Position numbers and translations under genes: made by a program
Notes under the pieces: generated by a model
Databases searched by the model: none
Told to the model about the DNA's origin: nothing
What the model saw: the letters and a program-made list of their open reading frames with translations, nothing else
Shown: positions 1 to 64,000 of the stretch, piece after piece
Position numbering within the stretch: the first letter of the stretch is position 1
Layout of the letters: each line of letters starts with the position of its first letter
Origin: Bacteroidaceae bacterium
Lineage (GTDB): Bacteria; Bacteroidota; Bacteroidia; Bacteroidales; Bacteroidaceae
NCBI GenBank assembly: GCA_045640065.1
Contig: JAZUEH010000119.1
Coordinates: forward strand, 19,075-83,074
Length of the DNA stretch: 64,000 nt
Direction of reading: 5' to 3'

Positions 1-1143
1 TGCAACAAGATCAAAGAACTCCCCTTCATAAAGCCAGACACTGGTACTGTCAAGGGAGATGCCACTCACATCATTGTATACCGTCACGTTACAGCTGCTT
101 GTAAAGCCACCGTCTTCAGATACTGCAACAATGCCTGCCTTTCCGGCCGTGAGGGCCTCGACAAGACCTTCGGCATTGACAACGGCAACGCTCTCATCGG
201 TCGAACTCCACTTGAGCGTACGGTTACTTGCATTGGCCGGGTTGAGACTGGCCTTCAACGAATAAGTGTCACCTACATACATTGAAAGGTTGTCATTATC
301 CAACGATATGCCGTTGACCGGACTGATAACGGTCAGGCGACAGGTATCGGAATAATTGCCGTCAGCAGTAATGACAACTATCTCGGCATATCCTGCAGTA
401 AATGCAGAAACCTTTCCGGACTGGTCCACATCAGCCACTTTTGTATCGCTGGAATGCCATATTACACCGGCATCGGTAGCACGTTCAGGATAAACTGAAG
501 CCTTGAGCGTAAATGTCTGACCCTCTTCAATGGTATACTCCGGATAGTTCAGCTTAACACCATCAGTTCTGCAAAGTACGCTAACAGCACACTCTGCATA
601 TATCTTTCCGTCAGCCGATGAGGCTCTGAGAGTAGTCTGTCCGGCCATAAGGGCGGTTACTATTCCACCGTTCACGACTGCAACCGAGTCATTGGAACTG
701 GTCCAGAAAATGTCAGGTTCGGTTGTGTCAACAGGGAATAACGACAGCTTGATGGTATCGGACTCCTTTTCATAAAGGCTTATTTCATTTCTGTCAAGTA
801 CAATGGTTTCCAAAGGTATCACTTCGGGCACGACAGTCACCATACAATGGTCAGAAAGGCCATTGTCATCGGCCTTGACGGTAATTTCAGCAACACCCAG
901 ACCGTTTGCCGAAACAAGTCCTCCACTTACGCTGGCGATTCCGGCATCGGTACTCATCCATACGACCGCATTATTGGTAGCATTGTTCGGCGACACTGTA
1001 GCGGAAAGCTGATAAAAGTCGCCCAACTTGACCGTTATCTTTGATGTGTCAAGAGTAACGCTTGATACGGGAACAGACTCATCTTTCTGGCATGAGCAAA
1101 ACAGAGCAATCAGACACGACAGTATATATATTGATTTCTTCAT
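1..1143 (-). CDS. Lipoprotein with tandem bacterial Ig-like (Big_2-type) repeats; 3' end lies outside the window
   Basis: Reverse-strand ATG at 1143, 5 nt after the stop of the upstream gene, gives MKKSIYILSCLIALFCSCQKDE (signal peptide plus lipobox Cys). Hand translation continues VTLDTSKITVKLGDFYQLSATVSPNNATNNAVVWMSTDAGIASVSGGLVSANG, a classic Big_2 repeat signature. The frame is not closed before position 1, so it is missing from the ORF track. I translated only the first ~80 codons rigorously. Confidence 0.72.
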   Translation of the reverse strand, partial: MKKSIYILSCLIALFCSCQKDESVPVSSVTLDTSKITVKLGDFYQLSATVSPNNATNNAVVWMSTDAGIASVSGGLVSANGLGVAEITVKADDNGLSDHCMVTVVPEVIPLETIVLDRNEISLYEKESDTIKLSLFPVDTTEPDIFWTSSNDSVAVVNGGIVTALMAGQTTLRASSADGKIYAECAVSVLCRTDGVKLNYPEYTIEEGQTFTLKASVYPERATDAGVIWHSSDTKVADVDQSGKVSAFTAGYAEIVVITADGNYSDTCRLTVISPVNGISLDNDNLSMYVGDTYSLKASLNPANASNRTLKWSSTDESVAVVNAEGLVEALTAGKAGIVAVSEDGGFTSSCNVTVYNDVSGISLDSTSVWLYEGEFFDLVA

Positions 1144-1148
1144 AATGC

Positions 1149-3005
1149 TTATTCTTTAACACATCTTACAGAATGCCCTTCAGAACGGACTTTACCCTCT
1201 CTTGTGGCTGACATGGATGGTGTCAGAGTACTTGAATACGGAGAACTTATCTGCATTGCGCACACGAATGCCGAATTTGGAGTTGATGACCAGTAAAATG
1301 CAATTTCTCCCGGCATTACCAGACTGAAATCATCAGCCTTGAGATATCCGTTACTGGGATACCAGGCGGTAGTGCCATCAGCAAGAAGAAATTCCATTCC
1401 CTGGATACCGTTCGTGGACTTCACGAATCTGTATTCCAGCCCTGTCCATGGATTCCCGGTTGATGCTCCTCCTGCCGGAACTTTCCAACCAGGTGGGCAA
1501 GGATCATAAATGGTCTTTGTATTTTGGGAAGAGTTCCATAAGTCATCTTTAACAGAAGCAGCAATCCAATTCTGCCCATAATCGATGCTTGAAGGACAGC
1601 AGATGAAAGTAGTAGGTATTTGAATTGCAGCATTAACCGTTCCGATCATTCCATCGCGAAGCTTTGATGTCTGGGAGTTGGTAGAATACATCTTCTTGGC
1701 CTTTGACGAAATGGTGGCAGGCCCCATGAACGGATCCTTACGCCCCCACTGATACATGAGTCCGCTGCTCAAATCATCATGAGCTGCCGAAAGCGCACCA
1801 ATATTGCGGTCCAACATATAAGTGCCGCCATATGATTGGCTGGAAGCATCAGGATCATAACCATTGCAAACCCAGATATGCCAATTCCAGATGATTTTAC
1901 CTGAGCGGTATGCCGCAATAAGCGCATTGCCATCCTTCAACAGTTCGGGCGTTGAAAAATAGACGTAATTGCTTTTCAGTTTCACACTAGAAATAATGGA
2001 ATTTGGCTTGATTGGCTCAACTGTATTAGCAGTTTCCCACAACAATGAAACTGAATCAATGCCATTTGCAAAGGTGGTCGACAGATTTCCCTGAACAGCA
2101 GGAAATTTGAAATAACCGGCCTTGCTGACAATATAACAGTTGGATGTTCCTAATTCAGCAGAAAGGTCAAAACCGTCAACTATCTTATCAATGGAAGACT
2201 GGACGTCGGCATTGACTATAGTTGAGAAAACAGATCTCTTTATTTCGACGGGCGTCTTACAAACTGTTTTACTGATAAGTTTGTCGCTCTGATAGAATTC
2301 AAAAGTAAAGCCCTGGGTCAGATCTTGAGGAAGAGCTGATATATAATAATGTGTACCGGTCTGGAATGTGGAGTCATTATTGAGAATGACATATCCTGCA
2401 CCTTCTGATGCAGCTACTGCAACCGGTTTGGTATTATCAGATACTGTAATCTTTATAGGACCGGAAATGGATTCATTCGCGTTGGTCCTGAATATTATTT
2501 TGTCATAGGTGTTATTGGAAACTGTGAAACGGATGCCACCACAGACATTATTGAAGCCCATTTCTCTAGTTGAAGACTTACCAACAGCAATATAAGAAAG
2601 GGGATCAAATCCGTTCTCAACTGCATTCTGATTATCGGGAATCACAGTTTCAATAACTGAAGAAGAAAAGGTTGATTGTGAATTATAAGGATAAAGACCT
2701 ATAATGGTTTTAGATTCAGGAATATTTCCATTGAATACGGCTGTCTGACCGCCCTCTTCACAGGTAAACTTATAACCGCCTAGAATAGGGTTGTCAGTAA
2801 AAATACTTATTGAATCACCGGAAGACCACTGTATATCACCAAAATCGTCATCAATTATCGTCTTTGTACCAGTTGATACTAAAGTGGCATGTATGCGTGA
2901 AAAGATGAGATCACTGTCGTCTTGTTGAACAGATGTATCATCATATTGTGAACAAGACATAAGAATGACCGAAACTAACAATGATAATCGGTAAGATAAT
3001 TTCAT
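1149..3005 (-). CDS. Lipoprotein with C-terminal FISUMP-type domain (Fibrobacter succinogenes major paralogous domain, TIGR02145-like)
   Basis: 618-aa ORF with lipobox LMSCSQ. The C-terminal half carries family hallmarks: MLDRNIGA, LMYQWGRKDPF, PCPPGWKVP, FYWSSTP, GHSVRCVKE. Confidence 0.7.
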   Translation of the reverse strand: MKLSYRLSLLVSVILMSCSQYDDTSVQQDDSDLIFSRIHATLVSTGTKTIIDDDFGDIQWSSGDSISIFTDNPILGGYKFTCEEGGQTAVFNGNIPESKTIIGLYPYNSQSTFSSSVIETVIPDNQNAVENGFDPLSYIAVGKSSTREMGFNNVCGGIRFTVSNNTYDKIIFRTNANESISGPIKITVSDNTKPVAVAASEGAGYVILNNDSTFQTGTHYYISALPQDLTQGFTFEFYQSDKLISKTVCKTPVEIKRSVFSTIVNADVQSSIDKIVDGFDLSAELGTSNCYIVSKAGYFKFPAVQGNLSTTFANGIDSVSLLWETANTVEPIKPNSIISSVKLKSNYVYFSTPELLKDGNALIAAYRSGKIIWNWHIWVCNGYDPDASSQSYGGTYMLDRNIGALSAAHDDLSSGLMYQWGRKDPFMGPATISSKAKKMYSTNSQTSKLRDGMIGTVNAAIQIPTTFICCPSSIDYGQNWIAASVKDDLWNSSQNTKTIYDPCPPGWKVPAGGASTGNPWTGLEYRFVKSTNGIQGMEFLLADGTTAWYPSNGYLKADDFSLVMPGEIAFYWSSTPNSAFVCAMQISSPYSSTLTPSMSATREGKVRSEGHSVRCVKE

Positions 3006-3021
3006 AAGTACATTTTATGTT

Positions 3022-3060
3022 AAAAAAAGGAGAGAGATAGAGACTATCTCTCTCCTTTTT
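3022..3060 (-). terminator. Rho-independent terminator after the collagen-like gene (symmetric, could act in both directions)
   Basis: Perfect 12-bp stem GGAGAGAGATAG (3029-3040) / CTATCTCTCTCC (3044-3055) with a 3-nt loop. It is flanked by A7 (3022-3028, a U-tract on the minus transcript) and T5 (3056-3060). It lies 24 nt after the stop at 3084. Confidence 0.8.
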
Positions 3061-3083
3061 CAAGATTGATAATTGATATTCAA

Positions 3084-6000
3084 TTATTTGTATGAGTTCT
3101 CAGTGCTAAGAACAGTGATCTTTGCATCAACATCCTGCTTGAATGCATCAGTGTCGATTGCTACAGAAATCTTGGCAGTAGCGAACTTATTATTCTGCAG
3201 ATCAGTACCCTTGTTGTCCCAAGTGATCTTCTGGCCATCATTGAACAGGTTACCGCCAAATGAAGCCTTGGTATCAGCATTGTAAACAAACTCCTTGAAG
3301 GTTACATCAATGGTTTCTGAACCTGTAAGACCGTAAGTTGAGATAGCATACGGAGTTGCAGCCCATGCACCACCAGTGTAGGTGAAGAGTTCCTTACCTG
3401 CGTTATCCTTGATCTTGACGAGTTCGTCAATAACCTTAGAATCAGCAGTACCTGTAGCACTTGGCTTCAGAGTCTTGAGAACGATATCAGAAATTGTAAT
3501 GTTAACAAGAACTGAGTTGAACTCAACATAGTAATAACCGCTCTTAGCCTTCGGAGCATCAACGATTACACCAGCCTCTGAGAAGGTGCAGGTTTCAGTT
3601 ACCTCTACAAGAACATCAGCAGAAGCGCCGAACAAGTTGGTACCCTCATACTTGATTACAGGTGAAGCAGCTGTGAGACCAGTGATAGCGTCAAGCTGAG
3701 CCTTTGTCAGAGTGATGGTCGAGTAACCGTCAGCAGTTGTAGTGATGTCATAACCAACAGAAGTAAGATCAACAAAGTCAAATTCTGTAGCCTTGTAGTT
3801 CTTGATAGTGAATGTCAGAGTAGCCTTCTCATCAGTGAGCTTCAGGTTGTACTCCTTGAAGTGTTCAATCAGAGCTGAAATGTTGGAATCAGTACCCATA
3901 CCCTTGACGCGTACACCACCGTAAACATCGAATGGATCAGGATCCAGAGTCAGAGCAGGCTTGGTGAAGTTGAGAACGTCCTTAGTACCAAGGATATAGT
4001 CAGGATTCAGCTTGAAGTTGTCAATTGAGAATACATGCTTGTGATGGATTTCAACTGGCTTGCTTACTGAATATACGAAGTTGATGGCAACATACGGATA
4101 GTTGTAGTTGTCAACATCGGCCTTAGTCTTGTAAACGAGAACTACAGAGTCCTTGACAGGAGCTGCAATGTTGCGATCAACAAGCAGGCTAATGATGTTG
4201 GTAGAAGTAGCCCAGTCAGTAGGACTTTCCATCTTGTAGCTGATACCTGCAGGAACAGCTGCACCTTCGAACTTGTCATACTCGAACTTAGGATCGGTTG
4301 ACTTAGCCTTGAGATCCTTTGGTCTGTAGATATTGTCAAGATCGTAAATCTTCTGGAAGTCTTCGAATGACATGCCGAGAGCCTCATTCAGGACCTTGGT
4401 GTTAACCTCGTTCCAGGTAACGACGAGCTTGTCAGCTGTGTAATTCTTATCTTCTGAAGTACCGGCTGGCAGAGCAGGCAGGTTCTCATAAGTGAACTCA
4501 ACCTCATGACGAAGCATGAATTCATGATACAGAGGTGATACTGCAGGAGGAACAATCTTCTCAGCGGTAATGACAACCTTAATGTAAGCAGTAGTAATTA
4601 CATCATTGCCATACTTGGCTGTAACCTTTACAAGAGGAGTACGGTTAACGGCTGAAATGCCATATTCAGGCTTAACAGTCATGACACCCTTTGCGTCAAT
4701 TGTAACGAAGTCGTTCTGATCAGTGTAACCGTCAATACCGAAATAAGGCTTTCCAGCAACACCAGCTTCGTTAACGAGAACGAACTGATAGGTAACATCA
4801 CCCAGACCAAGTTCGCCGAAACGCTTGGCAATGCTATCAGCATACAGATCAACTACTGTATTCAGATCAAGGGACTCATCATACTTGAGGCATGGTTCCT
4901 TAAGAGGAGCAATGTCAAAGTCATTGTCTTCTGTAATGGCTACAGGAGCTGTACGATATTTCAGTACTGGGTTCTTCTTATGAATGATTGAATAGCTGTC
5001 GTTGACATTCTTTGTGGTAACGTATGCATAATCAGAAGCAATCTTCTCACCTTCCATAGTAGCCTGCAGAGCGAAGATGACATTCTGCTTGCCATGAGCC
5101 GGCTCTGAAATCTGACCGTCAGCAGTTACGGTAACTGCCAGAACACCATTGTTGACCTTTGCGCTCTTGAAAACGACCTTACCCTCAGCAGCAGCCTTGG
5201 TGAGAACGCTACGGTTAAGCATCTCGAACTTGGCAGCATCAATGTTGACCTGCTCAGGATTCATGCGATAGTTGACAACGATAGGATCTGAACCGATAAC
5301 CTTTGTACCGATTGCATAAACCCAAGGAATTTCGTAGTAGCCGAGGCCGTCGAAGATTACATCGGGAAGATTTGCAAGACTCTTCAGCTTGTTTGAAATG
5401 GTAGACATTGTAACAAAACCGCCTTCAGCACCATCAACATTTGCGAAAGTGATTTCGTTCTTGTTGCTGTTGTAGATAGCTGTTACAGTGTTGCTGGGGA
5501 GCAGAGGTTCAATGGTCTTGCCTGTAGCTGCACCTGCTGAGGTGTACTCAACCCAAGCGTTCTTGGCAACTTCCGGCTTCCAATAGTTACCGTCCTTGCC
5601 ATCCTTACCATCCTTGCCGTCAACGCCGTTCTTGCCATCAACGCCATTCTTGCCGTCCTTGCCGTCAACGCCGTCCTTGCCGTCCTTGCCAGGAGCACCG
5701 TCCTTGCCGTTAACGCCGTCCTTGCCGTCCTTACCGTCAACTCCGTTGATTCCGTCCTTGCCGGGAGCACCGTCCTTGCCGTCAACGCCGTCCTTGCCAG
5801 GAGCACCGTCCTTACCGTCAATTCCGTCCTTGCCGTCCTTGCCGTCAACGCCGTTGATTCCGTCCTTGCCGTCCTTGCCGTCAATTCCGTCCTTACCTTC
5901 AGCCTGCAAACCGGTTGAAACGCCGTCAATGCACCAGCAACCGTCTGCGCCAATTGTGATTACAGAACCAGCCTCGCCATTCTTACCATCCTTACCGTTG

Positions 6001-6239
6001 GTAATCTCGTAAGACTGGCCATTGGAAAGAGAAACACTAACACCGTTTGCGGTTGGATTCACAGCGGTGATCACACTACCTGCAGCAATCTGAGCCTTCA
6101 GGTCACCTACTGTCTTTTCCAGAGCAGCAACCCTAGTGTCCAGAGCGGAGATGTCTGAAGAATAATCCTTCGCACATCCTGCAAGCATCAGCATCGCGCC
6201 AAAAGCGCCGACGAATGCCAATTTGATTTTTTTGTTCAT
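3084..6239 (-). CDS. Large surface lipoprotein with N-terminal coiled-coil, collagen-like G-X-Y repeat region and long beta-rich C-terminal part
   Basis: 1051-aa ORF with lipobox LMLAGCAKD. A heptad-like LDTRVAALEKTVGDLKAQI segment follows. Residues ~115-217 are 34 uninterrupted G-X-Y triplets (GKDGIDGKDGKDGINGVDG...). The N-terminal arrangement resembles what I recall as DUF4988 / PL29 N-terminal type (unverified). Confidence 0.8.
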   Translation of the reverse strand: MNKKIKLAFVGAFGAMLMLAGCAKDYSSDISALDTRVAALEKTVGDLKAQIAAGSVITAVNPTANGVSVSLSNGQSYEITNGKDGKNGEAGSVITIGADGCWCIDGVSTGLQAEGKDGIDGKDGKDGINGVDGKDGKDGIDGKDGAPGKDGVDGKDGAPGKDGINGVDGKDGKDGVNGKDGAPGKDGKDGVDGKDGKNGVDGKNGVDGKDGKDGKDGNYWKPEVAKNAWVEYTSAGAATGKTIEPLLPSNTVTAIYNSNKNEITFANVDGAEGGFVTMSTISNKLKSLANLPDVIFDGLGYYEIPWVYAIGTKVIGSDPIVVNYRMNPEQVNIDAAKFEMLNRSVLTKAAAEGKVVFKSAKVNNGVLAVTVTADGQISEPAHGKQNVIFALQATMEGEKIASDYAYVTTKNVNDSYSIIHKKNPVLKYRTAPVAITEDNDFDIAPLKEPCLKYDESLDLNTVVDLYADSIAKRFGELGLGDVTYQFVLVNEAGVAGKPYFGIDGYTDQNDFVTIDAKGVMTVKPEYGISAVNRTPLVKVTAKYGNDVITTAYIKVVITAEKIVPPAVSPLYHEFMLRHEVEFTYENLPALPAGTSEDKNYTADKLVVTWNEVNTKVLNEALGMSFEDFQKIYDLDNIYRPKDLKAKSTDPKFEYDKFEGAAVPAGISYKMESPTDWATSTNIISLLVDRNIAAPVKDSVVLVYKTKADVDNYNYPYVAINFVYSVSKPVEIHHKHVFSIDNFKLNPDYILGTKDVLNFTKPALTLDPDPFDVYGGVRVKGMGTDSNISALIEHFKEYNLKLTDEKATLTFTIKNYKATEFDFVDLTSVGYDITTTADGYSTITLTKAQLDAITGLTAASPVIKYEGTNLFGASADVLVEVTETCTFSEAGVIVDAPKAKSGYYYVEFNSVLVNITISDIVLKTLKPSATGTADSKVIDELVKIKDNAGKELFTYTGGAWAATPYAISTYGLTGSETIDVTFKEFVYNADTKASFGGNLFNDGQKITWDNKGTDLQNNKFATAKISVAIDTDAFKQDVDAKITVLSTENSYK
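5589..5897 (-). repeat. Coding tandem repeat (9/18-nt periodicity) encoding the collagen-like (G-X-Y)34 tract
   Basis: Repeated ccgtccttgcc / ccgtcaacgcc units on the + strand. The same periodicity produces the artefactual repeat ORFs 5483-5953(-) and 5596-6012(+). Confidence 0.9.
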
Positions 6240-6365
6240 AGAGTTAATTAAATGATTGAAGATTAATAATTTAACACAGTTTTTTTCTATTTATTCTTTT
6301 CCTTTTTCTTGACTTTTTTTTGTTTTTAGGATTAAACATAGCATAATAAAGCAATCAATTTGCCA

Positions 6366-6373
6366 CAAAGGTA
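6366..6373 (-). promoter_or_regulatory. Candidate Bacteroidetes -7 promoter box (TAnnTTTG) for the collagen-like gene
   Basis: The + strand reads CAAAGGTA, which is TACCTTTG on the minus strand. It sits ~125 nt upstream of the ATG at 6239, followed by an A-rich leader. No clear -33 TTTG was seen. Confidence 0.35.
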
Positions 6374-6608
6374 AACATAATTTTCTTTCCTACAATGCTA
6401 AAAATGCATTTTTTTCTACTCCAGTGTATGTCAGACGTGATATTTTCCACAATTGACAGCACCGGTCAGATGCTTGCCATCCAATGGAACAGATGCAATA
6501 AAAACTATATGAACAATTGTTAATTCTTGCAAAATAAGCTTCGTTTGGGATCAAACCAACAAATATGGAGCCCGAAATTCGCAACAAAGACCAACATATG
6601 TATGAAGC

Positions 6609-6635
6609 AAAAAGGCCGGTCACGAATGACCGGCC
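6609..6635 (-). terminator. Rho-independent terminator of the OmpA-family gene
   Basis: Perfect 9-bp stem GGCCGGTCA (6614-6622) / TGACCGGCC (6627-6635) with loop CGAA. A5 at 6609-6613 gives U5 on the minus transcript. It lies 36 nt after the stop at 6671. Confidence 0.8.
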
Positions 6636-6670
6636 TCCCTTAATCTGATATATATATACCGATTTATATA

Positions 6671-7813
6671 TTACTTGGTGACGATAACAGCCACACGGTT
6701 CAGTTCCGGAGTTTCGAACGGATTCTCTTCACTTCCCTTCCAATCCTTAGTGATACGTGACTCGTCAACACCAGCCTCGATAAGTCTCTTGGCAACAGCG
6801 TTTGCACGCTTTTCTGACAGGGTCATGTTCCACTTCGGAGTACCGGTCCAATGATCGGCATAGCCTGTGATTCCGACTACTGCTTCAGGATACTTGTTAA
6901 GAACCTCAAGAACGTGGTCAATCTTTTCATCTTCAGTCTTGCGGATATTCCAGCGGTCAAGCTTGAAAAGAACGTTTTCGGTGACAGCACGATCCTTAGC
7001 ACGCTGTTCTGCAGCGGCCTTCTCCTGAGCCTCACGAGCTGCCTGAGCTGCGCGTGCAGCCTGCTCACGCTCCTGATCTGCTCTCTGGCGGGCAGCTTCT
7101 TCCTGAGCCTTCTTCTCTGCTTCCAGACGGGCAGCCTCCTTTGCAGCGGCAGCGGCGGCAGCAGCGGCAGCAGCATCGGCAGCAGCCTGCTTCTTGGCTG
7201 AACCGAGAGAGAACTTGACACCGAGAAGTGCATTCCAGTGATTGTCGAGATTATCACCTACCTTTGAATTGAAGTGGTCAGATACCATGTTGTCCAGAAC
7301 CTCAAGACCGATTGTAACATAAGGTGCAACACGGAAATCGATGCCGGCGCCTGCACGGCCTGCAAGGCTGATGGCAGGATCTTCCCAATAATAATTATCT
7401 TCAGGAAGCATGGCAAGTGAAGCACCGTTATTGAAACGGTAGTTACCGCCTATACCTGCAAAGAGATAAGGATTGATGGCACGTGACTTGTAACCTCCGA
7501 TAAGATTGCAAAGGTCAAATGTGGCATCCAGAGCAAGCTGGCCGAAGTTGAACTTGTAGCTTTCGAACTTGAGATTCGAATAACCCATGCCTTCCCAACC
7601 GTTGGCATTGAGGCGAAGACCGAAAGTTGGAGTAGCCTGATAACCCAGCGAAAGGGATGCTGCCGGTGAAATGAGGTTTGTCCATTCTGTTTCACCTACA
7701 GTGTGACCTACGCCACCCTGAAGCTGCATGTACCAGTCAGTGTAGAACTTGTCCTGGGCGAACATGCCTGATGTCATCATAACCAATGACAGAGCTGCAA
7801 AAATCTTTTTCAT
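6671..7813 (-). CDS. OmpA-family outer membrane protein (N-terminal beta-barrel, long Ala/Glu/Gln/Arg-rich helical linker, C-terminal OmpA peptidoglycan-binding domain)
   Basis: 380 aa with signal peptide MKKIFAALSLVMMTSGMFAQ. Beta-strand-like alternating pattern in the first ~200 aa. C-terminal GYADHWTGTPKWNMTLSEKRANAV...NRVAV matches an OmpA_C-like domain. Confidence 0.85.
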   Translation of the reverse strand: MKKIFAALSLVMMTSGMFAQDKFYTDWYMQLQGGVGHTVGETEWTNLISPAASLSLGYQATPTFGLRLNANGWEGMGYSNLKFESYKFNFGQLALDATFDLCNLIGGYKSRAINPYLFAGIGGNYRFNNGASLAMLPEDNYYWEDPAISLAGRAGAGIDFRVAPYVTIGLEVLDNMVSDHFNSKVGDNLDNHWNALLGVKFSLGSAKKQAAADAAAAAAAAAAAKEAARLEAEKKAQEEAARQRADQEREQAARAAQAAREAQEKAAAEQRAKDRAVTENVLFKLDRWNIRKTEDEKIDHVLEVLNKYPEAVVGITGYADHWTGTPKWNMTLSEKRANAVAKRLIEAGVDESRITKDWKGSEENPFETPELNRVAVIVTK

Positions 7814-7904
7814 AATTTGATGTGATTAAAGTATTCCTAACTTATTTGGGTGCAAAAATATGCAATAATTCCGATTATTACAAGCAAAACACCATAATAA
7901 TATA

Positions 7905-8567
7905 TTACCATTCGACTGGCGTCAGACCTTTGGACTGCAACCATTCATTCGCCTTTGAAAAATGACGGTTGCCAAAGAATCCGTTATAAGCCGACAGCGG
8001 TGACGGATGGGCGGATTCAAGTATAAGATGACGGGAAGAATCGATCAGAGGGATTTTCTTTCGGGCATAACCTCCCCATAGGATGAAGACCACATGGTCA
8101 CAGTTCTGACTGACGCATCGGATTACAGCATCGGTAAAGGTTTCCCAGCCTCGGCCCTGATGAGATGCGGCCTGGCCGGCCCTTACGGTAAGTACCGCAT
8201 TAAGCAGCAGGACGCCCTGACTTGCCCAACGGGTCAGATCCCCGCTTTGGGGGCATGGCGTTCCAAGGTCCTGGCTGATCTCCTTGAAAATGTTTCTGAG
8301 TGAAGGCGGGAACGGGACTCCCGGTTGGACTGAAAAGCAAAGGCCATGGGCCTGGCCGGGCTCGTGATATGGATCCTGCCCCAGAATGACCACCTTGACA
8401 CGTTCGAAGGGACACAGGTCAAAGGCATTGAAAATCCTGCCTGCCGGCGGATATATTATCCGGTTTGAATATTCCGAACGCACGAATGCCGCCAGATCTG
8501 AGAAATATGGCTTATCGAATTCGCTCTGCAGCTGTCTTTTCCAACCCGATTCAATCCTGACCTCCAT
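7905..8567 (-). CDS. ung: Uracil-DNA glycosylase
   Basis: 220 aa with family-1 UDG motifs GQDPYH and HPSPLSA. Confidence 0.95.
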   Translation of the reverse strand: MEVRIESGWKRQLQSEFDKPYFSDLAAFVRSEYSNRIIYPPAGRIFNAFDLCPFERVKVVILGQDPYHEPGQAHGLCFSVQPGVPFPPSLRNIFKEISQDLGTPCPQSGDLTRWASQGVLLLNAVLTVRAGQAASHQGRGWETFTDAVIRCVSQNCDHVVFILWGGYARKKIPLIDSSRHLILESAHPSPLSAYNGFFGNRHFSKANEWLQSKGLTPVEW

Positions 8568-8582
8568 ATGCTGTATTCTGAA

Positions 8583-9620
8583 TCAGATGATCTGGATACC
8601 GGCCTCGCTGCATCTTGCACGCTGGTCTTCAGGCCAGATACTGGCCTGGATTTCACCTATATGCGCCTTCTGCAGGAAAAGCATGCAGAGACGTGACTGG
8701 CCTATTCCTCCACCAATTGAAAGAGGCAGTTCTCCTGAAAGGAGTTTCCTGTGGAAATACAGATCCTTACGTTGCAGTTGTCCGCATATCTCCAACTGTC
8801 GCAGCATGGACGCGGCATTGACACGGATACCCATTGACGACAGTTCCATGGAACGGTTGAGAATAGGATTCCAGACAAGAAGATCACCGTTGAGTCCAAT
8901 GAAACCGTCTTCATTCGGTGTGCTCCAGTCATCATAGTCAGGAGCACGCAGATCATGAGGCTGGCCATCGGAAAGCTCCGCCCCTATCCCCATTATGAAA
9001 ACAGCGCCATACTTTCTGGTCACCTCATCTTCACGTTGCTTGGCAGAAAGCCCCGGATATTCACGCAACAGTTCTTCAGAATGGATGAAATGGACTTCGC
9101 GCGCCAGGAACGGCTCAAGTTGCGGATATGTCTCCCATATAAGATATTCGGTCCTGAGCATTGCCGAATATATTTTGCGGACAATACGTTTCAGGAAGCC
9201 CACGTTCCTGTCCTCATCCGTTATGGTACGTTCCCAGTCCCACTGGTCAACATACAGGGAATGCAGATTGCCCAGACTCTCATCGGCCCTTATGGCATTC
9301 ATGTCGGTATAGATTCCATAGCCGGCAGGAATCTCATATTCAGAAAGAGTCAGACGTTTCCACTTGGCCAGCGAATGGACCACTTCGGCCTTTGCATCAC
9401 CGAGGTCCTTGATCGGGAAAGTGACTGCACGTTCGACACCGCTCAGATCATCATTGATTCCCATTCCCTGAAGTACGAACAGAGGTGCCGTGACACGGCG
9501 GAGTTGCAGTCCGGTCGACAGGTTCTGCTGGAAAAAATCCTTGATCAGCTTGATTCCCTGTTCGGTCTGTCTCATTGACAGCTTCGGGCTGTAGTGTTCA
9601 GGAATAATAAGATAGCTCAT
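8583..9620 (-). CDS. asnA: Aspartate--ammonia ligase (asparagine synthetase A)
   Basis: 345 aa. Blocks match E. coli AsnA closely: VVHSLAKWKR, YVDQWDWER, DLRAPDYDDWSTP, LNGDLLVWNP, ELSSMGIRV, GGGIGQSRL. Confidence 0.95.
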   Translation of the reverse strand: MSYLIIPEHYSPKLSMRQTEQGIKLIKDFFQQNLSTGLQLRRVTAPLFVLQGMGINDDLSGVERAVTFPIKDLGDAKAEVVHSLAKWKRLTLSEYEIPAGYGIYTDMNAIRADESLGNLHSLYVDQWDWERTITDEDRNVGFLKRIVRKIYSAMLRTEYLIWETYPQLEPFLAREVHFIHSEELLREYPGLSAKQREDEVTRKYGAVFIMGIGAELSDGQPHDLRAPDYDDWSTPNEDGFIGLNGDLLVWNPILNRSMELSSMGIRVNAASMLRQLEICGQLQRKDLYFHRKLLSGELPLSIGGGIGQSRLCMLFLQKAHIGEIQASIWPEDQRARCSEAGIQII

Positions 9621-9643
9621 AGTATTGTGGCATTAATCACCGG

Positions 9644-12600
9644 TCAGTCGTCATACCAGTTCACATAACTGTTCTGGCTGCTGCGTTTCTTGACCTTGAG
9701 AAGGTCAGAAAGCATGCTGGACGTGGCCCGGACGGTGAAATTATATGAAATATACGGTTTCAGAACCATGCTGCACGACATGTTGAAGCAATGCAGATCA
9801 CGGGAGAAGTTCATCGTTGTCATGGTAAAATCGTGATAGACGAAATCCCATCCGGACGAGAAATTGAAATTCCACTTGTTGGTGAGTTTCAGGTTACCGG
9901 ACATGTTGAGACTATGGGTGAATCCCCAGGGATAACGCATCCGTTCAGGATTGATCTCGGCTTTGGTATCTTCCTTCATGCTGATGCCGTATGAAAGTGA
10001 CAACGACCATGGAAGAGAATACTCCACGTATCCGTCATCATCGGTTTTCGCCTGAGCACTGCCTGACGAAGAACCAGCTGATCGCGACCTGGAAGAGGCG
10101 GCCGGACGACGATCCTGGCTATCGGTCAATTCGGAATCCCCATCCGATTCATCATCATCGGACTCCGTACCGGAGAACATGGATGTCAGCTTGTGCCATC
10201 TCTCACTCAGATCGTTGAGAGTATTGTTGTTGAATGTATAGGAGAAATTCTGGCTCATGCCCTGGAAACGGCCGAACCTTCCGTATGACCATTCGGTACG
10301 GTCACCGACCACGACTTTCCCCTGATCATTGAACTCATAGGCGTATGTGGCAAAGACAGCGTTCAGATTAAACGTGTAGCTCTTGCCGAACTTGAGACGT
10401 ATTCTGGTGCTGAGGTTACTCCAAGGCTTCGTTTTCGCCGCCATATTATACGATATTGAAGCACCCAGCTGGTCAATCAGCGAAACGACCTTAGTCTGTA
10501 CGGAATCGCCCGATGGATGTAGCTTCATCTCAAGATTATTGTCCACACTGAGTGAAACGCTTCCCGACTTGCCCTTTCCGGGGACGCCATACATTCCGCT
10601 CTGGTAGGGCGAATATTCCACAGTACGGACTTCACCGTTCCTGTCGGTATAGACGTATGTGTCATAGTATCCGAAACGGGCTGCTCCGAAATCGGGCGTC
10701 ATGCTGTAGCTGAGGGTCGGGGTAAGTACATGCCTGACAGCCACAAGACGATCCGAGAACAGTTTTCTCCAAAGGTCCGTAGGCTGATACATTCCATACA
10801 GCTTCGTATTGGCACTGACGCTCATGTTGTAGTCATATACACGGTTGAAGCCATAGACCGTATCACGCACCGCCATACCTAGCATATCATCCCAATGCTG
10901 GTTTACCTTATACGAATACCACCGTGACGAATAGTTGAATGAAGGAGTCACGTTGATGTTGTTCAGTATCTGGAATGTCGCACTGACAGGAATGGAGTGC
11001 TTCATGCCGTTTTTCCAATCCGTAAGAAGATTCTTATGCATGAGCTCGTCCTCCTTGCAGGTAATGCTGTTGGAAAGGGAACCCGAATATGTGAACGATA
11101 TCTTCTCGTACCACTTTTCCGAACCGGCAGCTTTTTTTTTCTTGAAAGGATATATGCGTTGTAATGATAGGTTCAACGAAGGAAGCGACACCGACAAAGT
11201 GGAATCACGCATATTCTGCGAGAGGTTCATGGATGACGAGAGCGAAAGGCCGATGTCCGGGAAACTGCGAGAATAGCTGACGCTTGAAGTCCTGGTGCTC
11301 TGAGACCTGAGTGACGGGTTGTACAGACTTGTCAGATTTGACGTTTCATAACTCTGGGTTGCATAGTTGACGCTGGCAGAGAAGTTCTGCAAAGGATTGG
11401 CCTTTGAATCCTGGCTGTGTGTCCAACGGACTTTGAAGTCTTTGGATACGGAAAAGTCCGGAAGTCCCTTATCGCCCAGTTTTGTTGTAAGCGAACTCAC
11501 ATAGACATTGCCCGTAAACTTGTACCGTTTCTTGTAGCGCGTCTCGGCAGATACGCCCCACGAACCTTTCGTGAAGACTTCACCAAGAACCTTAAGATCG
11601 AAAAAATCCGAGAGAGCGAAATAATAGCCGCCATCCTTGAGATAGAAGCCGCGTTCCATTTCATCGCCGTAGCTAGGTACGATGATACCCGATGCGTAAT
11701 CGCTTTCCGTGAAGGGGAAGAATCCGAAAGGCAGGAACAGAGGAAGCGGAACGCCCATGACCTCAAGATATGCAGGACCGAACACGACGTCACGTCCCGG
11801 CCTGACCTTGGCACGTGTAATGCGGATGTTGAAATGCGGATCATCCTGATTGTCACAGGTAGTGTATATGCCGTCCTCTATGAAATATTCGCCATCCGGG
11901 CCTTTCTTTGCCTGACTGCTGGTCATGTATCCTTCACCCTGTTGGGTAATGATTTCATTGATGTACCCCTTTTCTGACTTGAAATTGTAGCTAAGATGGT
12001 TGGAATTGTATGGAGTATTCCCGTCATTGAAAACCGGTGCTCCAATCCACTCCCCTGTGCTGTCCTGTACTCCATCCGCATAGACCAGACTACTGTCGAT
12101 CTGCATTTTGATGACCGCAGCTGTCAGTTCTATATTCTGATAATTGACTTTACCTTCTCCGAAAAGCGATGCATATCCTCCTCTTATCCAGGTCATGGAA
12201 TCCTTGGACTCGTAGATCACAGGGGCATCAAGAGCATCCTTCACACGGATACTGTCCAGAACCAGACTGTCAGAAACAATGCTGTCAAAAGCCAGACTGT
12301 CCAACGCCAGGCTGTCCAACGCCAGGCTGTCATATTCCAGACTGTCAAGTGCCAGACTGTCAAGTGCCAGACTGTCAAATGTCAGGCTATCGGAAGTTGG
12401 CAATTCAAGCAGTGTACTGTCCTTAGACAACGATGCGGTACTGTCCGGAAGGGCATGAACTTCAGGCTGGACAGGCTGTGCTACACCCGATACCGCAGAA
12501 TCGGCCATTTCCGGCTCCAGAGGAATGATATCGGATTGCATGACACTGTCTGAAGGCAAACCGGCAGTATCACTGCCCTCAACCCTTCTTCCGACAGAAC

Positions 12601-12685
12601 AGTCTGTGAGAAGGAGAGCCAAAGCCAGCAGGACAGGAATATCGATTGCCGGCTGAATCCTTTTGAGCCAATTTGCCAATTTCAT
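9644..12685 (-). CDS. LptD/OstA-like outer-membrane LPS-assembly protein homologue with N-terminal pentapeptide-repeat region
   Basis: 1013 aa. Size and layout (signal/lipobox-like LLTDCS, OstA-like region VIYESKDSMTW...VNYQNIELTAAVIKM, long beta-rich C-terminus ending in an aromatic residue) fit the Bacteroidales putative LptD family. Assignment is from memory of the family, not a search. Confidence 0.6.
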   Translation of the reverse strand: MKLANWLKRIQPAIDIPVLLALALLLTDCSVGRRVEGSDTAGLPSDSVMQSDIIPLEPEMADSAVSGVAQPVQPEVHALPDSTASLSKDSTLLELPTSDSLTFDSLALDSLALDSLEYDSLALDSLALDSLAFDSIVSDSLVLDSIRVKDALDAPVIYESKDSMTWIRGGYASLFGEGKVNYQNIELTAAVIKMQIDSSLVYADGVQDSTGEWIGAPVFNDGNTPYNSNHLSYNFKSEKGYINEIITQQGEGYMTSSQAKKGPDGEYFIEDGIYTTCDNQDDPHFNIRITRAKVRPGRDVVFGPAYLEVMGVPLPLFLPFGFFPFTESDYASGIIVPSYGDEMERGFYLKDGGYYFALSDFFDLKVLGEVFTKGSWGVSAETRYKKRYKFTGNVYVSSLTTKLGDKGLPDFSVSKDFKVRWTHSQDSKANPLQNFSASVNYATQSYETSNLTSLYNPSLRSQSTRTSSVSYSRSFPDIGLSLSSSMNLSQNMRDSTLSVSLPSLNLSLQRIYPFKKKKAAGSEKWYEKISFTYSGSLSNSITCKEDELMHKNLLTDWKNGMKHSIPVSATFQILNNINVTPSFNYSSRWYSYKVNQHWDDMLGMAVRDTVYGFNRVYDYNMSVSANTKLYGMYQPTDLWRKLFSDRLVAVRHVLTPTLSYSMTPDFGAARFGYYDTYVYTDRNGEVRTVEYSPYQSGMYGVPGKGKSGSVSLSVDNNLEMKLHPSGDSVQTKVVSLIDQLGASISYNMAAKTKPWSNLSTRIRLKFGKSYTFNLNAVFATYAYEFNDQGKVVVGDRTEWSYGRFGRFQGMSQNFSYTFNNNTLNDLSERWHKLTSMFSGTESDDDESDGDSELTDSQDRRPAASSRSRSAGSSSGSAQAKTDDDGYVEYSLPWSLSLSYGISMKEDTKAEINPERMRYPWGFTHSLNMSGNLKLTNKWNFNFSSGWDFVYHDFTMTTMNFSRDLHCFNMSCSMVLKPYISYNFTVRATSSMLSDLLKVKKRSSQNSYVNWYDD
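12250..12395 (-). repeat. In-frame 15-nt tandem repeat (~10 units) encoding (D-S-L/I-x-x)n
   Basis: + strand units ccagactgtcaagtg / ccaggctgtccaacg and similar. They translate to DSLTFDSLALDSLALDSLEYDSLALDSLALDSLAFDSIVSDSLVLDS. Confidence 0.9.
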
Positions 12686-12750
12686 AATCCGCGCGCAAAA
12701 TTATACAATAAATGGCAAAACACCTCCATGAGCATAGTGAAAATGCCCAA

Positions 12751-13320
12751 TTAAAGGAAACGGTCACACCAGACACGGAACTTCGCAACGCCTTCCGGTC
12801 CAAACTTCTCAAGGCTTGCAATTGCCTGCTCCACCGTCTTCTCCTGTGTGGGACGAGTCTTGGAGAAGAACTTGTCGGCAAAGCACACCAACTGTTCCTC
12901 TATGCTGACAGGAATCATTTCCCTGTGCGGGATTGGCATGCTTCTGTCGATTATCTGTTCCAAAGTGAGTCCGGTTCCAGTGTGACGTTCGGCAACAAGA
13001 GCATGCCTTGGAAGTCCCTCATTTCTGAGAATGTCAGCTCCAAGATAACCGTGACATATATAAGGATGCGTACCGAAACAGTGTATCGGAGCAGCATCAG
13101 TCAGGAATATCCCTATGTCATGGAGCATGGCCGCCTGGTATGTGAAAACGGTATCGGCCTCCAGTTCCGGATGTATAAGGGCAATGGCAACCGCCTTGCG
13201 GGCCACGAGCGTGCCGTGAGTGATGAGAAGTTCCATCAAGGGGCGGTTGTCACTGTAATACCGCCCGATGATGGGTTCCCATATGTTTCCGGTTTGTGCC
13301 GGACCGGTCATTTCAGACAT
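12751..13320 (-). CDS. HD/HDIG-domain metal-dependent phosphohydrolase
   Basis: MLHDIGI (HD motif) and ERHTGTGL blocks. The track ORF starts at 13413 inside the upstream gene. The ATG at 13320 (MSEMTG...) lies 5 nt after the beta-galactosidase stop and is the likelier start. Confidence 0.75.
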   Translation of the reverse strand: MSEMTGPAQTGNIWEPIIGRYYSDNRPLMELLITHGTLVARKAVAIALIHPELEADTVFTYQAAMLHDIGIFLTDAAPIHCFGTHPYICHGYLGADILRNEGLPRHALVAERHTGTGLTLEQIIDRSMPIPHREMIPVSIEEQLVCFADKFFSKTRPTQEKTVEQAIASLEKFGPEGVAKFRVWCDRFL

Positions 13321-13325
13321 TCCGG

Positions 13326-16300
13326 TCACTTTGCACGTACAGGACTGATAACGAACGAATAGCTGCGGTCGCCGTAATGCAGTTTGTACGGTTCCAGAGG
13401 TGTTGCGCCCCAACTGTTCACGCAGGCAAGACCGTACTGGGCCTGATCGATGTGTACTACAGCAATATTGCGCGGCTTCAGATCACCGGCATGAAGATTG
13501 CGCTTGGCCGGAGTCTCATCCAGATCGGAAGTCAGATAGTCAAGTGTGGACATACTAAGAGGTATGTCACTGTAGAACTCCAGTCCACAGCCATTATTGT
13601 CAAGAACTTTCCAATAACGGACATCGGTCTTGTTGCCGGTTTCCTGAGGCCTGATATACGGGAAATACTGGTCGCTGACATTTTCCCTGAACAGTCCCAG
13701 AGACTGAGAGCTGTTTCGGTCGCTGTAGTTTTCAACAGGTCCACGGGCATAGTATTCAAGCTTTTCGAAATTACGGTTCATGACCATAGTCATGCCGAAG
13801 CGAAGCATATCCGGCATACGGCGATTGTCCTGAGTGGCATGAGTCAGAAGTGACTGGGTTACCTTCATCTTGCCGTCAGAGGTCAGGACGTATGTCATTT
13901 CCAGATTGCATTCCAGAGCAGCAATTTCATATTTCACGAACACCATAGCGGCTCCATCCTGAAGTCCGCATTCGAACGAAGTCCTGCGCATGTCCGGATT
14001 CTTCCAAGCTGCGAGATTACGCTGCAGACTTGCTCCGAAGTCATTGTCGGTAGCGGCACGCCAGAAGTCGCTCTTGAGCTGGAAACCGTTCTCACTTATC
14101 TGGCGTCCGTCCATGTCAATATAGTCTATCCATCCGCTGTTCTTGTTGAAGGTGTATTTCATTCCGGCAGCCTCAAGGGTAACGTATGCGACAGCTTCGT
14201 CAATCTTAACCGGTTCCATACCATCCAGTCCTGTTCCGAAATCCTTCATGTCGAAGAACTTGTAGTCCCTGTACGCCAGTTGACGATAAGCCACCACATG
14301 ACCGGCCTTGAGCAGAGCTGTCGGCTGGATCAGGCATATCTCGAAATTGACCAGTATCTCCTTATCCTTCGGAGCCCTTTTCAGTGCCTTGGCCAGCTTG
14401 GGGTATACCACATTCTTGCGTTCCTGAGGACCGACGTAAGGAAGTTTCTCTCTTTGGACTCCCTGTGACACACCGTCATACAGGACACTCCAGCGCAATT
14501 CATAATCGGAAAGGTCAACAAAGAAGTTCTCATTGTATATTTCAACCTCTCCCTTTGCCAGAGCCACGGGTTCAATCCATACGTTCTGGTACTGGTAGGC
14601 AACTTCGTATGCATGCGGATTCCAGCGGCGGTCGGGGGCTATCAGTCCGTTGCAGTTGAAATTCTGGTCCGATGTCGGGTATCGGCCATCGTCACCGCCA
14701 TACTGGAATATGAGATCACCATCGGCATTCTCGCCATAGACGGCCTGATCGACAAAATCCCAAATGAAACCGCCCTGAACACTGCGGTTTGCACGTATGA
14801 CATCCCAATATTCCTTGAATCCGCCCTCGGAATTACCCATTGCATGAGCGTATTCACACTCAATGAAAGGACGCGGGTCATTGCCGCGCTCATGACGTTC
14901 CATTGCACCATAGTCAGCATACATGGGACATGCTATGTCACAGTGATCAGGAGAATTGGTGGCTCCCTCATACTGCACCGGACGTGTCTTGTCATAATCC
15001 TTGATCCATTTGTAACAATCTATGAAATTCTGTCCGTCTCCGGTTTCATTACCCATGGACCATACGATAATTGAAGGATGGTTACGGTAAGTTATCACAT
15101 TTGACTGATTGCGCTCCATATGAGTCAACGCGTAATCCGGATTCTTAGCCAGCTGACTGCGTCCATACATCATTCCGTGTCCCTCGACATTGGCCTCGGC
15201 AACCAGATAAATGCCGTATTCATCGCATAAATCGTACCAGCGCGGATCATCGGGATAATGGCTTGTGCGAACAGCATTGATGTTCATTTCCTTCATTATT
15301 CTGATGTCCTCAATCATACGGCTCACAGGCACCACATATCCTCCGGCAGGATCCATTTCATGACGGTCAGCACCCTTGATGAGGACCGGCTGTCCGTTCA
15401 CCAACAGCTGGCGGTTCCTGATTTCCACACTTCTGAAACCGACTTTCTGATCTATGCACTCTATGGTCTTTCCACTGTTGTCAATGAGATTCATCTCAAG
15501 GGTATAGAGGTATGGAGTCTCGGCAGTCCACTTCTTCGGATTGGAAATGTCGAATGACAGTCTCATTGTGGTTCCTCCCTCGCGGAAAATGTTCTGAGAC
15601 CTGAATACCTGATGCCCATCAGCATCAAGCAGACGCAGTTCAAGTCCGCCAGGCTGCTGGCCCTCAAGGCGCAGATTCAGTTCAAGTTTGGCATCACGAT
15701 ACTTGTCATCAAGCTTAGTAATGATACCATAGTCCTGGATATGACGCTCCGGACGACTGTACAGATAGACCTCACGGGCTATGCCTGTGAAGCGCCAGAA
15801 GTCCTGATCTTCCAGATAGCTGCCATCGCACCAGCGCATGACCTGCATGGCTATCAGGTTGTCTTGTCCGAATTCAACGAAATCGGTTATGTCGAATTCA
15901 GCCTCCATCTTGCTGTCCTCGCTGTAACCTACATACTGGCCGTTCACCCACAGGCGCAGATTGGATGTGGCCGAACCGACATGCATTATGACACTCTGCC
16001 CCTCCCAGTCAGCCGGGATTTTGAAAGAACGGCGGTATGAACCGACATAATTTTCACGTTCACCGATATATGGAGGATCAACCCTGTGCTCGTTGTTCCA
16101 CGGATAAGTCACGTTTGTGTATATTCTGTCACCGTATCCGTTCAGTTCAAAAAGACCAGGCACCGGGAAATCCACCCACTGACTGTCATCGAACTCCTTT
16201 TCATGGAAGCCCAGAGGACGGTCATAATAGTTCCTTACAAAATTGAAACGCCACTGGCCCTCAAGTGACATATAGCGGTCCGATGCCGTCTTGTCCCCAC

Positions 16301-16451
16301 CCTGTGCAAGAGCTGTACTTTCATAAGCGAAGAAATCGGCCACTGGAGCCAGACTGTTCACATGATTGACATTGGGGTCAAGCCATTCCTGAGCAGACGA
16401 CATGGATGATACTGCGAGCAGCAGGCCCAACATGAGAGAACTTTTTTTCAT
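13326..16451 (-). CDS. Glycoside hydrolase family 2 beta-galactosidase (LacZ-like), secreted
   Basis: LacZ hallmarks NAVRTSHYP, IVWSMGNE and ECEYAHAMGNS, plus a C-terminal Bgal_small_N-like region. Start chosen at MKKSSLMLGLLLAVSSMSSAQE (signal peptide); the track ORF begins 22 codons upstream at a TTG. Confidence 0.93.
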   Translation of the reverse strand: MKKSSLMLGLLLAVSSMSSAQEWLDPNVNHVNSLAPVADFFAYESTALAQGGDKTASDRYMSLEGQWRFNFVRNYYDRPLGFHEKEFDDSQWVDFPVPGLFELNGYGDRIYTNVTYPWNNEHRVDPPYIGERENYVGSYRRSFKIPADWEGQSVIMHVGSATSNLRLWVNGQYVGYSEDSKMEAEFDITDFVEFGQDNLIAMQVMRWCDGSYLEDQDFWRFTGIAREVYLYSRPERHIQDYGIITKLDDKYRDAKLELNLRLEGQQPGGLELRLLDADGHQVFRSQNIFREGGTTMRLSFDISNPKKWTAETPYLYTLEMNLIDNSGKTIECIDQKVGFRSVEIRNRQLLVNGQPVLIKGADRHEMDPAGGYVVPVSRMIEDIRIMKEMNINAVRTSHYPDDPRWYDLCDEYGIYLVAEANVEGHGMMYGRSQLAKNPDYALTHMERNQSNVITYRNHPSIIVWSMGNETGDGQNFIDCYKWIKDYDKTRPVQYEGATNSPDHCDIACPMYADYGAMERHERGNDPRPFIECEYAHAMGNSEGGFKEYWDVIRANRSVQGGFIWDFVDQAVYGENADGDLIFQYGGDDGRYPTSDQNFNCNGLIAPDRRWNPHAYEVAYQYQNVWIEPVALAKGEVEIYNENFFVDLSDYELRWSVLYDGVSQGVQREKLPYVGPQERKNVVYPKLAKALKRAPKDKEILVNFEICLIQPTALLKAGHVVAYRQLAYRDYKFFDMKDFGTGLDGMEPVKIDEAVAYVTLEAAGMKYTFNKNSGWIDYIDMDGRQISENGFQLKSDFWRAATDNDFGASLQRNLAAWKNPDMRRTSFECGLQDGAAMVFVKYEIAALECNLEMTYVLTSDGKMKVTQSLLTHATQDNRRMPDMLRFGMTMVMNRNFEKLEYYARGPVENYSDRNSSQSLGLFRENVSDQYFPYIRPQETGNKTDVRYWKVLDNNGCGLEFYSDIPLSMSTLDYLTSDLDETPAKRNLHAGDLKPRNIAVVHIDQAQYGLACVNSWGATPLEPYKLHYGDRSYSFVISPVRAK

Positions 16452-16528
16452 ATCCGCATGAATTAGTATGATTTTGTAATTGTTTCTTGAGTGCGAATGT
16501 ACCTTAAAATCAAGCAATACGCAAAAGA

Positions 16529-16560
16529 TTTGCCCAATTTTAGGGAAATGACTACTTTTA
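16529..16560 (+). promoter_or_regulatory. Candidate promoter of the cassette operon (-33 TTTG / -7 TACTTTTA)
   Basis: TTTG at 16529-16532, a 20-nt spacer, then TACTTTTA at 16553-16560 (7/8 match to TAnnTTTG). It lies ~30 nt upstream of the A1 ATG. Confidence 0.3.
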
Positions 16561-16589
16561 CGGAGTAATTGATTCTTTATAAAATAGGT

Positions 16590-18521
16590 ATGTCAACAAA
16601 TATGAAGAAAGCCCTGCCTGTTACGGCGGCAGCGATTGCCTTGTGGGCTGTTCTGGCATTCGTGGAAAAGGCATTTCTCTTCAAGAACGGCGACCTGTCC
16701 CTGTTTCTTTTTGACTGGGCTTCATTGAATGAATCATTCATGATACCCGGCGGCTTCCTGGGTTGGGCAGGATCGTTCTTCACCCAGTTCCTGCTGGTCC
16801 CATGGTTTGGGGCACTGATATGGGTTCTCATGCTGACAGCGGCAGGCATTCTGACCGCACGGACATATGACATTCCTTTCCGGCTGACCCCATTGGCAGC
16901 CATCCCGGTTGCAATTCTGATTATCGGCAACATGTCACTGGGATACGGCATTTACATACTGAAGATGCAGGACTATTTCTTTGCACCCACTCTGGGATAT
17001 CTTCTCATGCTTCTTATCATCAACGTGACATGGAACACGCAGAACACCTGGAAGAGAATGATCTGGCTGGCGGCATCGGCCTTTGCCGGATATCTTCTTG
17101 CAGGGGTGTTTGCTTTGGCTGGAGTCACCGCCGCGGGGCTTGGCTGCATATGTCAGGCAGGAAATGATAATGGAGGCACAAAGTTTTGGAAACGCATTAC
17201 GATGCCTGTATTCTCCATTATCCTGACAATAGCCGCCCCTCTGCTCATGTACGGCCTTTTCACAAGATACCGCTTGATTGACAGCTGGTTCATGGGGCTT
17301 CCGGCCACATCCGAGCAGTCATGGGAATGGCCGGTCCGGCTGCCTTCACTGATTCTGATTGGATTTGCGGTTGTCATGGCACTGTTCCGCCATCGGCCTG
17401 AAAACGCAGGAAAGACGGCAGCAATACCCATTGGCATAGCAGCCGTCACTTTGGGAGCGGTTCTGTTCTTCTGGTTCAAGGATGCGAATTTCAGAACTGA
17501 GCTGAAAATGTCCGAAGCAGCCGACAGAAGCGACTGGAAACGGGTGACTGACATATACGTCAAAGCATCCACGCGCCATTCCGGAAGGGAAGGGAAAACA
17601 TTCGAGAAAATGAAGAAAGAACTTGCCGGACTTACCGATGACTATTCTTATGACATGACAGTCAACCGGTTCAAGGATAAGTTTTTCGAACCCACCAGGC
17701 TGATGGTCCTGCTGCGCGACATGGCACTGCTCAAGCAGGGGCAGGCACTCGACATGGCATTCACCATGCGCAACGGCGGAAAGAATCAGGCCTCGAAATC
17801 CCAGATTCCGATGACTATTCAGGCAGGCCCACAGCTTTACCTTAATATGGGGCTTGTCAACATGGCCTACCGATGGTGTCTTGAAGATCATGTCGAGCAT
17901 GGCTGGAATTACAGTACTCTCCGATTCATGGCCATGCATGCCACAATAATGAATGAACCTGAATTCGCAGACAAGTTCTACGACAAGCTGGACAAGACCC
18001 TGTTCTTCCACAAATGGAGCCGCACGAACAGACCGCTTTCCAGGGATTCCGTCCTCATGGCCAAGGCCATGCCATACTCGGAAATCATACCGTACATGAC
18101 TTTCGGCGACCGCATGTCCACTGACGCCACAATGGCCGAATCATATATTGTCCACCACTTCACCAATGACAGGGACAGTCTGGCCAGCCCTGCATTTGAC
18201 CGTGCAGCACTACTGTTCGCCATGAACTCCAAGGACAGCAAACTGTTCTGGAAAACGCTGTTCGAATACCTCAGCACGTCAGACGACGAAAAGCTTCCAA
18301 AGCATGTTCAGGAAGCCGCCCTTCTTTTCAGCAGTCTTGAAAATGAGAATCTGGGCATTCCGTTTGACAAGAATGTCAGAGACAGTTTCACAGCATTCCA
18401 GAAATATTTCAGCAACTCCGCATATCGCAGCGTGGAAGAAGCGGCATATCCGTTCCTGACAAGGTTCGGGAACACATATTTCTATTACTATTACTTTGTA
18501 CGCAATCTGCAAACATTCTGA
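16590..18521 (+). CDS. Cassette protein A1: uncharacterised polytopic membrane protein (~9-10 TM segments plus ~340-aa soluble helical C-terminal domain)
   Basis: Start set at MSTNMKKALPV by alignment with the paralogues (A2 MTATMKKTLPV, A3 MKTNIRKTFPA). Conserved blocks LSLFLFDW, IPGGFLGWAGSFFTQF, FFAPTLGYL, FFEPTRLM, YRWCLE, FMAMHATIMNEPEFA, FGNTYFYYYY. Possibly the DUF6057-type family (recollection only). Confidence 0.85.
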   Translation: MSTNMKKALPVTAAAIALWAVLAFVEKAFLFKNGDLSLFLFDWASLNESFMIPGGFLGWAGSFFTQFLLVPWFGALIWVLMLTAAGILTARTYDIPFRLTPLAAIPVAILIIGNMSLGYGIYILKMQDYFFAPTLGYLLMLLIINVTWNTQNTWKRMIWLAASAFAGYLLAGVFALAGVTAAGLGCICQAGNDNGGTKFWKRITMPVFSIILTIAAPLLMYGLFTRYRLIDSWFMGLPATSEQSWEWPVRLPSLILIGFAVVMALFRHRPENAGKTAAIPIGIAAVTLGAVLFFWFKDANFRTELKMSEAADRSDWKRVTDIYVKASTRHSGREGKTFEKMKKELAGLTDDYSYDMTVNRFKDKFFEPTRLMVLLRDMALLKQGQALDMAFTMRNGGKNQASKSQIPMTIQAGPQLYLNMGLVNMAYRWCLEDHVEHGWNYSTLRFMAMHATIMNEPEFADKFYDKLDKTLFFHKWSRTNRPLSRDSVLMAKAMPYSEIIPYMTFGDRMSTDATMAESYIVHHFTNDRDSLASPAFDRAALLFAMNSKDSKLFWKTLFEYLSTSDDEKLPKHVQEAALLFSSLENENLGIPFDKNVRDSFTAFQKYFSNSAYRSVEEAAYPFLTRFGNTYFYYYYFVRNLQTF

Positions 18522-18531
18522 ATGTTCCATT

Positions 18532-20100
18532 ATGAAAAGACATAGCCCCCTTTTTTTTGTCATCCTCCTGCTTTCAGCCTGCTCCGGCAAACCGGGCAGC
18601 AATGTTACCGTATCAGCCGAAAGCCCTTCGGTATTTCCGGACTGCCGGGGCATAACGATTCCCTGCAACATTGCTCCTGTAAACTTCATGATTGACAATG
18701 AAGCAGATGCATACTATACCATTCTGACCGGCGGTGATTTTTCAATTGGCATAAAGGGCAAAAAGGTTTCAATTGACGAGAAGGACTGGTACAGACTGTT
18801 ATCGGCTCCAAACGGAGAAATCAGTGTCACAGTACATACGAAAAACAATGGCAGATGGACGGCAATGAGTCCTTTCAGCATGTCCATTAGCCGCGACTCG
18901 ATTGACAGTTACATTTCATATCGCGTCATTCCGCTTGCCGGTGAAGGATATGAGACTCTGGATCTGGTTCAACGGAACATCACGAACTTTGATGAAAACA
19001 TCTACTTCTCGAACACCATGCTGCAGCACCAGCAGGACGGGACATGCATCAATTGTCACCATTTCTCCAACTACAGGACTGACAACATGCAGTTCCACGT
19101 GCGCCAGTTCAAGGGAGGTACAGTAATGGTCATTGACGGGAAACTGAGAAAAGTCAATCTCAAGACCAATGGGACGGTATCGGCCGGAGTCTATCCTGCA
19201 TGGCATCCCACACACGATTTCATAGCTTATTCCAACAACAAGACCCATCAGTCGATCCATGCCATGAGCCATGACAAGATCGAGGTTCTTGATGACGAGA
19301 ACGATATTGTCCTGTACGACATTAATGAAAACACCGTCAGCCCAATAGAGAACGATTCAAGCGAGATGGAATGTTATCCGGCATGGTCTGCCGATGGACG
19401 GACACTGTATTACGTATCCAATCACTACGAAGCACCCTTCGGGCCGGAACGGAAAGCCCAGATTTTCGAGGATAGATTCAAGCTTCATTTCAATCTTTAT
19501 GCCAAGCCTTTTGACCCGGAAACACGTACATGGGGACCACATTATCTGGTTTACGATGCTGCAGCAGCAGACAGCAGCATGACATGGCCACGCGTTTCCC
19601 CTGACGGCCGATACATGATGACATGCATCAGCACTCACGGCATTTTCCCTTTGGACCAGATTGCATCGGACCTGTTCCTGTTCGATTTCAAGACCGGCAC
19701 TGCACGTAAGATTGACGAGATAAGCAGTCCTTATGCCGAAAGTTTCCATGTATGGTCAAGTAACAGCAAATGGGTCATGTTCAGCACCAGACGCGAAGAT
19801 GGAGTCTTTACCCGTCTGTATTTCAGTCACGTTGACGAGAACGGACATTTCTCCAAACCGTTTGCGCTGCCGCAGAAGAATCCCGAGTTCAACCGTTCTT
19901 TCCTATACGCCTTCAATATTGCGGAATTCATGGTTGAACCCATCAGGATCAGTCCCCATGATTTTGCCGATTTCATAGGCAGCAATGAAGCCGTACCTGC
20001 CGTATTTGAATCAAAGCGCGAGATTGACGCCCAAGGAGAACTGGTGATTTCCAGTTACCATCCGGACGCAACCAGCGGAGCATCCGTACTGGAACATTGA
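18532..20100 (+). CDS. Cassette protein B1: lipoprotein with single CXXCH motif and PD40/TolB-like beta-propeller repeats
   Basis: MKRHSPLFFVILLLSACSG lipobox, GTCINCHHF, YPAWSADGRTLYYVS, WPRVSPDGRYMMTCIS, WSSNSKWVMFSTRREDG. The start lies 10 nt after the A1 stop. Confidence 0.85.
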   Translation: MKRHSPLFFVILLLSACSGKPGSNVTVSAESPSVFPDCRGITIPCNIAPVNFMIDNEADAYYTILTGGDFSIGIKGKKVSIDEKDWYRLLSAPNGEISVTVHTKNNGRWTAMSPFSMSISRDSIDSYISYRVIPLAGEGYETLDLVQRNITNFDENIYFSNTMLQHQQDGTCINCHHFSNYRTDNMQFHVRQFKGGTVMVIDGKLRKVNLKTNGTVSAGVYPAWHPTHDFIAYSNNKTHQSIHAMSHDKIEVLDDENDIVLYDINENTVSPIENDSSEMECYPAWSADGRTLYYVSNHYEAPFGPERKAQIFEDRFKLHFNLYAKPFDPETRTWGPHYLVYDAAAADSSMTWPRVSPDGRYMMTCISTHGIFPLDQIASDLFLFDFKTGTARKIDEISSPYAESFHVWSSNSKWVMFSTRREDGVFTRLYFSHVDENGHFSKPFALPQKNPEFNRSFLYAFNIAEFMVEPIRISPHDFADFIGSNEAVPAVFESKREIDAQGELVISSYHPDATSGASVLEH

Positions 20101-20120
20101 GGAATCAAAACAGAGCAGTC

Positions 20121-22058
20121 ATGACAGCAACTATGAAAAAAACGCTACCGGTCTTGATTCCGGCACTTGTTCTCTGGTTCATACTGGCTTTCCCGTACGA
20201 GTCATTCCTATTCAAGACCGGTAATCTGTCACTATTCCTATTTGACTGGTCATTTTTCATGGATTCTCTGTCCATACCAGGCGGTTTTCTAGGGTGGGCC
20301 GGATCATTCTTCACCCAGTTCATGCTCATTCCGTGGTTTGGAGCCTTGCTATGGGTCGTTTTGCTCACTGCGGCAGGTATCCTCACTGCACGGATATATG
20401 ACATGCCGCGATCACTCATACCGGTAGCAGCCATACCGGTGGCACTTCTCATAATCGGGAACATGTCTGTCGGATACGGTATATATGTCATGAGAAGCCA
20501 GGATCATTTCTTCGCTCCTACGCTTGGTTATCTTCTCATGCTTGCCATTATGTACTCCACATGGCATGCCGGCAATGTATGGAAGAAAATGGCGGTATTA
20601 ACGGTATCGGCATTTTCCGGATATTGGCTTGCAGGTATTTTCGCATTGGCCGGAATTGCTGCCGCCGGCATAGGAAGCGTTTTCGAACCAGCCGGATACA
20701 GTCCGGCCAGCAGCAGATCGGGACGTTTCATTCCGATGTTGCTGGCAACCGTCCTATGTATTGCCGTTCCCTATGCACTATATGGCCTTTTTACCAGCTA
20801 TAATCTTGCTGACAGCTGGTCAATGGGATTGCCGTCAGTGTATTCAAGATCATGGAATAGTTCTTTGCGGGCTCCCTACTGGTGTCTGTTCGTACTTGCT
20901 GTCGTATTGTCGGCTATCAGACCTTTATTTGCAAAGGTTTCCCGGACAGACCGGTCTTTGAAGATCCTGTCCATCGCTCTGACCCTTGCGGCAATTGTCC
21001 CTACATACCTGTTCTGGTATAAGGACAGCAACTTCAGAACAGAGTTGGAAATGTCAGCGGCGACAGAAAAACAGGACTGGCAGAAAGCTGTCGAGATTTA
21101 CAGGCAGGCATCAACCGGCTGCGTGGATAAGGAAAAGAAGACATACTCAAAACTGAAGGACAGACTTTCCCGTGCCGGAAACGAAAAGTCATACGAAAGG
21201 ACTCTTGACAGATATGAAGACCGGTTCTTCGAGCCAACCAGACTGATGATTCTTTACCGGGATCTGGCGTTGCTCAAACTGGACAGGGCGCTTGATTCGT
21301 CATTTGCCTTGCGTGATGGGGATAAACCGCAGAAATCCCCGGTAAACATATCGCTGACATTTCAGGCGGGACCGGAAATCTACTTCAATTACGGACTGGT
21401 CAACATGGCATACAGATGGTGTCTTGAAAACCAGTCCCAGTTCGGATGGAGCTTCCATACTTTGAAATACATGGCCATGCATGCCGTCATCATGAACGAG
21501 CCTGAATTTGCCGACAAGTTCCTGGACAAGCTTGAAAGAACAATATTCTTCAAATCATGGAGCAGACAGCAGAGACAGCTTTCCACTGACATGTCCTCCA
21601 TGTCACAGACAATGCCATATCGGGAAGTAATTCCATATATGGATTTTGAAGATTACCTTTCAATGGACGGCAGCAATATCGAGACCTTCCTTATGCTTCA
21701 TTTCATAAAAGACCGCGGCACAGTAAAGAGCCCAGAATTCTTCAGGGCGGCCATACTGTGGGCCATGAGGTCCAAAGATCCCGGTACATTCTGGGATACT
21801 TTCTTTAGATATTACAATTCGCCCAGAGAAGGCAAACTGCCAACGCACGTTCAAGAAGCACTATTGCTTTTCAACAGCATGGAAAGGACTATTGCCGGCA
21901 TCCATTTTGATGGAAACATCCTGGACCGGTTCGAATCATTTCAGGAATACGTCATACAGAATGAAACTACGGGCGGCATCGAACCGTTCCCCGCATGGCT
22001 CAAATTCGGAAATACGTATTTCTACTATTACCTTTTCCAGGACACAGAACCGTTCTGA
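20121..22058 (+). CDS. Cassette protein A2: paralogue of A1
   Basis: Collinear with A1 over its full length and keeps the same conserved blocks. The track ORF starts at TTG 20097, overlapping the B1 stop; ATG 20121 is preferred by paralogue alignment. Confidence 0.85.
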   Translation: MTATMKKTLPVLIPALVLWFILAFPYESFLFKTGNLSLFLFDWSFFMDSLSIPGGFLGWAGSFFTQFMLIPWFGALLWVVLLTAAGILTARIYDMPRSLIPVAAIPVALLIIGNMSVGYGIYVMRSQDHFFAPTLGYLLMLAIMYSTWHAGNVWKKMAVLTVSAFSGYWLAGIFALAGIAAAGIGSVFEPAGYSPASSRSGRFIPMLLATVLCIAVPYALYGLFTSYNLADSWSMGLPSVYSRSWNSSLRAPYWCLFVLAVVLSAIRPLFAKVSRTDRSLKILSIALTLAAIVPTYLFWYKDSNFRTELEMSAATEKQDWQKAVEIYRQASTGCVDKEKKTYSKLKDRLSRAGNEKSYERTLDRYEDRFFEPTRLMILYRDLALLKLDRALDSSFALRDGDKPQKSPVNISLTFQAGPEIYFNYGLVNMAYRWCLENQSQFGWSFHTLKYMAMHAVIMNEPEFADKFLDKLERTIFFKSWSRQQRQLSTDMSSMSQTMPYREVIPYMDFEDYLSMDGSNIETFLMLHFIKDRGTVKSPEFFRAAILWAMRSKDPGTFWDTFFRYYNSPREGKLPTHVQEALLLFNSMERTIAGIHFDGNILDRFESFQEYVIQNETTGGIEPFPAWLKFGNTYFYYYLFQDTEPF

Positions 22059-22067
22059 TTAACTGAT

Positions 22068-23567
22068 ATGAAACGAATCCCCATACTCATACTTGCTTCA
22101 ATGCTGGCCGCCTGTTCCGGCAGACCCGGCAATGATGCCGGAATATCGGACAGCCAACCGCGCATTTTCCCGGACTACCGCGAAGTCATGATTCCGCGCA
22201 ACATTGCTCCCATGAATTTCATAATAGACAATGAAGCCGATGCATACTATACCGTTCTGTCAAACGGAGATGAGGAAGTGAGCATAAAAGGCAGGAAAGT
22301 ATGCATATCGGACAAGAAGTGGAGAAAATTGGTTTCCGGTCCCGAAGACCATATCGACATCAGGATCAATATCAGGAATGACAGGCAATGGACAGGATTG
22401 GAACCGTTCTCCATATCACTCAGCAACGATCTGATAGACCGGTACATTTCTTACCGCAGGCTCCCACTTGTAGGAAGATTCTATCATGTTCTGGATATGG
22501 TTCAGCGCGACATTACCTGTTTTGATGAAAAGACCTATCTTTCCAACACCATGATTCAGAACGAGGACAATGGTACATGCATAAACTGCCATGCCTATTC
22601 ACACTACAGGACAGACAACATGCAGTTCCATGTACGGCAGTATAGAGGAGGGACAATACTGGTCACTGACGGACAGATGAAAAAGATCAACCTTAAGACC
22701 GATTCGACAGTATCGGCAGGTGTATATCCGGCATGGCATCCCACACACGATTTCATTGCCTACTCCAACAACAAGACATTCCAGTCGGTACATGCAATGA
22801 GTCACGACAAGATTGAAGTCCTGGATGAGGAGAACGATATAGTTCTTTATGATATAAGAAACAACACCGTCAGTCCCGTTGAGAACGATTCCTGCGAAAT
22901 GGAATGCTTTCCGACATGGGCAGCCGACGGACGTACGCTGTATTATGTATCGAATCACTACGAAGATCCGTTCGATTCGCAACGAGGCGCCAGACTTTTC
23001 ACCAACGACCGGGAACTGCATTTCAATCTGTACGCCAAGCCTTTCAATCCCGACACACGCACATGGGGACAGCACCGGCTCGTGTATGACGCCGCCTCCC
23101 GTGACAGCAGCATGACATGGCCACGTGTGTCTCCAGACGGACGCTATCTGATGGCCTGCATAAGCACCCACGGAATATTTCCACTGGATCAGATTGCATC
23201 GGACCTGTTTCTGTTCGATTTCCAGACCGGCAACGCCAGGCACATTGACGAACTGAACAGCCAGTTTGCCGAAAGTTACCATTCATGGGCAAGCAGCAGC
23301 AGATGGGTCATGTTCAGTACCAGGCGTGAAGACGGTGTCTTTACCCGTCTATACTTCAGTCACGTTGACGATAACGGCAACTTTTCCAAGCCGTTTGCCC
23401 TTCCGCAGAAAAACCCGGAATTCAACCGGGAGCAGCTTGTCGCATTCAACGTGGCTGAATTCATGACCGAACCTATAAGATTCAGTGCAAAAGAATTTGC
23501 AGACTTCATAGATGATAATGCGGCAATACCTGCATTGTTCGAATCAAAACGTGAAACAGACAACTGA
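22068..23567 (+). CDS. Cassette protein B2: paralogue of B1 (lacks the C-terminal tail present in B1 and B3)
   Basis: MKRIPILILASMLAACSG lipobox, GTCINCHAY, and the same PD40-like blocks. It ends at ...FESKRETDN. Confidence 0.85.
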   Translation: MKRIPILILASMLAACSGRPGNDAGISDSQPRIFPDYREVMIPRNIAPMNFIIDNEADAYYTVLSNGDEEVSIKGRKVCISDKKWRKLVSGPEDHIDIRINIRNDRQWTGLEPFSISLSNDLIDRYISYRRLPLVGRFYHVLDMVQRDITCFDEKTYLSNTMIQNEDNGTCINCHAYSHYRTDNMQFHVRQYRGGTILVTDGQMKKINLKTDSTVSAGVYPAWHPTHDFIAYSNNKTFQSVHAMSHDKIEVLDEENDIVLYDIRNNTVSPVENDSCEMECFPTWAADGRTLYYVSNHYEDPFDSQRGARLFTNDRELHFNLYAKPFNPDTRTWGQHRLVYDAASRDSSMTWPRVSPDGRYLMACISTHGIFPLDQIASDLFLFDFQTGNARHIDELNSQFAESYHSWASSSRWVMFSTRREDGVFTRLYFSHVDDNGNFSKPFALPQKNPEFNREQLVAFNVAEFMTEPIRFSAKEFADFIDDNAAIPALFESKRETDN

Positions 23568-23584
23568 AATCAATAATAAATGGA

Positions 23585-25534
23585 ATGAAAACAAACATAA
23601 GGAAAACGTTTCCCGCAGCATTGGCTGCCGTGGTTCTTTGGGCCATTCTGACATTTACCCGAAAGGCGTTCCTTTTCAAGACATGTGACCTTTCCCTGTT
23701 CCTTTTTGACTGGACATTCCTTTGGGATTCCTTCAAAATTCCCGGAGGTTTCCTGAGTTGGACAGGCTCATTCTTCACACAGTTCCTGTATTTCCCATGG
23801 CTCGGAGCTCTGATTTGGGTCATTCTTCTTTTTTCGGTCGGAATTCTCACTGTACGAATATTCAGACTTCCATCCGACAAGACTGCTTTGGCTGTCATCC
23901 CTGTTGCCCTGCTGATAATTGCCAACATGTCTCTTGGATACGGAATATTCATAATGAGATCTCAGGACTATTTCTTTGCTCCAACGTTAGGATATCTTTT
24001 CATGCTTGCTGTGATGGCAGCCTCATGGCATGCACCGAAGTGCTGGCTGAAATTTGTCATCCTGGCGGTATCGGCTTTTGCAGGTTATATACTTGCAGGA
24101 ATTTTTGCACTTGCAGGTGTAGCGGCAGCCGGTATCGGATTGGCAGCCGGACCTGAAAAAGACGGGCACGACGAGAGTCACACACTTTGGACCAGATTTG
24201 CTTTTCCTGCCCTATCCGCAATCCTGTGTGTGGTAACTCCAATCCTGTTGTACGGTCTATTTACCAGATATCGGTTGACCGACAGTTGGAATATGGGGCT
24301 TCCTTCAGTCTCACATGACGAATGGACAGTATGGGTACGTCTGCCGCTATGGCTGATAATGGGATTTGCCGTTGTCATGGCAATAATGCGCAGCATTATC
24401 AGTCGGTCAGAAGCCCCCCGGAAACGCGTCCATGTCACCAATGCAGTTCTGACAACTGTTGCAATTGGAGCCATAGTCCTGTTCTGGTATAAGGACGAAA
24501 ACTTCAAGACTGAACTGGAAATGTCAATCGCCACAGACCATTGCGAGTGGAAACAGGTTACAGACATTTTCCACAAGGCATCCATGCGTCATATAGACAA
24601 GGAAAAGAAATTGTATGAAAAACGTCAGAAAGAACTGGCCGGTGTCCAGGACAAAGCCACATACGACTTGATTCTGGAAGAATATGATGATTGCTTTTTC
24701 CAGCCGACGCGTCTCATGGTTTTGCTTCGTGACCTGGCACTTATCAGACAAGGTAAGGAATTCGAACAGGCTTTCGCAATGCGGGACGGTGCTAGACAAC
24801 AGAAATCAAGGACCCAGGTTGCAATGGTGATACAGGCCGGACGTCAGCTGTATCTGAATTACGGACTTATCAATCAGGAATACAGGTGGTGTCTTGAAGA
24901 TCAGGTAGAACATGGCTGGTGCTTCGGCACACTTAAATACATGGCAATGCACGCCATAATCATGAATGAGACCGAATTCGCTTCCCGATATCTCGACAAA
25001 CTCGACAAGACACTGTTCTATCGCGGCTGGAGCCGAAGCCAACGTAAGCTTTCAGAAGATTCACTTGCAATGTCACAGGCACTGCCCTATAGTGACATTC
25101 TGCCACTGATGAGTTTCAGCGACCGCATGTCAAATGACCGTGTCAAGATCGAGACATACCTTATGAGTCATTTTGCCAATGACAGGGACTCCATGGCAAC
25201 ACATCAGTTCGACAGTGCTGCACTTTTCTGGGCAATGCGCACTCAGGACATTGACATGTTCTGGAAGGCACTTGCCCAATACATTGAAACTGCACCGGAT
25301 CTCAATCTGCCCAAGAGTGTCCAGGAAGCGGTCATACTCTACAGCAACCTTGAGCAGGAAGACATGGGCATACCCGTGGAAAAGTCTGTCATTGACAGTT
25401 TCTCCTCATTCAGAAATTATTCTCAAAAATCACAATTCAGAAGTGAAAAAGAGGCAATGTTCCCATTATGGCTCAATTTTGGCAACACATTCTACTATTA
25501 CTACTATTTTATTCGCGGTCTCAAGACATTCTGA
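23585..25534 (+). CDS. Cassette protein A3: paralogue of A1 and A2
   Basis: 649 aa and collinear with A1/A2. Blocks: IPGGFLSWTGSFFTQF, FFAPTLGYLFML, FFQPTRLMVLLRD, YRWCLED, YMAMHAIIMNETEFA, FGNTFYYYYY. Confidence 0.85.
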   Translation: MKTNIRKTFPAALAAVVLWAILTFTRKAFLFKTCDLSLFLFDWTFLWDSFKIPGGFLSWTGSFFTQFLYFPWLGALIWVILLFSVGILTVRIFRLPSDKTALAVIPVALLIIANMSLGYGIFIMRSQDYFFAPTLGYLFMLAVMAASWHAPKCWLKFVILAVSAFAGYILAGIFALAGVAAAGIGLAAGPEKDGHDESHTLWTRFAFPALSAILCVVTPILLYGLFTRYRLTDSWNMGLPSVSHDEWTVWVRLPLWLIMGFAVVMAIMRSIISRSEAPRKRVHVTNAVLTTVAIGAIVLFWYKDENFKTELEMSIATDHCEWKQVTDIFHKASMRHIDKEKKLYEKRQKELAGVQDKATYDLILEEYDDCFFQPTRLMVLLRDLALIRQGKEFEQAFAMRDGARQQKSRTQVAMVIQAGRQLYLNYGLINQEYRWCLEDQVEHGWCFGTLKYMAMHAIIMNETEFASRYLDKLDKTLFYRGWSRSQRKLSEDSLAMSQALPYSDILPLMSFSDRMSNDRVKIETYLMSHFANDRDSMATHQFDSAALFWAMRTQDIDMFWKALAQYIETAPDLNLPKSVQEAVILYSNLEQEDMGIPVEKSVIDSFSSFRNYSQKSQFRSEKEAMFPLWLNFGNTFYYYYYFIRGLKTF

Positions 25535-25542
25535 TTCAGATT

Positions 25543-27138
25543 ATGAAAAGGTACACCATATATATTATCACCGCTTTGGTTGCCGCGGCATGTTCAGGCA
25601 AGCCGGGCAACAATGCAGTCAACTCGGATGAAAGTCCCAGAATATTCCCGGACTACAGCAATGTGGTCATTCCCCGCAACATTGCCCCAACCAACTTCAT
25701 GATTGACAATGAGGCTGATGCTTATTTCACCGTTCTCTCAAACGGTAGTGCATCGGTTGAAAAGAAGGGACGCAAGGTCATCATGGGCAAGAATGAATGG
25801 TCAGAGCTTGCAAACGGTCAGAGTAATTCAATTTCTGTTCAGGTCTACACAAAGAAAAATGATCAGTGGACCTCACTGGCTCCATTTACTATGTCATTGA
25901 GCGACGACCCGATAGACAGATACATAACCTACCGTCGTATTCCAGTAGCTGTTGAAGCATACGAGATTCTGGACCTTTGCCAGCGTGACATCACTGACTT
26001 TCATGAAAAAGTGTTCCTGTCCAACACCATGGTTCAGGACAACAGTAACGGCACATGCATAAACTGCCATCACTGCGGCAACTACAGCGCTTCCAAAATG
26101 CAGTTCCATATACGTCAGTTCAAGGGTGGAACGGTTTTGTTCTTTGACAATGAACTGCGCAAAGTCAATATGAAAACCGATTCGACCATGTCAGCCGGCG
26201 TCTATCCGTCCTGGCATCCCACACATGACTACATTGCATATTCAAACAACAAGACCCATCAGTCGGTCCATGCCATGAGTCATGACAAGCTTGAAGTCAT
26301 TGACGAAGAGAATGATATTGTTCTCTACAACATACGCGAAAACGCAGTCAGCCCAATTGAAACTGACTCGAGCGAACTTGAATGCTTCCCTGGATGGTCA
26401 GCCGACGGACGTACCCTATACTATGTTTCGGCACACTACGAAGCACCTTTCGGGCCCCAGCGTAAAAGCCAGATTTTTCTGGATCGGGAGCAGCTGCACT
26501 TCAACCTGTATGCAAAACCTTTTGATCCGGACACCCGCACATGGGGACCGCATTATCTGGTATATGATGCTGTTGCTGCCGACAGCAGCATGACATGGCC
26601 ACGTCTTTCCCCTGACGGCCGCTACATGATGACCTGTATAAGCACCCACGGAATTTTCCCGCTCGACCAGATAGCATCGGACCTGTTTCTGTTCGACTTC
26701 AAGAAGGGTACTGCACGCCGTATTGACGAGATCAACAGCCAGTATGCAGAAAGTTACCACGTGTGGTCGAGCAACAGCAAATGGGTAATGTTCAGTACCC
26801 GTCGCGAAGATGGTGTCCACACCCGTCTATACTTCAGTCATATAGATGAGAATGGCAATTTTTCCAAACCTTTTGCACTTCCGCAGAAGGATCCGGAATT
26901 CAACCGCAGCCATCTATACGCCTTCAACATACCCGAGTTCATGACAGAACCCATCACAATAAGTGCAAAGGAATTTGCCCGTTTCATATTGGAAAACGAT
27001 GCTGTCCCGGCAGCATTCGAATCCAAACGTGAAACGAACGAACAGGGTGAGCTGATAACGACCGACTACCGGATAGACGGACACACAGGTGCATCTGAGA
27101 CGCGCAATAATGATAACGAAGAAATGTACCTACACTGA
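25543..27138 (+). CDS. Cassette protein B3: paralogue of B1 and B2
   Basis: MKRYTIYIITALVAAACSG lipobox, GTCINCHHC, and the PD40-like blocks. The track ORF starts 25 codons upstream, inside A3. Confidence 0.85.
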   Translation: MKRYTIYIITALVAAACSGKPGNNAVNSDESPRIFPDYSNVVIPRNIAPTNFMIDNEADAYFTVLSNGSASVEKKGRKVIMGKNEWSELANGQSNSISVQVYTKKNDQWTSLAPFTMSLSDDPIDRYITYRRIPVAVEAYEILDLCQRDITDFHEKVFLSNTMVQDNSNGTCINCHHCGNYSASKMQFHIRQFKGGTVLFFDNELRKVNMKTDSTMSAGVYPSWHPTHDYIAYSNNKTHQSVHAMSHDKLEVIDEENDIVLYNIRENAVSPIETDSSELECFPGWSADGRTLYYVSAHYEAPFGPQRKSQIFLDREQLHFNLYAKPFDPDTRTWGPHYLVYDAVAADSSMTWPRLSPDGRYMMTCISTHGIFPLDQIASDLFLFDFKKGTARRIDEINSQYAESYHVWSSNSKWVMFSTRREDGVHTRLYFSHIDENGNFSKPFALPQKDPEFNRSHLYAFNIPEFMTEPITISAKEFARFILENDAVPAAFESKRETNEQGELITTDYRIDGHTGASETRNNDNEEMYLH

Positions 27139-27143
27139 TTCAT

Positions 27144-28235
27144 ATGAAAAGACCTGCTATCATAACATTAGCTCTGCTGATTTGCTTGAATGTATTTTCG
27201 GCACCAAAAAACGGAGATGAGTTTGTTCTGGTAATAGATGCCGGACACGGCGGGAAAGATCCCGGAGCAGTCAACGGCAAAAACCAGGAAAAGACAATCA
27301 ATCTGGCAGTCGCTCTGAAAATGGGAGAACTGATTGAAAAGAAATGCAGCAATGTACGTGTCATCTATACCAGAAAGACCGATGTATTCGTAGAACTCTA
27401 CCGTCGCGCCGAAATAGCTAATGAAGCTGATGCCGACATGTTCATTTCAATCCATACCAATGCCAATGTCAACAAAAGTGCGAAAGGTGCTGAAACATAT
27501 ATTCTAGGCGTAGAAGAAAATCGAACATCAGCAAATCTGAATGTGGCACTGGCCGAGAACAAAGCCATTGTGCTTGAGGCTGATTACGAAGCGCATTACG
27601 AAGGTTATGATCCAAACAGCCCTGAAAGCATGATCATCTTTGAATTCATGCAGAACGAGCATCAGAAGGAAAGTCTTAAAATGGCCGAATTCGCACAAAA
27701 ACGTATGGCCACATATGCATCCCGCCCTAATCGGGGAGTTCACCAGGCTGGATACCTTGTCCTATGGAAGAACAGTATGCCAAGCATTCTGGTTGAGCTT
27801 GGATTCATCTCCAATCAGGAAGAGTGCCGATACCTCACTTCAAGCCAGGGAATAACCAGAATGGCCGAAAGTCTTGAAAAGGCCTTCGAAGACTATCTTT
27901 CCTATCACAGGGAACTTGAATCAAAATCCATACAATATAGTGCCAATAAGGACAGCCATTCAGATATGGTAAGTTATTCTGACACTACAAGCAGTGATGA
28001 GATTGTATGGAAGATTCAGTTCATGACATCTGAAAAGAAGATTCCGACCAATGACAAACGCATTTCCGGTTTGAAGAACTGTTCCTGTTACGAAGAAGGA
28101 GGGTTGTTCAAATATACGTGTGGAGACGACACAGACAAGAAAAAGGTTACGGAATATCTGAAAAGTGTAAAATCACGATTTCCCGATGCCTTCCTGGTTC
28201 AATTCAAGAATGGCAAAAGAGTAATTGTGAAATAG
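27144..28235 (+). CDS. N-acetylmuramoyl-L-alanine amidase (Amidase_3, AmiC-like) with probable C-terminal SPOR domain
   Basis: VLVIDAGHGGKDPGAV and MFISIHTNA (Amidase_3 zinc-site motifs). The C-terminal ~80 aa (VWKIQFMTSEKKI...FKYTCGDDTDKKKVTEYLKSVKSRFPDAFLVQF) looks SPOR-like. The start lies 5 nt after the B3 stop. Confidence 0.88.
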   Translation: MKRPAIITLALLICLNVFSAPKNGDEFVLVIDAGHGGKDPGAVNGKNQEKTINLAVALKMGELIEKKCSNVRVIYTRKTDVFVELYRRAEIANEADADMFISIHTNANVNKSAKGAETYILGVEENRTSANLNVALAENKAIVLEADYEAHYEGYDPNSPESMIIFEFMQNEHQKESLKMAEFAQKRMATYASRPNRGVHQAGYLVLWKNSMPSILVELGFISNQEECRYLTSSQGITRMAESLEKAFEDYLSYHRELESKSIQYSANKDSHSDMVSYSDTTSSDEIVWKIQFMTSEKKIPTNDKRISGLKNCSCYEEGGLFKYTCGDDTDKKKVTEYLKSVKSRFPDAFLVQFKNGKRVIVK

Positions 28236-28594
28236 CATTATTCCTGTATTCTGTCTCATCACCAAAGCGTCTTAATTTAGATTTCGTCTAATTATCGCCG
28301 GTCGTTGACAATTAACATATCAATTTTAAAAAAGCGCTTAGGAACTTGTCAAAACGCAATCCGGAACCTTGCATACATTATTTCCAAAGAAGTTATCAAC
28401 AGGCTATAGTTCTCATTTACAAGTATTTAATAAAATGCAATATGCAGTTTTCAACACAACTGTAAAGATTATAGAAGTAGTTCATTCTCAGTTAATTACA
28501 GAAACCTGAAAAACGGTCCGTATTTTGGTATTTTGCCATTTGAAATAAGATTCCCAATTTTGCATTGCCGATAGAAACATCAGCACCTTTAATA

Positions 28595-29995
28595 ATGTCA
28601 ATAGCTGAGCTGAATTCAAAATGGGAGCAGTGTCTCGGGTTCATCCGGGATAATGTGTCGGAAAATGTTTTCGATGCATGGTTCACTGTCATTGTCCCCA
28701 TTTCATTTGAAAACGGTGAGTTGACAATCCAGGTTCCAAGCGGTTTCGTTTATGAATATCTGGAGCAGAACTGCCTTGGTGTCCTTAAGGCTGCTCTCAT
28801 AAAAGTATTTGGCCGTGGCGTCCAACTTTCATATAGTATTGTAACTGACAAGGAAAATGGTCTCCTCAGGAATGAAAGTTCACAAAATCTTACAAATACT
28901 GATATAAGGAAAACCGGATCAGCAGACAATAAAGCTCCAGTACCGTCCGATGCACCTCTTGTTCAGGATCTGAATCCCAATCTTGACAACAAATATCGTT
29001 TTGATAATTTTGTTGAAGGAAGCAGTAACAGGCTTGCAAGAACAGCCGCGGAAACTATTGCTCTCAATCCTGCAGGCACAGCATTCAATCCACTGTTCCT
29101 TTATGGCGCATCGGGAGTAGGCAAGACACATCTTGTAAATGCCATCGGCATGAAGGTACGTGAACTCCATCCTGAACTGAGAGTCCTGTACGTATCTGCA
29201 CATCTTTTCATGGTCCAATATGTGGATTCAGTCAGAAACAACACCATCAATGACTTCATCCATTTCTATCAGACCATAGATGTTCTGATTATAGATGACA
29301 TGCAGGAAATGGCAGGTCAGGCGAAAACCCAAAACACATTCTTCCACATATTCAACCACTTGCATCTCAACCACAAGCAGATAATAATGACAAGTGACCG
29401 TCCGCCAAAAGACATGAAGGATCTGGAAGAAAGGCTTGTGACAAGATTCAAATGGGGTCTTGTTGCAGAATTGGAAAGACCAGACTTTGAGTTGAGGGTG
29501 GACATTCTCAAGGAAAAGACCAGGAGAGAAGGACTTAATTTCCCTCAGGCAGTAATTAATTACATTGCTGAAAATATTACTGATAACGTCAGGGATTTGG
29601 AAGGTGTGATTGTTGCCATAATGGCCCACTCTACCATATACGGAAAGGATATTGACCTTGATTTGGCAAAACACGTGCTTGAAAAATCGCAAAGCTATGA
29701 GCGCAAGCCTGTCACAATCGACAACATTATCAGCAAAGTATGCGATTACTACAATCTTAGCCCGGAGTTGATTCAATCAAAATCACGCAAGCATGAAGTC
29801 GTACAAGCCAGACAGATAAGCATGTTCCTAGCCAACAAGTATCTGGACATGTCAACATCAAAGATCGGAGCACGTATAGGCAAACGCGATCATGCAACCG
29901 TTCTACATGCATTCGGTGCTGTACGCGACCAGATTCAGGTTGACAAGAGTTTCAGAGCCGATATAGAAAACATCGAAAGCAGTCTCCGCTGCTGA
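28595..29995 (+). CDS. dnaA: Chromosomal replication initiator protein DnaA
   Basis: AAA+ Walker A LYGASGVGKTHL, Walker B LIIDDMQ, and a C-terminal DNA-binding block (QARQISMFLANKYLDMSTSKIGARIGKRDHATVLHA). Start set at ATG MSIAELNSKWEQC; the track begins 10 codons upstream at a TTG. Confidence 0.95.
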   Translation: MSIAELNSKWEQCLGFIRDNVSENVFDAWFTVIVPISFENGELTIQVPSGFVYEYLEQNCLGVLKAALIKVFGRGVQLSYSIVTDKENGLLRNESSQNLTNTDIRKTGSADNKAPVPSDAPLVQDLNPNLDNKYRFDNFVEGSSNRLARTAAETIALNPAGTAFNPLFLYGASGVGKTHLVNAIGMKVRELHPELRVLYVSAHLFMVQYVDSVRNNTINDFIHFYQTIDVLIIDDMQEMAGQAKTQNTFFHIFNHLHLNHKQIIMTSDRPPKDMKDLEERLVTRFKWGLVAELERPDFELRVDILKEKTRREGLNFPQAVINYIAENITDNVRDLEGVIVAIMAHSTIYGKDIDLDLAKHVLEKSQSYERKPVTIDNIISKVCDYYNLSPELIQSKSRKHEVVQARQISMFLANKYLDMSTSKIGARIGKRDHATVLHAFGAVRDQIQVDKSFRADIENIESSLRC

Positions 29996-30367
29996 TCAAT
30001 CTCTGCTGACAACAAGAGAAAATGATGCACTATCACAAGGTGCACAAACAGGAGGATTCATTTTCGAGACCTTAATTTCCAAACCGGTTACAAGTTCCAG
30101 TTCATCCATCAGCCTTTGTACAATAGACCAGGTCAATGACTCAATAAGTGCGTGAGGAATCTCCATTTCACCAGCTATTATTCTTGAGGCTTGAGCATAA
30201 TTCACAGTATGGGACAGATTATCTGATTTGAGAGAAGCATCAACCTTGACATTCAAAGTCAGATCAACATTATACCATGCGCCTACAATGCGCTCCTGCG
30301 GTTCCACGCCATGATAGGCATAGAACCGCAGACCGCAAAGTGATATTTTCTGATCAGAAATGCGCAT
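29996..30367 (-). CDS. folB: Dihydroneopterin aldolase
   Basis: ISLCGLRFYAYHGVEPQERIVG is the typical FolB N-terminus. Start taken at MRISDQK (30367), which avoids overlap with the nrdJ 3' end. Confidence 0.8.
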   Translation of the reverse strand: MRISDQKISLCGLRFYAYHGVEPQERIVGAWYNVDLTLNVKVDASLKSDNLSHTVNYAQASRIIAGEMEIPHALIESLTWSIVQRLMDELELVTGLEIKVSKMNPPVCAPCDSASFSLVVSRD

Positions 30368-30368
30368 A

Positions 30369-32957
30369 TTATCCGCAACGTGAAGACCCACAGTTCTTAC
30401 AGATGAGACATCCTTCCTGATATACAAGAGATTCAGAACCGCAAACAGAACATTTCTCGCCTGACACTGCAGTACCGTCCTGAACGTATTTCTTCAGTGC
30501 ACGTTCAACGCCATTCTTCCAGTTATTGATATTCTCACTTCCGAGATCCAGGGAAGCAATAAGTTTCATGCACAGGTCTATAGGCATCTGATAACGGAGT
30601 ACGCCTGAAATAAGCTTGGCATAATTCCAGTATTCCTTATCGAACTTCTCGCTCAGACCTTCAATAGTAACCTTATAACCACGTTTGTTTACAAATTGGA
30701 AGTCATAACGCTTATTGCCGTTCTCATCGATATTTTTAATGATAAGTCCACGTTCAACGGTCTTTGGAAGGGCTATTCCTTCCTCATCATCCTGGAAACC
30801 GGTAAAGATTTCGTATGGACGACCATTGAGCAGACCGACAAAGGCAACCCATTTCTCCTTATTATTCTGAAAGCGGACCACATCGGCCTCAAGAATACGC
30901 GGGCGAGTCTCAACGACTTCACGAGGATGACAATCGCCGGGAGCCATAAGCGGTTCCTTGGTATCCTTCTTTACGGAATCCTTTGAAGTATCCTTCTTCT
31001 CACCCTTCAGGTCAACAAGAACTCCATCACGTGAACCCTCGCGATATACAGTACAACCCTTACATCCACACTTCCAGGCCTCTACATACAACTGGCCCAC
31101 AAGTTCTTCTGAAACATCGGCCGGAAGGTTTATGGTAACACTGATTGAATGGTCAACCCACTTCTGCAGACGGCCCTGCATGCGAACCTTATTGAGCCAG
31201 TCAACATCCTGAGCTGTTGCCTTGTAGTAGGGTGAACGGGCAACAAGTTCGTCAATCTGTTCCTGTGAAAAATTCTGAGAAGGATCTATTCCATTAGCCT
31301 TCATCCAGTCCACAAACTTGTGGTGGAAAACTATGTATTCCTCAAAGGAATCACCGTTTACATCGGTGAAAGTGACATTGGCATTCTCATCATCCCTATT
31401 GACCTTGCGGCGACGTTTGTAAACGGGCATGAACACAGGCTCCAATCCTGAAGTAGTCTGAGTCATAAGACTGACTGTACCGGTCGGAGCTATAGTCAGA
31501 CACGCAATATTCCGACGTCCATACTTCTTCATATCCTGATAGAGCTGCTCATCGGCCTCCTTGATACGCATAATGAAAGGATTGTCCTTTTCACGCTTCC
31601 AGTCAAAGACCTCAAATGCGCCACGTTCACGGGCCATGTCCACTGAAGAACGGTATGCCGCAAGGGCAAGAGTACGCTGAACGCTTTCTGCAAATTGAGT
31701 AGCCTCATCAGTGCCATAGCGCAGTCCCATAGCAGCCAGCATGTCACCTTCGCCGGTAATGCCGACACCGGTACGACGACCCATAAGACTCTTGCGCATG
31801 ATCTTCTCCCACAGACGTTTTTCAGTATATTTCGTTTCGTCGTTTTCCGGATCACTTGCTATCTTGGCCTGAATCATTTCAATCTTTTCGATTTCCAGGT
31901 CAATGATGTCATCCATAATACGCTGGGCTACTGCCACATGCTGACGGAACAGATCGAAATCGAAGCTTGCCTCAGGTGTGAATGGATTCTTCACATAAGA
32001 ATAAAGGTTTATGGCAAGAAGACGACAACTGTCATATGGACAAAGCGGAATTTCACCACAAGGATTAGTACTGACAGTACGGAAACCAAGATCGGCATAG
32101 CAGTCAGGCACTGATTCCCGAAGTATGGTATCCCAGAACAACACGCCCGGTTCTGCACTCTTCCAGGCGTTGTGGACAATCTTCTTCCAAAGTTCCTGGG
32201 CATCCACCTCACGTGTATACTTAGGCTGATCTGAATCAATGGGATATGTCTGCATATATGGCTTGCCTTCAACAGCAGCCTGCATGAATGCATCATCAAT
32301 CTTCACTGAGACATTGGCACCGGTAACCTTTCCACTTGTCATTTTAGCATCAATGAACGATTCCGAATCCGGGTGCTTGATTGAAACGCTCAGCATAAGA
32401 GCACCGCGACGGCCGTCCTGAGCAACCTCACGGGTCGAATTGGAAAAACGCTCCATAAACGGAACCAAGCCGGTTGATGTAAGAGCGGAATTCTTAACGG
32501 GAGAACCCTTGGGACGGATGTGAGACAGATCATGGCCAACTCCACCACGACGCTTCATGAGCTGGACCTGCTCTTCATCGGTCTTCATGATTGCGCCATA
32601 AGAGTCTGACGATCCCTCATTACCTATCACGAAACAATTGGAAAGGGAGGCTATCTGATAATTGTTGCCAATACCTGTCATTGGGCTTCCCTGAGGAACA
32701 ATGTACTTGAATCCTTCAAGCAAATCATGGATTCTCTGAGCATCCAGAGGATTGGCATATTTTGCCTCTACCCGTGAAATCTCGTTGGCAATTCTCCAAT
32801 GCATGTCATCTGGAGTCTTCTCGTAAATGTTGCCGAACGAATCCTTGACCGCGTATTTGTTAACCCATACTTTCGCAGCCAGTTCATCGCCGCCAAAGTA
32901 TTCGACCGAAGCCTTGAATGCTTCATCAAACGAATAAGTCTGTTTGCCGTCTGCCAT
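30369..32957 (-). CDS. nrdJ: Adenosylcobalamin-dependent (class II) ribonucleotide reductase
   Basis: 862 aa. N-terminus FGGDELAAKVWVNKYAVKD (class II N-domain type), active-site STNPCGEIPL, and Cys-rich C-terminal tail CSVCGSESLVYQEGCLICKNCGSSRCG. No ATP-cone and no adjacent nrdB. Confidence 0.85.
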   Translation of the reverse strand: MADGKQTYSFDEAFKASVEYFGGDELAAKVWVNKYAVKDSFGNIYEKTPDDMHWRIANEISRVEAKYANPLDAQRIHDLLEGFKYIVPQGSPMTGIGNNYQIASLSNCFVIGNEGSSDSYGAIMKTDEEQVQLMKRRGGVGHDLSHIRPKGSPVKNSALTSTGLVPFMERFSNSTREVAQDGRRGALMLSVSIKHPDSESFIDAKMTSGKVTGANVSVKIDDAFMQAAVEGKPYMQTYPIDSDQPKYTREVDAQELWKKIVHNAWKSAEPGVLFWDTILRESVPDCYADLGFRTVSTNPCGEIPLCPYDSCRLLAINLYSYVKNPFTPEASFDFDLFRQHVAVAQRIMDDIIDLEIEKIEMIQAKIASDPENDETKYTEKRLWEKIMRKSLMGRRTGVGITGEGDMLAAMGLRYGTDEATQFAESVQRTLALAAYRSSVDMARERGAFEVFDWKREKDNPFIMRIKEADEQLYQDMKKYGRRNIACLTIAPTGTVSLMTQTTSGLEPVFMPVYKRRRKVNRDDENANVTFTDVNGDSFEEYIVFHHKFVDWMKANGIDPSQNFSQEQIDELVARSPYYKATAQDVDWLNKVRMQGRLQKWVDHSISVTINLPADVSEELVGQLYVEAWKCGCKGCTVYREGSRDGVLVDLKGEKKDTSKDSVKKDTKEPLMAPGDCHPREVVETRPRILEADVVRFQNNKEKWVAFVGLLNGRPYEIFTGFQDDEEGIALPKTVERGLIIKNIDENGNKRYDFQFVNKRGYKVTIEGLSEKFDKEYWNYAKLISGVLRYQMPIDLCMKLIASLDLGSENINNWKNGVERALKKYVQDGTAVSGEKCSVCGSESLVYQEGCLICKNCGSSRCG

Positions 32958-33028
32958 TACAAAATGTTATTTATTGTTTGTCAACTTCACAAAAAAAACT
33001 CAGCCCACTTGTTTGTGGTAGAGCGGAG

Positions 33029-33036
33029 CAAATGTA
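33029..33036 (-). promoter_or_regulatory. Candidate -7 promoter box (TACATTTG) for nrdJ
   Basis: The + strand CAAATGTA is TAnnTTTG on the minus strand, ~72 nt upstream of the nrdJ ATG (32957). Confidence 0.35.
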
Positions 33037-33193
33037 TCAACAAATTCGCAGACGATAAAGAAAAAATAAAAATAAAGTTATCAACCGAATTTATAGAGTT
33101 TTCCGTTTTAACAATATATAACTCTAAAATCCAGCTAATTACGTTTTTCCTTACATTAAAAAGTTTTCCGTTTTAGAAATCAAAAGCAAGAAA

Positions 33194-35662
33194 TTATTCA
33201 GTATAATAAATTCTTTTCACTCGTGTAGAGATAGTTGAAATAATCTCATATGGTATTGTTCCAAGTTCGTCAGACAACAGGCTGACCGGAAGATCAGGAC
33301 CGAAAATCTCGACTTTGTCACCCTCCTGACAATCAATATCCGTAACGTCAATCATGCATACATCCATACAGATATTCCCGACATACCATGCCTTCTTCCC
33401 GCCCACAAGACAGTACGCATGTCCGTTGCCGAGATGGCGGTCCAGTCCATCGGCGTATCCGATAGGTATGGCCGCTATCCTGGACGTACGCTTCAACACG
33501 CCACGACGGCTGTATCCGACTGTCTCGGAAGGTTCAAGAGTACGGATCTGCAGAATGGTAGTCTTAAGGGTGAACACATTGGAAAGAGAGCTGTTGTCAA
33601 GAGGACTGATGCCGTACAGTCCAAGCCCGAGCCTAACCATATCGTTATGATACTGCGGGAATCGCTCAATGCCAGCCGAATTACAGATATGACGGATAAT
33701 GTGATGCTCGAAACCAGTCTGCAGTTCATCGGCCGCCTGTTTGAAAAAAGAGGCTTGAGTATGAGTGAAATCGTCAAAGCTATTGGAATCACTGCCCACA
33801 AAATGCGAGAAAACAGAATAGGGGACCAGAGAGTTCTGACTTCCCAGACGTTTCACAAGCCGTTCCATATCTGATGGTTGGAAGCCTAACCGATGCATTC
33901 CAGTATCGATCTTGATATGTATCGGGAAACCGGTAATACCACGACGTTCAGCCGCATGGATCAATGCCTCGAGCAGTCCGAAACTATAAACCTCAGGCTC
34001 AAGTTTCCAGTCAAAAAGAGTATTGAAAGATGTCCTTTCAGGATTCATCACCATTATTCCCGTATTGATTCCGGCACGTCGCAGTTCGCAGCCCTCATCG
34101 GCTACAGCTACAGCCAGATAATCAACTTTTCGATCCTGTAAAGTACGCGCCACCTCGATGGCTCCGGCCCCGTATGCCGATGCCTTGACCATGCACACCA
34201 TGCGTGTATCAGGCGACAGCATTGAACGATAGCGTTCCAGATTTTCTGCAATACCGTGAAGACTGACCTCGAGAATGGTCTCATGAACCTTAAGTTCAAG
34301 CCGTTCCACAATCTGTTCGAAACGGAACACCCTGGCACCCTTGACCAGTATCATTTCATCATGCAGGGAATCGGGTATATCGGACTTCAGAAATTCCTGA
34401 GTAGTCTCAAAGAAATGTTTTTCACTGACTGCGAAGCGCTTCTGAGACTGCATGATTTCCGTACCTATCGCAATGAGTTTGTCTATTCCGCGACTCTCAA
34501 TAAGCTGTGCCACTCTTCTGTACAGTTCAGAATTGGACAGTCCGGATTGAAGTATGTCAGACAATATGAGTGTTCTTCCGGATTTTTTCCCTTCCACACG
34601 ACGAGCCATGAAATCCAGAGCTATTCCAAGCGATGAGATGTCATTACTATAACTGTCGTTAATGACTATGCAGCCGTTCTTTCCATCCTTGACCTCAAGC
34701 CTCATGGCCAAAGGTTCCAAAGTGGCCATACGTTTGGCGATAGTATCAGGTGTCATCATCAGATACAGACACACGGCGAGACAATTCAGGGAGTTCTCAA
34801 TCGAAGCATCATCAGTGAATGGAATGGTATAGCTACCTACCAGTCCTATGAAACGATACTCTACAAGAGTGGAATTCTGTCCCCTTTCAATTTTCGAAAT
34901 GAACAATGGCTTCTCCTGATTCTTCCGCGACCAGGCTATTTCACGCGCTGTAACTACAGTCTTGTTCACGCAATCCTGAATCAGAGTATTGTCCCCGTCA
35001 TATATGATGACATCACAACCACGAAACAGTTTCAGTTTTTCCATGCACTTCTCCTGCATGGATGAGAAATTCTCCTGATGCGCCTGACCTATGTTTGAAA
35101 TCACACCTATTGTGGGCGCAATCACCTTCCACAACCTGGACATCTCATCCTTGCGCGAAATGCCTGCTTCAAATATGCCAAGCTGAGTCTGATCATTCAT
35201 GAGCCAGGCAGAAAGCGGAACTCCGATCTGCGAATTATAGCTGCGCGGCGATCGGGTGACATGACGGTCAGGCTCCAGCAGCTGATACAGCCATTCTTTT
35301 ATAACAGTCTTTCCATTGCTGCCCGTAATTCCAACTACAGGTACGCTGAATTTAGCCCGATGGCACGCTGCCAGAGTCTGCAACGCCTGAAGTGTATCAC
35401 GGACAAGAAGAAAATTGCACTCAGAAAATGAATCAAGCGAGTCAGGCAAGCGGCTGACAACAAAATTTCTCACTCCATGCCCGTACAGTTCTCCTATATA
35501 TTCATGTCCGTCTCTTCTGGGACCCTGAAGTGCGAAGAAAAGGCTCTCCTGAGGAAAACACAATGAACGGCTGTCTGTAAGAAGGGTCGTTATCACTGCC
35601 GGACAGGATCCGTGTCTTTCAGCGTTGATTATCTGACTGATATCATCAATTGAATAGGTCAT
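33194..35662 (-). CDS. Bifunctional MurF-like UDP-MurNAc-peptide ligase / alanine racemase fusion
   Basis: The N-terminal half is Mur-ligase like (VVGITGSNGKTVIKEW P-loop). The C-terminal half is alanine racemase (PLP-Lys motif VKASAYGAGA, YSRRG, GYADG). ATG MTYSIDD at 35662 is preferred over the track's TTG at 35692. Confidence 0.88.
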   Translation of the reverse strand: MTYSIDDISQIINAERHGSCPAVITTLLTDSRSLCFPQESLFFALQGPRRDGHEYIGELYGHGVRNFVVSRLPDSLDSFSECNFLLVRDTLQALQTLAACHRAKFSVPVVGITGSNGKTVIKEWLYQLLEPDRHVTRSPRSYNSQIGVPLSAWLMNDQTQLGIFEAGISRKDEMSRLWKVIAPTIGVISNIGQAHQENFSSMQEKCMEKLKLFRGCDVIIYDGDNTLIQDCVNKTVVTAREIAWSRKNQEKPLFISKIERGQNSTLVEYRFIGLVGSYTIPFTDDASIENSLNCLAVCLYLMMTPDTIAKRMATLEPLAMRLEVKDGKNGCIVINDSYSNDISSLGIALDFMARRVEGKKSGRTLILSDILQSGLSNSELYRRVAQLIESRGIDKLIAIGTEIMQSQKRFAVSEKHFFETTQEFLKSDIPDSLHDEMILVKGARVFRFEQIVERLELKVHETILEVSLHGIAENLERYRSMLSPDTRMVCMVKASAYGAGAIEVARTLQDRKVDYLAVAVADEGCELRRAGINTGIMVMNPERTSFNTLFDWKLEPEVYSFGLLEALIHAAERRGITGFPIHIKIDTGMHRLGFQPSDMERLVKRLGSQNSLVPYSVFSHFVGSDSNSFDDFTHTQASFFKQAADELQTGFEHHIIRHICNSAGIERFPQYHNDMVRLGLGLYGISPLDNSSLSNVFTLKTTILQIRTLEPSETVGYSRRGVLKRTSRIAAIPIGYADGLDRHLGNGHAYCLVGGKKAWYVGNICMDVCMIDVTDIDCQEGDKVEIFGPDLPVSLLSDELGTIPYEIISTISTRVKRIYYTE

Positions 35663-35720
35663 TGCAATATGTGGTTCCGTAAAATCACCCAAAGTTAGCC
35701 ATTATTTATTTTATAATGTA

Positions 35721-35728
35721 TATCTTTG
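35721..35728 (+). promoter_or_regulatory. Candidate -7 promoter box TATCTTTG for the MFS transporter gene
   Basis: Exact TAnnTTTG match, 41 nt upstream of the ATG at 35769. Confidence 0.45.
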
Positions 35729-35768
35729 GGAGTTTTGAACTGGAAACAACCAATTAACCATATTTTTC

Positions 35769-37199
35769 ATGAGTACCCCGAATAAGATGAAAAGTACAGC
35801 CATGACCAACTTCCGTTGGGTTATGGTAGCGCTTCTGTTCTTTGCGACAACAATCAATTACATGGACCGTCAGGTTCTGTCACTGACCTGGAAGGATTTC
35901 ATTTCACAAGACTTCTCGTGGACTGACAGCCAATACGGAACCATAACAGGTTTCTTCTCGATCTTCTATGCGATAGCCTGCCTTTTCGCAGGAAAGTTCA
36001 TTGACTGGCTCGGAACCAGGAAGGGTTATCTGTGGGCTATATTCATCTGGTCAATCGGTGCATGTCTCCATGCCGCCTGCGGATGGGCCGCCATCAAGTT
36101 CGGCAATGCTTTCGGCCTGGTTATCACCACAGCATCGGTCTATCTTTTCATTTTCTGCCGCATGGTTCTGGCACTGGGCGAATCGGGCAATTTCCCTGCT
36201 GCCATCAAAGTCACCGCAGAATACTTCCCGAAGAAAGACCGCGCATTCGCGACATCAATCTTCAACGCCGGAGCTTCAGTCGGAGCTCTTGTGGCCCCAG
36301 CCACAATCCCTCTGCTCGCCTCCAGATGGGGATGGGAAATGGCATTCATAATAATAGGAGCCCTTGGCTTCGTCTGGATGCTGTTCTGGTTCCTGCTTTA
36401 TGAGAGCCCCGAAAAGTCAAAACGCGTGAACACAGCCGAACTGGAATATATCCATCAGGACGACGCCCAGGAAGCAGCCGAAGCAGCAGCTTCAGCACTG
36501 GAAGCAAAGAAAGAGAAGAGCATACCTTTCTTCAAGTGTTTCACATTCCGTCAGACATGGGCTTTCATCTGCGGCAAATTCTTCACTGACGGCGTCTGGT
36601 GGTTCTTCCTTTTCTGGGCACCTGCATATTTCTCGGACCAGTATGGTTACCGTTCGGATTCAAAGGAAGCCATAATGCTGATTTTCGTTCTGTATCTGAT
36701 TGTAACAGTAGTCAGCATAGGCGGCGGATACCTGCCTAAATATTTCGTTGAGAAGAAAGGAATGGATCCTTACCCCGGACGCATGAAAGCAATGCTCATC
36801 TTTGCATTCTTCCCTCTTCTGGCTCTGTTTGCACAACCACTCGGACAGTACAGTGCATGGTTCCCGGCCATCATCATCGGACTTGCCGGTGCAGGACATC
36901 AGGCATGGTCAGCCAATCTGTATTCCACCATCGGAGACATGTTCCCCAAATCGACCATCGGTACCATTACCGGAGTCGGCACCACAATGGGTGGTCTGGC
37001 ATCGTTCATGATCAACAAGGGCGCCGGTATGCTGTTCACCAAGAGCGCGGCCATGGGTTCAGCCTTCACATTCATGGGATTTGAAGGAAAGGAAGCCGGA
37101 TACATGATAGTCTTCTGTATTTGTGCTGTAGCCTATCTGATTGGATGGACTGTAATGAAACTTCTTGTTCCTAAATACAAGCCCATACAAATTGACTGA
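35769..37199 (+). CDS. MFS transporter (ACS/hexuronate-transporter-like)
   Basis: 476 aa with ~12 TM segments. YMDRQVLSL and GESGNFPA blocks are typical of ExuT-like MFS proteins. The central loop carries an acidic/Ala-rich insert. Confidence 0.8.
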   Translation: MSTPNKMKSTAMTNFRWVMVALLFFATTINYMDRQVLSLTWKDFISQDFSWTDSQYGTITGFFSIFYAIACLFAGKFIDWLGTRKGYLWAIFIWSIGACLHAACGWAAIKFGNAFGLVITTASVYLFIFCRMVLALGESGNFPAAIKVTAEYFPKKDRAFATSIFNAGASVGALVAPATIPLLASRWGWEMAFIIIGALGFVWMLFWFLLYESPEKSKRVNTAELEYIHQDDAQEAAEAAASALEAKKEKSIPFFKCFTFRQTWAFICGKFFTDGVWWFFLFWAPAYFSDQYGYRSDSKEAIMLIFVLYLIVTVVSIGGGYLPKYFVEKKGMDPYPGRMKAMLIFAFFPLLALFAQPLGQYSAWFPAIIIGLAGAGHQAWSANLYSTIGDMFPKSTIGTITGVGTTMGGLASFMINKGAGMLFTKSAAMGSAFTFMGFEGKEAGYMIVFCICAVAYLIGWTVMKLLVPKYKPIQID

Positions 37200-37206
37200 C
37201 CCCACA

Positions 37207-37230
37207 TTTGAACAAATGTTAGTATCTTTG
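37207..37230 (+). promoter_or_regulatory. Candidate promoter for dxs (-33 TTTG, -7 TATCTTTG)
   Basis: TTTG at 37207-37210 and an exact TAnnTTTG at 37223-37230, 30 nt upstream of ATG 37260. The spacer is shorter than usual. Confidence 0.4.
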
Positions 37231-37259
37231 CGGTCCGTTTGAACTGGAGAAAAAAGACG

Positions 37260-39182
37260 ATGGATAACATGAACGGGAAAAAGCTGCTTGACGGCATTGA
37301 CAACCCCGATGATCTGAAGAAGCTGGGAACCGGCCAGTTACCACAATTGTGCTCCGAACTTCGACAGATGCTCATTGACGAATTGTCCACAAATCCCGGA
37401 CATTTCGGGTCAAGCCTGGGAACTGTCGAACTGACTGTGGCTCTCCATTATGTTTTCAACACTCCGCAGGACCGCATTGTCTGGGACGTAGGTCATCAGG
37501 CATACGCACATAAGATACTTACAGGAAGAAAGGAAAATTTCCATACCAACCGCAAACTCGGGGGGCTCAAGCCGTTCCCATCACCCGATGAAAGCCCGTA
37601 TGACAGTTTCACCTCCGGACATGCATCGAACTCCATCTCAGCAGCTCTGGGCATGGCCGTAGCAATAGGGCGCAGCAATCACCCCGAAAGACGCACTGTT
37701 GCTGTGATCGGTGACGGTGCCATGAGCGGTGGACTTGCATTCGAAGGTCTGAACAATGCCTCAAGCAACAGCAATGACCTGCTCATCATTTTGAATGACA
37801 ACAATATGAGCATCTCAAAGAGTGTCGGTGGCATGCGCAGTTACCTGACACATCTGCAAACCTCACGCCCATATAACACATTCCGCTATCTGGCTTCTAG
37901 AGTGCTGTACCGTCTTGGACTGATGAACGAAGAAAGACGACGCAAAATCATCCGGCGTAACAATCGCCTCAAAATCAAGTGGTCACACCAGAGCAATGTG
38001 TTTGAAGGAATGGATGTGCGCTATTTCGGACCGGTTGACGGGCACAACGTGCAGAATCTGGTACGAATTCTAAGCAACATCAAGAACATGCACGGACCTA
38101 AGTTGCTTCATATCATTACGGTAAAGGGGAAAGGCTACAAGCCTGCAGAAACCGATTCTGAGATATGGCATGCCCCAGGTCTGTTCGATAAGAATACCGG
38201 ACAACGTCTGCAGAGGAACGCAGCCGGTCTACCGCCATTGTTCCAGGATGTTTTCGGAAATACGTTGCTTGAACTTATGAAGGAGAACAGCCGTATTGTC
38301 GGCATAACTCCTGCAATGCCATTAGGTTGCAGTATGGACATTCCCATGAAGGAGTTTCCCAACCGTTGTTTCGATGTCGGAATTGCCGAAGGACACGCCA
38401 TGACATTCGCCGGCGGTCTTGCAGCCGAAGGCATGCTTCCGTTCTGTAACATCTATTCGTCATTCATGCAACGCGCTTACGATAACGTGATTCATGACAT
38501 AGCCATTCAGAAACTGAATGCCGTAATCTGCCTTGACCGCGCCGGACTGGTCGGTGAAGACGGTCCCACCCATCATGGAGCTTTCGATCTTGCATTTCTG
38601 CGTCCCATACCAAATCTTACCATCTCATCTCCATTCGATGAAGCGGAACTGAGGAATCTCATGTACACGGCACAATTACCGGGACAGGGACCGTTTGTAA
38701 TCCGATATCCCCGTGGCCGCGGTGTACTGGCAGACTGGCATAGACCAATGGAACCTATTGTAGTAGGAACAGGACGTACGATAAAGAATGGTAATGATGT
38801 CGCGGTTCTGTCAATAGGACCTATAGGAAACATTGCCATGGAAGCCATAGAAGAATGGGAAGAAAAAAATGACAGCAGACTATCCGCTGCTCTATTCGAC
38901 ATGCGTTTTCTCAAGCCAATTGATACTGACATCCTGGAAAATGTAGCACATAACTTCAGTAATATCATAACCATCGAAAACGGATGCGTCACAGGCGGAC
39001 TTGGTTCTGCAGTTTCAGAATACATGACAGACAACGGTTTTTCCCCCCGCATAATCCGTTTGGGGTTGCCTGACCGGTTCATTGAACATGGCAGCACTCC
39101 ACAGCTTCTGCATATCTGCAGAATTGACAAAGAAGGCGTCATTGAAGCACTTGAAAGTCTCACTAAAAACATACGGCCATGA
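37260..39182 (+). CDS. dxs: 1-deoxy-D-xylulose-5-phosphate synthase
   Basis: [36 protein letters not shown] (ThDP motif), and transketolase-like middle and C-terminal domains. [11 protein letters not shown] is preferred over TTG 37239. Confidence 0.95.
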
Positions 39183-40516
39183 AGATAGTCATAGCAGGAG
39201 CCGGCAATGTCGGCACCCATCTTGCGAAATTGCTTTCAGGTGAGAACCAGGACATAACCCTTCTGGACGACAGCGAAGACAGACTTAGCCAGATGGGGTC
39301 CAGTTTTGACCTGCTGACCATACAGGAATCACCCGTTTCAATAATGGGACTGAAAGAGGCAGGTGCCGGTAGTGCAGACCTGTTCGTTGCCGTCACACCC
39401 GATGAGAGCCGCAATCTGGTTGCATGCCAGTTGGCACATTCTCTTGGCGCAAAAAAGACATTGGCCAGAATAGATAACTACGAATATCTGCAGCCCAAGA
39501 ATATGGAATTGTTCCAAAAGACCGGAATAGACTCGCTTATATACCCGGAGATGCTTGCAGCCAGAGATATCGTAGCCGGCATGAAAGTCAGTTGGATTCG
39601 TCAATGGTGGGAATTTGCTGGAGGAGCACTGGTCATGATGGGCGTGAAGATTCGCGAGGGCGCAGAAATCCTCAACCGTCCGCTGAACACACTGGGACCA
39701 GACCAGCCGTTCCATATTGTAGCCATAATGCGCGAGGAAAGAACTATCATCCCAAATGGAAATGACAGCATCCTGGCAGGCGACCTTGTCTATTTCATGA
39801 CGATGAAGAAGCATATTGCCCACATTCGCCGCATAGCTGGAAAGCAGGAACTCCCCGATATTCGGGATGTCATAATTATGGGAGGTAGCCGCATAGCGGT
39901 ACGTGCAGCCCAACTTGTACCTGACTACATCAACCTCAAAATCATTGAGAGTGACCTGGCCCGATGTCATCGTCTCACAGAACTGGTTGACAGCCGCGTA
40001 ATGATAATAAACGGAGACGGTCGCGACCCGAGTCTTCTTCAGAGCGAGGGTATTTCGCATACGGAAGCATTTGTAGCCCTTACTGACAATTCAGAAACTA
40101 ATATTCTCGCCTGTCTGGCCGCAAAAAGGTTCGGAGTTACCAAAACCATAGCTGAGGTTGAAAACATCGATTACATCAACATGGCCGAACGCCTTGACAT
40201 CGGCACCGTAATCAACAAGAAAAAGATTGCAGCCAGCCACATCTACCAGATGATGCTGGATGCCGATGTCACAAACGTCAAGTGCCTGACGTTCGCAAAT
40301 GCCGATGTGGCCGAATTCAATGTCATGGAGGGAGCCCGTATCACACGCTATCCCATAAAGGACATCTCCTTGCCAAAGGGAGTCACAATAGGCGGACTTA
40401 TCCGCAACGGCGAAGCCATTCTGGTAACCGGCAACACACAGATACAGAGAGAAGACCATGTTGTGGTTTTCTGCCTTGAAGGAATGATCAAAACCATAGA
40501 AAGGTATTTCAATTGA
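39179..40516 (+). CDS. trkA: Trk potassium uptake system protein TrkA (two RCK/NAD-binding modules)
   Basis: [19 protein letters not shown] Rossmann motif, and a second module [14 protein letters not shown]. The ATGA overlaps the dxs stop. Confidence 0.92.
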
Positions 40517-41976
40517 TACACCCGAAGATCATAAGCCGCATAATTGGAGTTCTTCTTCTGATTGAAGCAGGACTGATGCTTCTATGCGGTCTTATGCCCT
40601 TATTTATGCGCGAAGACGACCTTTTCGCGTTCATAGCCTCAGCTCTCATTGCAGGAGTGGCAGGCATGAGCATGCTGCTTTTCGGAAAGAAGGCACGGCA
40701 TGAGGAAAACATCATGACACGAAGGGACGGCTATATCGTGGTTGCCATCACCTGGGTGGTCTTTTCTGTATTCGGTTGCATGCCGTACTTTCTATCCAGA
40801 TACATACCGTCCTTTACCGACGCCTATTTCGAGACCATGTCCGGCTTTTCCACAACCGGTTCGACCATAATCCCCGATGTTGAAATCATTCCTCACGGAC
40901 TACTGTTCTGGCGCAGTCTGACCCAATGGATAGGCGGTCTGGGTATCGTGTTCTTTACAGTAGCAGTGTTACCTATCTTCGGCGTTGGCGAAGTCCAGCT
41001 GTTCGCTGCCGAAGCAACCGGACCGGCAAGAAACAAACTCCACCCCAGAATCAGCGTCAGCGGCCGCTGGATTCTCACAGTCTACCTGCTAATTACCGCC
41101 AGTTGCGCAGCTTGTCTGAAACTATGTGGAATGGGACTGTTCGACAGCGTAAATCACGCCCTTTGCACCGCAGCAACAGGAGGATTCTCAACTAGAAACG
41201 CCAGCATAGCATACTACGCTTCGCCCACCATAGAATATGTAATCACACTGTTCATGTTCCTGTCAGGAATAAACTACGGCCTCATTTTTTTCGTAGCATT
41301 CAAGGGACGAGTTTCGAAAATCTTCACAGACACTGAATTCCAATGGTATCTGTCAATAATCCTGATCTTTTCTCTTATTGTCGGAGCAGGACTGTTTTTA
41401 GGAACACCTAATAATGTCGGTGATTCCATACGAAATGCTGTTTTCCATGTGGTATCAATCATCACGACGACCGGATTCACCATAACGGACTATACCACAT
41501 GGCCTCCATTCATCTGGATGATTCTAGGTCTATGCATGTATGCTGGCGGTTGTGGCGGATCAACATCGGGAGGTATCAAGTCCATCAGAATTGCCATTCT
41601 GGCCAAATCAATGAGAAATGAAGTAAATCGCATACTGCATCCCAATGCCGTATTGCCTGTCCGCATAAACGGCAAAGTCATTTCCCCACAGGCACGTCAG
41701 AGCGTACTCACGTTCTTCATCTTCTTCCTGGCATTGGTCTTCTTCGGATGGTTCTTCTACATTGCCATCGGACTTGACATTACTGACGCATACGGAACGT
41801 CCATCTCATGTCTGAGCAACGTAGGACTGACAATAGGATATCACGGATGCAACATTCCGTGGGACAATATGCCGGCCATTGGAAAATGGTTCTCAACCCT
41901 GCTCATGCTGGTCGGCCGACTTGAGGTCTTTGCCGTTCTGCTTCTGTTCTCCCCCTCGTTCTGGAAACGATACTAA
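40513..41976 (+). CDS. trkH: Trk-type potassium transporter membrane subunit TrkH
   Basis: 487 aa polytopic protein with GFSTTG / TGGFST selectivity-filter-like motifs. The TTG start overlaps the trkA TGA (TTGA). The conserved N-terminus IISRIIGVLLLIEAG supports the non-ATG start. Confidence 0.9.
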   Translation: MIHPKIISRIIGVLLLIEAGLMLLCGLMPLFMREDDLFAFIASALIAGVAGMSMLLFGKKARHEENIMTRRDGYIVVAITWVVFSVFGCMPYFLSRYIPSFTDAYFETMSGFSTTGSTIIPDVEIIPHGLLFWRSLTQWIGGLGIVFFTVAVLPIFGVGEVQLFAAEATGPARNKLHPRISVSGRWILTVYLLITASCAACLKLCGMGLFDSVNHALCTAATGGFSTRNASIAYYASPTIEYVITLFMFLSGINYGLIFFVAFKGRVSKIFTDTEFQWYLSIILIFSLIVGAGLFLGTPNNVGDSIRNAVFHVVSIITTTGFTITDYTTWPPFIWMILGLCMYAGGCGGSTSGGIKSIRIAILAKSMRNEVNRILHPNAVLPVRINGKVISPQARQSVLTFFIFFLALVFFGWFFYIAIGLDITDAYGTSISCLSNVGLTIGYHGCNIPWDNMPAIGKWFSTLLMLVGRLEVFAVLLLFSPSFWKRY

Positions 41977-42957
41977 CAGGTCTCTGAGATCCTTCTGCAT
42001 CATGGCATACATGGGGCAGTCACGGTAATGTGTATTCTTTCTCAAGGCTTCCAGAATATCCATCTGGCTGTGACGATACGCACTCAGCTCGTTCTGGTAC
42101 TGCTGCTCATGGCGGGCCATGTGACGTATGTCATTCTCACGTTCCTGACGAAGACTGGTACAGATGGGATCAAGTACCTTCATTATGACATTCTCGACCA
42201 GGTGATGCCCTTGAATGAACAAATAACAGTTTTGCGGAGTAACCCCCTTGAAGACAAGCTGTTTCATAAGTTCCTCAACCTTTTCAATTGCATCGGGCAT
42301 TTCCTGTTCAAAGTTTTTCACCTTGCGTACACAACGGTCAGCGAGAGACTGCAGAATCTTGACAGGATGCTTAATATCCACTTTTCCAAGACGAATGTCC
42401 ATATTCAGATCCTGCATGCTGTATTCCGAATGGCGACGGCTGCGGTAGAACCACACATTCCAGACAAAGAGCGGCCATACAGCTTTTGAGTACATCTCCA
42501 TAAACGCCTCCATGTCAAGCGGTTCACGGTCATTAAGTGTACACTGCACACAAATCTGATGCAGGCTGCGGGCCCAGCACTGATAATTTTCAATGGCATA
42601 AGTATAGGTCTGGATAACGTATGGATTATTGTTGACCTGACGTGAAGTTTCGGTTATGTCATCCAGAAGCCAGTCATAGTCGCTGTCCACGCATGCAATC
42701 ATGTGAGTTCCAAGACTGTTCTGTCCCAGACAGGAACTCAATGCAGGTTTCTTGCCTTTAGTCAGTCCACTCTTGGTTGGAAGCAATATCTGAAAATAAT
42801 GTTCTGGGGTCTCAAACTCATCAAGCAGCACACGCCAGAAGGACACATCGTCATAACTCTCCACGTAAGCTATGATACGTCCGCGACGACTGCCCGGAAG
42901 CAGACGGTCAGCCGCCTCCAGATACTTGGAATTGACGTTGTCCAGCAGTTTGTTCAT
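41893..42957 (-). CDS. DUF4435 / OLD-type Toprim-domain protein (AriB-like candidate effector)
   Basis: 354 aa with an acidic Toprim-like YVESYDD near the N-terminus and the DxD motif CVDSDYD. The start overlaps the stop of the upstream ATPase (ATGA). The last 28 codons overlap the trkH 3' end on the opposite strand. Confidence 0.7.
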   Translation of the reverse strand: MNKLLDNVNSKYLEAADRLLPGSRRGRIIAYVESYDDVSFWRVLLDEFETPEHYFQILLPTKSGLTKGKKPALSSCLGQNSLGTHMIACVDSDYDWLLDDITETSRQVNNNPYVIQTYTYAIENYQCWARSLHQICVQCTLNDREPLDMEAFMEMYSKAVWPLFVWNVWFYRSRRHSEYSMQDLNMDIRLGKVDIKHPVKILQSLADRCVRKVKNFEQEMPDAIEKVEELMKQLVFKGVTPQNCYLFIQGHHLVENVIMKVLDPICTSLRQERENDIRHMARHEQQYQNELSAYRHSQMDILEALRKNTHYRDCPMYAMMQKDLRDLLVSFPERGGEQKQNGKDLKSADQHEQG

Positions 42958-43775
42958 CGGACTGTTATTTCATCGACATCACATACGCAATCCATCCAGC
43001 CGTCCATGATGAGCGCCGGAGAATGTGTTGTCATGATTATCTGGGCATTGGGATTCAACTGACGCACACGGTTCAACAGTTGCTGCTGCCATTCAATGTG
43101 CAATGATATCTCAGGTTCATCCATGAGCAGGATACACGGTTTCATGTCCTGGACAAGCATTGTCAGCATAATGACCAACAGCTGCTTTTCGCCCGATGAC
43201 AGGCTGTATGGAAGCAGAGTCATCCCAAACTGGTCGAAACATATCTCGTTGCTGGTGCGGACAATCTTCTTGCCGGTATCCTGGAACAGTTCATCCATAC
43301 AGTCCATGAACTGGACCCTTGGCATGGAAACATGCTGTGCCTCGGCCATGCTCTCGGGAGTACCCTGTGTAAGCAGCTGTATTGTACGGTTTCCTATATT
43401 GACCTGATAGTCAAGATAACGGCGCTGCAGTTTGTACAGCTGCCAGTCAAGTTCCGACACGACATTGCTGTCAGACATCTTTTCAAGCAATGTGGAATGC
43501 ATCATAGGACGGTCAATACTGCGGATCACATCATAGCTGAATGCGTTTGCCCCAGCCGGTTCAAATTCTATAGTGACTTCAGGAACCGGTTCATCGGACT
43601 CTCCTGAAATAAAGTCCAAGGCAGCGACGGTTCTGTTCAGAATAGTACTCTTGCCTGTACCATTCACACCGCTCAGAATATTGACATCGGGACGCAGATT
43701 CCAGAGAATGTGTTTGCGACCCCAAAGCGATTTGATTTCAATGCTTTTGATTCCTGTTGCTGTAATGTTGTCCAT
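42954..43775 (-). CDS. Compact ABC-type (AAA_21-like) ATPase (AriA-like candidate sensor)
   Basis: 273 aa with Walker A GVNGTGKST, ABC signature LSSGEKQLL, Walker B ILLMDEPEISLH and H-loop TTHSP. Confidence 0.75.
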   Translation of the reverse strand: MDNITATGIKSIEIKSLWGRKHILWNLRPDVNILSGVNGTGKSTILNRTVAALDFISGESDEPVPEVTIEFEPAGANAFSYDVIRSIDRPMMHSTLLEKMSDSNVVSELDWQLYKLQRRYLDYQVNIGNRTIQLLTQGTPESMAEAQHVSMPRVQFMDCMDELFQDTGKKIVRTSNEICFDQFGMTLLPYSLSSGEKQLLVIMLTMLVQDMKPCILLMDEPEISLHIEWQQQLLNRVRQLNPNAQIIMTTHSPALIMDGWMDCVCDVDEITVR

Positions 43776-43801
43776 ATCGAAAAATTGATGCTTCAGTCCA
43801 A

Positions 43802-44878
43802 TTATATTTCAAGTCCGTCAAGAAGAGCCATGTAAGCGGGAACGGCAGCTTCAAGTTCTTCAAGACGGATGTATTCACCTGCAGTATGCGAACGCGCAGA
43901 ATCTCCAGGGCCCATTTTGAATGAAGGACAAGACAACACTGCCTGGTCTGACAATGTGGGTGACCCGTACGGTTCAAGTCCAAGTGACACGGCTTTCCTG
44001 ACTATCGGATGTTCAGGATCCAGCCGTGAAGAATTCAGGTTGAAGGAACGGGCCCGCATATGACACCATTCCGGGAGACTTGCTCCCACCATTTCAAAAA
44101 TGCGGTTATTTGAATACAACTCATTGCTGCGTACATCAGCAGTAAATGTGCAGGTATCGGGAATCACATTATGCTGGGTTCCGGCATGTACCATGGTAAC
44201 CGTCATCCTGACCGGTCCAAGGAACGGAGAATCCTGTTCGAATCTGAAATCACGGAGCATTGAAATCACATCCATGGCACGGTAAAGAGCATTGATTCCT
44301 TCTGCACGCGCAGCATGACCGGCCTTGCCCTCTACCGTAAAGTCAAGGACCATAAGACCCTTTTCTGCAATTGCCGGCTGCATACCGGTAGGCTCACCTA
44401 TCAGAGCCACCTCAATCTCGGGCAGGTGGGTGAATACCATCTTCATGCCACCATCACCGTTAACTTCCTCCTGCGCTGTCGCAAGAAATATCGGATTGTA
44501 CTTCTGACCGTATGAATCAAGAAGATAAAACGTATGCATGAGTGACACAAGACTTGCGCCGGCATCATTACTGCCCAGTCCTATCAGACGACCATCTTCA
44601 ACAAGAGGCATGAAAGGGTCTGTCTGCCATCCCTGAACAGGCTTGACGGTATCCATATGACTGTTAAGCAGCAGATTGGGTTTTGACGGATTGTAATGAT
44701 GTCCCCGAGCCATAAGGTTCAGCCCTATCTGTGTCGGTTCATATCCGTGTGCACGCAGGTCGGCCAGGACAAGTTCGGAAACAGCCTGCTCGCTGCGACT
44801 GGGAGAAGGCTGTGCAATAAGTCTTTTCAGCAGACTCAGTGACTCTTCAAAATGCTCCTTATATGTTGCCATTGTCAA
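43802..44878 (-). CDS. M20-family metallopeptidase (ArgE/DapE-like deacylase)
   Basis: 358 aa with HMDTV, GSNDAGASLVS and IGEPTG blocks typical of acetylornithine deacetylase / succinyl-DAP desuccinylase relatives. Confidence 0.75.
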   Translation of the reverse strand: MTMATYKEHFEESLSLLKRLIAQPSPSRSEQAVSELVLADLRAHGYEPTQIGLNLMARGHHYNPSKPNLLLNSHMDTVKPVQGWQTDPFMPLVEDGRLIGLGSNDAGASLVSLMHTFYLLDSYGQKYNPIFLATAQEEVNGDGGMKMVFTHLPEIEVALIGEPTGMQPAIAEKGLMVLDFTVEGKAGHAARAEGINALYRAMDVISMLRDFRFEQDSPFLGPVRMTVTMVHAGTQHNVIPDTCTFTADVRSNELYSNNRIFEMVGASLPEWCHMRARSFNLNSSRLDPEHPIVRKAVSLGLEPYGSPTLSDQAVLSCPSFKMGPGDSARSHTAGEYIRLEELEAAVPAYMALLDGLEI

Positions 44879-44880
44879 AA

Positions 44881-46131
44881 TCAGGGAATAAGAATTGATG
44901 AATCACCATAACTCAGGAAACGGAATCCGTTTGCCAGCGCATAATCGTAAATACGTTTCCAGTCACCTTTCAGGAATGCCGACACCAACAGCAGGAGAGT
45001 ACTCTGAGGCTGATGGAAATTCGTCACCATAGTACTGACAATATGGTATTCATATCCTGGAGCAATAATAATGCGTGTGCTCGTTTTCAAGGCATCCAGA
45101 CCGTGACTGTCCAAATACCGGACAATACTTTCAAGGGCCTCGACACTGCTCATTGATGGACTGGTCTCATATGGAGTCCACTGCTCGACCTGCATGTCCT
45201 CGGGTGTCGCATCGGGATGGGTGCTCAAATAAACACCGATGTAATACAGGCTCTCAAGTGTACGGACCGATGTCGTTCCGACAGCAATGGCTTTTCCACC
45301 ATGCGCCATGAGACGTTCAATGGTGGTGCGCCTGACGGAAATGAATTCCGTATGCATCTCGTGTCCGCTTATCTCGCTGGTCTTGACAGGGCGGAACGTC
45401 CCGGCACCAACGTGGAGAGTCACCTCTTCGCGTTCGATTCCGTGTGCTTCAATGTCCGCAAGTACCCGCTCTGTAAAATGAAGTCCTGCTGTCGGGGCAG
45501 CCACACTACCCTTTATCTTGGAATAGACAGTCTGATATGTCTGACGGTCACTCTCCTGCGATTCACGGTTCAGATAAGGAGGAATGGGTATCTCGCCAAC
45601 ACTTTCCAGCAACTGTGCGAAACTCATGCCGCCGGTCCATTCGAAATCCACACGGTATCCGCTACCGTGCTGAGGACCGCGTCTGGCAGTGAGCACATAC
45701 TCGTTTCCTTCATGCCGGATAGTCTGTGAAAGGACAGGAGTATCATCTTTCCAACGTTTCAGATTACCGATCATACAATACCAGCTGCAATGGTCCGAAC
45801 AGGTAAAGTTCACCTGATAGTCCGATGGAATGGCAGGTTCAAGAAGGAAAACCTCTATAAGTGCCCCCTGTGATTTCGGTCCTCCGGTCGCCTGCTTGCG
45901 GAAATGCAGACGCGCCTGAATGACACGCGTGTTATTGAACACCATGAGCGCACCTTCCGGCAAATAGCCGGTAATCGAACGGAAAGTATCTTGAGAGATA
46001 TCGCCATGCCGGTAAATGAGAAGTTTGGAACTGTCCCTTTCCGGCAGTGGGAATTTTGCAATCCTGTCATCGGGCAGGTCATATGCAAAATCGGCGATTC
46101 TGATATGTTGTACCTTTTCCAGAAGATTCAT
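44881..46131 (-). CDS. queA: S-adenosylmethionine:tRNA ribosyltransferase-isomerase
   Basis: FAYDLPDDRIAKFPL, VAAPTAGLHFT, TLHVGAGTFRPV and VGTTSVRTLES. ATG at 46131 (MNLLEK) is preferred. An upstream ATG at 46170 would make an ATGA overlap with comF but adds a non-QueA hydrophobic extension. Confidence 0.92.
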   Translation of the reverse strand: MNLLEKVQHIRIADFAYDLPDDRIAKFPLPERDSSKLLIYRHGDISQDTFRSITGYLPEGALMVFNNTRVIQARLHFRKQATGGPKSQGALIEVFLLEPAIPSDYQVNFTCSDHCSWYCMIGNLKRWKDDTPVLSQTIRHEGNEYVLTARRGPQHGSGYRVDFEWTGGMSFAQLLESVGEIPIPPYLNRESQESDRQTYQTVYSKIKGSVAAPTAGLHFTERVLADIEAHGIEREEVTLHVGAGTFRPVKTSEISGHEMHTEFISVRRTTIERLMAHGGKAIAVGTTSVRTLESLYYIGVYLSTHPDATPEDMQVEQWTPYETSPSMSSVEALESIVRYLDSHGLDALKTSTRIIIAPGYEYHIVSTMVTNFHQPQSTLLLLVSAFLKGDWKRIYDYALANGFRFLSYGDSSILIP

Positions 46132-46166
46132 GGGGGTAAAGATAATCAATAATACGATACCTGGAA

Positions 46167-46862
46167 TCATTGTCCGGCAATAGCAAGTGTAAAGACACTC
46201 ACTTTGGCATCGGGAACAGACTCATGAATGGACGACATTACTGAACATATGGTCGCACCCGTTGTCATGACGTCATCGACCAGAAGCAGATGCTTGCCGT
46301 TCAGACATTCAGGACGGGCCACATTGTATAATCCGCTTGCATTTTTCCACCGCTGGAAACGTCCCAGACCGGCCTGTCTGGATTTTCCGCGTTCACGTGT
46401 AAGAATATCCTCAAATACAGGAAGTCCGGTAACCTTTCTTATGCCGAAAGCTATATACGAACATTGGTTATAACCACGATGACGACGTTTGCGTTTGGAC
46501 AACGGTACCGGAACAATGAGATCTATTCCATCAAAGAATCCCTTGTCATTCAACCTCTGAGCACCGATTTCCGACAGCCAGACACCTACATCCGGATGTC
46601 CGTGATACTTGAGATGGTAAATGATTTTCCTGTAATTGCTCTCCTTCTCATACTGCATGACCGATGCCGCACGAACGAACCCGGGTTCTGCCGCAAGAAT
46701 CCGTTCCGCCGGACTCAGTTCGCCCTGACCGTCCCATTCAATGAACGGCATTCTGGCATAACATCCCATGCACACATGTTCCTCTCCGACAGTCAGCCTT
46801 TCGCCGCAGACCTTGCAGTAGCGCGGCATGAAGAAATCATATAGTGATCTGAACAGTCTCAT
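46167..46862 (-). CDS. comF: ComF-family protein (double zinc ribbon plus phosphoribosyltransferase domain)
   Basis: N-terminal CKVCGERL...CMGC zinc ribbon and the PRTase motif LLLVDDVMTTGATI. Confidence 0.85.
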   Translation of the reverse strand: MRLFRSLYDFFMPRYCKVCGERLTVGEEHVCMGCYARMPFIEWDGQGELSPAERILAAEPGFVRAASVMQYEKESNYRKIIYHLKYHGHPDVGVWLSEIGAQRLNDKGFFDGIDLIVPVPLSKRKRRHRGYNQCSYIAFGIRKVTGLPVFEDILTRERGKSRQAGLGRFQRWKNASGLYNVARPECLNGKHLLLVDDVMTTGATICSVMSSIHESVPDAKVSVFTLAIAGQ

Positions 46863-46872
46863 ATTCTAATTA

Positions 46873-47358
46873 TCAATCATTGTCAACAATATCACAGTCA
46901 TTCAGTATACGTGCCACCAAGGACGGCTCAAATCCTTTTGCCGCCATGCTCCGGACGGTCTTGACGTTGCGTGTGCGTTCATCGGCAGCCTTTGTCCTTC
47001 TGAAGCAGTCACGGGTGAGTTTTTCAAGAACTTCCATATAAACCTCCATGTCGATGCCTTCTATCGCAGCAGCAATCACATCGGACTCAACATGCTTGAG
47101 TTTCAATGCCATGATGATCTTTCTGCGGCCCCAGTGGTCAAATCTCAGTTTGTCACTGACGAACGACCGGGCATAACGGCTGTCATCAACGAACGACTGG
47201 GCCTTGAGGCGCTCCAGAATCCTGTCCCGGTCATCAGCAGACACTCCGTGACGTTCCAGAAGATTGCGGACCTCCCATGCACAATGCTCGGCATCGGCAC
47301 AATAAGCCTGTGAGCGGACCAGTCCGGTCTCAAAATCCCATTCACTTATCCCCATCAC
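46873..47358 (-). CDS. recX: RecX family regulatory protein
   Basis: 161 aa with repeated three-helix modules and a FVDDSRYARSFVSDKLRFDHWGRRKI block typical of RecX. Confidence 0.8.
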   Translation of the reverse strand: MMGISEWDFETGLVRSQAYCADAEHCAWEVRNLLERHGVSADDRDRILERLKAQSFVDDSRYARSFVSDKLRFDHWGRRKIIMALKLKHVESDVIAAAIEGIDMEVYMEVLEKLTRDCFRRTKAADERTRNVKTVRSMAAKGFEPSLVARILNDCDIVDND

Positions 47359-47359
47359 T

Positions 47360-48214
47360 TCAGCTCTTTTGTCCGCCCGGCCAGCAAGCGCCCATCATGC
47401 GCCGTTTGCCGAAAATATCGTTTTTGATTTCAATGTCAGCGTACCCCATACCATCCAAAGATCCGGCAAGAGCATCAGCAGTCATCGGATTGATCTCAAA
47501 GAAAAGACGGCCGCCGCATTTAAGGGCATTCTGTCCGAAACGAGCAATGGAACGGTAAAACACAAGCGGATCGTTGTCAGGAACAAACAGGGCAAGAGAT
47601 GGTTCATAGTCCAGGACCGTCTTCTGAATCTCCTGTCTTTCCCTGTCAAGTACATACGGCGGATTGCTCACTATCACGTCATACTCACAGTCCGAACCCT
47701 GCTCGGTCAATATATCATGCAATGAGAATGTCACATCTGCATCATTAGCCTTTGCATTGTACGATGCCGTCTCCAAAGCTATCGGACTGATGTCCCAGGC
47801 ATCGACCTCCCAAGTGCGCAGACGGACAGCCAGCGATACGGCAATACAGCCGCTTCCTGTACCGATGTCCAGCATTCTGCCACGTCTTCCGGTACAGACA
47901 CTCTCAACCCATTCCACCAGTTGTGCAGTCTCCGGACGAGGTATGAGCACACCTGGGCCAACCTTGAAATCCATACCAAGGAAAGGAGCCGAACCCAAAA
48001 CATATTGAAGCGGTTCCCCTTTTGCAAGACGCTCCAAAGCGCTGTCAAGAAGCTCGTCTCTTGCCTTATCCGGAGACAGTTCTCTCTTAAGCCAGTAGTC
48101 CGATTCGCTCACCCCCAGCAGTTCCAGACACAGGGCTTTGGAAATGACATCAAGTTCAGACCTGTCATACAGATTCTGCAAGGTCTGACTGATACGGCCA
48201 AGAACGTTCCGCAT
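47360..48214 (-). CDS. prmC: Release factor glutamine N5-methyltransferase
   Basis: PRPETAQLV, LDIGTGSGCIA (SAM motif) and VSNPPYV (NPPY catalytic motif). Confidence 0.9.
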   Translation of the reverse strand: MRNVLGRISQTLQNLYDRSELDVISKALCLELLGVSESDYWLKRELSPDKARDELLDSALERLAKGEPLQYVLGSAPFLGMDFKVGPGVLIPRPETAQLVEWVESVCTGRRGRMLDIGTGSGCIAVSLAVRLRTWEVDAWDISPIALETASYNAKANDADVTFSLHDILTEQGSDCEYDVIVSNPPYVLDRERQEIQKTVLDYEPSLALFVPDNDPLVFYRSIARFGQNALKCGGRLFFEINPMTADALAGSLDGMGYADIEIKNDIFGKRRMMGACWPGGQKS

Positions 48215-48227
48215 TTCTGTCCGGGTT

Positions 48228-48659
48228 CTACTGCTTTGGTCTTGGAATGACTGTTATGGTCGAGGTTGTCGGCTTTGCCGATGCTCCACCTATGAGCTGA
48301 CCGTTGATATCCGGCATAGAATAACGCAATAGAGCCTCCATTGAGAATTTGTACTTTCCGGATCTTTTCGGTACCCACTTCACCTGTGGAGGAGCCAATA
48401 CAGTCTTGTCATTGTCTGCAGCAAGAGTCTTGACGGTCTCCTTGAATCCTGCATCGTTCTTCCAGGTATATTCACCCTTGTAGATACGATGACCTGGATC
48501 AATGACTTCAACCTGAAGAATCACCGTGTCACCGGGATAGATCACATCCTGAGTTGCGAATATCTTTCCATATTGTGCCGGATATGCATATTCCTCTTCT
48601 TCACAGGCAGAGAATGCCAGCATGAAAAGTGCGGCCAGCAAAAAAGTACATTTCTTCAT
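48228..48659 (-). CDS. Small lipoprotein of unknown function
   Basis: 143 aa with MKKCTFLLAALFMLAFSACEEEE lipobox. The remainder is beta-rich and I recognise no family. Confidence 0.6.
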   Translation of the reverse strand: MKKCTFLLAALFMLAFSACEEEEYAYPAQYGKIFATQDVIYPGDTVILQVEVIDPGHRIYKGEYTWKNDAGFKETVKTLAADNDKTVLAPPQVKWVPKRSGKYKFSMEALLRYSMPDINGQLIGGASAKPTTSTITVIPRPKQ

Positions 48660-48660
48660 A

Positions 48661-49383
48661 TCAGTAAGTTAAAGCTGTTTCAAGAGCGACCTCCATCATG
48701 TTGGTGAAATTCTTCTGGCGCTGTTCCACCGTCGCATACTCCTTCCTGACCAGCTGGTCTGAAACAGTACAGATGGTCAGAGCCTTTTTTCCAGCAGCCG
48801 CAGCGTTGATGTATAGACCCGCCGCTTCCATTTCAACACCTTTCACTCCGAATCTGCCCCAGCGTTCCTGACTGTTTGACTCGTCATAAAAGACATCGGC
48901 CGAATATATGTTGCCCACCTGGAAGGGGAACTGTTTCTCCCGCGCAATGCGGACTGCAGTTTCAAGCATGCCGAAATCGGCTATGGGAGCGAACTGGGCA
49001 GGGAAATCGAACTGATGGCCATAGTTGGAATCCGAACAAGCACCCTGAGCGAACAGCAGATCACCCAGATTCAGGTCTTCTGTCAATGCTCCGGCTGTTC
49101 CTATTCTGATTATCCTTTCAACATCATAGAAGTTGAACAGTTCGTATGAATAGATTCCGATTGACGGTATTCCCATGCCATGCCCCTGTACAGACACGGT
49201 TTTTCCCTTATATTTTCCAGTAAAGCCATACATGCCGCGTATCACGTTATACTGCTTCACATCGGACAGATAAGTGTCGGCAATGAACTTTGCACGCAAA
49301 GGATCACCGCACATGAGAACCGTTTTGGCTATATCACCGTATACCGCAGCATTGTGCGGAGACGGACATTGTTCCTTACTCAT
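48661..49383 (-). CDS. deoD: Purine nucleoside phosphorylase, DeoD type
   Basis: GDPLRAKFIADTYL and VSVQGHGMGIPSIGIY blocks align closely with E. coli DeoD. Confidence 0.93.
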   Translation of the reverse strand: MSKEQCPSPHNAAVYGDIAKTVLMCGDPLRAKFIADTYLSDVKQYNVIRGMYGFTGKYKGKTVSVQGHGMGIPSIGIYSYELFNFYDVERIIRIGTAGALTEDLNLGDLLFAQGACSDSNYGHQFDFPAQFAPIADFGMLETAVRIAREKQFPFQVGNIYSADVFYDESNSQERWGRFGVKGVEMEAAGLYINAAAAGKKALTICTVSDQLVRKEYATVEQRQKNFTNMMEVALETALTY

Positions 49384-49387
49384 AATC

Positions 49388-50059
49388 CTACAGTTTTTCT
49401 TCCAGGGCCGGTGAGACCAGACACCCTTCTATAAAATCAATATTCCTGACCTTCCCCTTTGGAGGAGCGACCGTTACCTTATGGTCTTCGAGCATGACCC
49501 TGCCCTCAGCATACCACTGCAATGCCTGTGGAAATATCCTATGTTCCATACGGTGTATCTGCGCCTCAAGTTCCTCAACCGTTCCCTTTACCGGAACAGC
49601 GGCCTGAAGTATCACCGGGCCGGCATCGAGTTCAAGGGTAACCAGATGTATGGAGCAACCGGTAATCCGGACTCCTGAACGGTATGCGTCATCTATGGCT
49701 GTAGCACCCTTGAAACTTGGAAGCAGAGCCGGATGCAGATTCAGGATACGACCCTGATAGGCATCAATGAACACTTCACTCAAAATTCTCATCCACCCGG
49801 CCAAAGCAATTGTATCGACCTGGTATTTCTCCAGTGCCGCAACCACAAGAGCATCATATTCGGCACGGTTCCTATGTCCCTTTGAAGGAACGATTTCAAC
49901 GGGTATGCCAAACTTTTCCGCACGGGCTATCACCCCTGCATCTTCCTTGTTTGTAAGCACCACACGGACATCGGCATCCAGACGTCCGTCACGCACAGCT
50001 TCAATGATTGCCTGTGCATTTGTTCCGTTGGCCGATGCAAGTATTGCAAGTTTTATCAT
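49388..50059 (-). CDS. purN: Phosphoribosylglycinamide formyltransferase
   Basis: KLAILASANGTNAQAI, LAGWMRIL and NLHPALLPSFKG are canonical PurN motifs. Confidence 0.92.
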   Translation of the reverse strand: MIKLAILASANGTNAQAIIEAVRDGRLDADVRVVLTNKEDAGVIARAEKFGIPVEIVPSKGHRNRAEYDALVVAALEKYQVDTIALAGWMRILSEVFIDAYQGRILNLHPALLPSFKGATAIDDAYRSGVRITGCSIHLVTLELDAGPVILQAAVPVKGTVEELEAQIHRMEHRIFPQALQWYAEGRVMLEDHKVTVAPPKGKVRNIDFIEGCLVSPALEEKL

Positions 50060-50086
50060 AACGCTTCAAAGTTAGGAATAAAAACG

Positions 50087-50113
50087 AAAAAAACCGGCCG
50101 CACAGGACCGGTT
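50087..50113 (-). terminator. Rho-independent terminator of groEL
   Basis: The minus transcript reads AACCGGTCCTGTGCGGCCGGTT followed by U7. This is an ~8-bp GC-rich stem with one bulge, 24 nt after the groEL stop (50137). Confidence 0.7.
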
Positions 50114-50136
50114 TTTATTACAGTATATCAGGATGA

Positions 50137-51786
<1,650 letters not shown>

Positions 51787-51791
51787 TTATT

Positions 51792-52064
51792 TTATTCTAC
51801 AACTGCCAGAACATCACTCTGACGCATGATAAGATATTTCTTTCCCTCAATCTCGAGTTCTGTGCCGGAATACTTGCCGTACAGCACGCTGTCACCCTTC
51901 TTGAGAATCATCTTCTCGTCCTTGGTTCCCTCACCACATGCTATTACTTCACCCTTCAGGGGTTTTTCCTTTGCCGTATCAGGAATGATGATTCCACTTG
52001 CCGTCTTCACCTCAGCTTCTGCGGGAAGAACCAGCACTCTGTCTGCCAATGGTCTGATTGTCAT
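51792..52064 (-). CDS. groS: Co-chaperonin GroES
   Basis: 90 aa beginning [12 protein letters not shown]..., located 17 nt upstream of groEL. Confidence 0.97.
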
Positions 52065-52195
52065 GATTAAATATGTTTTTAAGTTTCAAGTTTTCTGTTT
52101 GCAGTCAGACAGAATGCCAAAAACGTGCCATTTCATGACACGCATCCAAAATGACACATCCTACTGACAGTATGTCACCATCAGGAATGACATAT

Positions 52196-52969
52196 TCAGC
52201 CAATATGTTCCTTCAGGTATGCATCAAGACCGGCAGCATCAAGACCGGTCACGAACTGTCCTCTGTGGAAGACCGAAATGCCGCCTGTCTCTTCCGATAC
52301 CACGACGGCCACCGCCTGGGACCTTTCAGAAATGCCCATGGCGGAACGGTGACGCAGTCCGAACTGCTTGGGCAGGTCAGTCCTGTCCGAAAGCGGGAGC
52401 ACACAGGCTGCAGCTTCAATACGGTCGTCCACAATAATCATGGCACCGTCATGAAGCGGAGTGTTCTTGAAGAAGATGTTCTCTATAAGACGCTGGCTCA
52501 TGCGGGCATCAATAGTCTCTCCGGTAGAAATGATATCCTGGAGCTCATCTCTGGACCCAATAACCATAAGCGCACCGACCTTCTGTGAACTCATATTGTA
52601 CGATGCCTGGACAATCGGTCCGTAACTGATGCCTTTACTCTTGCGATGATTGCGGAACAGCCAGGAAATGACCTTGTGTCCCCGGGCCGATGTTCCCAGA
52701 TTGCGGAAGAAACGGCGGATGTCATCGGCAAACAGGACAATGATCGCTATCACGCCCACATCAACCAGCTTGTCCATCACAGCTCCAAGCAGTTTCATTC
52801 TGAGCACCTGCGATACTATCACCCACACGACCAGGAAAACCAGTATGCCAAGAAACATGTTCAAAGATCCTGTCCTCCTCATTGTCCTGTAAAGATAATA
52901 CAGAATAAGGCCCACGCACAGAATGTCTATGGCGTCCATTATTCCGAATGATTCTATATATTCCTGCAT
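52196..52969 (-). CDS. cdaA: Diadenylate cyclase CdaA (c-di-AMP synthase)
   Basis: Three N-terminal TM segments followed by a DAC domain with TPLHDGAMII and GLRHRSAMG motifs. Confidence 0.92.
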   Translation of the reverse strand: MQEYIESFGIMDAIDILCVGLILYYLYRTMRRTGSLNMFLGILVFLVVWVIVSQVLRMKLLGAVMDKLVDVGVIAIIVLFADDIRRFFRNLGTSARGHKVISWLFRNHRKSKGISYGPIVQASYNMSSQKVGALMVIGSRDELQDIISTGETIDARMSQRLIENIFFKNTPLHDGAMIIVDDRIEAAACVLPLSDRTDLPKQFGLRHRSAMGISERSQAVAVVVSEETGGISVFHRGQFVTGLDAAGLDAYLKEHIG

Positions 52970-52974
52970 ATTCC

Positions 52975-53802
52975 TTATGATATATTATGGAGTTTCTCAA
53001 AAATCCTTACCGTCTCCACACCTTCCTTCACATCGTGCACACGTATCCATTCTGCACCACGTTCCAGAGCTGCCATATTCATTGCTACAGTAGCAGACAG
53101 ACACTCATCGGGAGTAATGTCCAACAGTTTCCAGGCCATTGACTTGCGCGACACACCGGCAAGGACAGGCAGCTCCAAAGTCCTGAGGCTGTCCATTCCA
53201 GCCAGTAATGTCCAGTTTTCGTCAAGTGTCTTTCCAAAGCCGAACCCGGGATCAAGAATCACCTGTTCCGCCACCTGCACGCCGCAGTCTTCAAGCATCC
53301 CGATGCATGAACGGAAAAACGACAGTTCAGCGGAAATCACGTCAGTTCCAACCGGTATGCTGTCTGCAGCGGTCAGCACATACAAGGCACCTGTTTCTGC
53401 CACAACACGATACATCTTCTCACTTCCCCCACTCACGTCATTGATCATATCCGCACCGAATTCTCCGATGCACCATTCCGCCATTTCAGGACGGAAAGTA
53501 TCCACGGAAATAAGGCATCGGCCTTTATTGACCTCTTTGACAACGGGCAGTGCCCATGCAAGACGTTCCTTTTCCATATCCGATGAAACCGGCTGGGCTC
53601 CGGGACGTGTGGAGCATGCACCTACGTCAATGGCATGGGCACCTTCGCGACAGACCTGTTCCACACGGGCAGCAAGACTGTCAGCATCCTGAACCCGTGA
53701 CCCACTGAAAAAGGAATCAGGAGTCACGTTCAATATTCCCATCACCTTTGGCATATACAGCCGCGAATTTACCAAAATTTTCAGATAATGCCCAGACGTC
53801 AT
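52975..53802 (-). CDS. folP: Dihydropteroate synthase
   Basis: VMGILNVTPDSFFSG, IDVGACSTRPG and DPGFGFGK. ATG at 53802 is preferred because the track start (53868) would overlap the divergent gene. Confidence 0.9.
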   Translation of the reverse strand: MTSGHYLKILVNSRLYMPKVMGILNVTPDSFFSGSRVQDADSLAARVEQVCREGAHAIDVGACSTRPGAQPVSSDMEKERLAWALPVVKEVNKGRCLISVDTFRPEMAEWCIGEFGADMINDVSGGSEKMYRVVAETGALYVLTAADSIPVGTDVISAELSFFRSCIGMLEDCGVQVAEQVILDPGFGFGKTLDENWTLLAGMDSLRTLELPVLAGVSRKSMAWKLLDITPDECLSATVAMNMAALERGAEWIRVHDVKEGVETVRIFEKLHNIS

Positions 53803-53856
53803 GCTTAACGTTTTCAAGAAATCAACGTCATACTGTTGTATCAACTGAAGAAAAAT

Positions 53857-54624
53857 ATGAACAGACATTTTACATCGACATTTCTTGCGGCACTTTTCAC
53901 TCTCACATTAACCAGTGCCTGTGCACAATCTGAAAAAGTCATGGACTTCAAGCCTGGATTCAACAGTCTTGTAGTGACTGGAGCAATAGAAGTCACATAT
54001 TCTGAATCAGTAACTGAAATGACAGTTAACGCTCCTGAACAATACATTGGTTTCCTTTGTTGTGAAAGCAGGAATGGTGTTTTGAACCTTTGGTTCGAAG
54101 ACTATGAAAAAAGATATCAGATATTCAAAAATGCCCATGCTGAAGTGTTACTTCCAGCCAGTAAAAATCTGGAGTCAGTAAGACTTGGCAGCGCAAGCAG
54201 GTTCAAGACCGATGTTCCGATTTCCGGGAACAATGTCGACATAACCGTTTCAGGAGCCGGTTCCTTTGAATCAAGTGCCCCCATTTCCGGCCAGAATATC
54301 AGGATCAATCTCAGTGGAGCAAGTTCAATGAAAGCCGATGTCCGGGCTGCAGAACTTGATCTTGACTGCACAGGAGCCAGCAGCATGCGCATGGATGGAA
54401 ACGCCAAGCAGATGAAGCTCAAACTTTCAGGAGCTTCCAGACTTAAAGGAGACATCGATGTGCTGAATTCCAGAGTCAACGTCTCGGGTGCCAGCAGTGC
54501 AAGTTTCTCAAGCGATGGAGGTGCTGTCAGCGGATCCGTTTCCGGTGCATCGAATCTTGATATCAGCGGGCGCTGCACGAACAACGTGAAAACCAGCGGA
54601 GCGTCATCCATCAGCATTCATTAA
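53857..54624 (+). CDS. Lipoprotein with DUF2807/GIN-type beta-helical repeats
   Basis: MNRHFTSTFLAALFTLTLTSAC lipobox, then repeated (V/L)SGASxxxxD units typical of head-GIN-domain proteins. Confidence 0.6.
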   Translation: MNRHFTSTFLAALFTLTLTSACAQSEKVMDFKPGFNSLVVTGAIEVTYSESVTEMTVNAPEQYIGFLCCESRNGVLNLWFEDYEKRYQIFKNAHAEVLLPASKNLESVRLGSASRFKTDVPISGNNVDITVSGAGSFESSAPISGQNIRINLSGASSMKADVRAAELDLDCTGASSMRMDGNAKQMKLKLSGASRLKGDIDVLNSRVNVSGASSASFSSDGGAVSGSVSGASNLDISGRCTNNVKTSGASSISIH

Positions 54625-54637
54625 TCTCATGATCTTA

Positions 54638-54670
54638 TTTGACGTATTGCTGCAAATCTTCCTATCTTTG
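54638..54670 (+). promoter_or_regulatory. Candidate promoter (-33 TTTG, -7 TATCTTTG) for the 54710 gene
   Basis: TTTG at 54638-54641, a 21-nt spacer, then an exact TAnnTTTG at 54663-54670, 40 nt upstream of the ATG. Confidence 0.45.
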
Positions 54671-54709
54671 CAGAAACACTCAGTCAATACAGTAAAATAA
54701 GACCATAAA

Positions 54710-55633
54710 ATGAGAAAAATCGCATTATTCGCATCGGCATTCATGATGATGGCCGCTGCAGGTGCCGTCAAGGCACAGACAATCAGCCCTTCAACTGAAG
54801 AAGGCAAATATCTGATCAAGGCAGGAGACGTTACAATGACCGTCAATGCCGGTGAAGGTGGCAAAGTCATCTCCTACAAGCTTGGCGACAACGAAATGCT
54901 CTCACAGCTGCGCATGCAGAATCAGTACGGAAGCACATTCTGGACAGCCCCTCAGGCCGAATGGAACTGGCCGCCTGTAACCGAATTCGACCGTGCCGCC
55001 TATGAGGCAAATCTTGAAGGCAACGTTCTGACACTCACCAGCAAACAGGCCAAGAAGCTGCCGTTCATAATTGAAAAGAAATTCATGCCTGCCAGAAACG
55101 GCAAGCTGATCCGGGTGGAATACACCATAAGGAATATGGGCGAAGAAGCCCGCAAGGTTGCCCCTTGGGAAATCTCACGAGTCATTTCCGATGAGACAGG
55201 CCTTATTTTCTTTGACGCGCCGGTAGAACAGATCGAGGCAGCCCAGGGTGAACTTATTCCGTTCAAGGGCGAAGCAGGCGCCTCATGGTACAATTTCGAG
55301 CAGACACGCGCCAACCGCAAGATCAATTCTGACGGCAAGGGATGGTTGGGATATGCTGCAAACGGCATGCTCATGATCAAGAAGTTCGCTGACATCACTC
55401 CTGCCGACCCGGCTCCAGGCGAAGCTGAAATCCAGGTCTATGTAAACGCAGGCAAGACCTACATCGAACTGGAAAGCCAGGGCGCATACAAGGAGGTGGC
55501 AGCAGGCTCATCACTGACCTGGACCGTCGACTGGTATCTTCTCTCTCTCGACCAGGCCAAGGCAGTTCCTTCCAAGGCATTGCTGAAGACCGCAGGCAAG
55601 ACCATCAGGGCATCCAAGAAGGCCAAATTCTGA
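54710..55633 (+). CDS. Secreted protein of unknown function
   Basis: 307 aa with signal peptide MRKIALFASAFMMMAAAGAVKAQ and a beta-rich body. It may be a mutarotase-like / DUF4380-type fold, which is a guess only. Confidence 0.55.
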   Translation: MRKIALFASAFMMMAAAGAVKAQTISPSTEEGKYLIKAGDVTMTVNAGEGGKVISYKLGDNEMLSQLRMQNQYGSTFWTAPQAEWNWPPVTEFDRAAYEANLEGNVLTLTSKQAKKLPFIIEKKFMPARNGKLIRVEYTIRNMGEEARKVAPWEISRVISDETGLIFFDAPVEQIEAAQGELIPFKGEAGASWYNFEQTRANRKINSDGKGWLGYAANGMLMIKKFADITPADPAPGEAEIQVYVNAGKTYIELESQGAYKEVAAGSSLTWTVDWYLLSLDQAKAVPSKALLKTAGKTIRASKKAKF

Positions 55634-55638
55634 TTTCA

Positions 55639-57303
55639 GTGCAGGAACACGCCGGACACATAGTCGACATTCCGGGACGAAGGATCTTTGACGGCAAGGT
55701 GCTGGTTGAAGACGGACGGATTGCCGATATCATAGAATGCGGTATCGGTTCAGAAACCGATGCCGCTTACATCATGCCCGGTTTCATTGATTCTCACGTC
55801 CACATAGAATCAACTCTGCTGATTCCCGAGAACTTTGCAAGAGTCGCAGTATATCAGGGAGCGGTTGCAGCCATCTGCGACCCTCACGAAATAGCCAATG
55901 TCCTGGGTGTTCCGGGTGTTGAATACATGGTTGCAAACGGGAAGAAAGTCAGATTCCATTTCCTGTTCGGCATACCATCGTGCGTGCCATGCACCACAAA
56001 TGAGACAAACGGTGCGACCATCACCAGCAAGGACATTGCCAGGCTCATCAACCGTCCCGAGTTTTATGGCCTTGGGGAAATGATGAACTTTGTGGGTATG
56101 CAGTATGGAGATCCCGAAGTGCTGGCAAAAATAAAATGTGCCACCGATGCCGGCAAACTCATTGACGGCCACGGTCCTGGAATTACCGGTGAAAAGGCCA
56201 GACTCATGTTCAGCAACGGACTCTCGTGCGACCATGAGGTTGACCGTCTGGACATTGCCCTGGAACGCACACGCATTGGAATGAAAGTACAGATCCGCGA
56301 GGGCAGCGCCGCCTGCAATCTTGACGAGCTCATGCCTCTGCTGGCCGATGATGCCAGTCGCGGTCTGACAATGTTCTGTACCGATGACAAGTATCCCGAT
56401 GAGTTCTATCACGGCTGTATCAACCAGCTGGCCTCCAGGTGTGTACGTGCCGGCTACGATCTGTGGCGGATACTTGAAACCGCATGCATGACTCCGGTCA
56501 GGCATTTCCGCACCGGCACAGGACTGCTACAGAAAGGCGATCCCGCAAATTTCATCAAGGTCCGGGACCTGACGGACTTCAAGGTTCTTGAAACCATAAT
56601 AGACGGCTACACTGTTTTTGCCGGCAGCCATTGTACTGACGACCTGCAGATTGACCATTCCGGTCCCGACCTTACTGTTCCAAACTGTTTCAAAGCGGCG
56701 GAGATATCGGAACAGGATCTTGAAGTACCTGATTCAGGCCGTAAAATCAGGATCATGGTCTCCACCGAAGGGTCTCTCTTCACCAAAGAGAAAATCATTA
56801 CGCCCAAAGTGGCAGACGGGCTCATCCGGTCCGATGTCGGACATGACGTGCTGAAGATTGCCGTTCTGAACAGATACGAGGAGAAGGCAAAACCGGCAAC
56901 AGGTTTCATAAGCGGTTTCGGTCTGAAGAGCGGGGCTCTTGCATCGACCATTGCCCATGACAGCCACAACATAGTCTGCATAGGCACATCGGACCATGAT
57001 ATGGCTATTGCCATCAATGCACTGATACGCTGCAAGGGCGGGTTATGTGTGGTCAAAGACGGACAGGCCCATGTACTGGAACTGCCAGTGGCCGGACTGA
57101 TGTCAACAGAAAGGCCGGAGAAGGTCGGAGACCGCCATGTAGAACTCAAGAACATAGCCCATGAAATAGGCTGTCAATATGCAGCACCCTTCATGACCAT
57201 GTCCTTCATGGCACTTCCTCCAATTCCCGAACTTAAGATTACCGACAAAGGTCTGTTTGATGTCGGAAAGTTCACATTCACCAGTCTTTACGTTGAAGGC
57301 TGA
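55639..57303 (+). CDS. ade: Adenine deaminase
   Basis: PGFIDSHVHIESTLL (amidohydrolase metal site), full-length ~550 aa architecture, and IAHDSHNIVCIG. A GTG start is implied, because the next ATG would delete the conserved N-terminus. Confidence 0.88.
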   Translation: MQEHAGHIVDIPGRRIFDGKVLVEDGRIADIIECGIGSETDAAYIMPGFIDSHVHIESTLLIPENFARVAVYQGAVAAICDPHEIANVLGVPGVEYMVANGKKVRFHFLFGIPSCVPCTTNETNGATITSKDIARLINRPEFYGLGEMMNFVGMQYGDPEVLAKIKCATDAGKLIDGHGPGITGEKARLMFSNGLSCDHEVDRLDIALERTRIGMKVQIREGSAACNLDELMPLLADDASRGLTMFCTDDKYPDEFYHGCINQLASRCVRAGYDLWRILETACMTPVRHFRTGTGLLQKGDPANFIKVRDLTDFKVLETIIDGYTVFAGSHCTDDLQIDHSGPDLTVPNCFKAAEISEQDLEVPDSGRKIRIMVSTEGSLFTKEKIITPKVADGLIRSDVGHDVLKIAVLNRYEEKAKPATGFISGFGLKSGALASTIAHDSHNIVCIGTSDHDMAIAINALIRCKGGLCVVKDGQAHVLELPVAGLMSTERPEKVGDRHVELKNIAHEIGCQYAAPFMTMSFMALPPIPELKITDKGLFDVGKFTFTSLYVEG

Positions 57304-58700
57304 GCTTTCGTGACTGACTCCTGACGTTCCCGCAGTTCTTTCAGAATGGCTATGCAGAACGGCAAGGCCAGCATGAAGGTGCAGGTATCAGCCACGGCAA
57401 GAGTGGCCATCAATCCCTCCATTCCCCATATCCGCGGCACAATCAGAATGGCCGGATAGAAGAATATGCCCTGCCGGCTCATTGCCAGTATGGTTGCAGG
57501 AACGGTACGTCTTATATTCTGCAGCAGCATATTGGTAGGTGTGGTCACACTGACAAAGACAAAGGCCAGACACTGCCAGCGGAGTATCCTTGCACCCATT
57601 TCTATAAGCTCCGGATCCTCACTGCGGAAGAAAGCCACAATCTGCGGGGCAAAGAGATATCCCAGAACAGACATTGCCAGGATGAGCAGGAACGTGGTCT
57701 TCATGGTGAACAGATATGCCTTGCGTACCCTGTCATACTTCCTGGCACCCCAGTTGAAGCCCACCACCGGCTGGAATCCCTGACCAAGTCCCAGGATAAG
57801 CGACATGGCACAGATCATGACTCTGGAAACGACAGCAAATGCAGCGATGGCCGATGCCTCAGCACCCGGTGCGGCATATTTGGCAGCGGCCCAGTTCACG
57901 CATATTGTGGAAAGGCTTCCAAGCGCCTGACGCATCAGTGACGGGAGGCCTCCGTATGTGATTTCCTTCATCATGTTCCATGTCGGAGTGAAATTCCGGA
58001 ACCTGATGTGTACATTGCCCTTGCGTGTGGTTCCCCAAAGCAGTATGCACCACGAGAAGACCTGACATACCAGAGTTGCCAGTGACGCTCCGCTTACCCC
58101 CAGACCGAATGTGAAAATGAAAACCGGGTCCAGAATGACGTTCAGGATACATCCGCTTGTTATGCCTATCATGGCGAACCATGCCCCACCCTGCATGCGC
58201 AGCTGGTTGTTCAGCGACATCTGCGATACCATGAACGGCATGGCCACCAGAAGCCAGCGCAGATAGTCACAGGCACTAGGGACAATATCGGTAGTGGCAC
58301 CCAGGACACGGGCCAGGCCGGGAAGGAAGACCAGTCCGATGGCAGCGATGAAAGTACCTAGTATAAGAGGAGTGAAGAATCCGGTCGATGCCATCCTTTC
58401 GGCGCCATCCGAATCTTTTGAGCCAAGAGCCCTTGAAATGTACGTACCGGCACCCGACCCGAAGAAAAAGCCTACTGCCTGTATCAGGGCCTGGAATGCG
58501 AAGGCAACGCCCACACCTGCCACCGCCTGTGTCGAGATGTTGCCCACGAAATAGGCATCGGCCATATTGTATAGGGCTGTCACCATCATGCTGATGATGG
58601 TAGGAACTGCAAAACGTACAATCAGACGCGGTACCGGAGTTGCCGTCATCAGCTCGTACTTTTCCTGCCTTTTGCTTATGTCACCCTCCAGACTGTTCAT
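57288..58700 (-). CDS. MATE-family efflux transporter
   Basis: 12-TM protein with N-terminal PVPRLIVRFAVPTIISMMV...LYNMADAYFVG, typical of MATE. ATG at 58700; the track begins at a TTG 3 codons upstream. Its 3' end overlaps ade convergently by 16 nt. Confidence 0.85.
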   Translation of the reverse strand: MNSLEGDISKRQEKYELMTATPVPRLIVRFAVPTIISMMVTALYNMADAYFVGNISTQAVAGVGVAFAFQALIQAVGFFFGSGAGTYISRALGSKDSDGAERMASTGFFTPLILGTFIAAIGLVFLPGLARVLGATTDIVPSACDYLRWLLVAMPFMVSQMSLNNQLRMQGGAWFAMIGITSGCILNVILDPVFIFTFGLGVSGASLATLVCQVFSWCILLWGTTRKGNVHIRFRNFTPTWNMMKEITYGGLPSLMRQALGSLSTICVNWAAAKYAAPGAEASAIAAFAVVSRVMICAMSLILGLGQGFQPVVGFNWGARKYDRVRKAYLFTMKTTFLLILAMSVLGYLFAPQIVAFFRSEDPELIEMGARILRWQCLAFVFVSVTTPTNMLLQNIRRTVPATILAMSRQGIFFYPAILIVPRIWGMEGLMATLAVADTCTFMLALPFCIAILKELRERQESVTKAQPST

Positions 58701-58732
58701 CAAGTGCAAATTTACATTATTTTTGCGCCAAT

Positions 58733-60076
58733 ATGGAAATACAGGACATTTATAGCAGATTTCTTGAATGCACCGGACTGACTACCGACAGCCGCAAGTG
58801 CGGTCCCGGACTCATGTTCCTTGCGCTGAAAGGAGAACGTTTTGACGGTAACGAATATGCCAAAGCCGCTCTGGAACAGGGCTGCAGATACGCTGTCATG
58901 GACAACCCCACTCTCTACGATGCCGGTGACAGCCGTATGATCCTTGTCGAGGACTCACTCAAGACGCTCCAGCAGCTGGCAGCCCATCACCGCAGGGTTC
59001 TGGGCACTCCGGTAATAGGAATAACGGGCACCAACGGCAAGACCACCACCAAGGAACTGTGCAATGCCGTCATGTCAGGCACCTTCCGTACCTTGTGCAC
59101 GGCAGGTAATCTGAACAACTCCATAGGCGTGCCGCTGACCGTTCTGGGAATGGACAGTTCGCATGAGTACGCCATAATTGAAATGGGTGCCAGCCATCCG
59201 GGCGACATTGACGAGCTTGTCCACATCAGCCAGCCCGACTGCGGACTCATCACCAATGTCGGAATGGCCCATCTGCTTGGATTCGGATCGTTCGAAGGGG
59301 TGAAGAAGACAAAAGGCGAGCTGTACGACTGGCTCCGTGCCCATGGCGGTTTCGCTTTCGTGAACAGGTCCGATGCCGACCTCACCCTGATGGCCCGTGA
59401 CCTGCCGACCGTAGGCTACGGTCAGATAACCGCACAAGGAGAACCGGATAATGACCTCCTTGTCGAAGGCCGTCTGCTGGGCTGCACACCTTACCTTGAA
59501 TTCGAATGGCGGAAGAAAGACGGTCAGTGGCACACCGTCAGAACCCATCTGATAGGTGCATACAACCTGAACAACGCACTGGCCGCCATCAGCGTGGGAC
59601 TGCATTTCGGAGTAAGCGAACAGGCCGCATCGGAAGCCGTCAGCAACTACGTTCCGTCAAACAACCGTTCTCAGCTTACCGTAACCGACCGCAACCGTCT
59701 TGTAGTTGATGCCTACAACGCCAACCCCTCAAGCATGAGGGCCGCACTTGACAACTTCAGCCTTATGGATGCACCGGACAAAGTGCTTATTCTGGGCGAC
59801 ATGCGCGAACTTGGCGAAAGCAGTGCCGCTGCTCACCGCAACATCCTGGAAATCATACTTTCCAATGACAGTTTCAGCCAGGTCTTTCTTGTCGGAAACG
59901 AGTTCGCATCGGCCTTCAGGACCATGCAGGATACAAGCTCTCTGAAACGGGTCAGCCTTTTTGAAAATGTGGAGGCACTGCAGGAGCATCTGTCCTCAAG
60001 CCCGCTGTCAGGAAAGACCATTCTGGTCAAGGGTTCAAACAGCACAAGACTTACCTCTCTGTTGCCGCTGCTGTAA
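58733..60076 (+). CDS. murF: UDP-N-acetylmuramoyl-tripeptide--D-alanyl-D-alanine ligase
   Basis: TDSRKCGPGLMFLALKGERFDGNEY, the GITGTNGKTTTKE P-loop and DAYNANPSSM. Start at MEIQDIY (58733). Confidence 0.92.
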   Translation: MEIQDIYSRFLECTGLTTDSRKCGPGLMFLALKGERFDGNEYAKAALEQGCRYAVMDNPTLYDAGDSRMILVEDSLKTLQQLAAHHRRVLGTPVIGITGTNGKTTTKELCNAVMSGTFRTLCTAGNLNNSIGVPLTVLGMDSSHEYAIIEMGASHPGDIDELVHISQPDCGLITNVGMAHLLGFGSFEGVKKTKGELYDWLRAHGGFAFVNRSDADLTLMARDLPTVGYGQITAQGEPDNDLLVEGRLLGCTPYLEFEWRKKDGQWHTVRTHLIGAYNLNNALAAISVGLHFGVSEQAASEAVSNYVPSNNRSQLTVTDRNRLVVDAYNANPSSMRAALDNFSLMDAPDKVLILGDMRELGESSAAAHRNILEIILSNDSFSQVFLVGNEFASAFRTMQDTSSLKRVSLFENVEALQEHLSSSPLSGKTILVKGSNSTRLTSLLPLL

Positions 60077-60088
60077 CAGTTCGCATCC

Positions 60089-60973
60089 ATGTCCGGACAG
60101 AGGTCACACACACTCGTGATGCTGCACCTGGCAGTCCTTCTTGCCGGATGGACCGGAGTGTTCGGCCGCCTTATCAGTCTTGACGGTCTGCCGCTTGTCT
60201 GGTACCGGGTCATGGTAAGCGTCCCCTGCATGGTAGCGGTTCTTGCCGTGAGCGGACGTCTCAAAAAGGTTCCCGTATCACAACTGTGGCCGATTCTGGG
60301 ATGCGGAGTTCTGCTGGCCATCCATTGGGTCGCCTTCTATGAAAGCATCAAATCATCAAACGTATCGGTAGGAGTAGCCTGCATTGCCACCTCATGCTTC
60401 TTCACCACACTCTTCAACCCGATATTCGGGGCAAGGAAATTCTCGGTAAAGGAAGTGCTGCTCAGTTTCATTGCAATTGCAGGAATACTGCTCATATTCA
60501 GCATTGACATCCGGTACCGTACCGGCATACTGTGGGGCCTGTTTTCAGCTGCCGTATATTCGCTGTTCGCCATTTTCAATATCAGGACAGGCAAGCTGAC
60601 CGGACAGGACAGCGCCACAATGCTCATGTGGGAACTTGCAGGCAGTCTGATCATTCTTTCAGTCTGCGTTCCGCTTCTGTCCCTGCTGCGACAGGCCCCC
60701 ATCCCGACACCGCAGGAAATGGACATATGGTGGCTGATCATTCTGGGCTCCGTACTGACAATCATTCCGTTCCTGTTCCAGATAATCGCATTACGCCGTC
60801 TGTCAGCATTCACCGTCAATGTCACGTACAATCTGGAACCGGTCTACAGTATCATCTTCGCAGCCGTCCTTTTTGACGAAGCCCGTGAAGTGGGTTGGTC
60901 ATTCTGGCTGGGAATGGCGCTTGTCATATTTTCAGTCATCGCTGTAGCCCGTTCAGGCCGATACAGCAGCTGA
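60089..60973 (+). CDS. DMT-superfamily (EamA-like) transporter
   Basis: 294 aa with ~10 TM segments arranged as two EamA-like halves. Confidence 0.75.
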   Translation: MSGQRSHTLVMLHLAVLLAGWTGVFGRLISLDGLPLVWYRVMVSVPCMVAVLAVSGRLKKVPVSQLWPILGCGVLLAIHWVAFYESIKSSNVSVGVACIATSCFFTTLFNPIFGARKFSVKEVLLSFIAIAGILLIFSIDIRYRTGILWGLFSAAVYSLFAIFNIRTGKLTGQDSATMLMWELAGSLIILSVCVPLLSLLRQAPIPTPQEMDIWWLIILGSVLTIIPFLFQIIALRRLSAFTVNVTYNLEPVYSIIFAAVLFDEAREVGWSFWLGMALVIFSVIAVARSGRYSS

Positions 60974-61778
60974 CCAGCACATACGGTATGTCAAAACCGG
61001 CAGCAATCTGTGTCTCTATCCCGCCCGTGAAACGCGGATTGCATTCAAGGAAATAGGCCTTTCCATCAGAATCAATTCTGAAATCCATACCGCATACGCC
61101 CCTGTAATCCACATGGTCCAGAATCTGACGTGCAATCACGCACAGGTCCTCACGGATTACCGCTTCGCGCTGTGTTGACGGTCCCTGCCCGCGGTTTGCA
61201 AGCGAACGGTAGCAGGATGCCCGGAAGAAACCGTCCCATCGGACTGCATCCACACTGTAATCCTGTCCTTCTATCAGTTCTTCAATGAGAAAGGGATTCT
61301 GCGGCTCATGCTCCATAAGACGCTGCAGTGCCTCACGGCTGCGCGGACGCATAACGCCCGAACCTCCGAATGAACGGTCACGTTTGAAAATGACAGGAAA
61401 TGTCCCGACTTCGGAAGCCGATGCAAACATACGCGGCTGCAGAACACCTAATCCGGCTACCATCCGGCTGCATCGGACCTTGCTGTCCAGCAGTTCGACA
61501 ACAGCCGCATCGGAAACAGGTATCCGTATGTCACTTGGCAGACCCGGTTTCAGACGGGCCATAGCAGTCTGGTTGCCTATGGGGATAACCATCCGCGGCT
61601 GGAAACAGGCCAGTGCCTTAAACAGTTCCCGCCTGTATCCCGGCTCATCACGCAAGGTGTTCTGGGCAAAGTCCACCAGCCGGACACTGAATCCGTGCCC
61701 TGCCAGAGAATCCCTGACCGCCGGACCTGTGTTGCCCATAGTCCCGAACAGAAGAATGTCACACCCCTTTTCCGTCAT
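60936..61778 (-). CDS. ATP-grasp domain protein (small carboxylate-amine ligase-like)
   Basis: 280 aa with the ATP-grasp core VIFKRDRSFGGSGV, LIEELIEGQDYSVD and YFLECNPRFTGG. Its 3' end overlaps the DMT gene convergently by 38 nt. Confidence 0.7.
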   Translation of the reverse strand: MTEKGCDILLFGTMGNTGPAVRDSLAGHGFSVRLVDFAQNTLRDEPGYRRELFKALACFQPRMVIPIGNQTAMARLKPGLPSDIRIPVSDAAVVELLDSKVRCSRMVAGLGVLQPRMFASASEVGTFPVIFKRDRSFGGSGVMRPRSREALQRLMEHEPQNPFLIEELIEGQDYSVDAVRWDGFFRASCYRSLANRGQGPSTQREAVIREDLCVIARQILDHVDYRGVCGMDFRIDSDGKAYFLECNPRFTGGIETQIAAGFDIPYVLVSCCIGLNGLQR

Positions 61779-61840
61779 ATCAAATGGCTGTCATCAGAAA
61801 GCAAAGATAAATCAAAATCAAGCTATTCAGTAAAAATTGC

Positions 61841-61848
61841 TACATTTG
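61841..61848 (+). promoter_or_regulatory. Candidate -7 promoter box TACATTTG for greA
   Basis: Exact TAnnTTTG match, 23 nt upstream of the greA ATG (61871). Confidence 0.4.
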
Positions 61849-61870
61849 CGGGTCTGACATCAGTTTAAAA

Positions 61871-62350
61871 ATGGAATATCTGTCAAAGGAACGTTATGAC
61901 GAGATTGCGGCCGAGCTTGACAACCTCATAAACGTTGAGTTTCCCAAAATCAAGGATGCCATTTCCGAGGCACGCGCGCAGGGAGACCTCAGCGAGAACT
62001 ATGAGTACCATGCCGCCAGGAGAGCCCAGTCCAAGATGATTGGAAGAATCAAATTCCTGCAGAACGTCCTGAAGTTTTCCAGAGTCATTGATCCCAAAAT
62101 CCTTCCAGGCGACAAGGTCACTCTTCTGAGTAAGGTTGTACTTACCAATCTGGATACCGGTGCCAAACTGACCTACACCATTGTCAGCCCGCACGAAATG
62201 AATCTCAAGGAAGGCAAGATTTCCCTGAAATCCCCAATGGGTCAGGCATTGCTCGGCAAGAAAGCCGGTGACGAAGTGACCGTACATGCACCTGCAGCAA
62301 CATTCAGACTGAGAATCGACAGCATCACGATTGACGCTTCCATTTCCTGA
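61871..62350 (+). CDS. greA: Transcription elongation factor GreA
   Basis: 159 aa with the GDLSENYEYHAA acidic-tip motif and a C-terminal SPMGQALLGKKAGDEV block. Confidence 0.96.
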   Translation: MEYLSKERYDEIAAELDNLINVEFPKIKDAISEARAQGDLSENYEYHAARRAQSKMIGRIKFLQNVLKFSRVIDPKILPGDKVTLLSKVVLTNLDTGAKLTYTIVSPHEMNLKEGKISLKSPMGQALLGKKAGDEVTVHAPAATFRLRIDSITIDASIS

Positions 62351-62416
62351 AAAGCCCCAAAACTGTTAAAAACAAATAAATAGTTGAATTATAGTTTGAC
62401 TATTGGATTTTTGTTG

Positions 62417-62424
62417 TATGTTTG
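62417..62424 (+). promoter_or_regulatory. Candidate -7 promoter box TATGTTTG for the blaI/blaR1-like operon
   Basis: Exact TAnnTTTG match, 45 nt upstream of the ATG at 62469. Confidence 0.4.
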
Positions 62425-62429
62425 CAGCG

Positions 62430-62452
62430 TCAACTATGAATGAACTATAGTT
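62430..62452 (+). promoter_or_regulatory. Candidate BlaI-type operator (palindromes overlapping the predicted transcription start)
   Basis: Perfect 10-bp palindrome AACTATAGTT at 62443-62452. TCAACTAT at 62430-62437 is the inverted copy of ATAGTTGA at 62380-62387. A near-palindrome AATTATAGTT lies at 62387-62396. Confidence 0.35.
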
Positions 62453-62468
62453 TTATTGCAATAAGAAC

Positions 62469-62828
62469 ATGAAGAAATTAAGTAAAAAAGAACTGGAAAT
62501 CATGGAACTGTTCTGGAAGAACGGAGCCATGACCACGAGTGAGATCAGGGAGTTGATGCCCGAGCCCAGGCCGCACATCAACACGGTATCGACCCAGGTG
62601 CGGCTGCTGGAAAGCAACGGATTCCTGGACCACCGCAAGGAGGGAACCGGATACCGCTACTTCTACAAGATCGAGTGGCAGGACTACAACAACGAATTCA
62701 ACGGAAATCCGCTTATGCGCTGCCTTAAGAACTCGTACATCAAGGCAGTATCGGCCCTTGTCAAGGATGACAAGATAACCGTTGACGAACTGCGCGAACT
62801 CATTGATCTGATTGATTCCGAAAAGTAA
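62469..62828 (+). CDS. BlaI/MecI/CopY-family winged-helix repressor
   Basis: 119 aa. LSKKELEIMELFWKNGAMTTSEI is the typical family N-terminus, and the gene is followed by an M56 sensor gene. Confidence 0.85.
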   Translation: MKKLSKKELEIMELFWKNGAMTTSEIRELMPEPRPHINTVSTQVRLLESNGFLDHRKEGTGYRYFYKIEWQDYNNEFNGNPLMRCLKNSYIKAVSALVKDDKITVDELRELIDLIDSEK

Positions 62829-62844
62829 CCTTTATTATACAGTC

Positions 62845-64000
62845 ATGGAGACCTTCCTGATTTACCAATTGAAGGTGGCTGTCCTGGCAGCCGTATTATA
62901 CCTTCTGTATAAATGGCTGCTTGGCAAGCAGACATTCCACGGTTTCAACCGCATGACACTGCTGCTCATATGCGCCCTGTCATTCATACTGCCCGCTTGT
63001 CACATTGAGAACGAGCAGCTTACCAGTGAGGTCAGAAAGGTCTTCCCCGTATTTGCCACGGCCGCTACAGTCCCGACTGAAGCTGGGATGGCAGGCAATA
63101 CCCTCACGGCAGGCAATGTGCTGACCGAAGACAATTCCGCAGCGATGGCCGATGAGACAGCCGGCGCAACCATTGAACCGACAGTCAGCAGAAAGCCGGT
63201 CAACTGGTCACGTGTGGCAACAATCGGCTTGTTTACGCTATGGTGCATGGGCTTTATCTGGCTGTTGCTCAAGAAGGTATTGTCAATTCTATCCATACGC
63301 AGGCTGATACGCGAAGGCCGCTATCAGGACCGTCAGGACGAATGCGACCTGATTGAGAGCAATGGCATATCGCAGCCCATGAACTGGATGAACTTCATAA
63401 TGATGCCCCATGACTGGATTGAAAAGGAAAACCAGGCGGTGTGGAAACATGAACTCTCACACGCACGCAAGGCTCACTCCATAGACCTTCTCATTATTGA
63501 CCTGATGCAGCTGTTCCAGTGGTTCAACCCTGCAATGATGCTGCTGTACAAGGAGATGGAGCTGCTTCACGAATTCCAGGCAGACCGTGCCGTCATTGAC
63601 TCCGGGGCCGATGCACGCCAGTACAAGCTGATGCTGGTGAATGCCGTTGCCGAGAACCGCGGATTCGCCATGACAAGCTGGCTGAGACAGACCAACCTTA
63701 AAAAAAGAATAGATATGATGCAAAGAAAAGAATCAAACCGCTGGAACAGGCTCAGAGTCCTGTTCGTACCGATTGTTGCAGCAGCGTTCACGGTTGTCAA
63801 CTCGTCTTTCGCCAGTGCCCAGGACCAGAATTTCCATTGGGATCCGTTCCAGGACGGCAAGACCTGGGTGTATGAAAACGGCATGGCCAAAGTCCGCACG
63901 GTCGATGGTGTCGAAGCCAGCATGAAGACAACCGAAGTGGCAGACTACCTGGCCAAGTACAAGCCGGTCAAGACAACACGTATGACCCTGCGCTATGTGC
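62845..64000 (+). CDS. BlaR1-like M56-family membrane metalloprotease/sensor, 3' end outside window
   Basis: ATG at 62845 (METFLIYQLKVAVLAAVLYLLYKWLL). The in-frame HELSH zinc motif at 63448-63462 (VWKHELSHARKAHS) was checked by codon phase. The frame runs open to the window edge, so it is missing from the ORF track. Confidence 0.8.
   Translation, partial: METFLIYQLKVAVLAAVLYLLYKWLLGKQTFHGFNRMTLLLICALSFILPACHIENEQLTSEVRKVFPVFATAATVPTEAGMAGNTLTAGNVLTEDNSAAMADETAGATIEPTVSRKPVNWSRVATIGLFTLWCMGFIWLLLKKVLSILSIRRLIREGRYQDRQDECDLIESNGISQPMNWMNFIMMPHDWIEKENQAVWKHELSHARKAHSIDLLIIDLMQLFQWFNPAMMLLYKEMELLHEFQADRAVIDSGADARQYKLMLVNAVAENRGFAMTSWLRQTNLKKRIDMMQRKESNRWNRLRVLFVPIVAAAFTVVNSSFASAQDQNFHWDPFQDGKTWVYENGMAKVRTVDGVEASMKTTEVADYLAKYKPVKTTRMTLRYV

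Follow-up and report, generated by a model that had tools for sequence, protein, structure and literature searches.

Why does a Bacteroidaceae genome carry three adjoining copies of a gene pair for which no function has been described? The question is raised by a 64,000-nt stretch of DNA, referred to here as the window, in which ORF calling located six intact genes on the + strand between positions 16590 and 27138, in the order A-B-A-B-A-B. Each of the six ORFs has an ATG start and a single stop codon, at its end, and the gaps between consecutive cassette genes are 10, 20, 9, 17 and 8 nt; the products, from A1 and B1 through to A3 and B3, are 643, 522, 645, 499, 649 and 531 aa long. This is the cassette structure, with the same coordinates, strand and intact frames, that had been put forward in the original prediction. 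The array and its borders comprise the following features:

16452..16589, no strand: intergenic region before A1, shared with a divergently transcribed GH2 beta-galactosidase gene; likely the array promoter region
16590..18521, + strand: A1, DUF6057 inner-membrane protein, 643 aa (PF19529 E 1.2e-61; AF2 pLDDT 87.7)
about 16590-17477, + strand: A1 transmembrane (TM) domain, positive-inside topology
about 17478-18518, + strand: A1 periplasmic helical-repeat domain
17481..17510, + strand: D-x-N-F-x-T-E-L-x-M juxtamembrane motif of A1
18532..20100, + strand: B1, lipoprotein, 522 aa, built of a beta-sandwich, the CINCH motif and a PD40 propeller (PD40 E 1e-11; AF2 pLDDT 84.7)
18571-18582, + strand: B1 lipobox LSAC
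19045..19059, + strand: C-I-N-C-H of B1, aa 172-176
20121..22058, + strand: A2, DUF6057 protein, 645 aa (PF19529 E 4.4e-67; 36/36 subfamily-conserved positions kept)
21024-21053, + strand: D-x-N-F-x-T-E-L-x-M equivalent in A2
22068..23567, + strand: B2, propeller lipoprotein, 499 aa (PD40 E 2.9e-10)
22104-22115, + strand: B2 lipobox LAAC
22578..22592, + strand: C-I-N-C-H of B2, aa 171-175
23585..25534, + strand: A3, DUF6057 protein, 649 aa (PF19529 E 2.6e-64)
24494-24523, + strand: D-x-N-F-x-T-E-L-x-M equivalent in A3
25543..27138, + strand: B3, propeller lipoprotein, 531 aa (PD40 E 1.9e-11); the conserved last B of the array
26056..26070, + strand: C-I-N-C-H of B3, aa 172-176
27144..28235, + strand: Amidase_3 (N-acetylmuramoyl-L-alanine amidase) gene by Pfam match, beginning 5 nt past B3; probably co-transcribed with the array

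The array is a genuine and old tandem triplication, not a chance arrangement. A repeat search recovered a direct repeat in three copies with a period of 3464-3543 nt and 67-79% identity. The A copies share 63-66% of their nucleotides and the B copies 70-73%; the pairwise amino acid values are 53/56/49% (A) and 69/70/68% (B), and bear out the earlier view of an old duplication. Recounting also reproduced its estimate of about 55 differences in about 310 C-terminal residues between B1 and B3 (53/310), and the motifs it quoted are present in all three copies, the sole deviation being FMAMHA for YMAMHA in A1. B2 lacks a C-terminal tail of roughly 25-35 aa that is present in B1 and B3. The suggestion that selection maintains every copy is supported by dN/dS values of 0.04-0.17 for the cassette genes and by intact conserved residues: the window A copies keep 36/36, and the B copies 94-97/97, of the positions conserved in at least 90% of rumen/hindgut homologues.

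The two genes form a near-obligate pair. Searches with A yielded 73 loci, 70 of them evaluable, and B lies directly downstream of A in 67/70 and after one inserted gene in 2/70, leaving a single A (locus L049) with no adjoining B. Conversely, an A gene was found just upstream of 90/90 B genes identified independently in metagenomes, so the synteny on which the original prediction had staked its case holds elsewhere (69/70 A loci, 90/90 B genes). The order is fixed, and in 165 complete pairs a median of 5 nt separates A from B. When cassettes were matched between loci, A and B agreed in 85% against a chance expectation of 48%, which shows that the pair was duplicated as a unit. The partners differ in divergence (mean pairwise distance 0.50 for B versus 0.66 for A). 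Replacements of the A allele alone and of the B allele alone both occur, so tight cognate A/B specificity is not evident; most sequences are from MAGs or metagenome contigs, and chimeric assembly could contribute to some of these mosaics. In sum, the two-gene unit, nearly always paired, is present here in three tandem copies of ancient divergence, and it is probably an envelope system of gut Bacteroidales that has not been described before.

The family of A, which the original prediction had given tentatively as DUF6057, was confirmed over the full length of the protein. A1-A3 match PF19529 end to end in Pfam (E 1e-61 to 4e-67; 209.7, 227.7 and 218.6 bits, against a gathering score of 29.8 bits), with matches spanning residues from about 5-9 to 636-642. 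The family contains about 2,700 clusters at 50% identity, and P. distasonis members reach 674 bits. Hydrophobicity, AF2 helices and the positive-inside rule together fit a protein with nine TM helices, N-in/C-out, and an alpha-helical repeat domain of roughly 345 aa on the periplasmic side; the N-terminus and short loops are rich in K+R (about 0.22 per residue) and the long loops poor (about 0.07). The TM4-TM7 block seems absent from the A proteins of B. fragilis and P. massiliensis, and by alignment about five TM helices would fit the B. fragilis branch. The D-x-N-F-x-T-E-L-x-M motif was followed in 73 B-located A proteins (D 69/73, N 67/73, E 73/73) and is not retained as a whole in the distant Bacteroides/Parabacteroides branch. 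The AF2 model is confident (pLDDT 87.7, pTM 0.89). Foldseek returned no PDB match to the whole model at E<0.001, and the best 50 PDB matches listed were weak ones to TPR/PPR-like helical repeats; a PDB profile search with A gave nothing beyond chance GPCR matches.

B is predicted to be a periplasm-facing lipoprotein with a beta-sandwich and a PD40 propeller. Its earlier description as an SpII lipoprotein with PD40 repeats and a conserved CXXCH proved correct, given lipoboxes LSAC, LAAC and, in B3, AAAC, and PD40 E values down to 1e-11. Residues +2 to +6 after the lipobox Cys include 0-1 acidic residues and thus hold no acidic surface-export signal. The propeller has six blades by our count of DSSP strands in the AF2 model (pLDDT 84.7). 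Across 93 sequences, 97 positions reach at least 90% conservation, including C172, N174, C175, H176, H189, H225 and H243. The usual criterion for a c-type cytochrome, CXXCH in a Sec-exported protein, describes B well: C-[IVLM]-N-C-H occurs in 90/92 homologues, CxNCH extends to the B proteins of P. distasonis and B. fragilis, and the lipobox signal peptide is found in 158/165 B proteins of complete pairs. The AF2 model places CxNCH, with moderate confidence (pLDDT 67-78), on a predicted beta-strand, a setting atypical for haem c sites. According to DSSP it stands at the start of a run of four consecutive strands, the first of which we read as the predicted innermost strand of blade 2. A phmmer search with E. 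coli CcmC, CcmF and NrfE, which is of low power, gave no match in 2.15 Mb of flanking DNA. The best fold matches of B were the propellers of acylaminoacyl-peptidase and prolyl-oligopeptidase (TM-score 0.26-0.37); ACO/RPE65 and thiocyanate dehydrogenase were also matched, generically, at a TM-score of about 0.3.

Meanwhile, comparison of closely related loci identified the array as a strain-level hypervariable island, in which alleles and copy number turn over between near-identical genomes. One cassette is present on one contig and three on another, although their flanking genes are 98.4-99.7% identical, and an A allele shows only 68% identity between them. In 21 locus pairs chosen for a median flank identity of at least 97%, the share of 200-nt windows below 80% identity was 2.7% in the flanks versus 28% in A and 35% in B, an approximately 10-fold enrichment of deeply diverged windows in the cassettes over the flanks. 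Loci L001 and L153 are about 100% identical until close to the start codon of A and about 65% identical beyond it, and the intergenic region 16452..16589 is the left border of the variable segment. Measured against close relatives, A3 is a deeply diverged allele: it shares 69% identity with the A of L001 and 76% with the a3 of L153, at loci where flanking genes are 92-99% identical. B3, on the other hand, shares 94-95% identity with the last B in both loci, with a dS of 0.49-0.51, equal to that of the flanking genes. Gut and rumen Bacteroidales carry one to three cassettes per locus, in tandem.

The gene neighbourhood differs between lineages. The pair is preceded by genes for SusC/SusD or a TonB-dependent transporter in B. 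fragilis, Phocaeicola and Parabacteroides: the order is sigma-FecR-SusC-SusD-A-B-GH3 in B. fragilis, with an orthologous locus in P. massiliensis, and SusC-SusD-DUF5128-A-B or a TonB-dependent barrel followed by A-B in P. distasonis. SusC/SusD adjacency is seen in only 3-4/6 loci of cultured species; among rumen/hindgut loci a SusC/D-like gene occurs within the flanks of 8/150 and is adjacent in none. Housekeeping genes are the neighbours in the window's own clade. Strain-level hypervariability and the SusC/SusD linkage in cultured gut species had formed no part of the original prediction.

Considered together, these data make it likely that A and B make up a paired membrane complex that faces the periplasm. 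As the best reading we tentatively propose that the complex is a periplasmic module for nutrient processing, in which B would bear the cofactor and A would be the scaffold anchored in the membrane. A and B would associate 1:1 on the inner membrane, at its periplasmic face. B is the partner that evolves slowly, with about 100 conserved positions; it would be the ligand-binding or catalytic subunit and would carry a cofactor at its Cys/His site, most likely covalent haem c or else a Cys/His-bound metal. A would hold B at the membrane and would not itself be a conserved catalytic or transport core. The module would act after TonB-dependent outer-membrane import, binding or transforming the imported compound, and the paralogous cassettes and allele turnover may reflect diversification of substrate or niche. 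Such diversification is common in nutrient-uptake loci of these bacteria. The placing of B at the core agrees with its 97 conserved positions, its lower distance than A and the near-universal CxNCH (90/92); the scaffold role of A agrees with the apparent absence of TM4-TM7 in B. fragilis and P. massiliensis and with a fold resemblance that is TPR/PPR-like and weak. A wider generalisation, which we think less likely than not, is that DUF6057/PD40-CxNCH pairs constitute an unrecognised class of envelope systems of gut Bacteroidales in which a membrane protein with no match among solved structures holds a haem or metal propeller lipoprotein at the inner membrane and within-species diversity of alleles and copy number is kept by balancing or frequency-dependent selection; such selection could come from differing imported substrates, or from phage or toxin attack on the complex.

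No characterised Pfam, NCBIfam or PDB relative of A or B was found, nor any mention of DUF6057, PF19529 or the pair in the literature searched, in keeping with the earlier statement that neither family has a characterised function. The Pfam DUF6057 entry holds a name only and records no function, structure or partner, and the descriptions of DUF6057 that were found include neither the PD40 partner nor the tandem arrays and strain variability seen here. The closest system in logic is the XusABC xenosiderophore system, which combines a beta-propeller lipoprotein, a TonB-dependent transporter and an inner-membrane protein and whose homologues are diversified; XusB is a seven-bladed DUF4374 protein that carries an export signal and is exposed at the surface, whereas XusC is a reductase of the PepSY type (PMC13142918). 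A-B likewise comes after genes for SusC/SusD or TonB-dependent receptors in B. fragilis, P. massiliensis and P. distasonis. In contrast to Xus, B has six blades by count and neither a DUF4374 match nor an export signal, A is not a PepSY protein and most A-B loci have no transporter gene nearby. Assignment as a Xus-type system was rejected on these grounds: no DUF4374 or PepSY match, 0-1 acidic residues at +2 to +6 and a transporter adjacent in some loci only.

Other readings give A or B a different task. The original prediction had likened A to GT-C-type transferases, and A might act, like these or like an O-antigen ligase or polymerase, on a lipid-linked donor at the periplasmic face, with B presenting or processing the acceptor. 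A resembles GT-C enzymes (ArnT, PglB, PMT) and WaaL in being polytopic, in having a large domain in the periplasm and in the helical nature of its first periplasmic loop, for which the AF2 model shows two to three short helices. Position 35 is E/D in 83/98 homologues, alleles are replaced at strain level as in wzx/wzy/waaL, and a GDP-mannose dehydratase gene lies upstream of the pair in one Prevotella clade. The likeness found no support in closer comparison: GT-C clan families were absent from Pfam results for 53/53 A members even at E<=10, hhalign gave probabilities of 0.4% against E. coli ArnT and 0.3% against WaaL, and the best 50 Foldseek matches of the whole AF2 model listed from the PDB include no GT-C structure and none at E<0.001. 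The supposedly conserved Asp of the first loop, D42, is Asp in 57/98 homologues and Thr in 27/98, and neither D42 nor position 35 is invariant in a further alignment of A proteins. TM number varies, TM4-TM7 being apparently dispensable in the B. fragilis branch, and no sugar-activation or glycosyltransferase genes are among the recurrent neighbours of the pair. A transferase is highly improbable. A quinol-linked redox module, in which B is a mono-haem c propeller enzyme and A, itself cofactor-less, offers a menaquinol site at its periplasmic membrane surface by an NrfD/PsrC-like logic, is unlikely. It would draw on the family-wide CxNCH and on conserved His, Arg and Glu on strands read as inner propeller strands; on the polar residues Q66, Y119, D298, N300 and E304, which rumen/hindgut A proteins keep and which the nine-TM topology puts near the membrane-periplasm boundary; and on weak similarity, at motif level, between the B haem region and NapC in hhalign (probability 13.7%). 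With its CXXCH and conserved His on presumed inner strands, B can be compared with propeller enzymes that have a c-type haem or an axial metal centre, namely cytochrome cd1 nitrite reductase, thiocyanate dehydrogenase and carotenoid oxygenases. Unlike those enzymes, B has no separate cytochrome domain, its cofactor is only putative and its fold matches are generic. Against the redox module, A scored 0.1% against E. coli NrfD in hhalign and has no Pfam match to NrfD, no Fe-S or multi-haem partners accompany the pair and a single haem would be an unusual quinol acceptor. Y119 and the D-x-N of the motif are not retained in the Bacteroides/Parabacteroides branch, apparently four TM helices short, and the large helical domain of A is left with no explanation.

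Two further readings take their lead from the variability of the locus and from its neighbours. The proteins could serve phages, bacteriocins or secreted toxins as a target or way in, or act as a shield against them, the copies being variants in an antagonistic co-evolution. The deep and sharply bounded divergence between loci with near-identical flanks and one or three cassettes, and the enrichment of diverged windows in the cassettes, would fit, as would alleles that are old and under purifying selection, the pattern expected of balancing or frequency-dependent selection. However, both proteins are predicted to be periplasmic or in the inner membrane and not surface-exposed, B has an enzyme-like set of conserved positions, no toxin, recombinase or mobile-element genes are among the recurrent neighbours and no homologues were found in phage records. 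None of the six proteins matched a PADLOC model at E<=0.01, the PARIS genes of the window scoring strongly as a positive control, and we regard antagonism as quite unlikely. Very unlikely is a Tol-like module of envelope integrity or division, in which B would be a tethered TolB-type protein working with a TPR-like inner-membrane A and the amidase. B shares PD40 repeats and a propeller, six-bladed by count, with TolB and the N-terminal propellers of S9 peptidases, it gives weak matches to TolB models, LptD lies near the array and Amidase_3 is downstream in 30 loci. Those listed all belong to the close clade L001-L030, and the amidase neighbour is conserved only in the window's clade. B reached 21-28 bits against a cutoff of 343 for the TIGR02800 TolB equivalog, it has no peptidase domain, and its lipid anchor, N-terminal beta-sandwich and CxNCH define neither propeller family. 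Furthermore, no tolQRA, pal or cpoB genes are among the recurrent neighbours, and a core envelope machine is not expected to vary by strain with a copy number of 1-3.

The pair is of interest beyond this array. A membrane protein with a confident model and no PDB match, joined to a CXXCH propeller partner, points to unknown periplasmic chemistry or transport. Because its within-species variation is deep and sharply bounded, the locus is a candidate determinant of strain-level niche differences; if the wider generalisation above is right, a periplasmic rather than a surface system would be a major axis of strain individuality. The question is directly testable, since the pair is carried by cultured and genetically tractable hosts, B. 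fragilis and P. distasonis, the latter with at least four pairs across three loci.

The array comprises three cassettes, each pairing a DUF6057 (PF19529) inner-membrane protein (A) with a PD40 beta-propeller lipoprotein (B), and is followed by an amidase gene:

16590..18521, + strand: A1, DUF6057 protein
18532..20100, + strand: B1, PD40 lipoprotein
20121..22058, + strand: A2, DUF6057 protein
22068..23567, + strand: B2, PD40 lipoprotein
23585..25534, + strand: A3, DUF6057 protein
25543..27138, + strand: B3, PD40 lipoprotein
starting 5 nt past the end of B3: Amidase_3 amidase gene, the next gene after the array

All six open reading frames lie exactly where originally predicted, each with an ATG start and a single stop, at spacings of 8-20 nt, and a repeat search recovered the three-fold periodicity (3464-3543 nt). 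Every motif listed in the original prediction was found in all copies, and its hand count of about 55 differences between B1 and B3 was accurate (53 over 310 residues). Pairwise amino acid identity in the window is 49-56% among the A copies and 68-70% among the B copies, with nucleotide identity at 63-73%. That the B copies are more alike than the A copies, also noted at the outset, holds true because B has the slower rate of evolution throughout the family (mean distance 0.50, compared with 0.66 for A), and gene conversion was rejected as the cause on the same grounds. B1 and B3 have a C-terminal tail of ~25-35 aa (20020-20100 and 27040-27138, respectively), as do the closest clade's B proteins of 529-532 aa; B2 and the shorter B proteins (~494 aa) of other clades lack it.

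Adjacency of A and B is near-obligate. An A-query scan of one genome per GTDB species gave 73 loci, 70 of them evaluable; B was directly downstream of A on the same strand in 67 of these and was separated from it by an unrelated inserted gene in two more (L043 and L045). The one evaluable A locus without B (L049) belongs to a Dysgonomonadaceae MAG, in which a full-length DUF6057 gene (9809-11707) has no downstream PD40 gene and a 216-aa ORF on the opposite strand comes next. Reciprocally, a B-query scan of metagenomes gave 75 loci, and for 90/90 B genes preceded by 700 nt or more of sequence, A was found just upstream. The 165 complete pairs are distributed over 122 loci, with one pair in 83, two in 35 and three in 4, counts that are lower bounds as the flanks are finite. 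The two genes are probably translationally coupled. No third gene accompanies the pair, the recurrent neighbours being clade-specific housekeeping genes, and no true plasmid carriage was found. The records of two carrier loci, L056 and L063, name a Methanomethylophilaceae archaeon and a Paratractidigestivibacter (Actinomycetota) bin as source; the A and B proteins in them are Alistipes/Bacteroidaceae-like and the contigs may be mis-binned.

The tandem cassettes are ancient paralogues, since the nearest relative of a cassette lies in a different locus, and not in the neighbouring copy, in 81 of 82 cases. In multi-cassette loci the matching of A and B cassettes agrees in 85%, against 48% by chance, and the pair was duplicated as a unit; the correlation between A and B distances (r = 0.89) is inflated by shared ancestry. 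All copies are under purifying selection (dN/dS 0.04-0.17) with conserved positions kept, and B evolves slowly, A fast and in a mosaic way.

Comparison of close relatives indicates a hypervariable island. Six flanking genes share 98.4-99.7% nucleotide identity (dS 0.00-0.06) between L001, a MAG from horse faeces, and L153, a metagenome contig from ENA, and the two appear conspecific, yet L001 carries a single cassette against three in L153. Their last B genes match at 99.4%, whereas the A just upstream of it shares 68% amino acid and 70% nucleotide identity (dS 1.9). The borders are sharp: identity is ~100% until about the A start codon, then ~65%, and returns to ~100% over the last ~45 nt of A. 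The organism of the window is related to both at a slightly greater distance (flank dS ~0.5, flanking proteins 92-99% identical); compared with L001 and L153, its B3 sits at the flank baseline (94-95% identical, dS ~0.5) and its A3 lies off it (69-76%, dS 1.4-2.1). Furthermore, the first two cassettes are swapped, with window cassettes 1 and 2 (16590-23567) corresponding to L153 cassettes 2 and 1 (L153 4508-11569) at 71-76% identity for A and 81-87% for B, far beyond the genome divergence. A systematic test covered 21 locus pairs with median flank identity of at least 97%, in 200-nt windows scored as divergent below 80% identity, and was run without a 97% filter on whole alignments, which biased locus choice. 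Divergent windows made up 18/675 in the flanks (2.7%), 92/327 in A (28%) and 92/266 in B (35%); divergent cassettes span six separate locus groups, and A-only, B-only and partial-gene replacements were all seen. Given purifying selection on each allele and saturated dS, the pattern looks like recombinational exchange of old alleles, not rapid positive selection. Nearly all sequences are MAGs or metagenome contigs and assembly chimeras could explain some mosaics, although the allele diversity itself is real.

A1-A3 are full-length members of Pfam DUF6057 (E 1e-61 to 4e-67), the family originally suggested. No meaningful NCBIfam match to A was found, its profile matched PDB sequences only by chance (GPCRs), and a Pfam scan of 53 A-family members at E<=10 returned no second recurrent family; for A and B together, NCBIfam, PDB sequence and profile searches and the permissive Pfam scan gave nothing beyond DUF6057 and PD40. 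Against 1.84 billion representative proteins, the A profile matched 2,700 clusters at E<=1e-3, 344 of them at E<=1e-30; unusually long DUF6057 proteins contained no extra Pfam domains or fusions, and a further homologue search with the A alignment yielded an identical protein set. The AF2 model of A, built on a 53-sequence alignment (pLDDT 87.7, pTM 0.89), can be read as nine transmembrane helices, with short helices within the first long loop, followed from ~residue 297 by a predicted all-helical domain. Lys+Arg content across 98 homologues is ~0.22 per residue in the N-terminus and short loops and ~0.07 in the long loops, which agrees with an N-in/C-out topology placing the large domain in the periplasm. 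Foldseek with the model found zero PDB or BFVD matches at E<0.001, and the weak matches, to TPR/PPR-like repeats, fit the C-terminal domain. A role for A as haem lyase or haem handler was rejected, as there is no conserved His within its transmembrane domain. The genome scan used DxNF[RHK][TA]ELxM as query pattern, making the first list of 'invariant' A residues partly circular, and conserved residues were rechecked on B-derived loci and on distant homologues. Within the rumen/hindgut subfamily, Y119 and the D-x-N-F-x-T-E motif show good conservation, also in the B-derived loci, which are free of search-pattern bias.

Each of B1-B3 carries a lipoprotein signal peptide together with PD40 repeats. 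In the AF2 model of B (pLDDT 84.7, pTM 0.87) an N-terminal beta-sandwich (~residues 25-122) precedes six groups of strands, read as a six-bladed propeller, and Foldseek against the PDB returned generic propellers at TM-scores of ~0.3, chiefly those of S9 peptidases, ACO/RPE65 and thiocyanate dehydrogenase. A C-[IVLM]-N-C-H motif is present in 90/92 homologous B ORFs, and also in the Parabacteroides distasonis and Bacteroides fragilis B proteins; in the model it would begin the first strand of blade 2, with other conserved His, Arg and Glu residues predicted on further inner strands. Conservation reaches at least 90% at 97 B positions (93 sequences). Surface export of Bacteroidota lipoproteins is signalled by acidic residues past the lipid-anchored Cys, and so few as the 0-1 found at +2 to +6 in 158 B proteins with a recognisable lipobox amount to no signal; B should therefore face the periplasm.

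Among cultured hosts, tblastn of B against PLSDB matched plasmid-labelled records of P. distasonis, Phocaeicola massiliensis and B. fragilis, which were taken as chromosome pieces since they are non-mobilizable (45-388 kb) and carry housekeeping genes. The loci are organised as follows:

B. fragilis Q1F2: ECF sigma, FecR, SusC, SusD, DUF6057, PD40, GH3
P. massiliensis: orthologous to the B. fragilis Q1F2 locus
P. distasonis: SusC-SusD-DUF5128 propeller-(AAA/PD-(D/E)XK ATPase)-DUF6057-PD40
P. distasonis: tandem two-cassette array
P. distasonis: TonB-dependent barrel, then an A-like ORF and PD40

The predicted AAA-ATPase/PD-(D/E)XK nuclease gene between SusC-SusD-DUF5128 and DUF6057-PD40 (P. distasonis L154, 5645-7213) may be a selfish insertion. 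SusC/D-like genes are close by in 8/150 rumen/hindgut loci and adjacent in none. The cultured-host A proteins share 16-19% identity with those of the window, and L38, F39, Q66, L110, G421, A460, L467, F553, E575 and A576 are kept in all twelve jointly aligned A proteins, an alignment in which the TM4-TM7 block is apparently missing from B. fragilis and P. massiliensis. Neither Y119 nor the D-x-N-F-x-T-E motif is universal across the family; the motif's Glu and Met may persist in some distant members, alignment being uncertain at such identity.

From their architecture, A and B are likely to form a paired, periplasm-facing membrane complex, which would be a 1:1 assembly on the periplasmic side of the inner membrane. 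B would be the binding or catalytic subunit and would bear a cofactor. Haem c is the leading guess, at slightly better than even chances, because bacterial cytochrome c maturation systems recognise little beyond CXXCH in an exported unfolded protein and Bacteroides species encode such a system for NrfA/NrfH; judged by sequence, B would pass for a c-type cytochrome. The predicted strand context of the motif and its moderate pLDDT both urge caution on haem c, and the main alternative is a metal centre bound by Cys/His. As for A, its varying number of transmembrane helices and poorly conserved TM4-TM9 region (22-29% identity) make a membrane-anchored scaffold for B more likely than a conserved catalytic or transport core. 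The linkage to SusC/SusD and TonB-dependent receptors in three cultured species suggests that the module would act after outer-membrane import, and a nutrient-processing role is tentatively put forward. Such a role would also accommodate the variability of the cassettes, since nutrient-uptake loci in these bacteria typically have many paralogues and vary between strains.

The rivals are all doubtful to differing degrees. The pair could be a quinol-linked redox module, which is unlikely; hhalign comparisons of both profiles (A and B) with E. coli ArnT, WaaL, NrfD, NrfE, NrfG, CcmC, CcmF, CcmH and NapC gave probabilities of <=2% bar one, a motif-level match of B to NapC (13.7%). The variability of the cassettes might suit a role as target or shield in conflict with phages or toxins, a quite unlikely reading; a PADLOC search of the array proteins and a phage-record search gave no matches. 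B is a PD40 propeller, yet not TolB, and a Tol-like envelope or cell-wall module is improbable. The GT-C-type transferase originally proposed for A is the least credible, as A failed the GT-C tests run on its sequence and profile and no family beyond DUF6057 emerged. Closest in logic to a complex of A and B acting after import is Bacteroides Xus (PMC13142918), in which a TonB-dependent transporter and an inner-membrane protein accompany a propeller lipoprotein, although none of its defining families or signals occur in A-B. A literature search with DUF6057, PF19529 and the protein accessions found nothing relevant on the family or these proteins in the library covered, so the pair would lie outside every characterised kind of system. 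As B. fragilis and P. distasonis both carry A-B, its role is open to experiment in these species now.

Several other features of the window were recorded:

3084-6239, - strand: protein of 1051 aa whose Gly-X-Y triple-helix repeats are collagen-like (Pfam Collagen, E 6e-16); tandem repeats at 5590-5901 with periods of 18, 27, 45 and 72 nt
6671-7813: OmpA-domain protein, adjoining the collagen-like gene
9644-12685, - strand: LptD homologue (PF19838, E 4e-160), with a 15-nt tandem repeat (5-aa, LDSLA-like) present in ~7-8 copies at its N-terminus (12251-12385)
28595-29995: dnaA
33194-35692, - strand: 832-aa ORF
41893-43775, - strand: PARIS-type anti-phage pair, a 354-aa DUF4435 protein (PADLOC AriB, E 5e-61) and an adjoining 273-aa ATPase (AriA, E 6e-57)

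Having dnaA ~1.4 kb downstream may place the array near the replication origin; no turning point in cumulative GC skew falls within the window. The 832-aa ORF looks like a MurF-Alr-type fusion, since its L153 counterpart (822 aa, at the locus end) contains Mur ligase and alanine racemase domains.

Follow-up and report, generated by a model that had tools for sequence, protein, structure and literature searches.

Two overlapping ORFs lie on the minus strand of the window, by which we mean the whole stretch of 64,000 nucleotides that was analysed. They encode an ABC ATPase and a DUF4435/Toprim protein, and their features are the following:

42954..43775, minus strand: compact AriA-type ABC ATPase, 273 aa (profile, structure-model and Foldseek matches)
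43644..43670, minus strand: Walker A GVNGTGKST, residues 36-44 (G36, N38, G39, G41, K42, S43 and T44 invariant in 26 homologues)
43287..43454, minus strand: two-helix hairpin, residues 108-163 (AF2 helices 108-137 and 140-163)
43176..43202, minus strand: ABC signature LSSGEKQLL, residues 192-200 (aligned with LSSGERQLL of E. coli AriA)
43098..43133, minus strand: Walker B and D-loop ILLMDEPEISLH, residues 215-226 (aligned with VLIDEPEISLH of E. coli AriA)
43017..43031, minus strand: H-loop TTHSP, residues 249-253 (ORF translation and homologue conservation)
42954..42957, minus strand: ATGA stop/start overlap of the AriA and AriB genes, 4 bp (sequence)
41893..42957, minus strand: AriB-type DUF4435/Toprim protein, 354 aa (Pfam and PADLOC matches)
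42847..42867, minus strand: Toprim motif 1 YVESYDD, residues 31-37, with E33 and D37 (invariant across three AriB types)
42673..42693, minus strand: Toprim DxD motif CVDSDYD, residues 89-95, with D91 and D93 (invariant across three AriB types)
42583..42597, minus strand: third acidic motif AIENY, with E123 (invariant across three AriB types)
41893..41976, convergent: 84-bp overlap between the 3´ end of the AriB gene, encoding a disordered tail, and the 3´ end of trkH (ORF list)

Surroundings of the gene pair

An earlier note, made from the sequence alone, had described both ORFs, their overlap and the motifs it quoted, and all of these are present as it stated. The ATGA overlap suggests that translation of the two genes may be coupled. 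At its other end, the AriB gene runs into trkH, and this overlap is kept in related loci. Inside it, pS is 0.20 vs about 0.7 elsewhere; the C-terminal tail of AriB has pLDDT below 50 in the AF2 model.

The pair is flanked by trkH and an M20 peptidase gene. Beyond these come trkA and dxs in one direction, and queA, recX and prmC in the other. These are the housekeeping surroundings that the earlier note had reported, and its remark that defence genes are missing from the flanks holds as well: none of the 10 flanking proteins matched a PADLOC defence model at 1e-10. GC content, which the same note wished to see compared, is 0.478 for the pair vs 0.482 for the window. Scanning for promoters and terminators gave matches no commoner than in shuffled sequence, with a sigma-70 consensus that is unsuited to Bacteroidota.

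A compact ATPase and its Toprim partner

The ATPase matches the PADLOC AriA model PDLC04164 at 6.3e-57, over positions 4-251 of its 253 positions, and this is the best of the defence profiles. In Pfam it scores 74.2 bits with AAA_21 and 59.3 bits with AAA_15. The published PARIS detection rule asks for at least 32 bits with AAA_15 or at least 27 bits with AAA_21, together with an adjacent gene reaching at least 27 bits with DUF4435; the ATPase exceeds both of its thresholds. The second protein matches Pfam DUF4435 at 2.6e-49 (168.5 bits, positions 2-236 of 238), and the AriB models alone among those of PADLOC (PDLC02983 at 4.9e-61, PDLC04165 at 4.7e-33). The matches of both proteins lie far beyond chance. 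The whole pair is accordingly called by the published DefenseFinder rule. Judged by these profile matches, it belongs to the PARIS AriA/AriB family, type II, and the earlier proposal of PARIS is borne out by both proteins, including the placement of the second one in DUF4435.

The PARIS call is right but not new, because PADLOC and DefenseFinder already recognise the compact type. PDLC04164 (AriA) and PDLC04165 (AriB) are profiles made for it, and we see no difference at the level of classification between the window pair and DefenseFinder PARIS_II (AAA_21 + DUF4435) or these two profiles. Further, a size-matched and apparently orthologous pair of B. thetaiotaomicron has been labelled PARIS_II by DefenseFinder and is transcribed. 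In the PARIS literature surveyed, we found no experimental test of a compact system; those tested there are the systems of E. coli B185 and O42 only.

The E. coli B185 system, found in a P4-satellite hotspot (8ux9, 8v45-8v49), has the same two-gene architecture of an AAA_15/AAA_21-class ABC ATPase and a DUF4435 Toprim protein. Its AriA is the closest solved relative of the window ATPase by sequence (8v45, 8ux9; 1.5e-15). The ATPase motifs are shared: K42, D219/E220, LSSGEKQ and H251 are invariant in the 26 homologues and align with the E. coli AriA motifs, where K39 and E393 are known to be required.

The two ATPases differ in size, 273 aa in the window vs 464 aa in the solved E. coli protein, as the earlier note had supposed. 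Walker A and the signature are about 147 residues apart in the window ATPase; in E. coli AriA the distance is about 320 and takes in two insertions, IS1 (122-180, three helices, trigger recognition) and IS2 (242-289, two helices, hexamer assembly). Insertions of this size are absent from the window ATPase in both its AF2 model (pLDDT 85.7) and the alignments; the only insertion the model has between Walker A and signature is the two-helix hairpin, and alignments to long AriAs span the N- and C-terminal ATPase halves only. The first helix of the hairpin is nearly invariant and the second variable (dN 0.02-0.04 vs 0.17-0.22). These observations support the suggestion, already put forward in the earlier note, that the short ATPase is a distinct compact subtype without most of the insertion region.

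As to the nuclease, we compared it with AriB of a Klebsiella plasmid PARIS and of a P2-like phage PARIS. Five acidic residues of the Toprim domain (E33, D37, D91, D93 and E123) are invariant in the Bacteroidaceae, Klebsiella-plasmid and P2-phage types, and hhalign connects the window AriB with that of the P2 hotspot at E 3e-5 across the Toprim core. By motif and spacing, rather than by direct alignment, the five residues correspond to E26, D30, D88, E90 and E122 of E. coli AriB, so that the same spacing is kept in both. R28 and R31, through which E. coli AriB bridges to AriA, are without counterpart at equivalent spacing; the window AriB has Y35 and V38. Neither sequence profiles nor Foldseek link the window AriB to that of E. 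coli. Searches of PDB sequences with phmmer and two profiles returned no match to the solved protein, a result which is uninformative because the genuine P2-hotspot AriB misses it too. Foldseek searches of PDB and BFVD that started from the AriB model found nothing at E <= 0.001; this model has pLDDT 79.5 overall and only 50-86 in the Toprim part.

Distribution, fixed sites and selection

Relatives of the pair occur in the genomes of at least 585 species. Both genes are kept in 79 of 80 species loci, which are fixed, lineage-specific housekeeping sites; in one locus (L075) both are intact though they lie 1.8 kb apart. The earlier note had proposed to look for presence/absence polymorphism next to trkH. 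None was seen: all 21 trkH-anchored metagenome loci contain the pair. Universal conservation at the locus was named in the same note as evidence against its reading, and this is largely what we find, because the pair is conserved there in the manner of core genes.

Sequence divergence tells a similar story. AriA diverges with a slope of 1.00 against trkA and dxs, AriB with one of 1.22 (r = 0.92-0.94), and a neighbour-joining tree agrees with taxonomy inside Bacteroidales. Values of dN/dS are 0.055 and 0.079 for the pair vs 0.047 for trkA and 0.097 for trkH. A sliding window along the pair revealed no segment near neutrality, the maximum omega being about 0.3; these omega values are rough, because synonymous sites are near saturation (pS about 0.7).

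We found no phage counterpart of the Bacteroidaceae pair. Two matches, from Bacteroides and Phocaeicola, were labelled as plasmid. The one inspected, B. finegoldii "plasmid 41", is a chromosome fragment, because its gene order equals that of the complete chromosome. Distant compact relatives behave otherwise. One pair resides in a Sphingobacterium defence island, beside SRA-HNH and a NACHT/STAND NTPase, and another on a 4.4-kb Klebsiella ColE1 plasmid; both match the same models or Pfam domains as the window pair. Such mobile or island members of PARIS_II differ from the Bacteroidaceae clade, which is fixed among housekeeping genes. The same holds for the E. coli B185 system, carried on a satellite or phage, whereas the window pair lies in the chromosome within a conserved gene order and is inherited vertically.

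An accessory, patchy distribution over satellites, prophages and islands is thus seen in the distant compact relatives and not in the Bacteroidaceae pair. The pair is atypical as an accessory or mobile defence module, which does not disprove a role in defence. From the earlier description as a candidate anti-phage module, membership of the PARIS family stands, while the anti-phage reading is weakened by this core-like conservation. Our taxonomic claim concerns Bacteroidaceae, with Rikenellaceae serving as a pointer only. The likeliest history is that a compact PARIS of mobile origin was fixed in an ancestor of Bacteroidales.

Possible role of the pair

In our best explanation, to which we give a probability of roughly 0.6 as a whole, the two genes form a compact type II PARIS that works by sequestering and releasing a nuclease and that has been fixed vertically in Bacteroidaceae. 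AriA would be a minimal Rad50/OLD-like ABC ATPase and AriB a DUF4435 Toprim nuclease, produced from translationally coupled genes. By analogy with E. coli PARIS, from which we infer complex formation, sequestration and release, an RNA target and an anti-phage role, the ATPase probably forms an ATP-dependent complex with the nuclease and so keeps it from acting. Upon sensing of a cue by the ATPase, the nuclease would be freed; AriB would then cut RNA, probably tRNA, and growth would stop. The ATPase itself is probably active as a simple dimer, its coiled coil being no more than a short hairpin. As it lacks IS1 and IS2, the cue would have to be sensed by a different surface. After fixation of the mobile ancestor in the chromosome, vertical inheritance under strong purifying selection could have turned it into a standing system of the whole lineage. 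We count against this explanation the vertical inheritance, the housekeeping level of constraint and the lack of a fast-evolving segment, all atypical of a phage sensor; the trigger-binding pores of canonical AriA are poorly conserved. The missing counterparts of R28 and R31 in the window AriB also weigh against it.

The same features lend themselves to a rival theory, in which a descendant of PARIS now works for the cell in Bacteroidales, e.g. by cleaving tRNA or rRNA under stress or for quality control, and no longer defends against phages. Conservation like that of core genes (fixed synteny, co-divergence with trkA and dxs, dN/dS of 0.06-0.08, no rapidly evolving surface) would follow naturally, and so would a clade devoid of phage matches whose inspected "plasmid" copy is chromosomal, constitutive transcription in B. 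thetaiotaomicron and an ATPase without the IS1 insertion for trigger recognition. There is also a Toprim precedent, since RNase M5, an enzyme of rRNA maturation, forms the outgroup for DUF4435 in published trees. Yet the three genomic contexts have no functional partner gene in common, compact homologues are known from a defence island and a plasmid, and in the published classification the characterised pairs of ABC ATPase and Toprim protein of this class are all defence systems. We hold such an exaptation to be unlikely, though it is the likeliest of the rivals. A broader proposal is about as tentative, namely that the pair is domesticated in Bacteroidaceae, possibly throughout Bacteroidales, either as a core module of innate immunity since the common ancestor or as a former defence nuclease employed in a cellular task, e.g. 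stress-triggered tRNA/rRNA cleavage. In either case the minimal ATPase, devoid of the insertions known to bind triggers and build hexamers, would sense a conserved cue rather than a fast-evolving one.

Much less probable is selfish addiction of the toxin-antitoxin kind, in which the pair persists because a cell losing the ATPase would be left with an unrestrained, toxic nuclease. AriA is named "antitoxin" by PDB depositors, PARIS is listed among TA systems in a B. fragilis paper, and the genes of the pair overlap. Addiction nevertheless leaves unexplained the strong purifying selection on nuclease catalytic residues across the family, and in L075 the two genes have stayed intact despite their separation. 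For E. coli PARIS such a mechanism is excluded, because deletion of either gene is non-toxic, and we reject the addiction reading on this ground.

Slightly less probable still is that the pair represents another OLD-like family of ATPase-nuclease defence (Septu PtuAB, AbiL, MADS3-4 or Gabija) instead of PARIS, which the published classification itself places among OLD-like systems. The ATPase does match PADLOC models of PtuA (1.3e-24), mad3 (1.1e-17) and AbiLi (1.5e-14), and Foldseek with its model ranks AriA and PtuA structures level at the top, at about 1e-11 to 1e-10. PtuA of Septu and of retrons (e.g. 9n69, 8eea) shares with it the ABC-ATPase fold with a coiled-coil insertion. However, the AriA model is better by more than 30 orders of magnitude, and the partner matches AriB/DUF4435 only, with no sign of HNH, RloB or DUF4276; in Septu the partner is the HNH nuclease PtuB. 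OLD-family nucleases (P2 Old, GajA of Gabija) also combine an ABC ATPase with a Toprim nuclease, but they have the two fused, while here they are encoded by separate, seemingly coupled genes and Toprim falls within DUF4435.

That the first gene encodes an ordinary ABC-transporter ATPase beside an unrelated gene is effectively refuted: some homologues are named Mn/Zn, cobalamin or siderophore transport ATPase by JGI and a weak ABC_tran match (29 bits) exists, but against this reading stand the AriA profile match, transporter models of NCBIfam that all score far under their cut-offs (best 38 bits vs 255), top structural matches that are all defence ATPases, the lack of an adjoining permease or binding-protein gene (the neighbours are the M20 peptidase and DUF4435 genes) and a partner gene that is always DUF4435.

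Fixed compact PARIS, the reading we prefer, leaves the basic classification of the pair unchanged, and that classification is already routine. Its interest lies elsewhere. Defence systems are usually accessory, i.e. patchy, mobile and fast-evolving. By contrast, these two genes, which every standard tool assigns to PARIS, have the character of core genes throughout a bacterial family that is dominant in the gut. When "defence systems per genome" are counted in Bacteroides, Phocaeicola and Prevotella, an invariable locus is thus probably among them. A natural minimal PARIS, with an ATPase of 273 residues and neither IS1 nor IS2, should be useful for asking what sensing and sequestration of the nuclease need. 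The pair is also a candidate example of an abortive-infection nuclease that was fixed for the long term, or exapted.

Assignment of the gene pair

Both ORFs lie on the minus strand, where the stop of the ATPase gene overlaps the start of the second gene in ATGA. The overlap and every motif quoted in the earlier note were found as described:

42954..43775, minus strand: ABC ATPase (AriA), 273 aa, ORF call
41893..42957, minus strand: DUF4435/Toprim protein (AriB), 354 aa, ORF call
ATPase residues 36-44, minus strand: Walker A, GVNGTGKST
ATPase residues 192-200, minus strand: signature, LSSGEKQLL
ATPase residues 215-226, minus strand: Walker B, ILLMDEPEISLH
ATPase residues 249-253, minus strand: H-loop, TTHSP
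Second-protein residues 31-37, minus strand: YVESYDD
Second-protein residues 89-95, minus strand: CVDSDYD

Pfam DUF4435 matches the second protein over nearly the whole profile (2.6e-49), and the ATPase scores 74 bits with AAA_21 and 59 bits with AAA_15. In PADLOC, the AriA model PDLC04164 matches the ATPase at 6.3e-57 (positions 4-251 of 253), the runner-up family, PtuA, reaching merely 1.3e-24; the second protein matches AriB models only (4.9e-61 and 4.7e-33). The pair falls under the published detection rule for the anti-phage system PARIS, namely AAA_15 of at least 32 bits or AAA_21 of at least 27 bits adjoining DUF4435 of at least 27 bits (Rousset 2022). In B. thetaiotaomicron jmh43, DefenseFinder applies the label PARIS_II to a 333-aa DUF4435 gene beside a 291-aa AAA gene, both of which are transcribed; in size, the jmh43 genes come near the B. 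finegoldii orthologues (333 and 282 aa). PARIS is also reported from B. fragilis NCTC 9343. The profile searches proposed in the earlier note thus place both proteins in PARIS and, together with the detection rule and the PARIS_II label, bear out its family call. The pair is a member of the already catalogued compact PARIS type II, an identity which is not new and which standard pipelines already give; what was observed in the earlier note is confirmed, its interpretation in part only.

A transporter reading of the ATPase was rejected, NCBIfam transporter models scoring far under their cut-offs. Automatic names on several homologues (P0129, P0225, P0236, P0504, P0436) are misleading: "ABC-type Mn2+/Zn2+ transport" or "cobalamin/Fe3+-siderophore transport ATPase" for the ATPase, "ElaB/YqjD/DUF883 ribosome-binding protein" or "prefoldin subunit 5" for the DUF4435 protein.

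Compact ATPase and nuclease

By sequence, the nearest solved protein is the 464-aa E. coli AriA (8v45, 8ux9; E 1.5e-15), to which only ATPase residues 9-48 and 192-267 align. Profile alignment with the 419-aa AriA of a P2-like phage hotspot covers only the C-terminal 99 residues (44% identity, 99.8% probability). For E. coli AriA, the structural study describes two insertions: IS1 (residues 122-180, three helices), with a predicted role in trigger recognition, and IS2 (residues 242-289, two helices), which enables the hexamer. In contrast, the window ATPase has no room for either, in agreement with the earlier suggestion that most of the insertion region is missing. Its AF2 model (pLDDT 85.7, pTM 0.84) predicts an ABC core with a single two-helix hairpin at residues 108-163, and the top structural matches of this model are AriA and PtuA (E about 1e-11 to 1e-10, TM 0.5-0.6). 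We infer that the ATPase may act, like Rad50, as a dimer whose coiled coil is short. It would probably form no propeller hexamer and not sense through the pores of E. coli AriA.

The compact form is not confined to the Bacteroidaceae clade. On a ColE1-type plasmid of Klebsiella, a 325-aa ATPase is paired with a 325-aa DUF4435 protein, both matched by the same PADLOC models, and compact pairs of 325 and 337 aa and of 285 and 329 aa occur in Sphingobacterium and Rikenellaceae, respectively.

In the nuclease, E33, D37, D91, D93 and E123 do not vary among the AriB types of Bacteroidaceae, the Klebsiella plasmid and the P2 phage; they are spaced like the catalytic residues of E. coli AriB (E26, D30, D88, E90, E122), and the three motifs co-align with phage AriB in hhalign. 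Profile searches of PDB sequences with the window AriB do not reach the solved AriB, a miss shared by phage AriB, and Foldseek of the AriB model (pLDDT 79.5) against PDB and BFVD returned nothing significant. Some of the AriB homologues have roughly 75-100 additional residues (P0084, 423 aa; P0244, 429 aa, from a cluster of 1391 members). In P0084 the alignment reveals an internal duplication at roughly residues 140-210, which may stem either from misassembly or from a true doubling of the helical domain.

Distribution, gene order and inheritance

Distribution and evolution constitute the main new result. Scanning one genome per species, we detected relatives in no fewer than 585 genomes, including cultured Bacteroides, Phocaeicola and Paraprevotella. 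The pair is kept in 79 of the 80 best loci, the sole exception being a truncated contig, and within a given lineage the order of genes does not change. M20-pair-trkH-trkA-dxs is one such order; Bacteroides has alpha-2-macroglobulin, DUF1573, MeaB, DMT, pair, MscS and then AraC or TonB; Phocaeicola and Paraprevotella have a helicase and DMT ahead of the pair. These lineage-specific contexts have no recurrent integrase or defence gene. When trkH (68-75% identity) rather than the pair served as anchor, all 21 metagenome loci carried the pair directly downstream, so that, among these loci, the presence/absence check suggested in the earlier note revealed no absence. One ATPase recurs in identical form in 182 indexed blocks of the collection, and the 24 contigs examined for it fall into four places that are nearly identical and share their context.

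In the window, the pair is flanked by dxs, trkA and trkH on one side and by M20 peptidase, queA, a weak PRTase (ComF-like), recX and prmC on the other (Pfam). The reported lack of flanking defence genes holds, as PADLOC defence models match 0 of ten flanking proteins; likewise, the pair does not differ in GC content from the window (0.478 and 0.482). A search for tRNA genes and Rfam families across the window found none. The horse-faeces Bacteroidaceae MAG contig JAKSIU010000004.1 matches the window at 98-100% identity.

The 3´ ends of AriB and trkH overlap convergently by 84 bp (window 41893-41976), as in related loci, and antisense overlap of their transcripts is possible. Over the last ~25 AriB codons, whose product is a tail with predicted disorder, pS is 0.20 versus ~0.7 elsewhere, which looks like dual-coding constraint from trkH. 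Only 26 nt (43776-43801) separate the M20 peptidase stop from the AriA start, with no promoter-like signal above chance by the sigma-70 consensus, itself ill-suited to Bacteroidota; here the pair may be transcribed together with the M20-queA-recX-prmC string. In Bacteroides it lies behind a divergent DMT gene and therefore requires its own promoter. At locus L075 (4140-5980; Candidatus Bacteroides intestinavium), a 1.8-kb insertion between AriA and AriB encodes a 380-aa putative lipoprotein and a 97-aa Cys-rich peptide with an "ANIEALA" motif, which we take to resemble the NVEALA peptide family of Bacteroidota; locus L062 has a similar gap. Since both PARIS genes are intact despite the L075 insertion, that lineage can do without tight translational coupling.

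In pairwise comparisons, the divergence of AriA and AriB rises with that of trkA and dxs (slopes 1.00 and 1.22; Pearson r 0.92-0.94, against 0.95 for trkA versus dxs). The dN/dS values are 0.055 for AriA, 0.079 for AriB, 0.047 for trkA and 0.097 for trkH. Whereas the trigger pores of canonical AriA are poorly conserved, no 15-codon segment here has omega above ~0.3.

None of 50,697 phage records matched. Two Bacteroidaceae matches are labelled plasmid, OY726067.1 (Phocaeicola massiliensis) and L081 (NZ_OY725943.1, B. finegoldii "plasmid 41"); the latter is probably a mislabelled chromosome fragment, because its order (alpha-2-macroglobulin, DUF1573, MeaB, DMT, pair, MscS, TonB) is exactly that of the complete B. 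finegoldii chromosome. Outside the family, the Klebsiella pair is plasmid-borne, the Sphingobacterium pair resides in a clear defence island, and names point to the compact pair also in Gallionella and Methylococcaceae. The island around it (L109 1116-13611; Sphingobacterium athyrii QCXX01000002.1) comprises SRA-HNH, NUDIX and HIT proteins, several small ORFs that lack annotation, a Metallophos protein with a 1196-aa NACHT/nSTAND3 NTPase, and a DUF5131/GP88 phage-like gene. In a rough NJ tree Bacteroidaceae form one clade with Rikenellaceae as sister, island and plasmid members being basal. On the simplest account, a mobile compact PARIS-II would have become fixed in a Bacteroidales ancestor and been passed on vertically thereafter.

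Presumed mechanism and role

We propose, with a probability of about 0.6, that the ATPase would bind the nuclease and keep it in check, that ATP binding or hydrolysis would couple a sensed cue to its release, and that the freed Toprim nuclease would cut RNA, probably tRNA, whereupon translation would stop. E. coli PARIS provides the model for this mechanism; what is shown for the window pair is its parts list and its intact active sites. The core-like behaviour of the pair gives appreciable scope for a PARIS-derived module now exapted to a cellular role, though this is the less probable reading. Retention as a simple toxin-antitoxin addiction module is unlikely, since deletion of either gene is non-toxic in E. 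coli and addiction would not keep the catalytic residues of the nuclease family-wide. The interest of the pair lies in its evolutionary mode and minimal architecture rather than in its identity.
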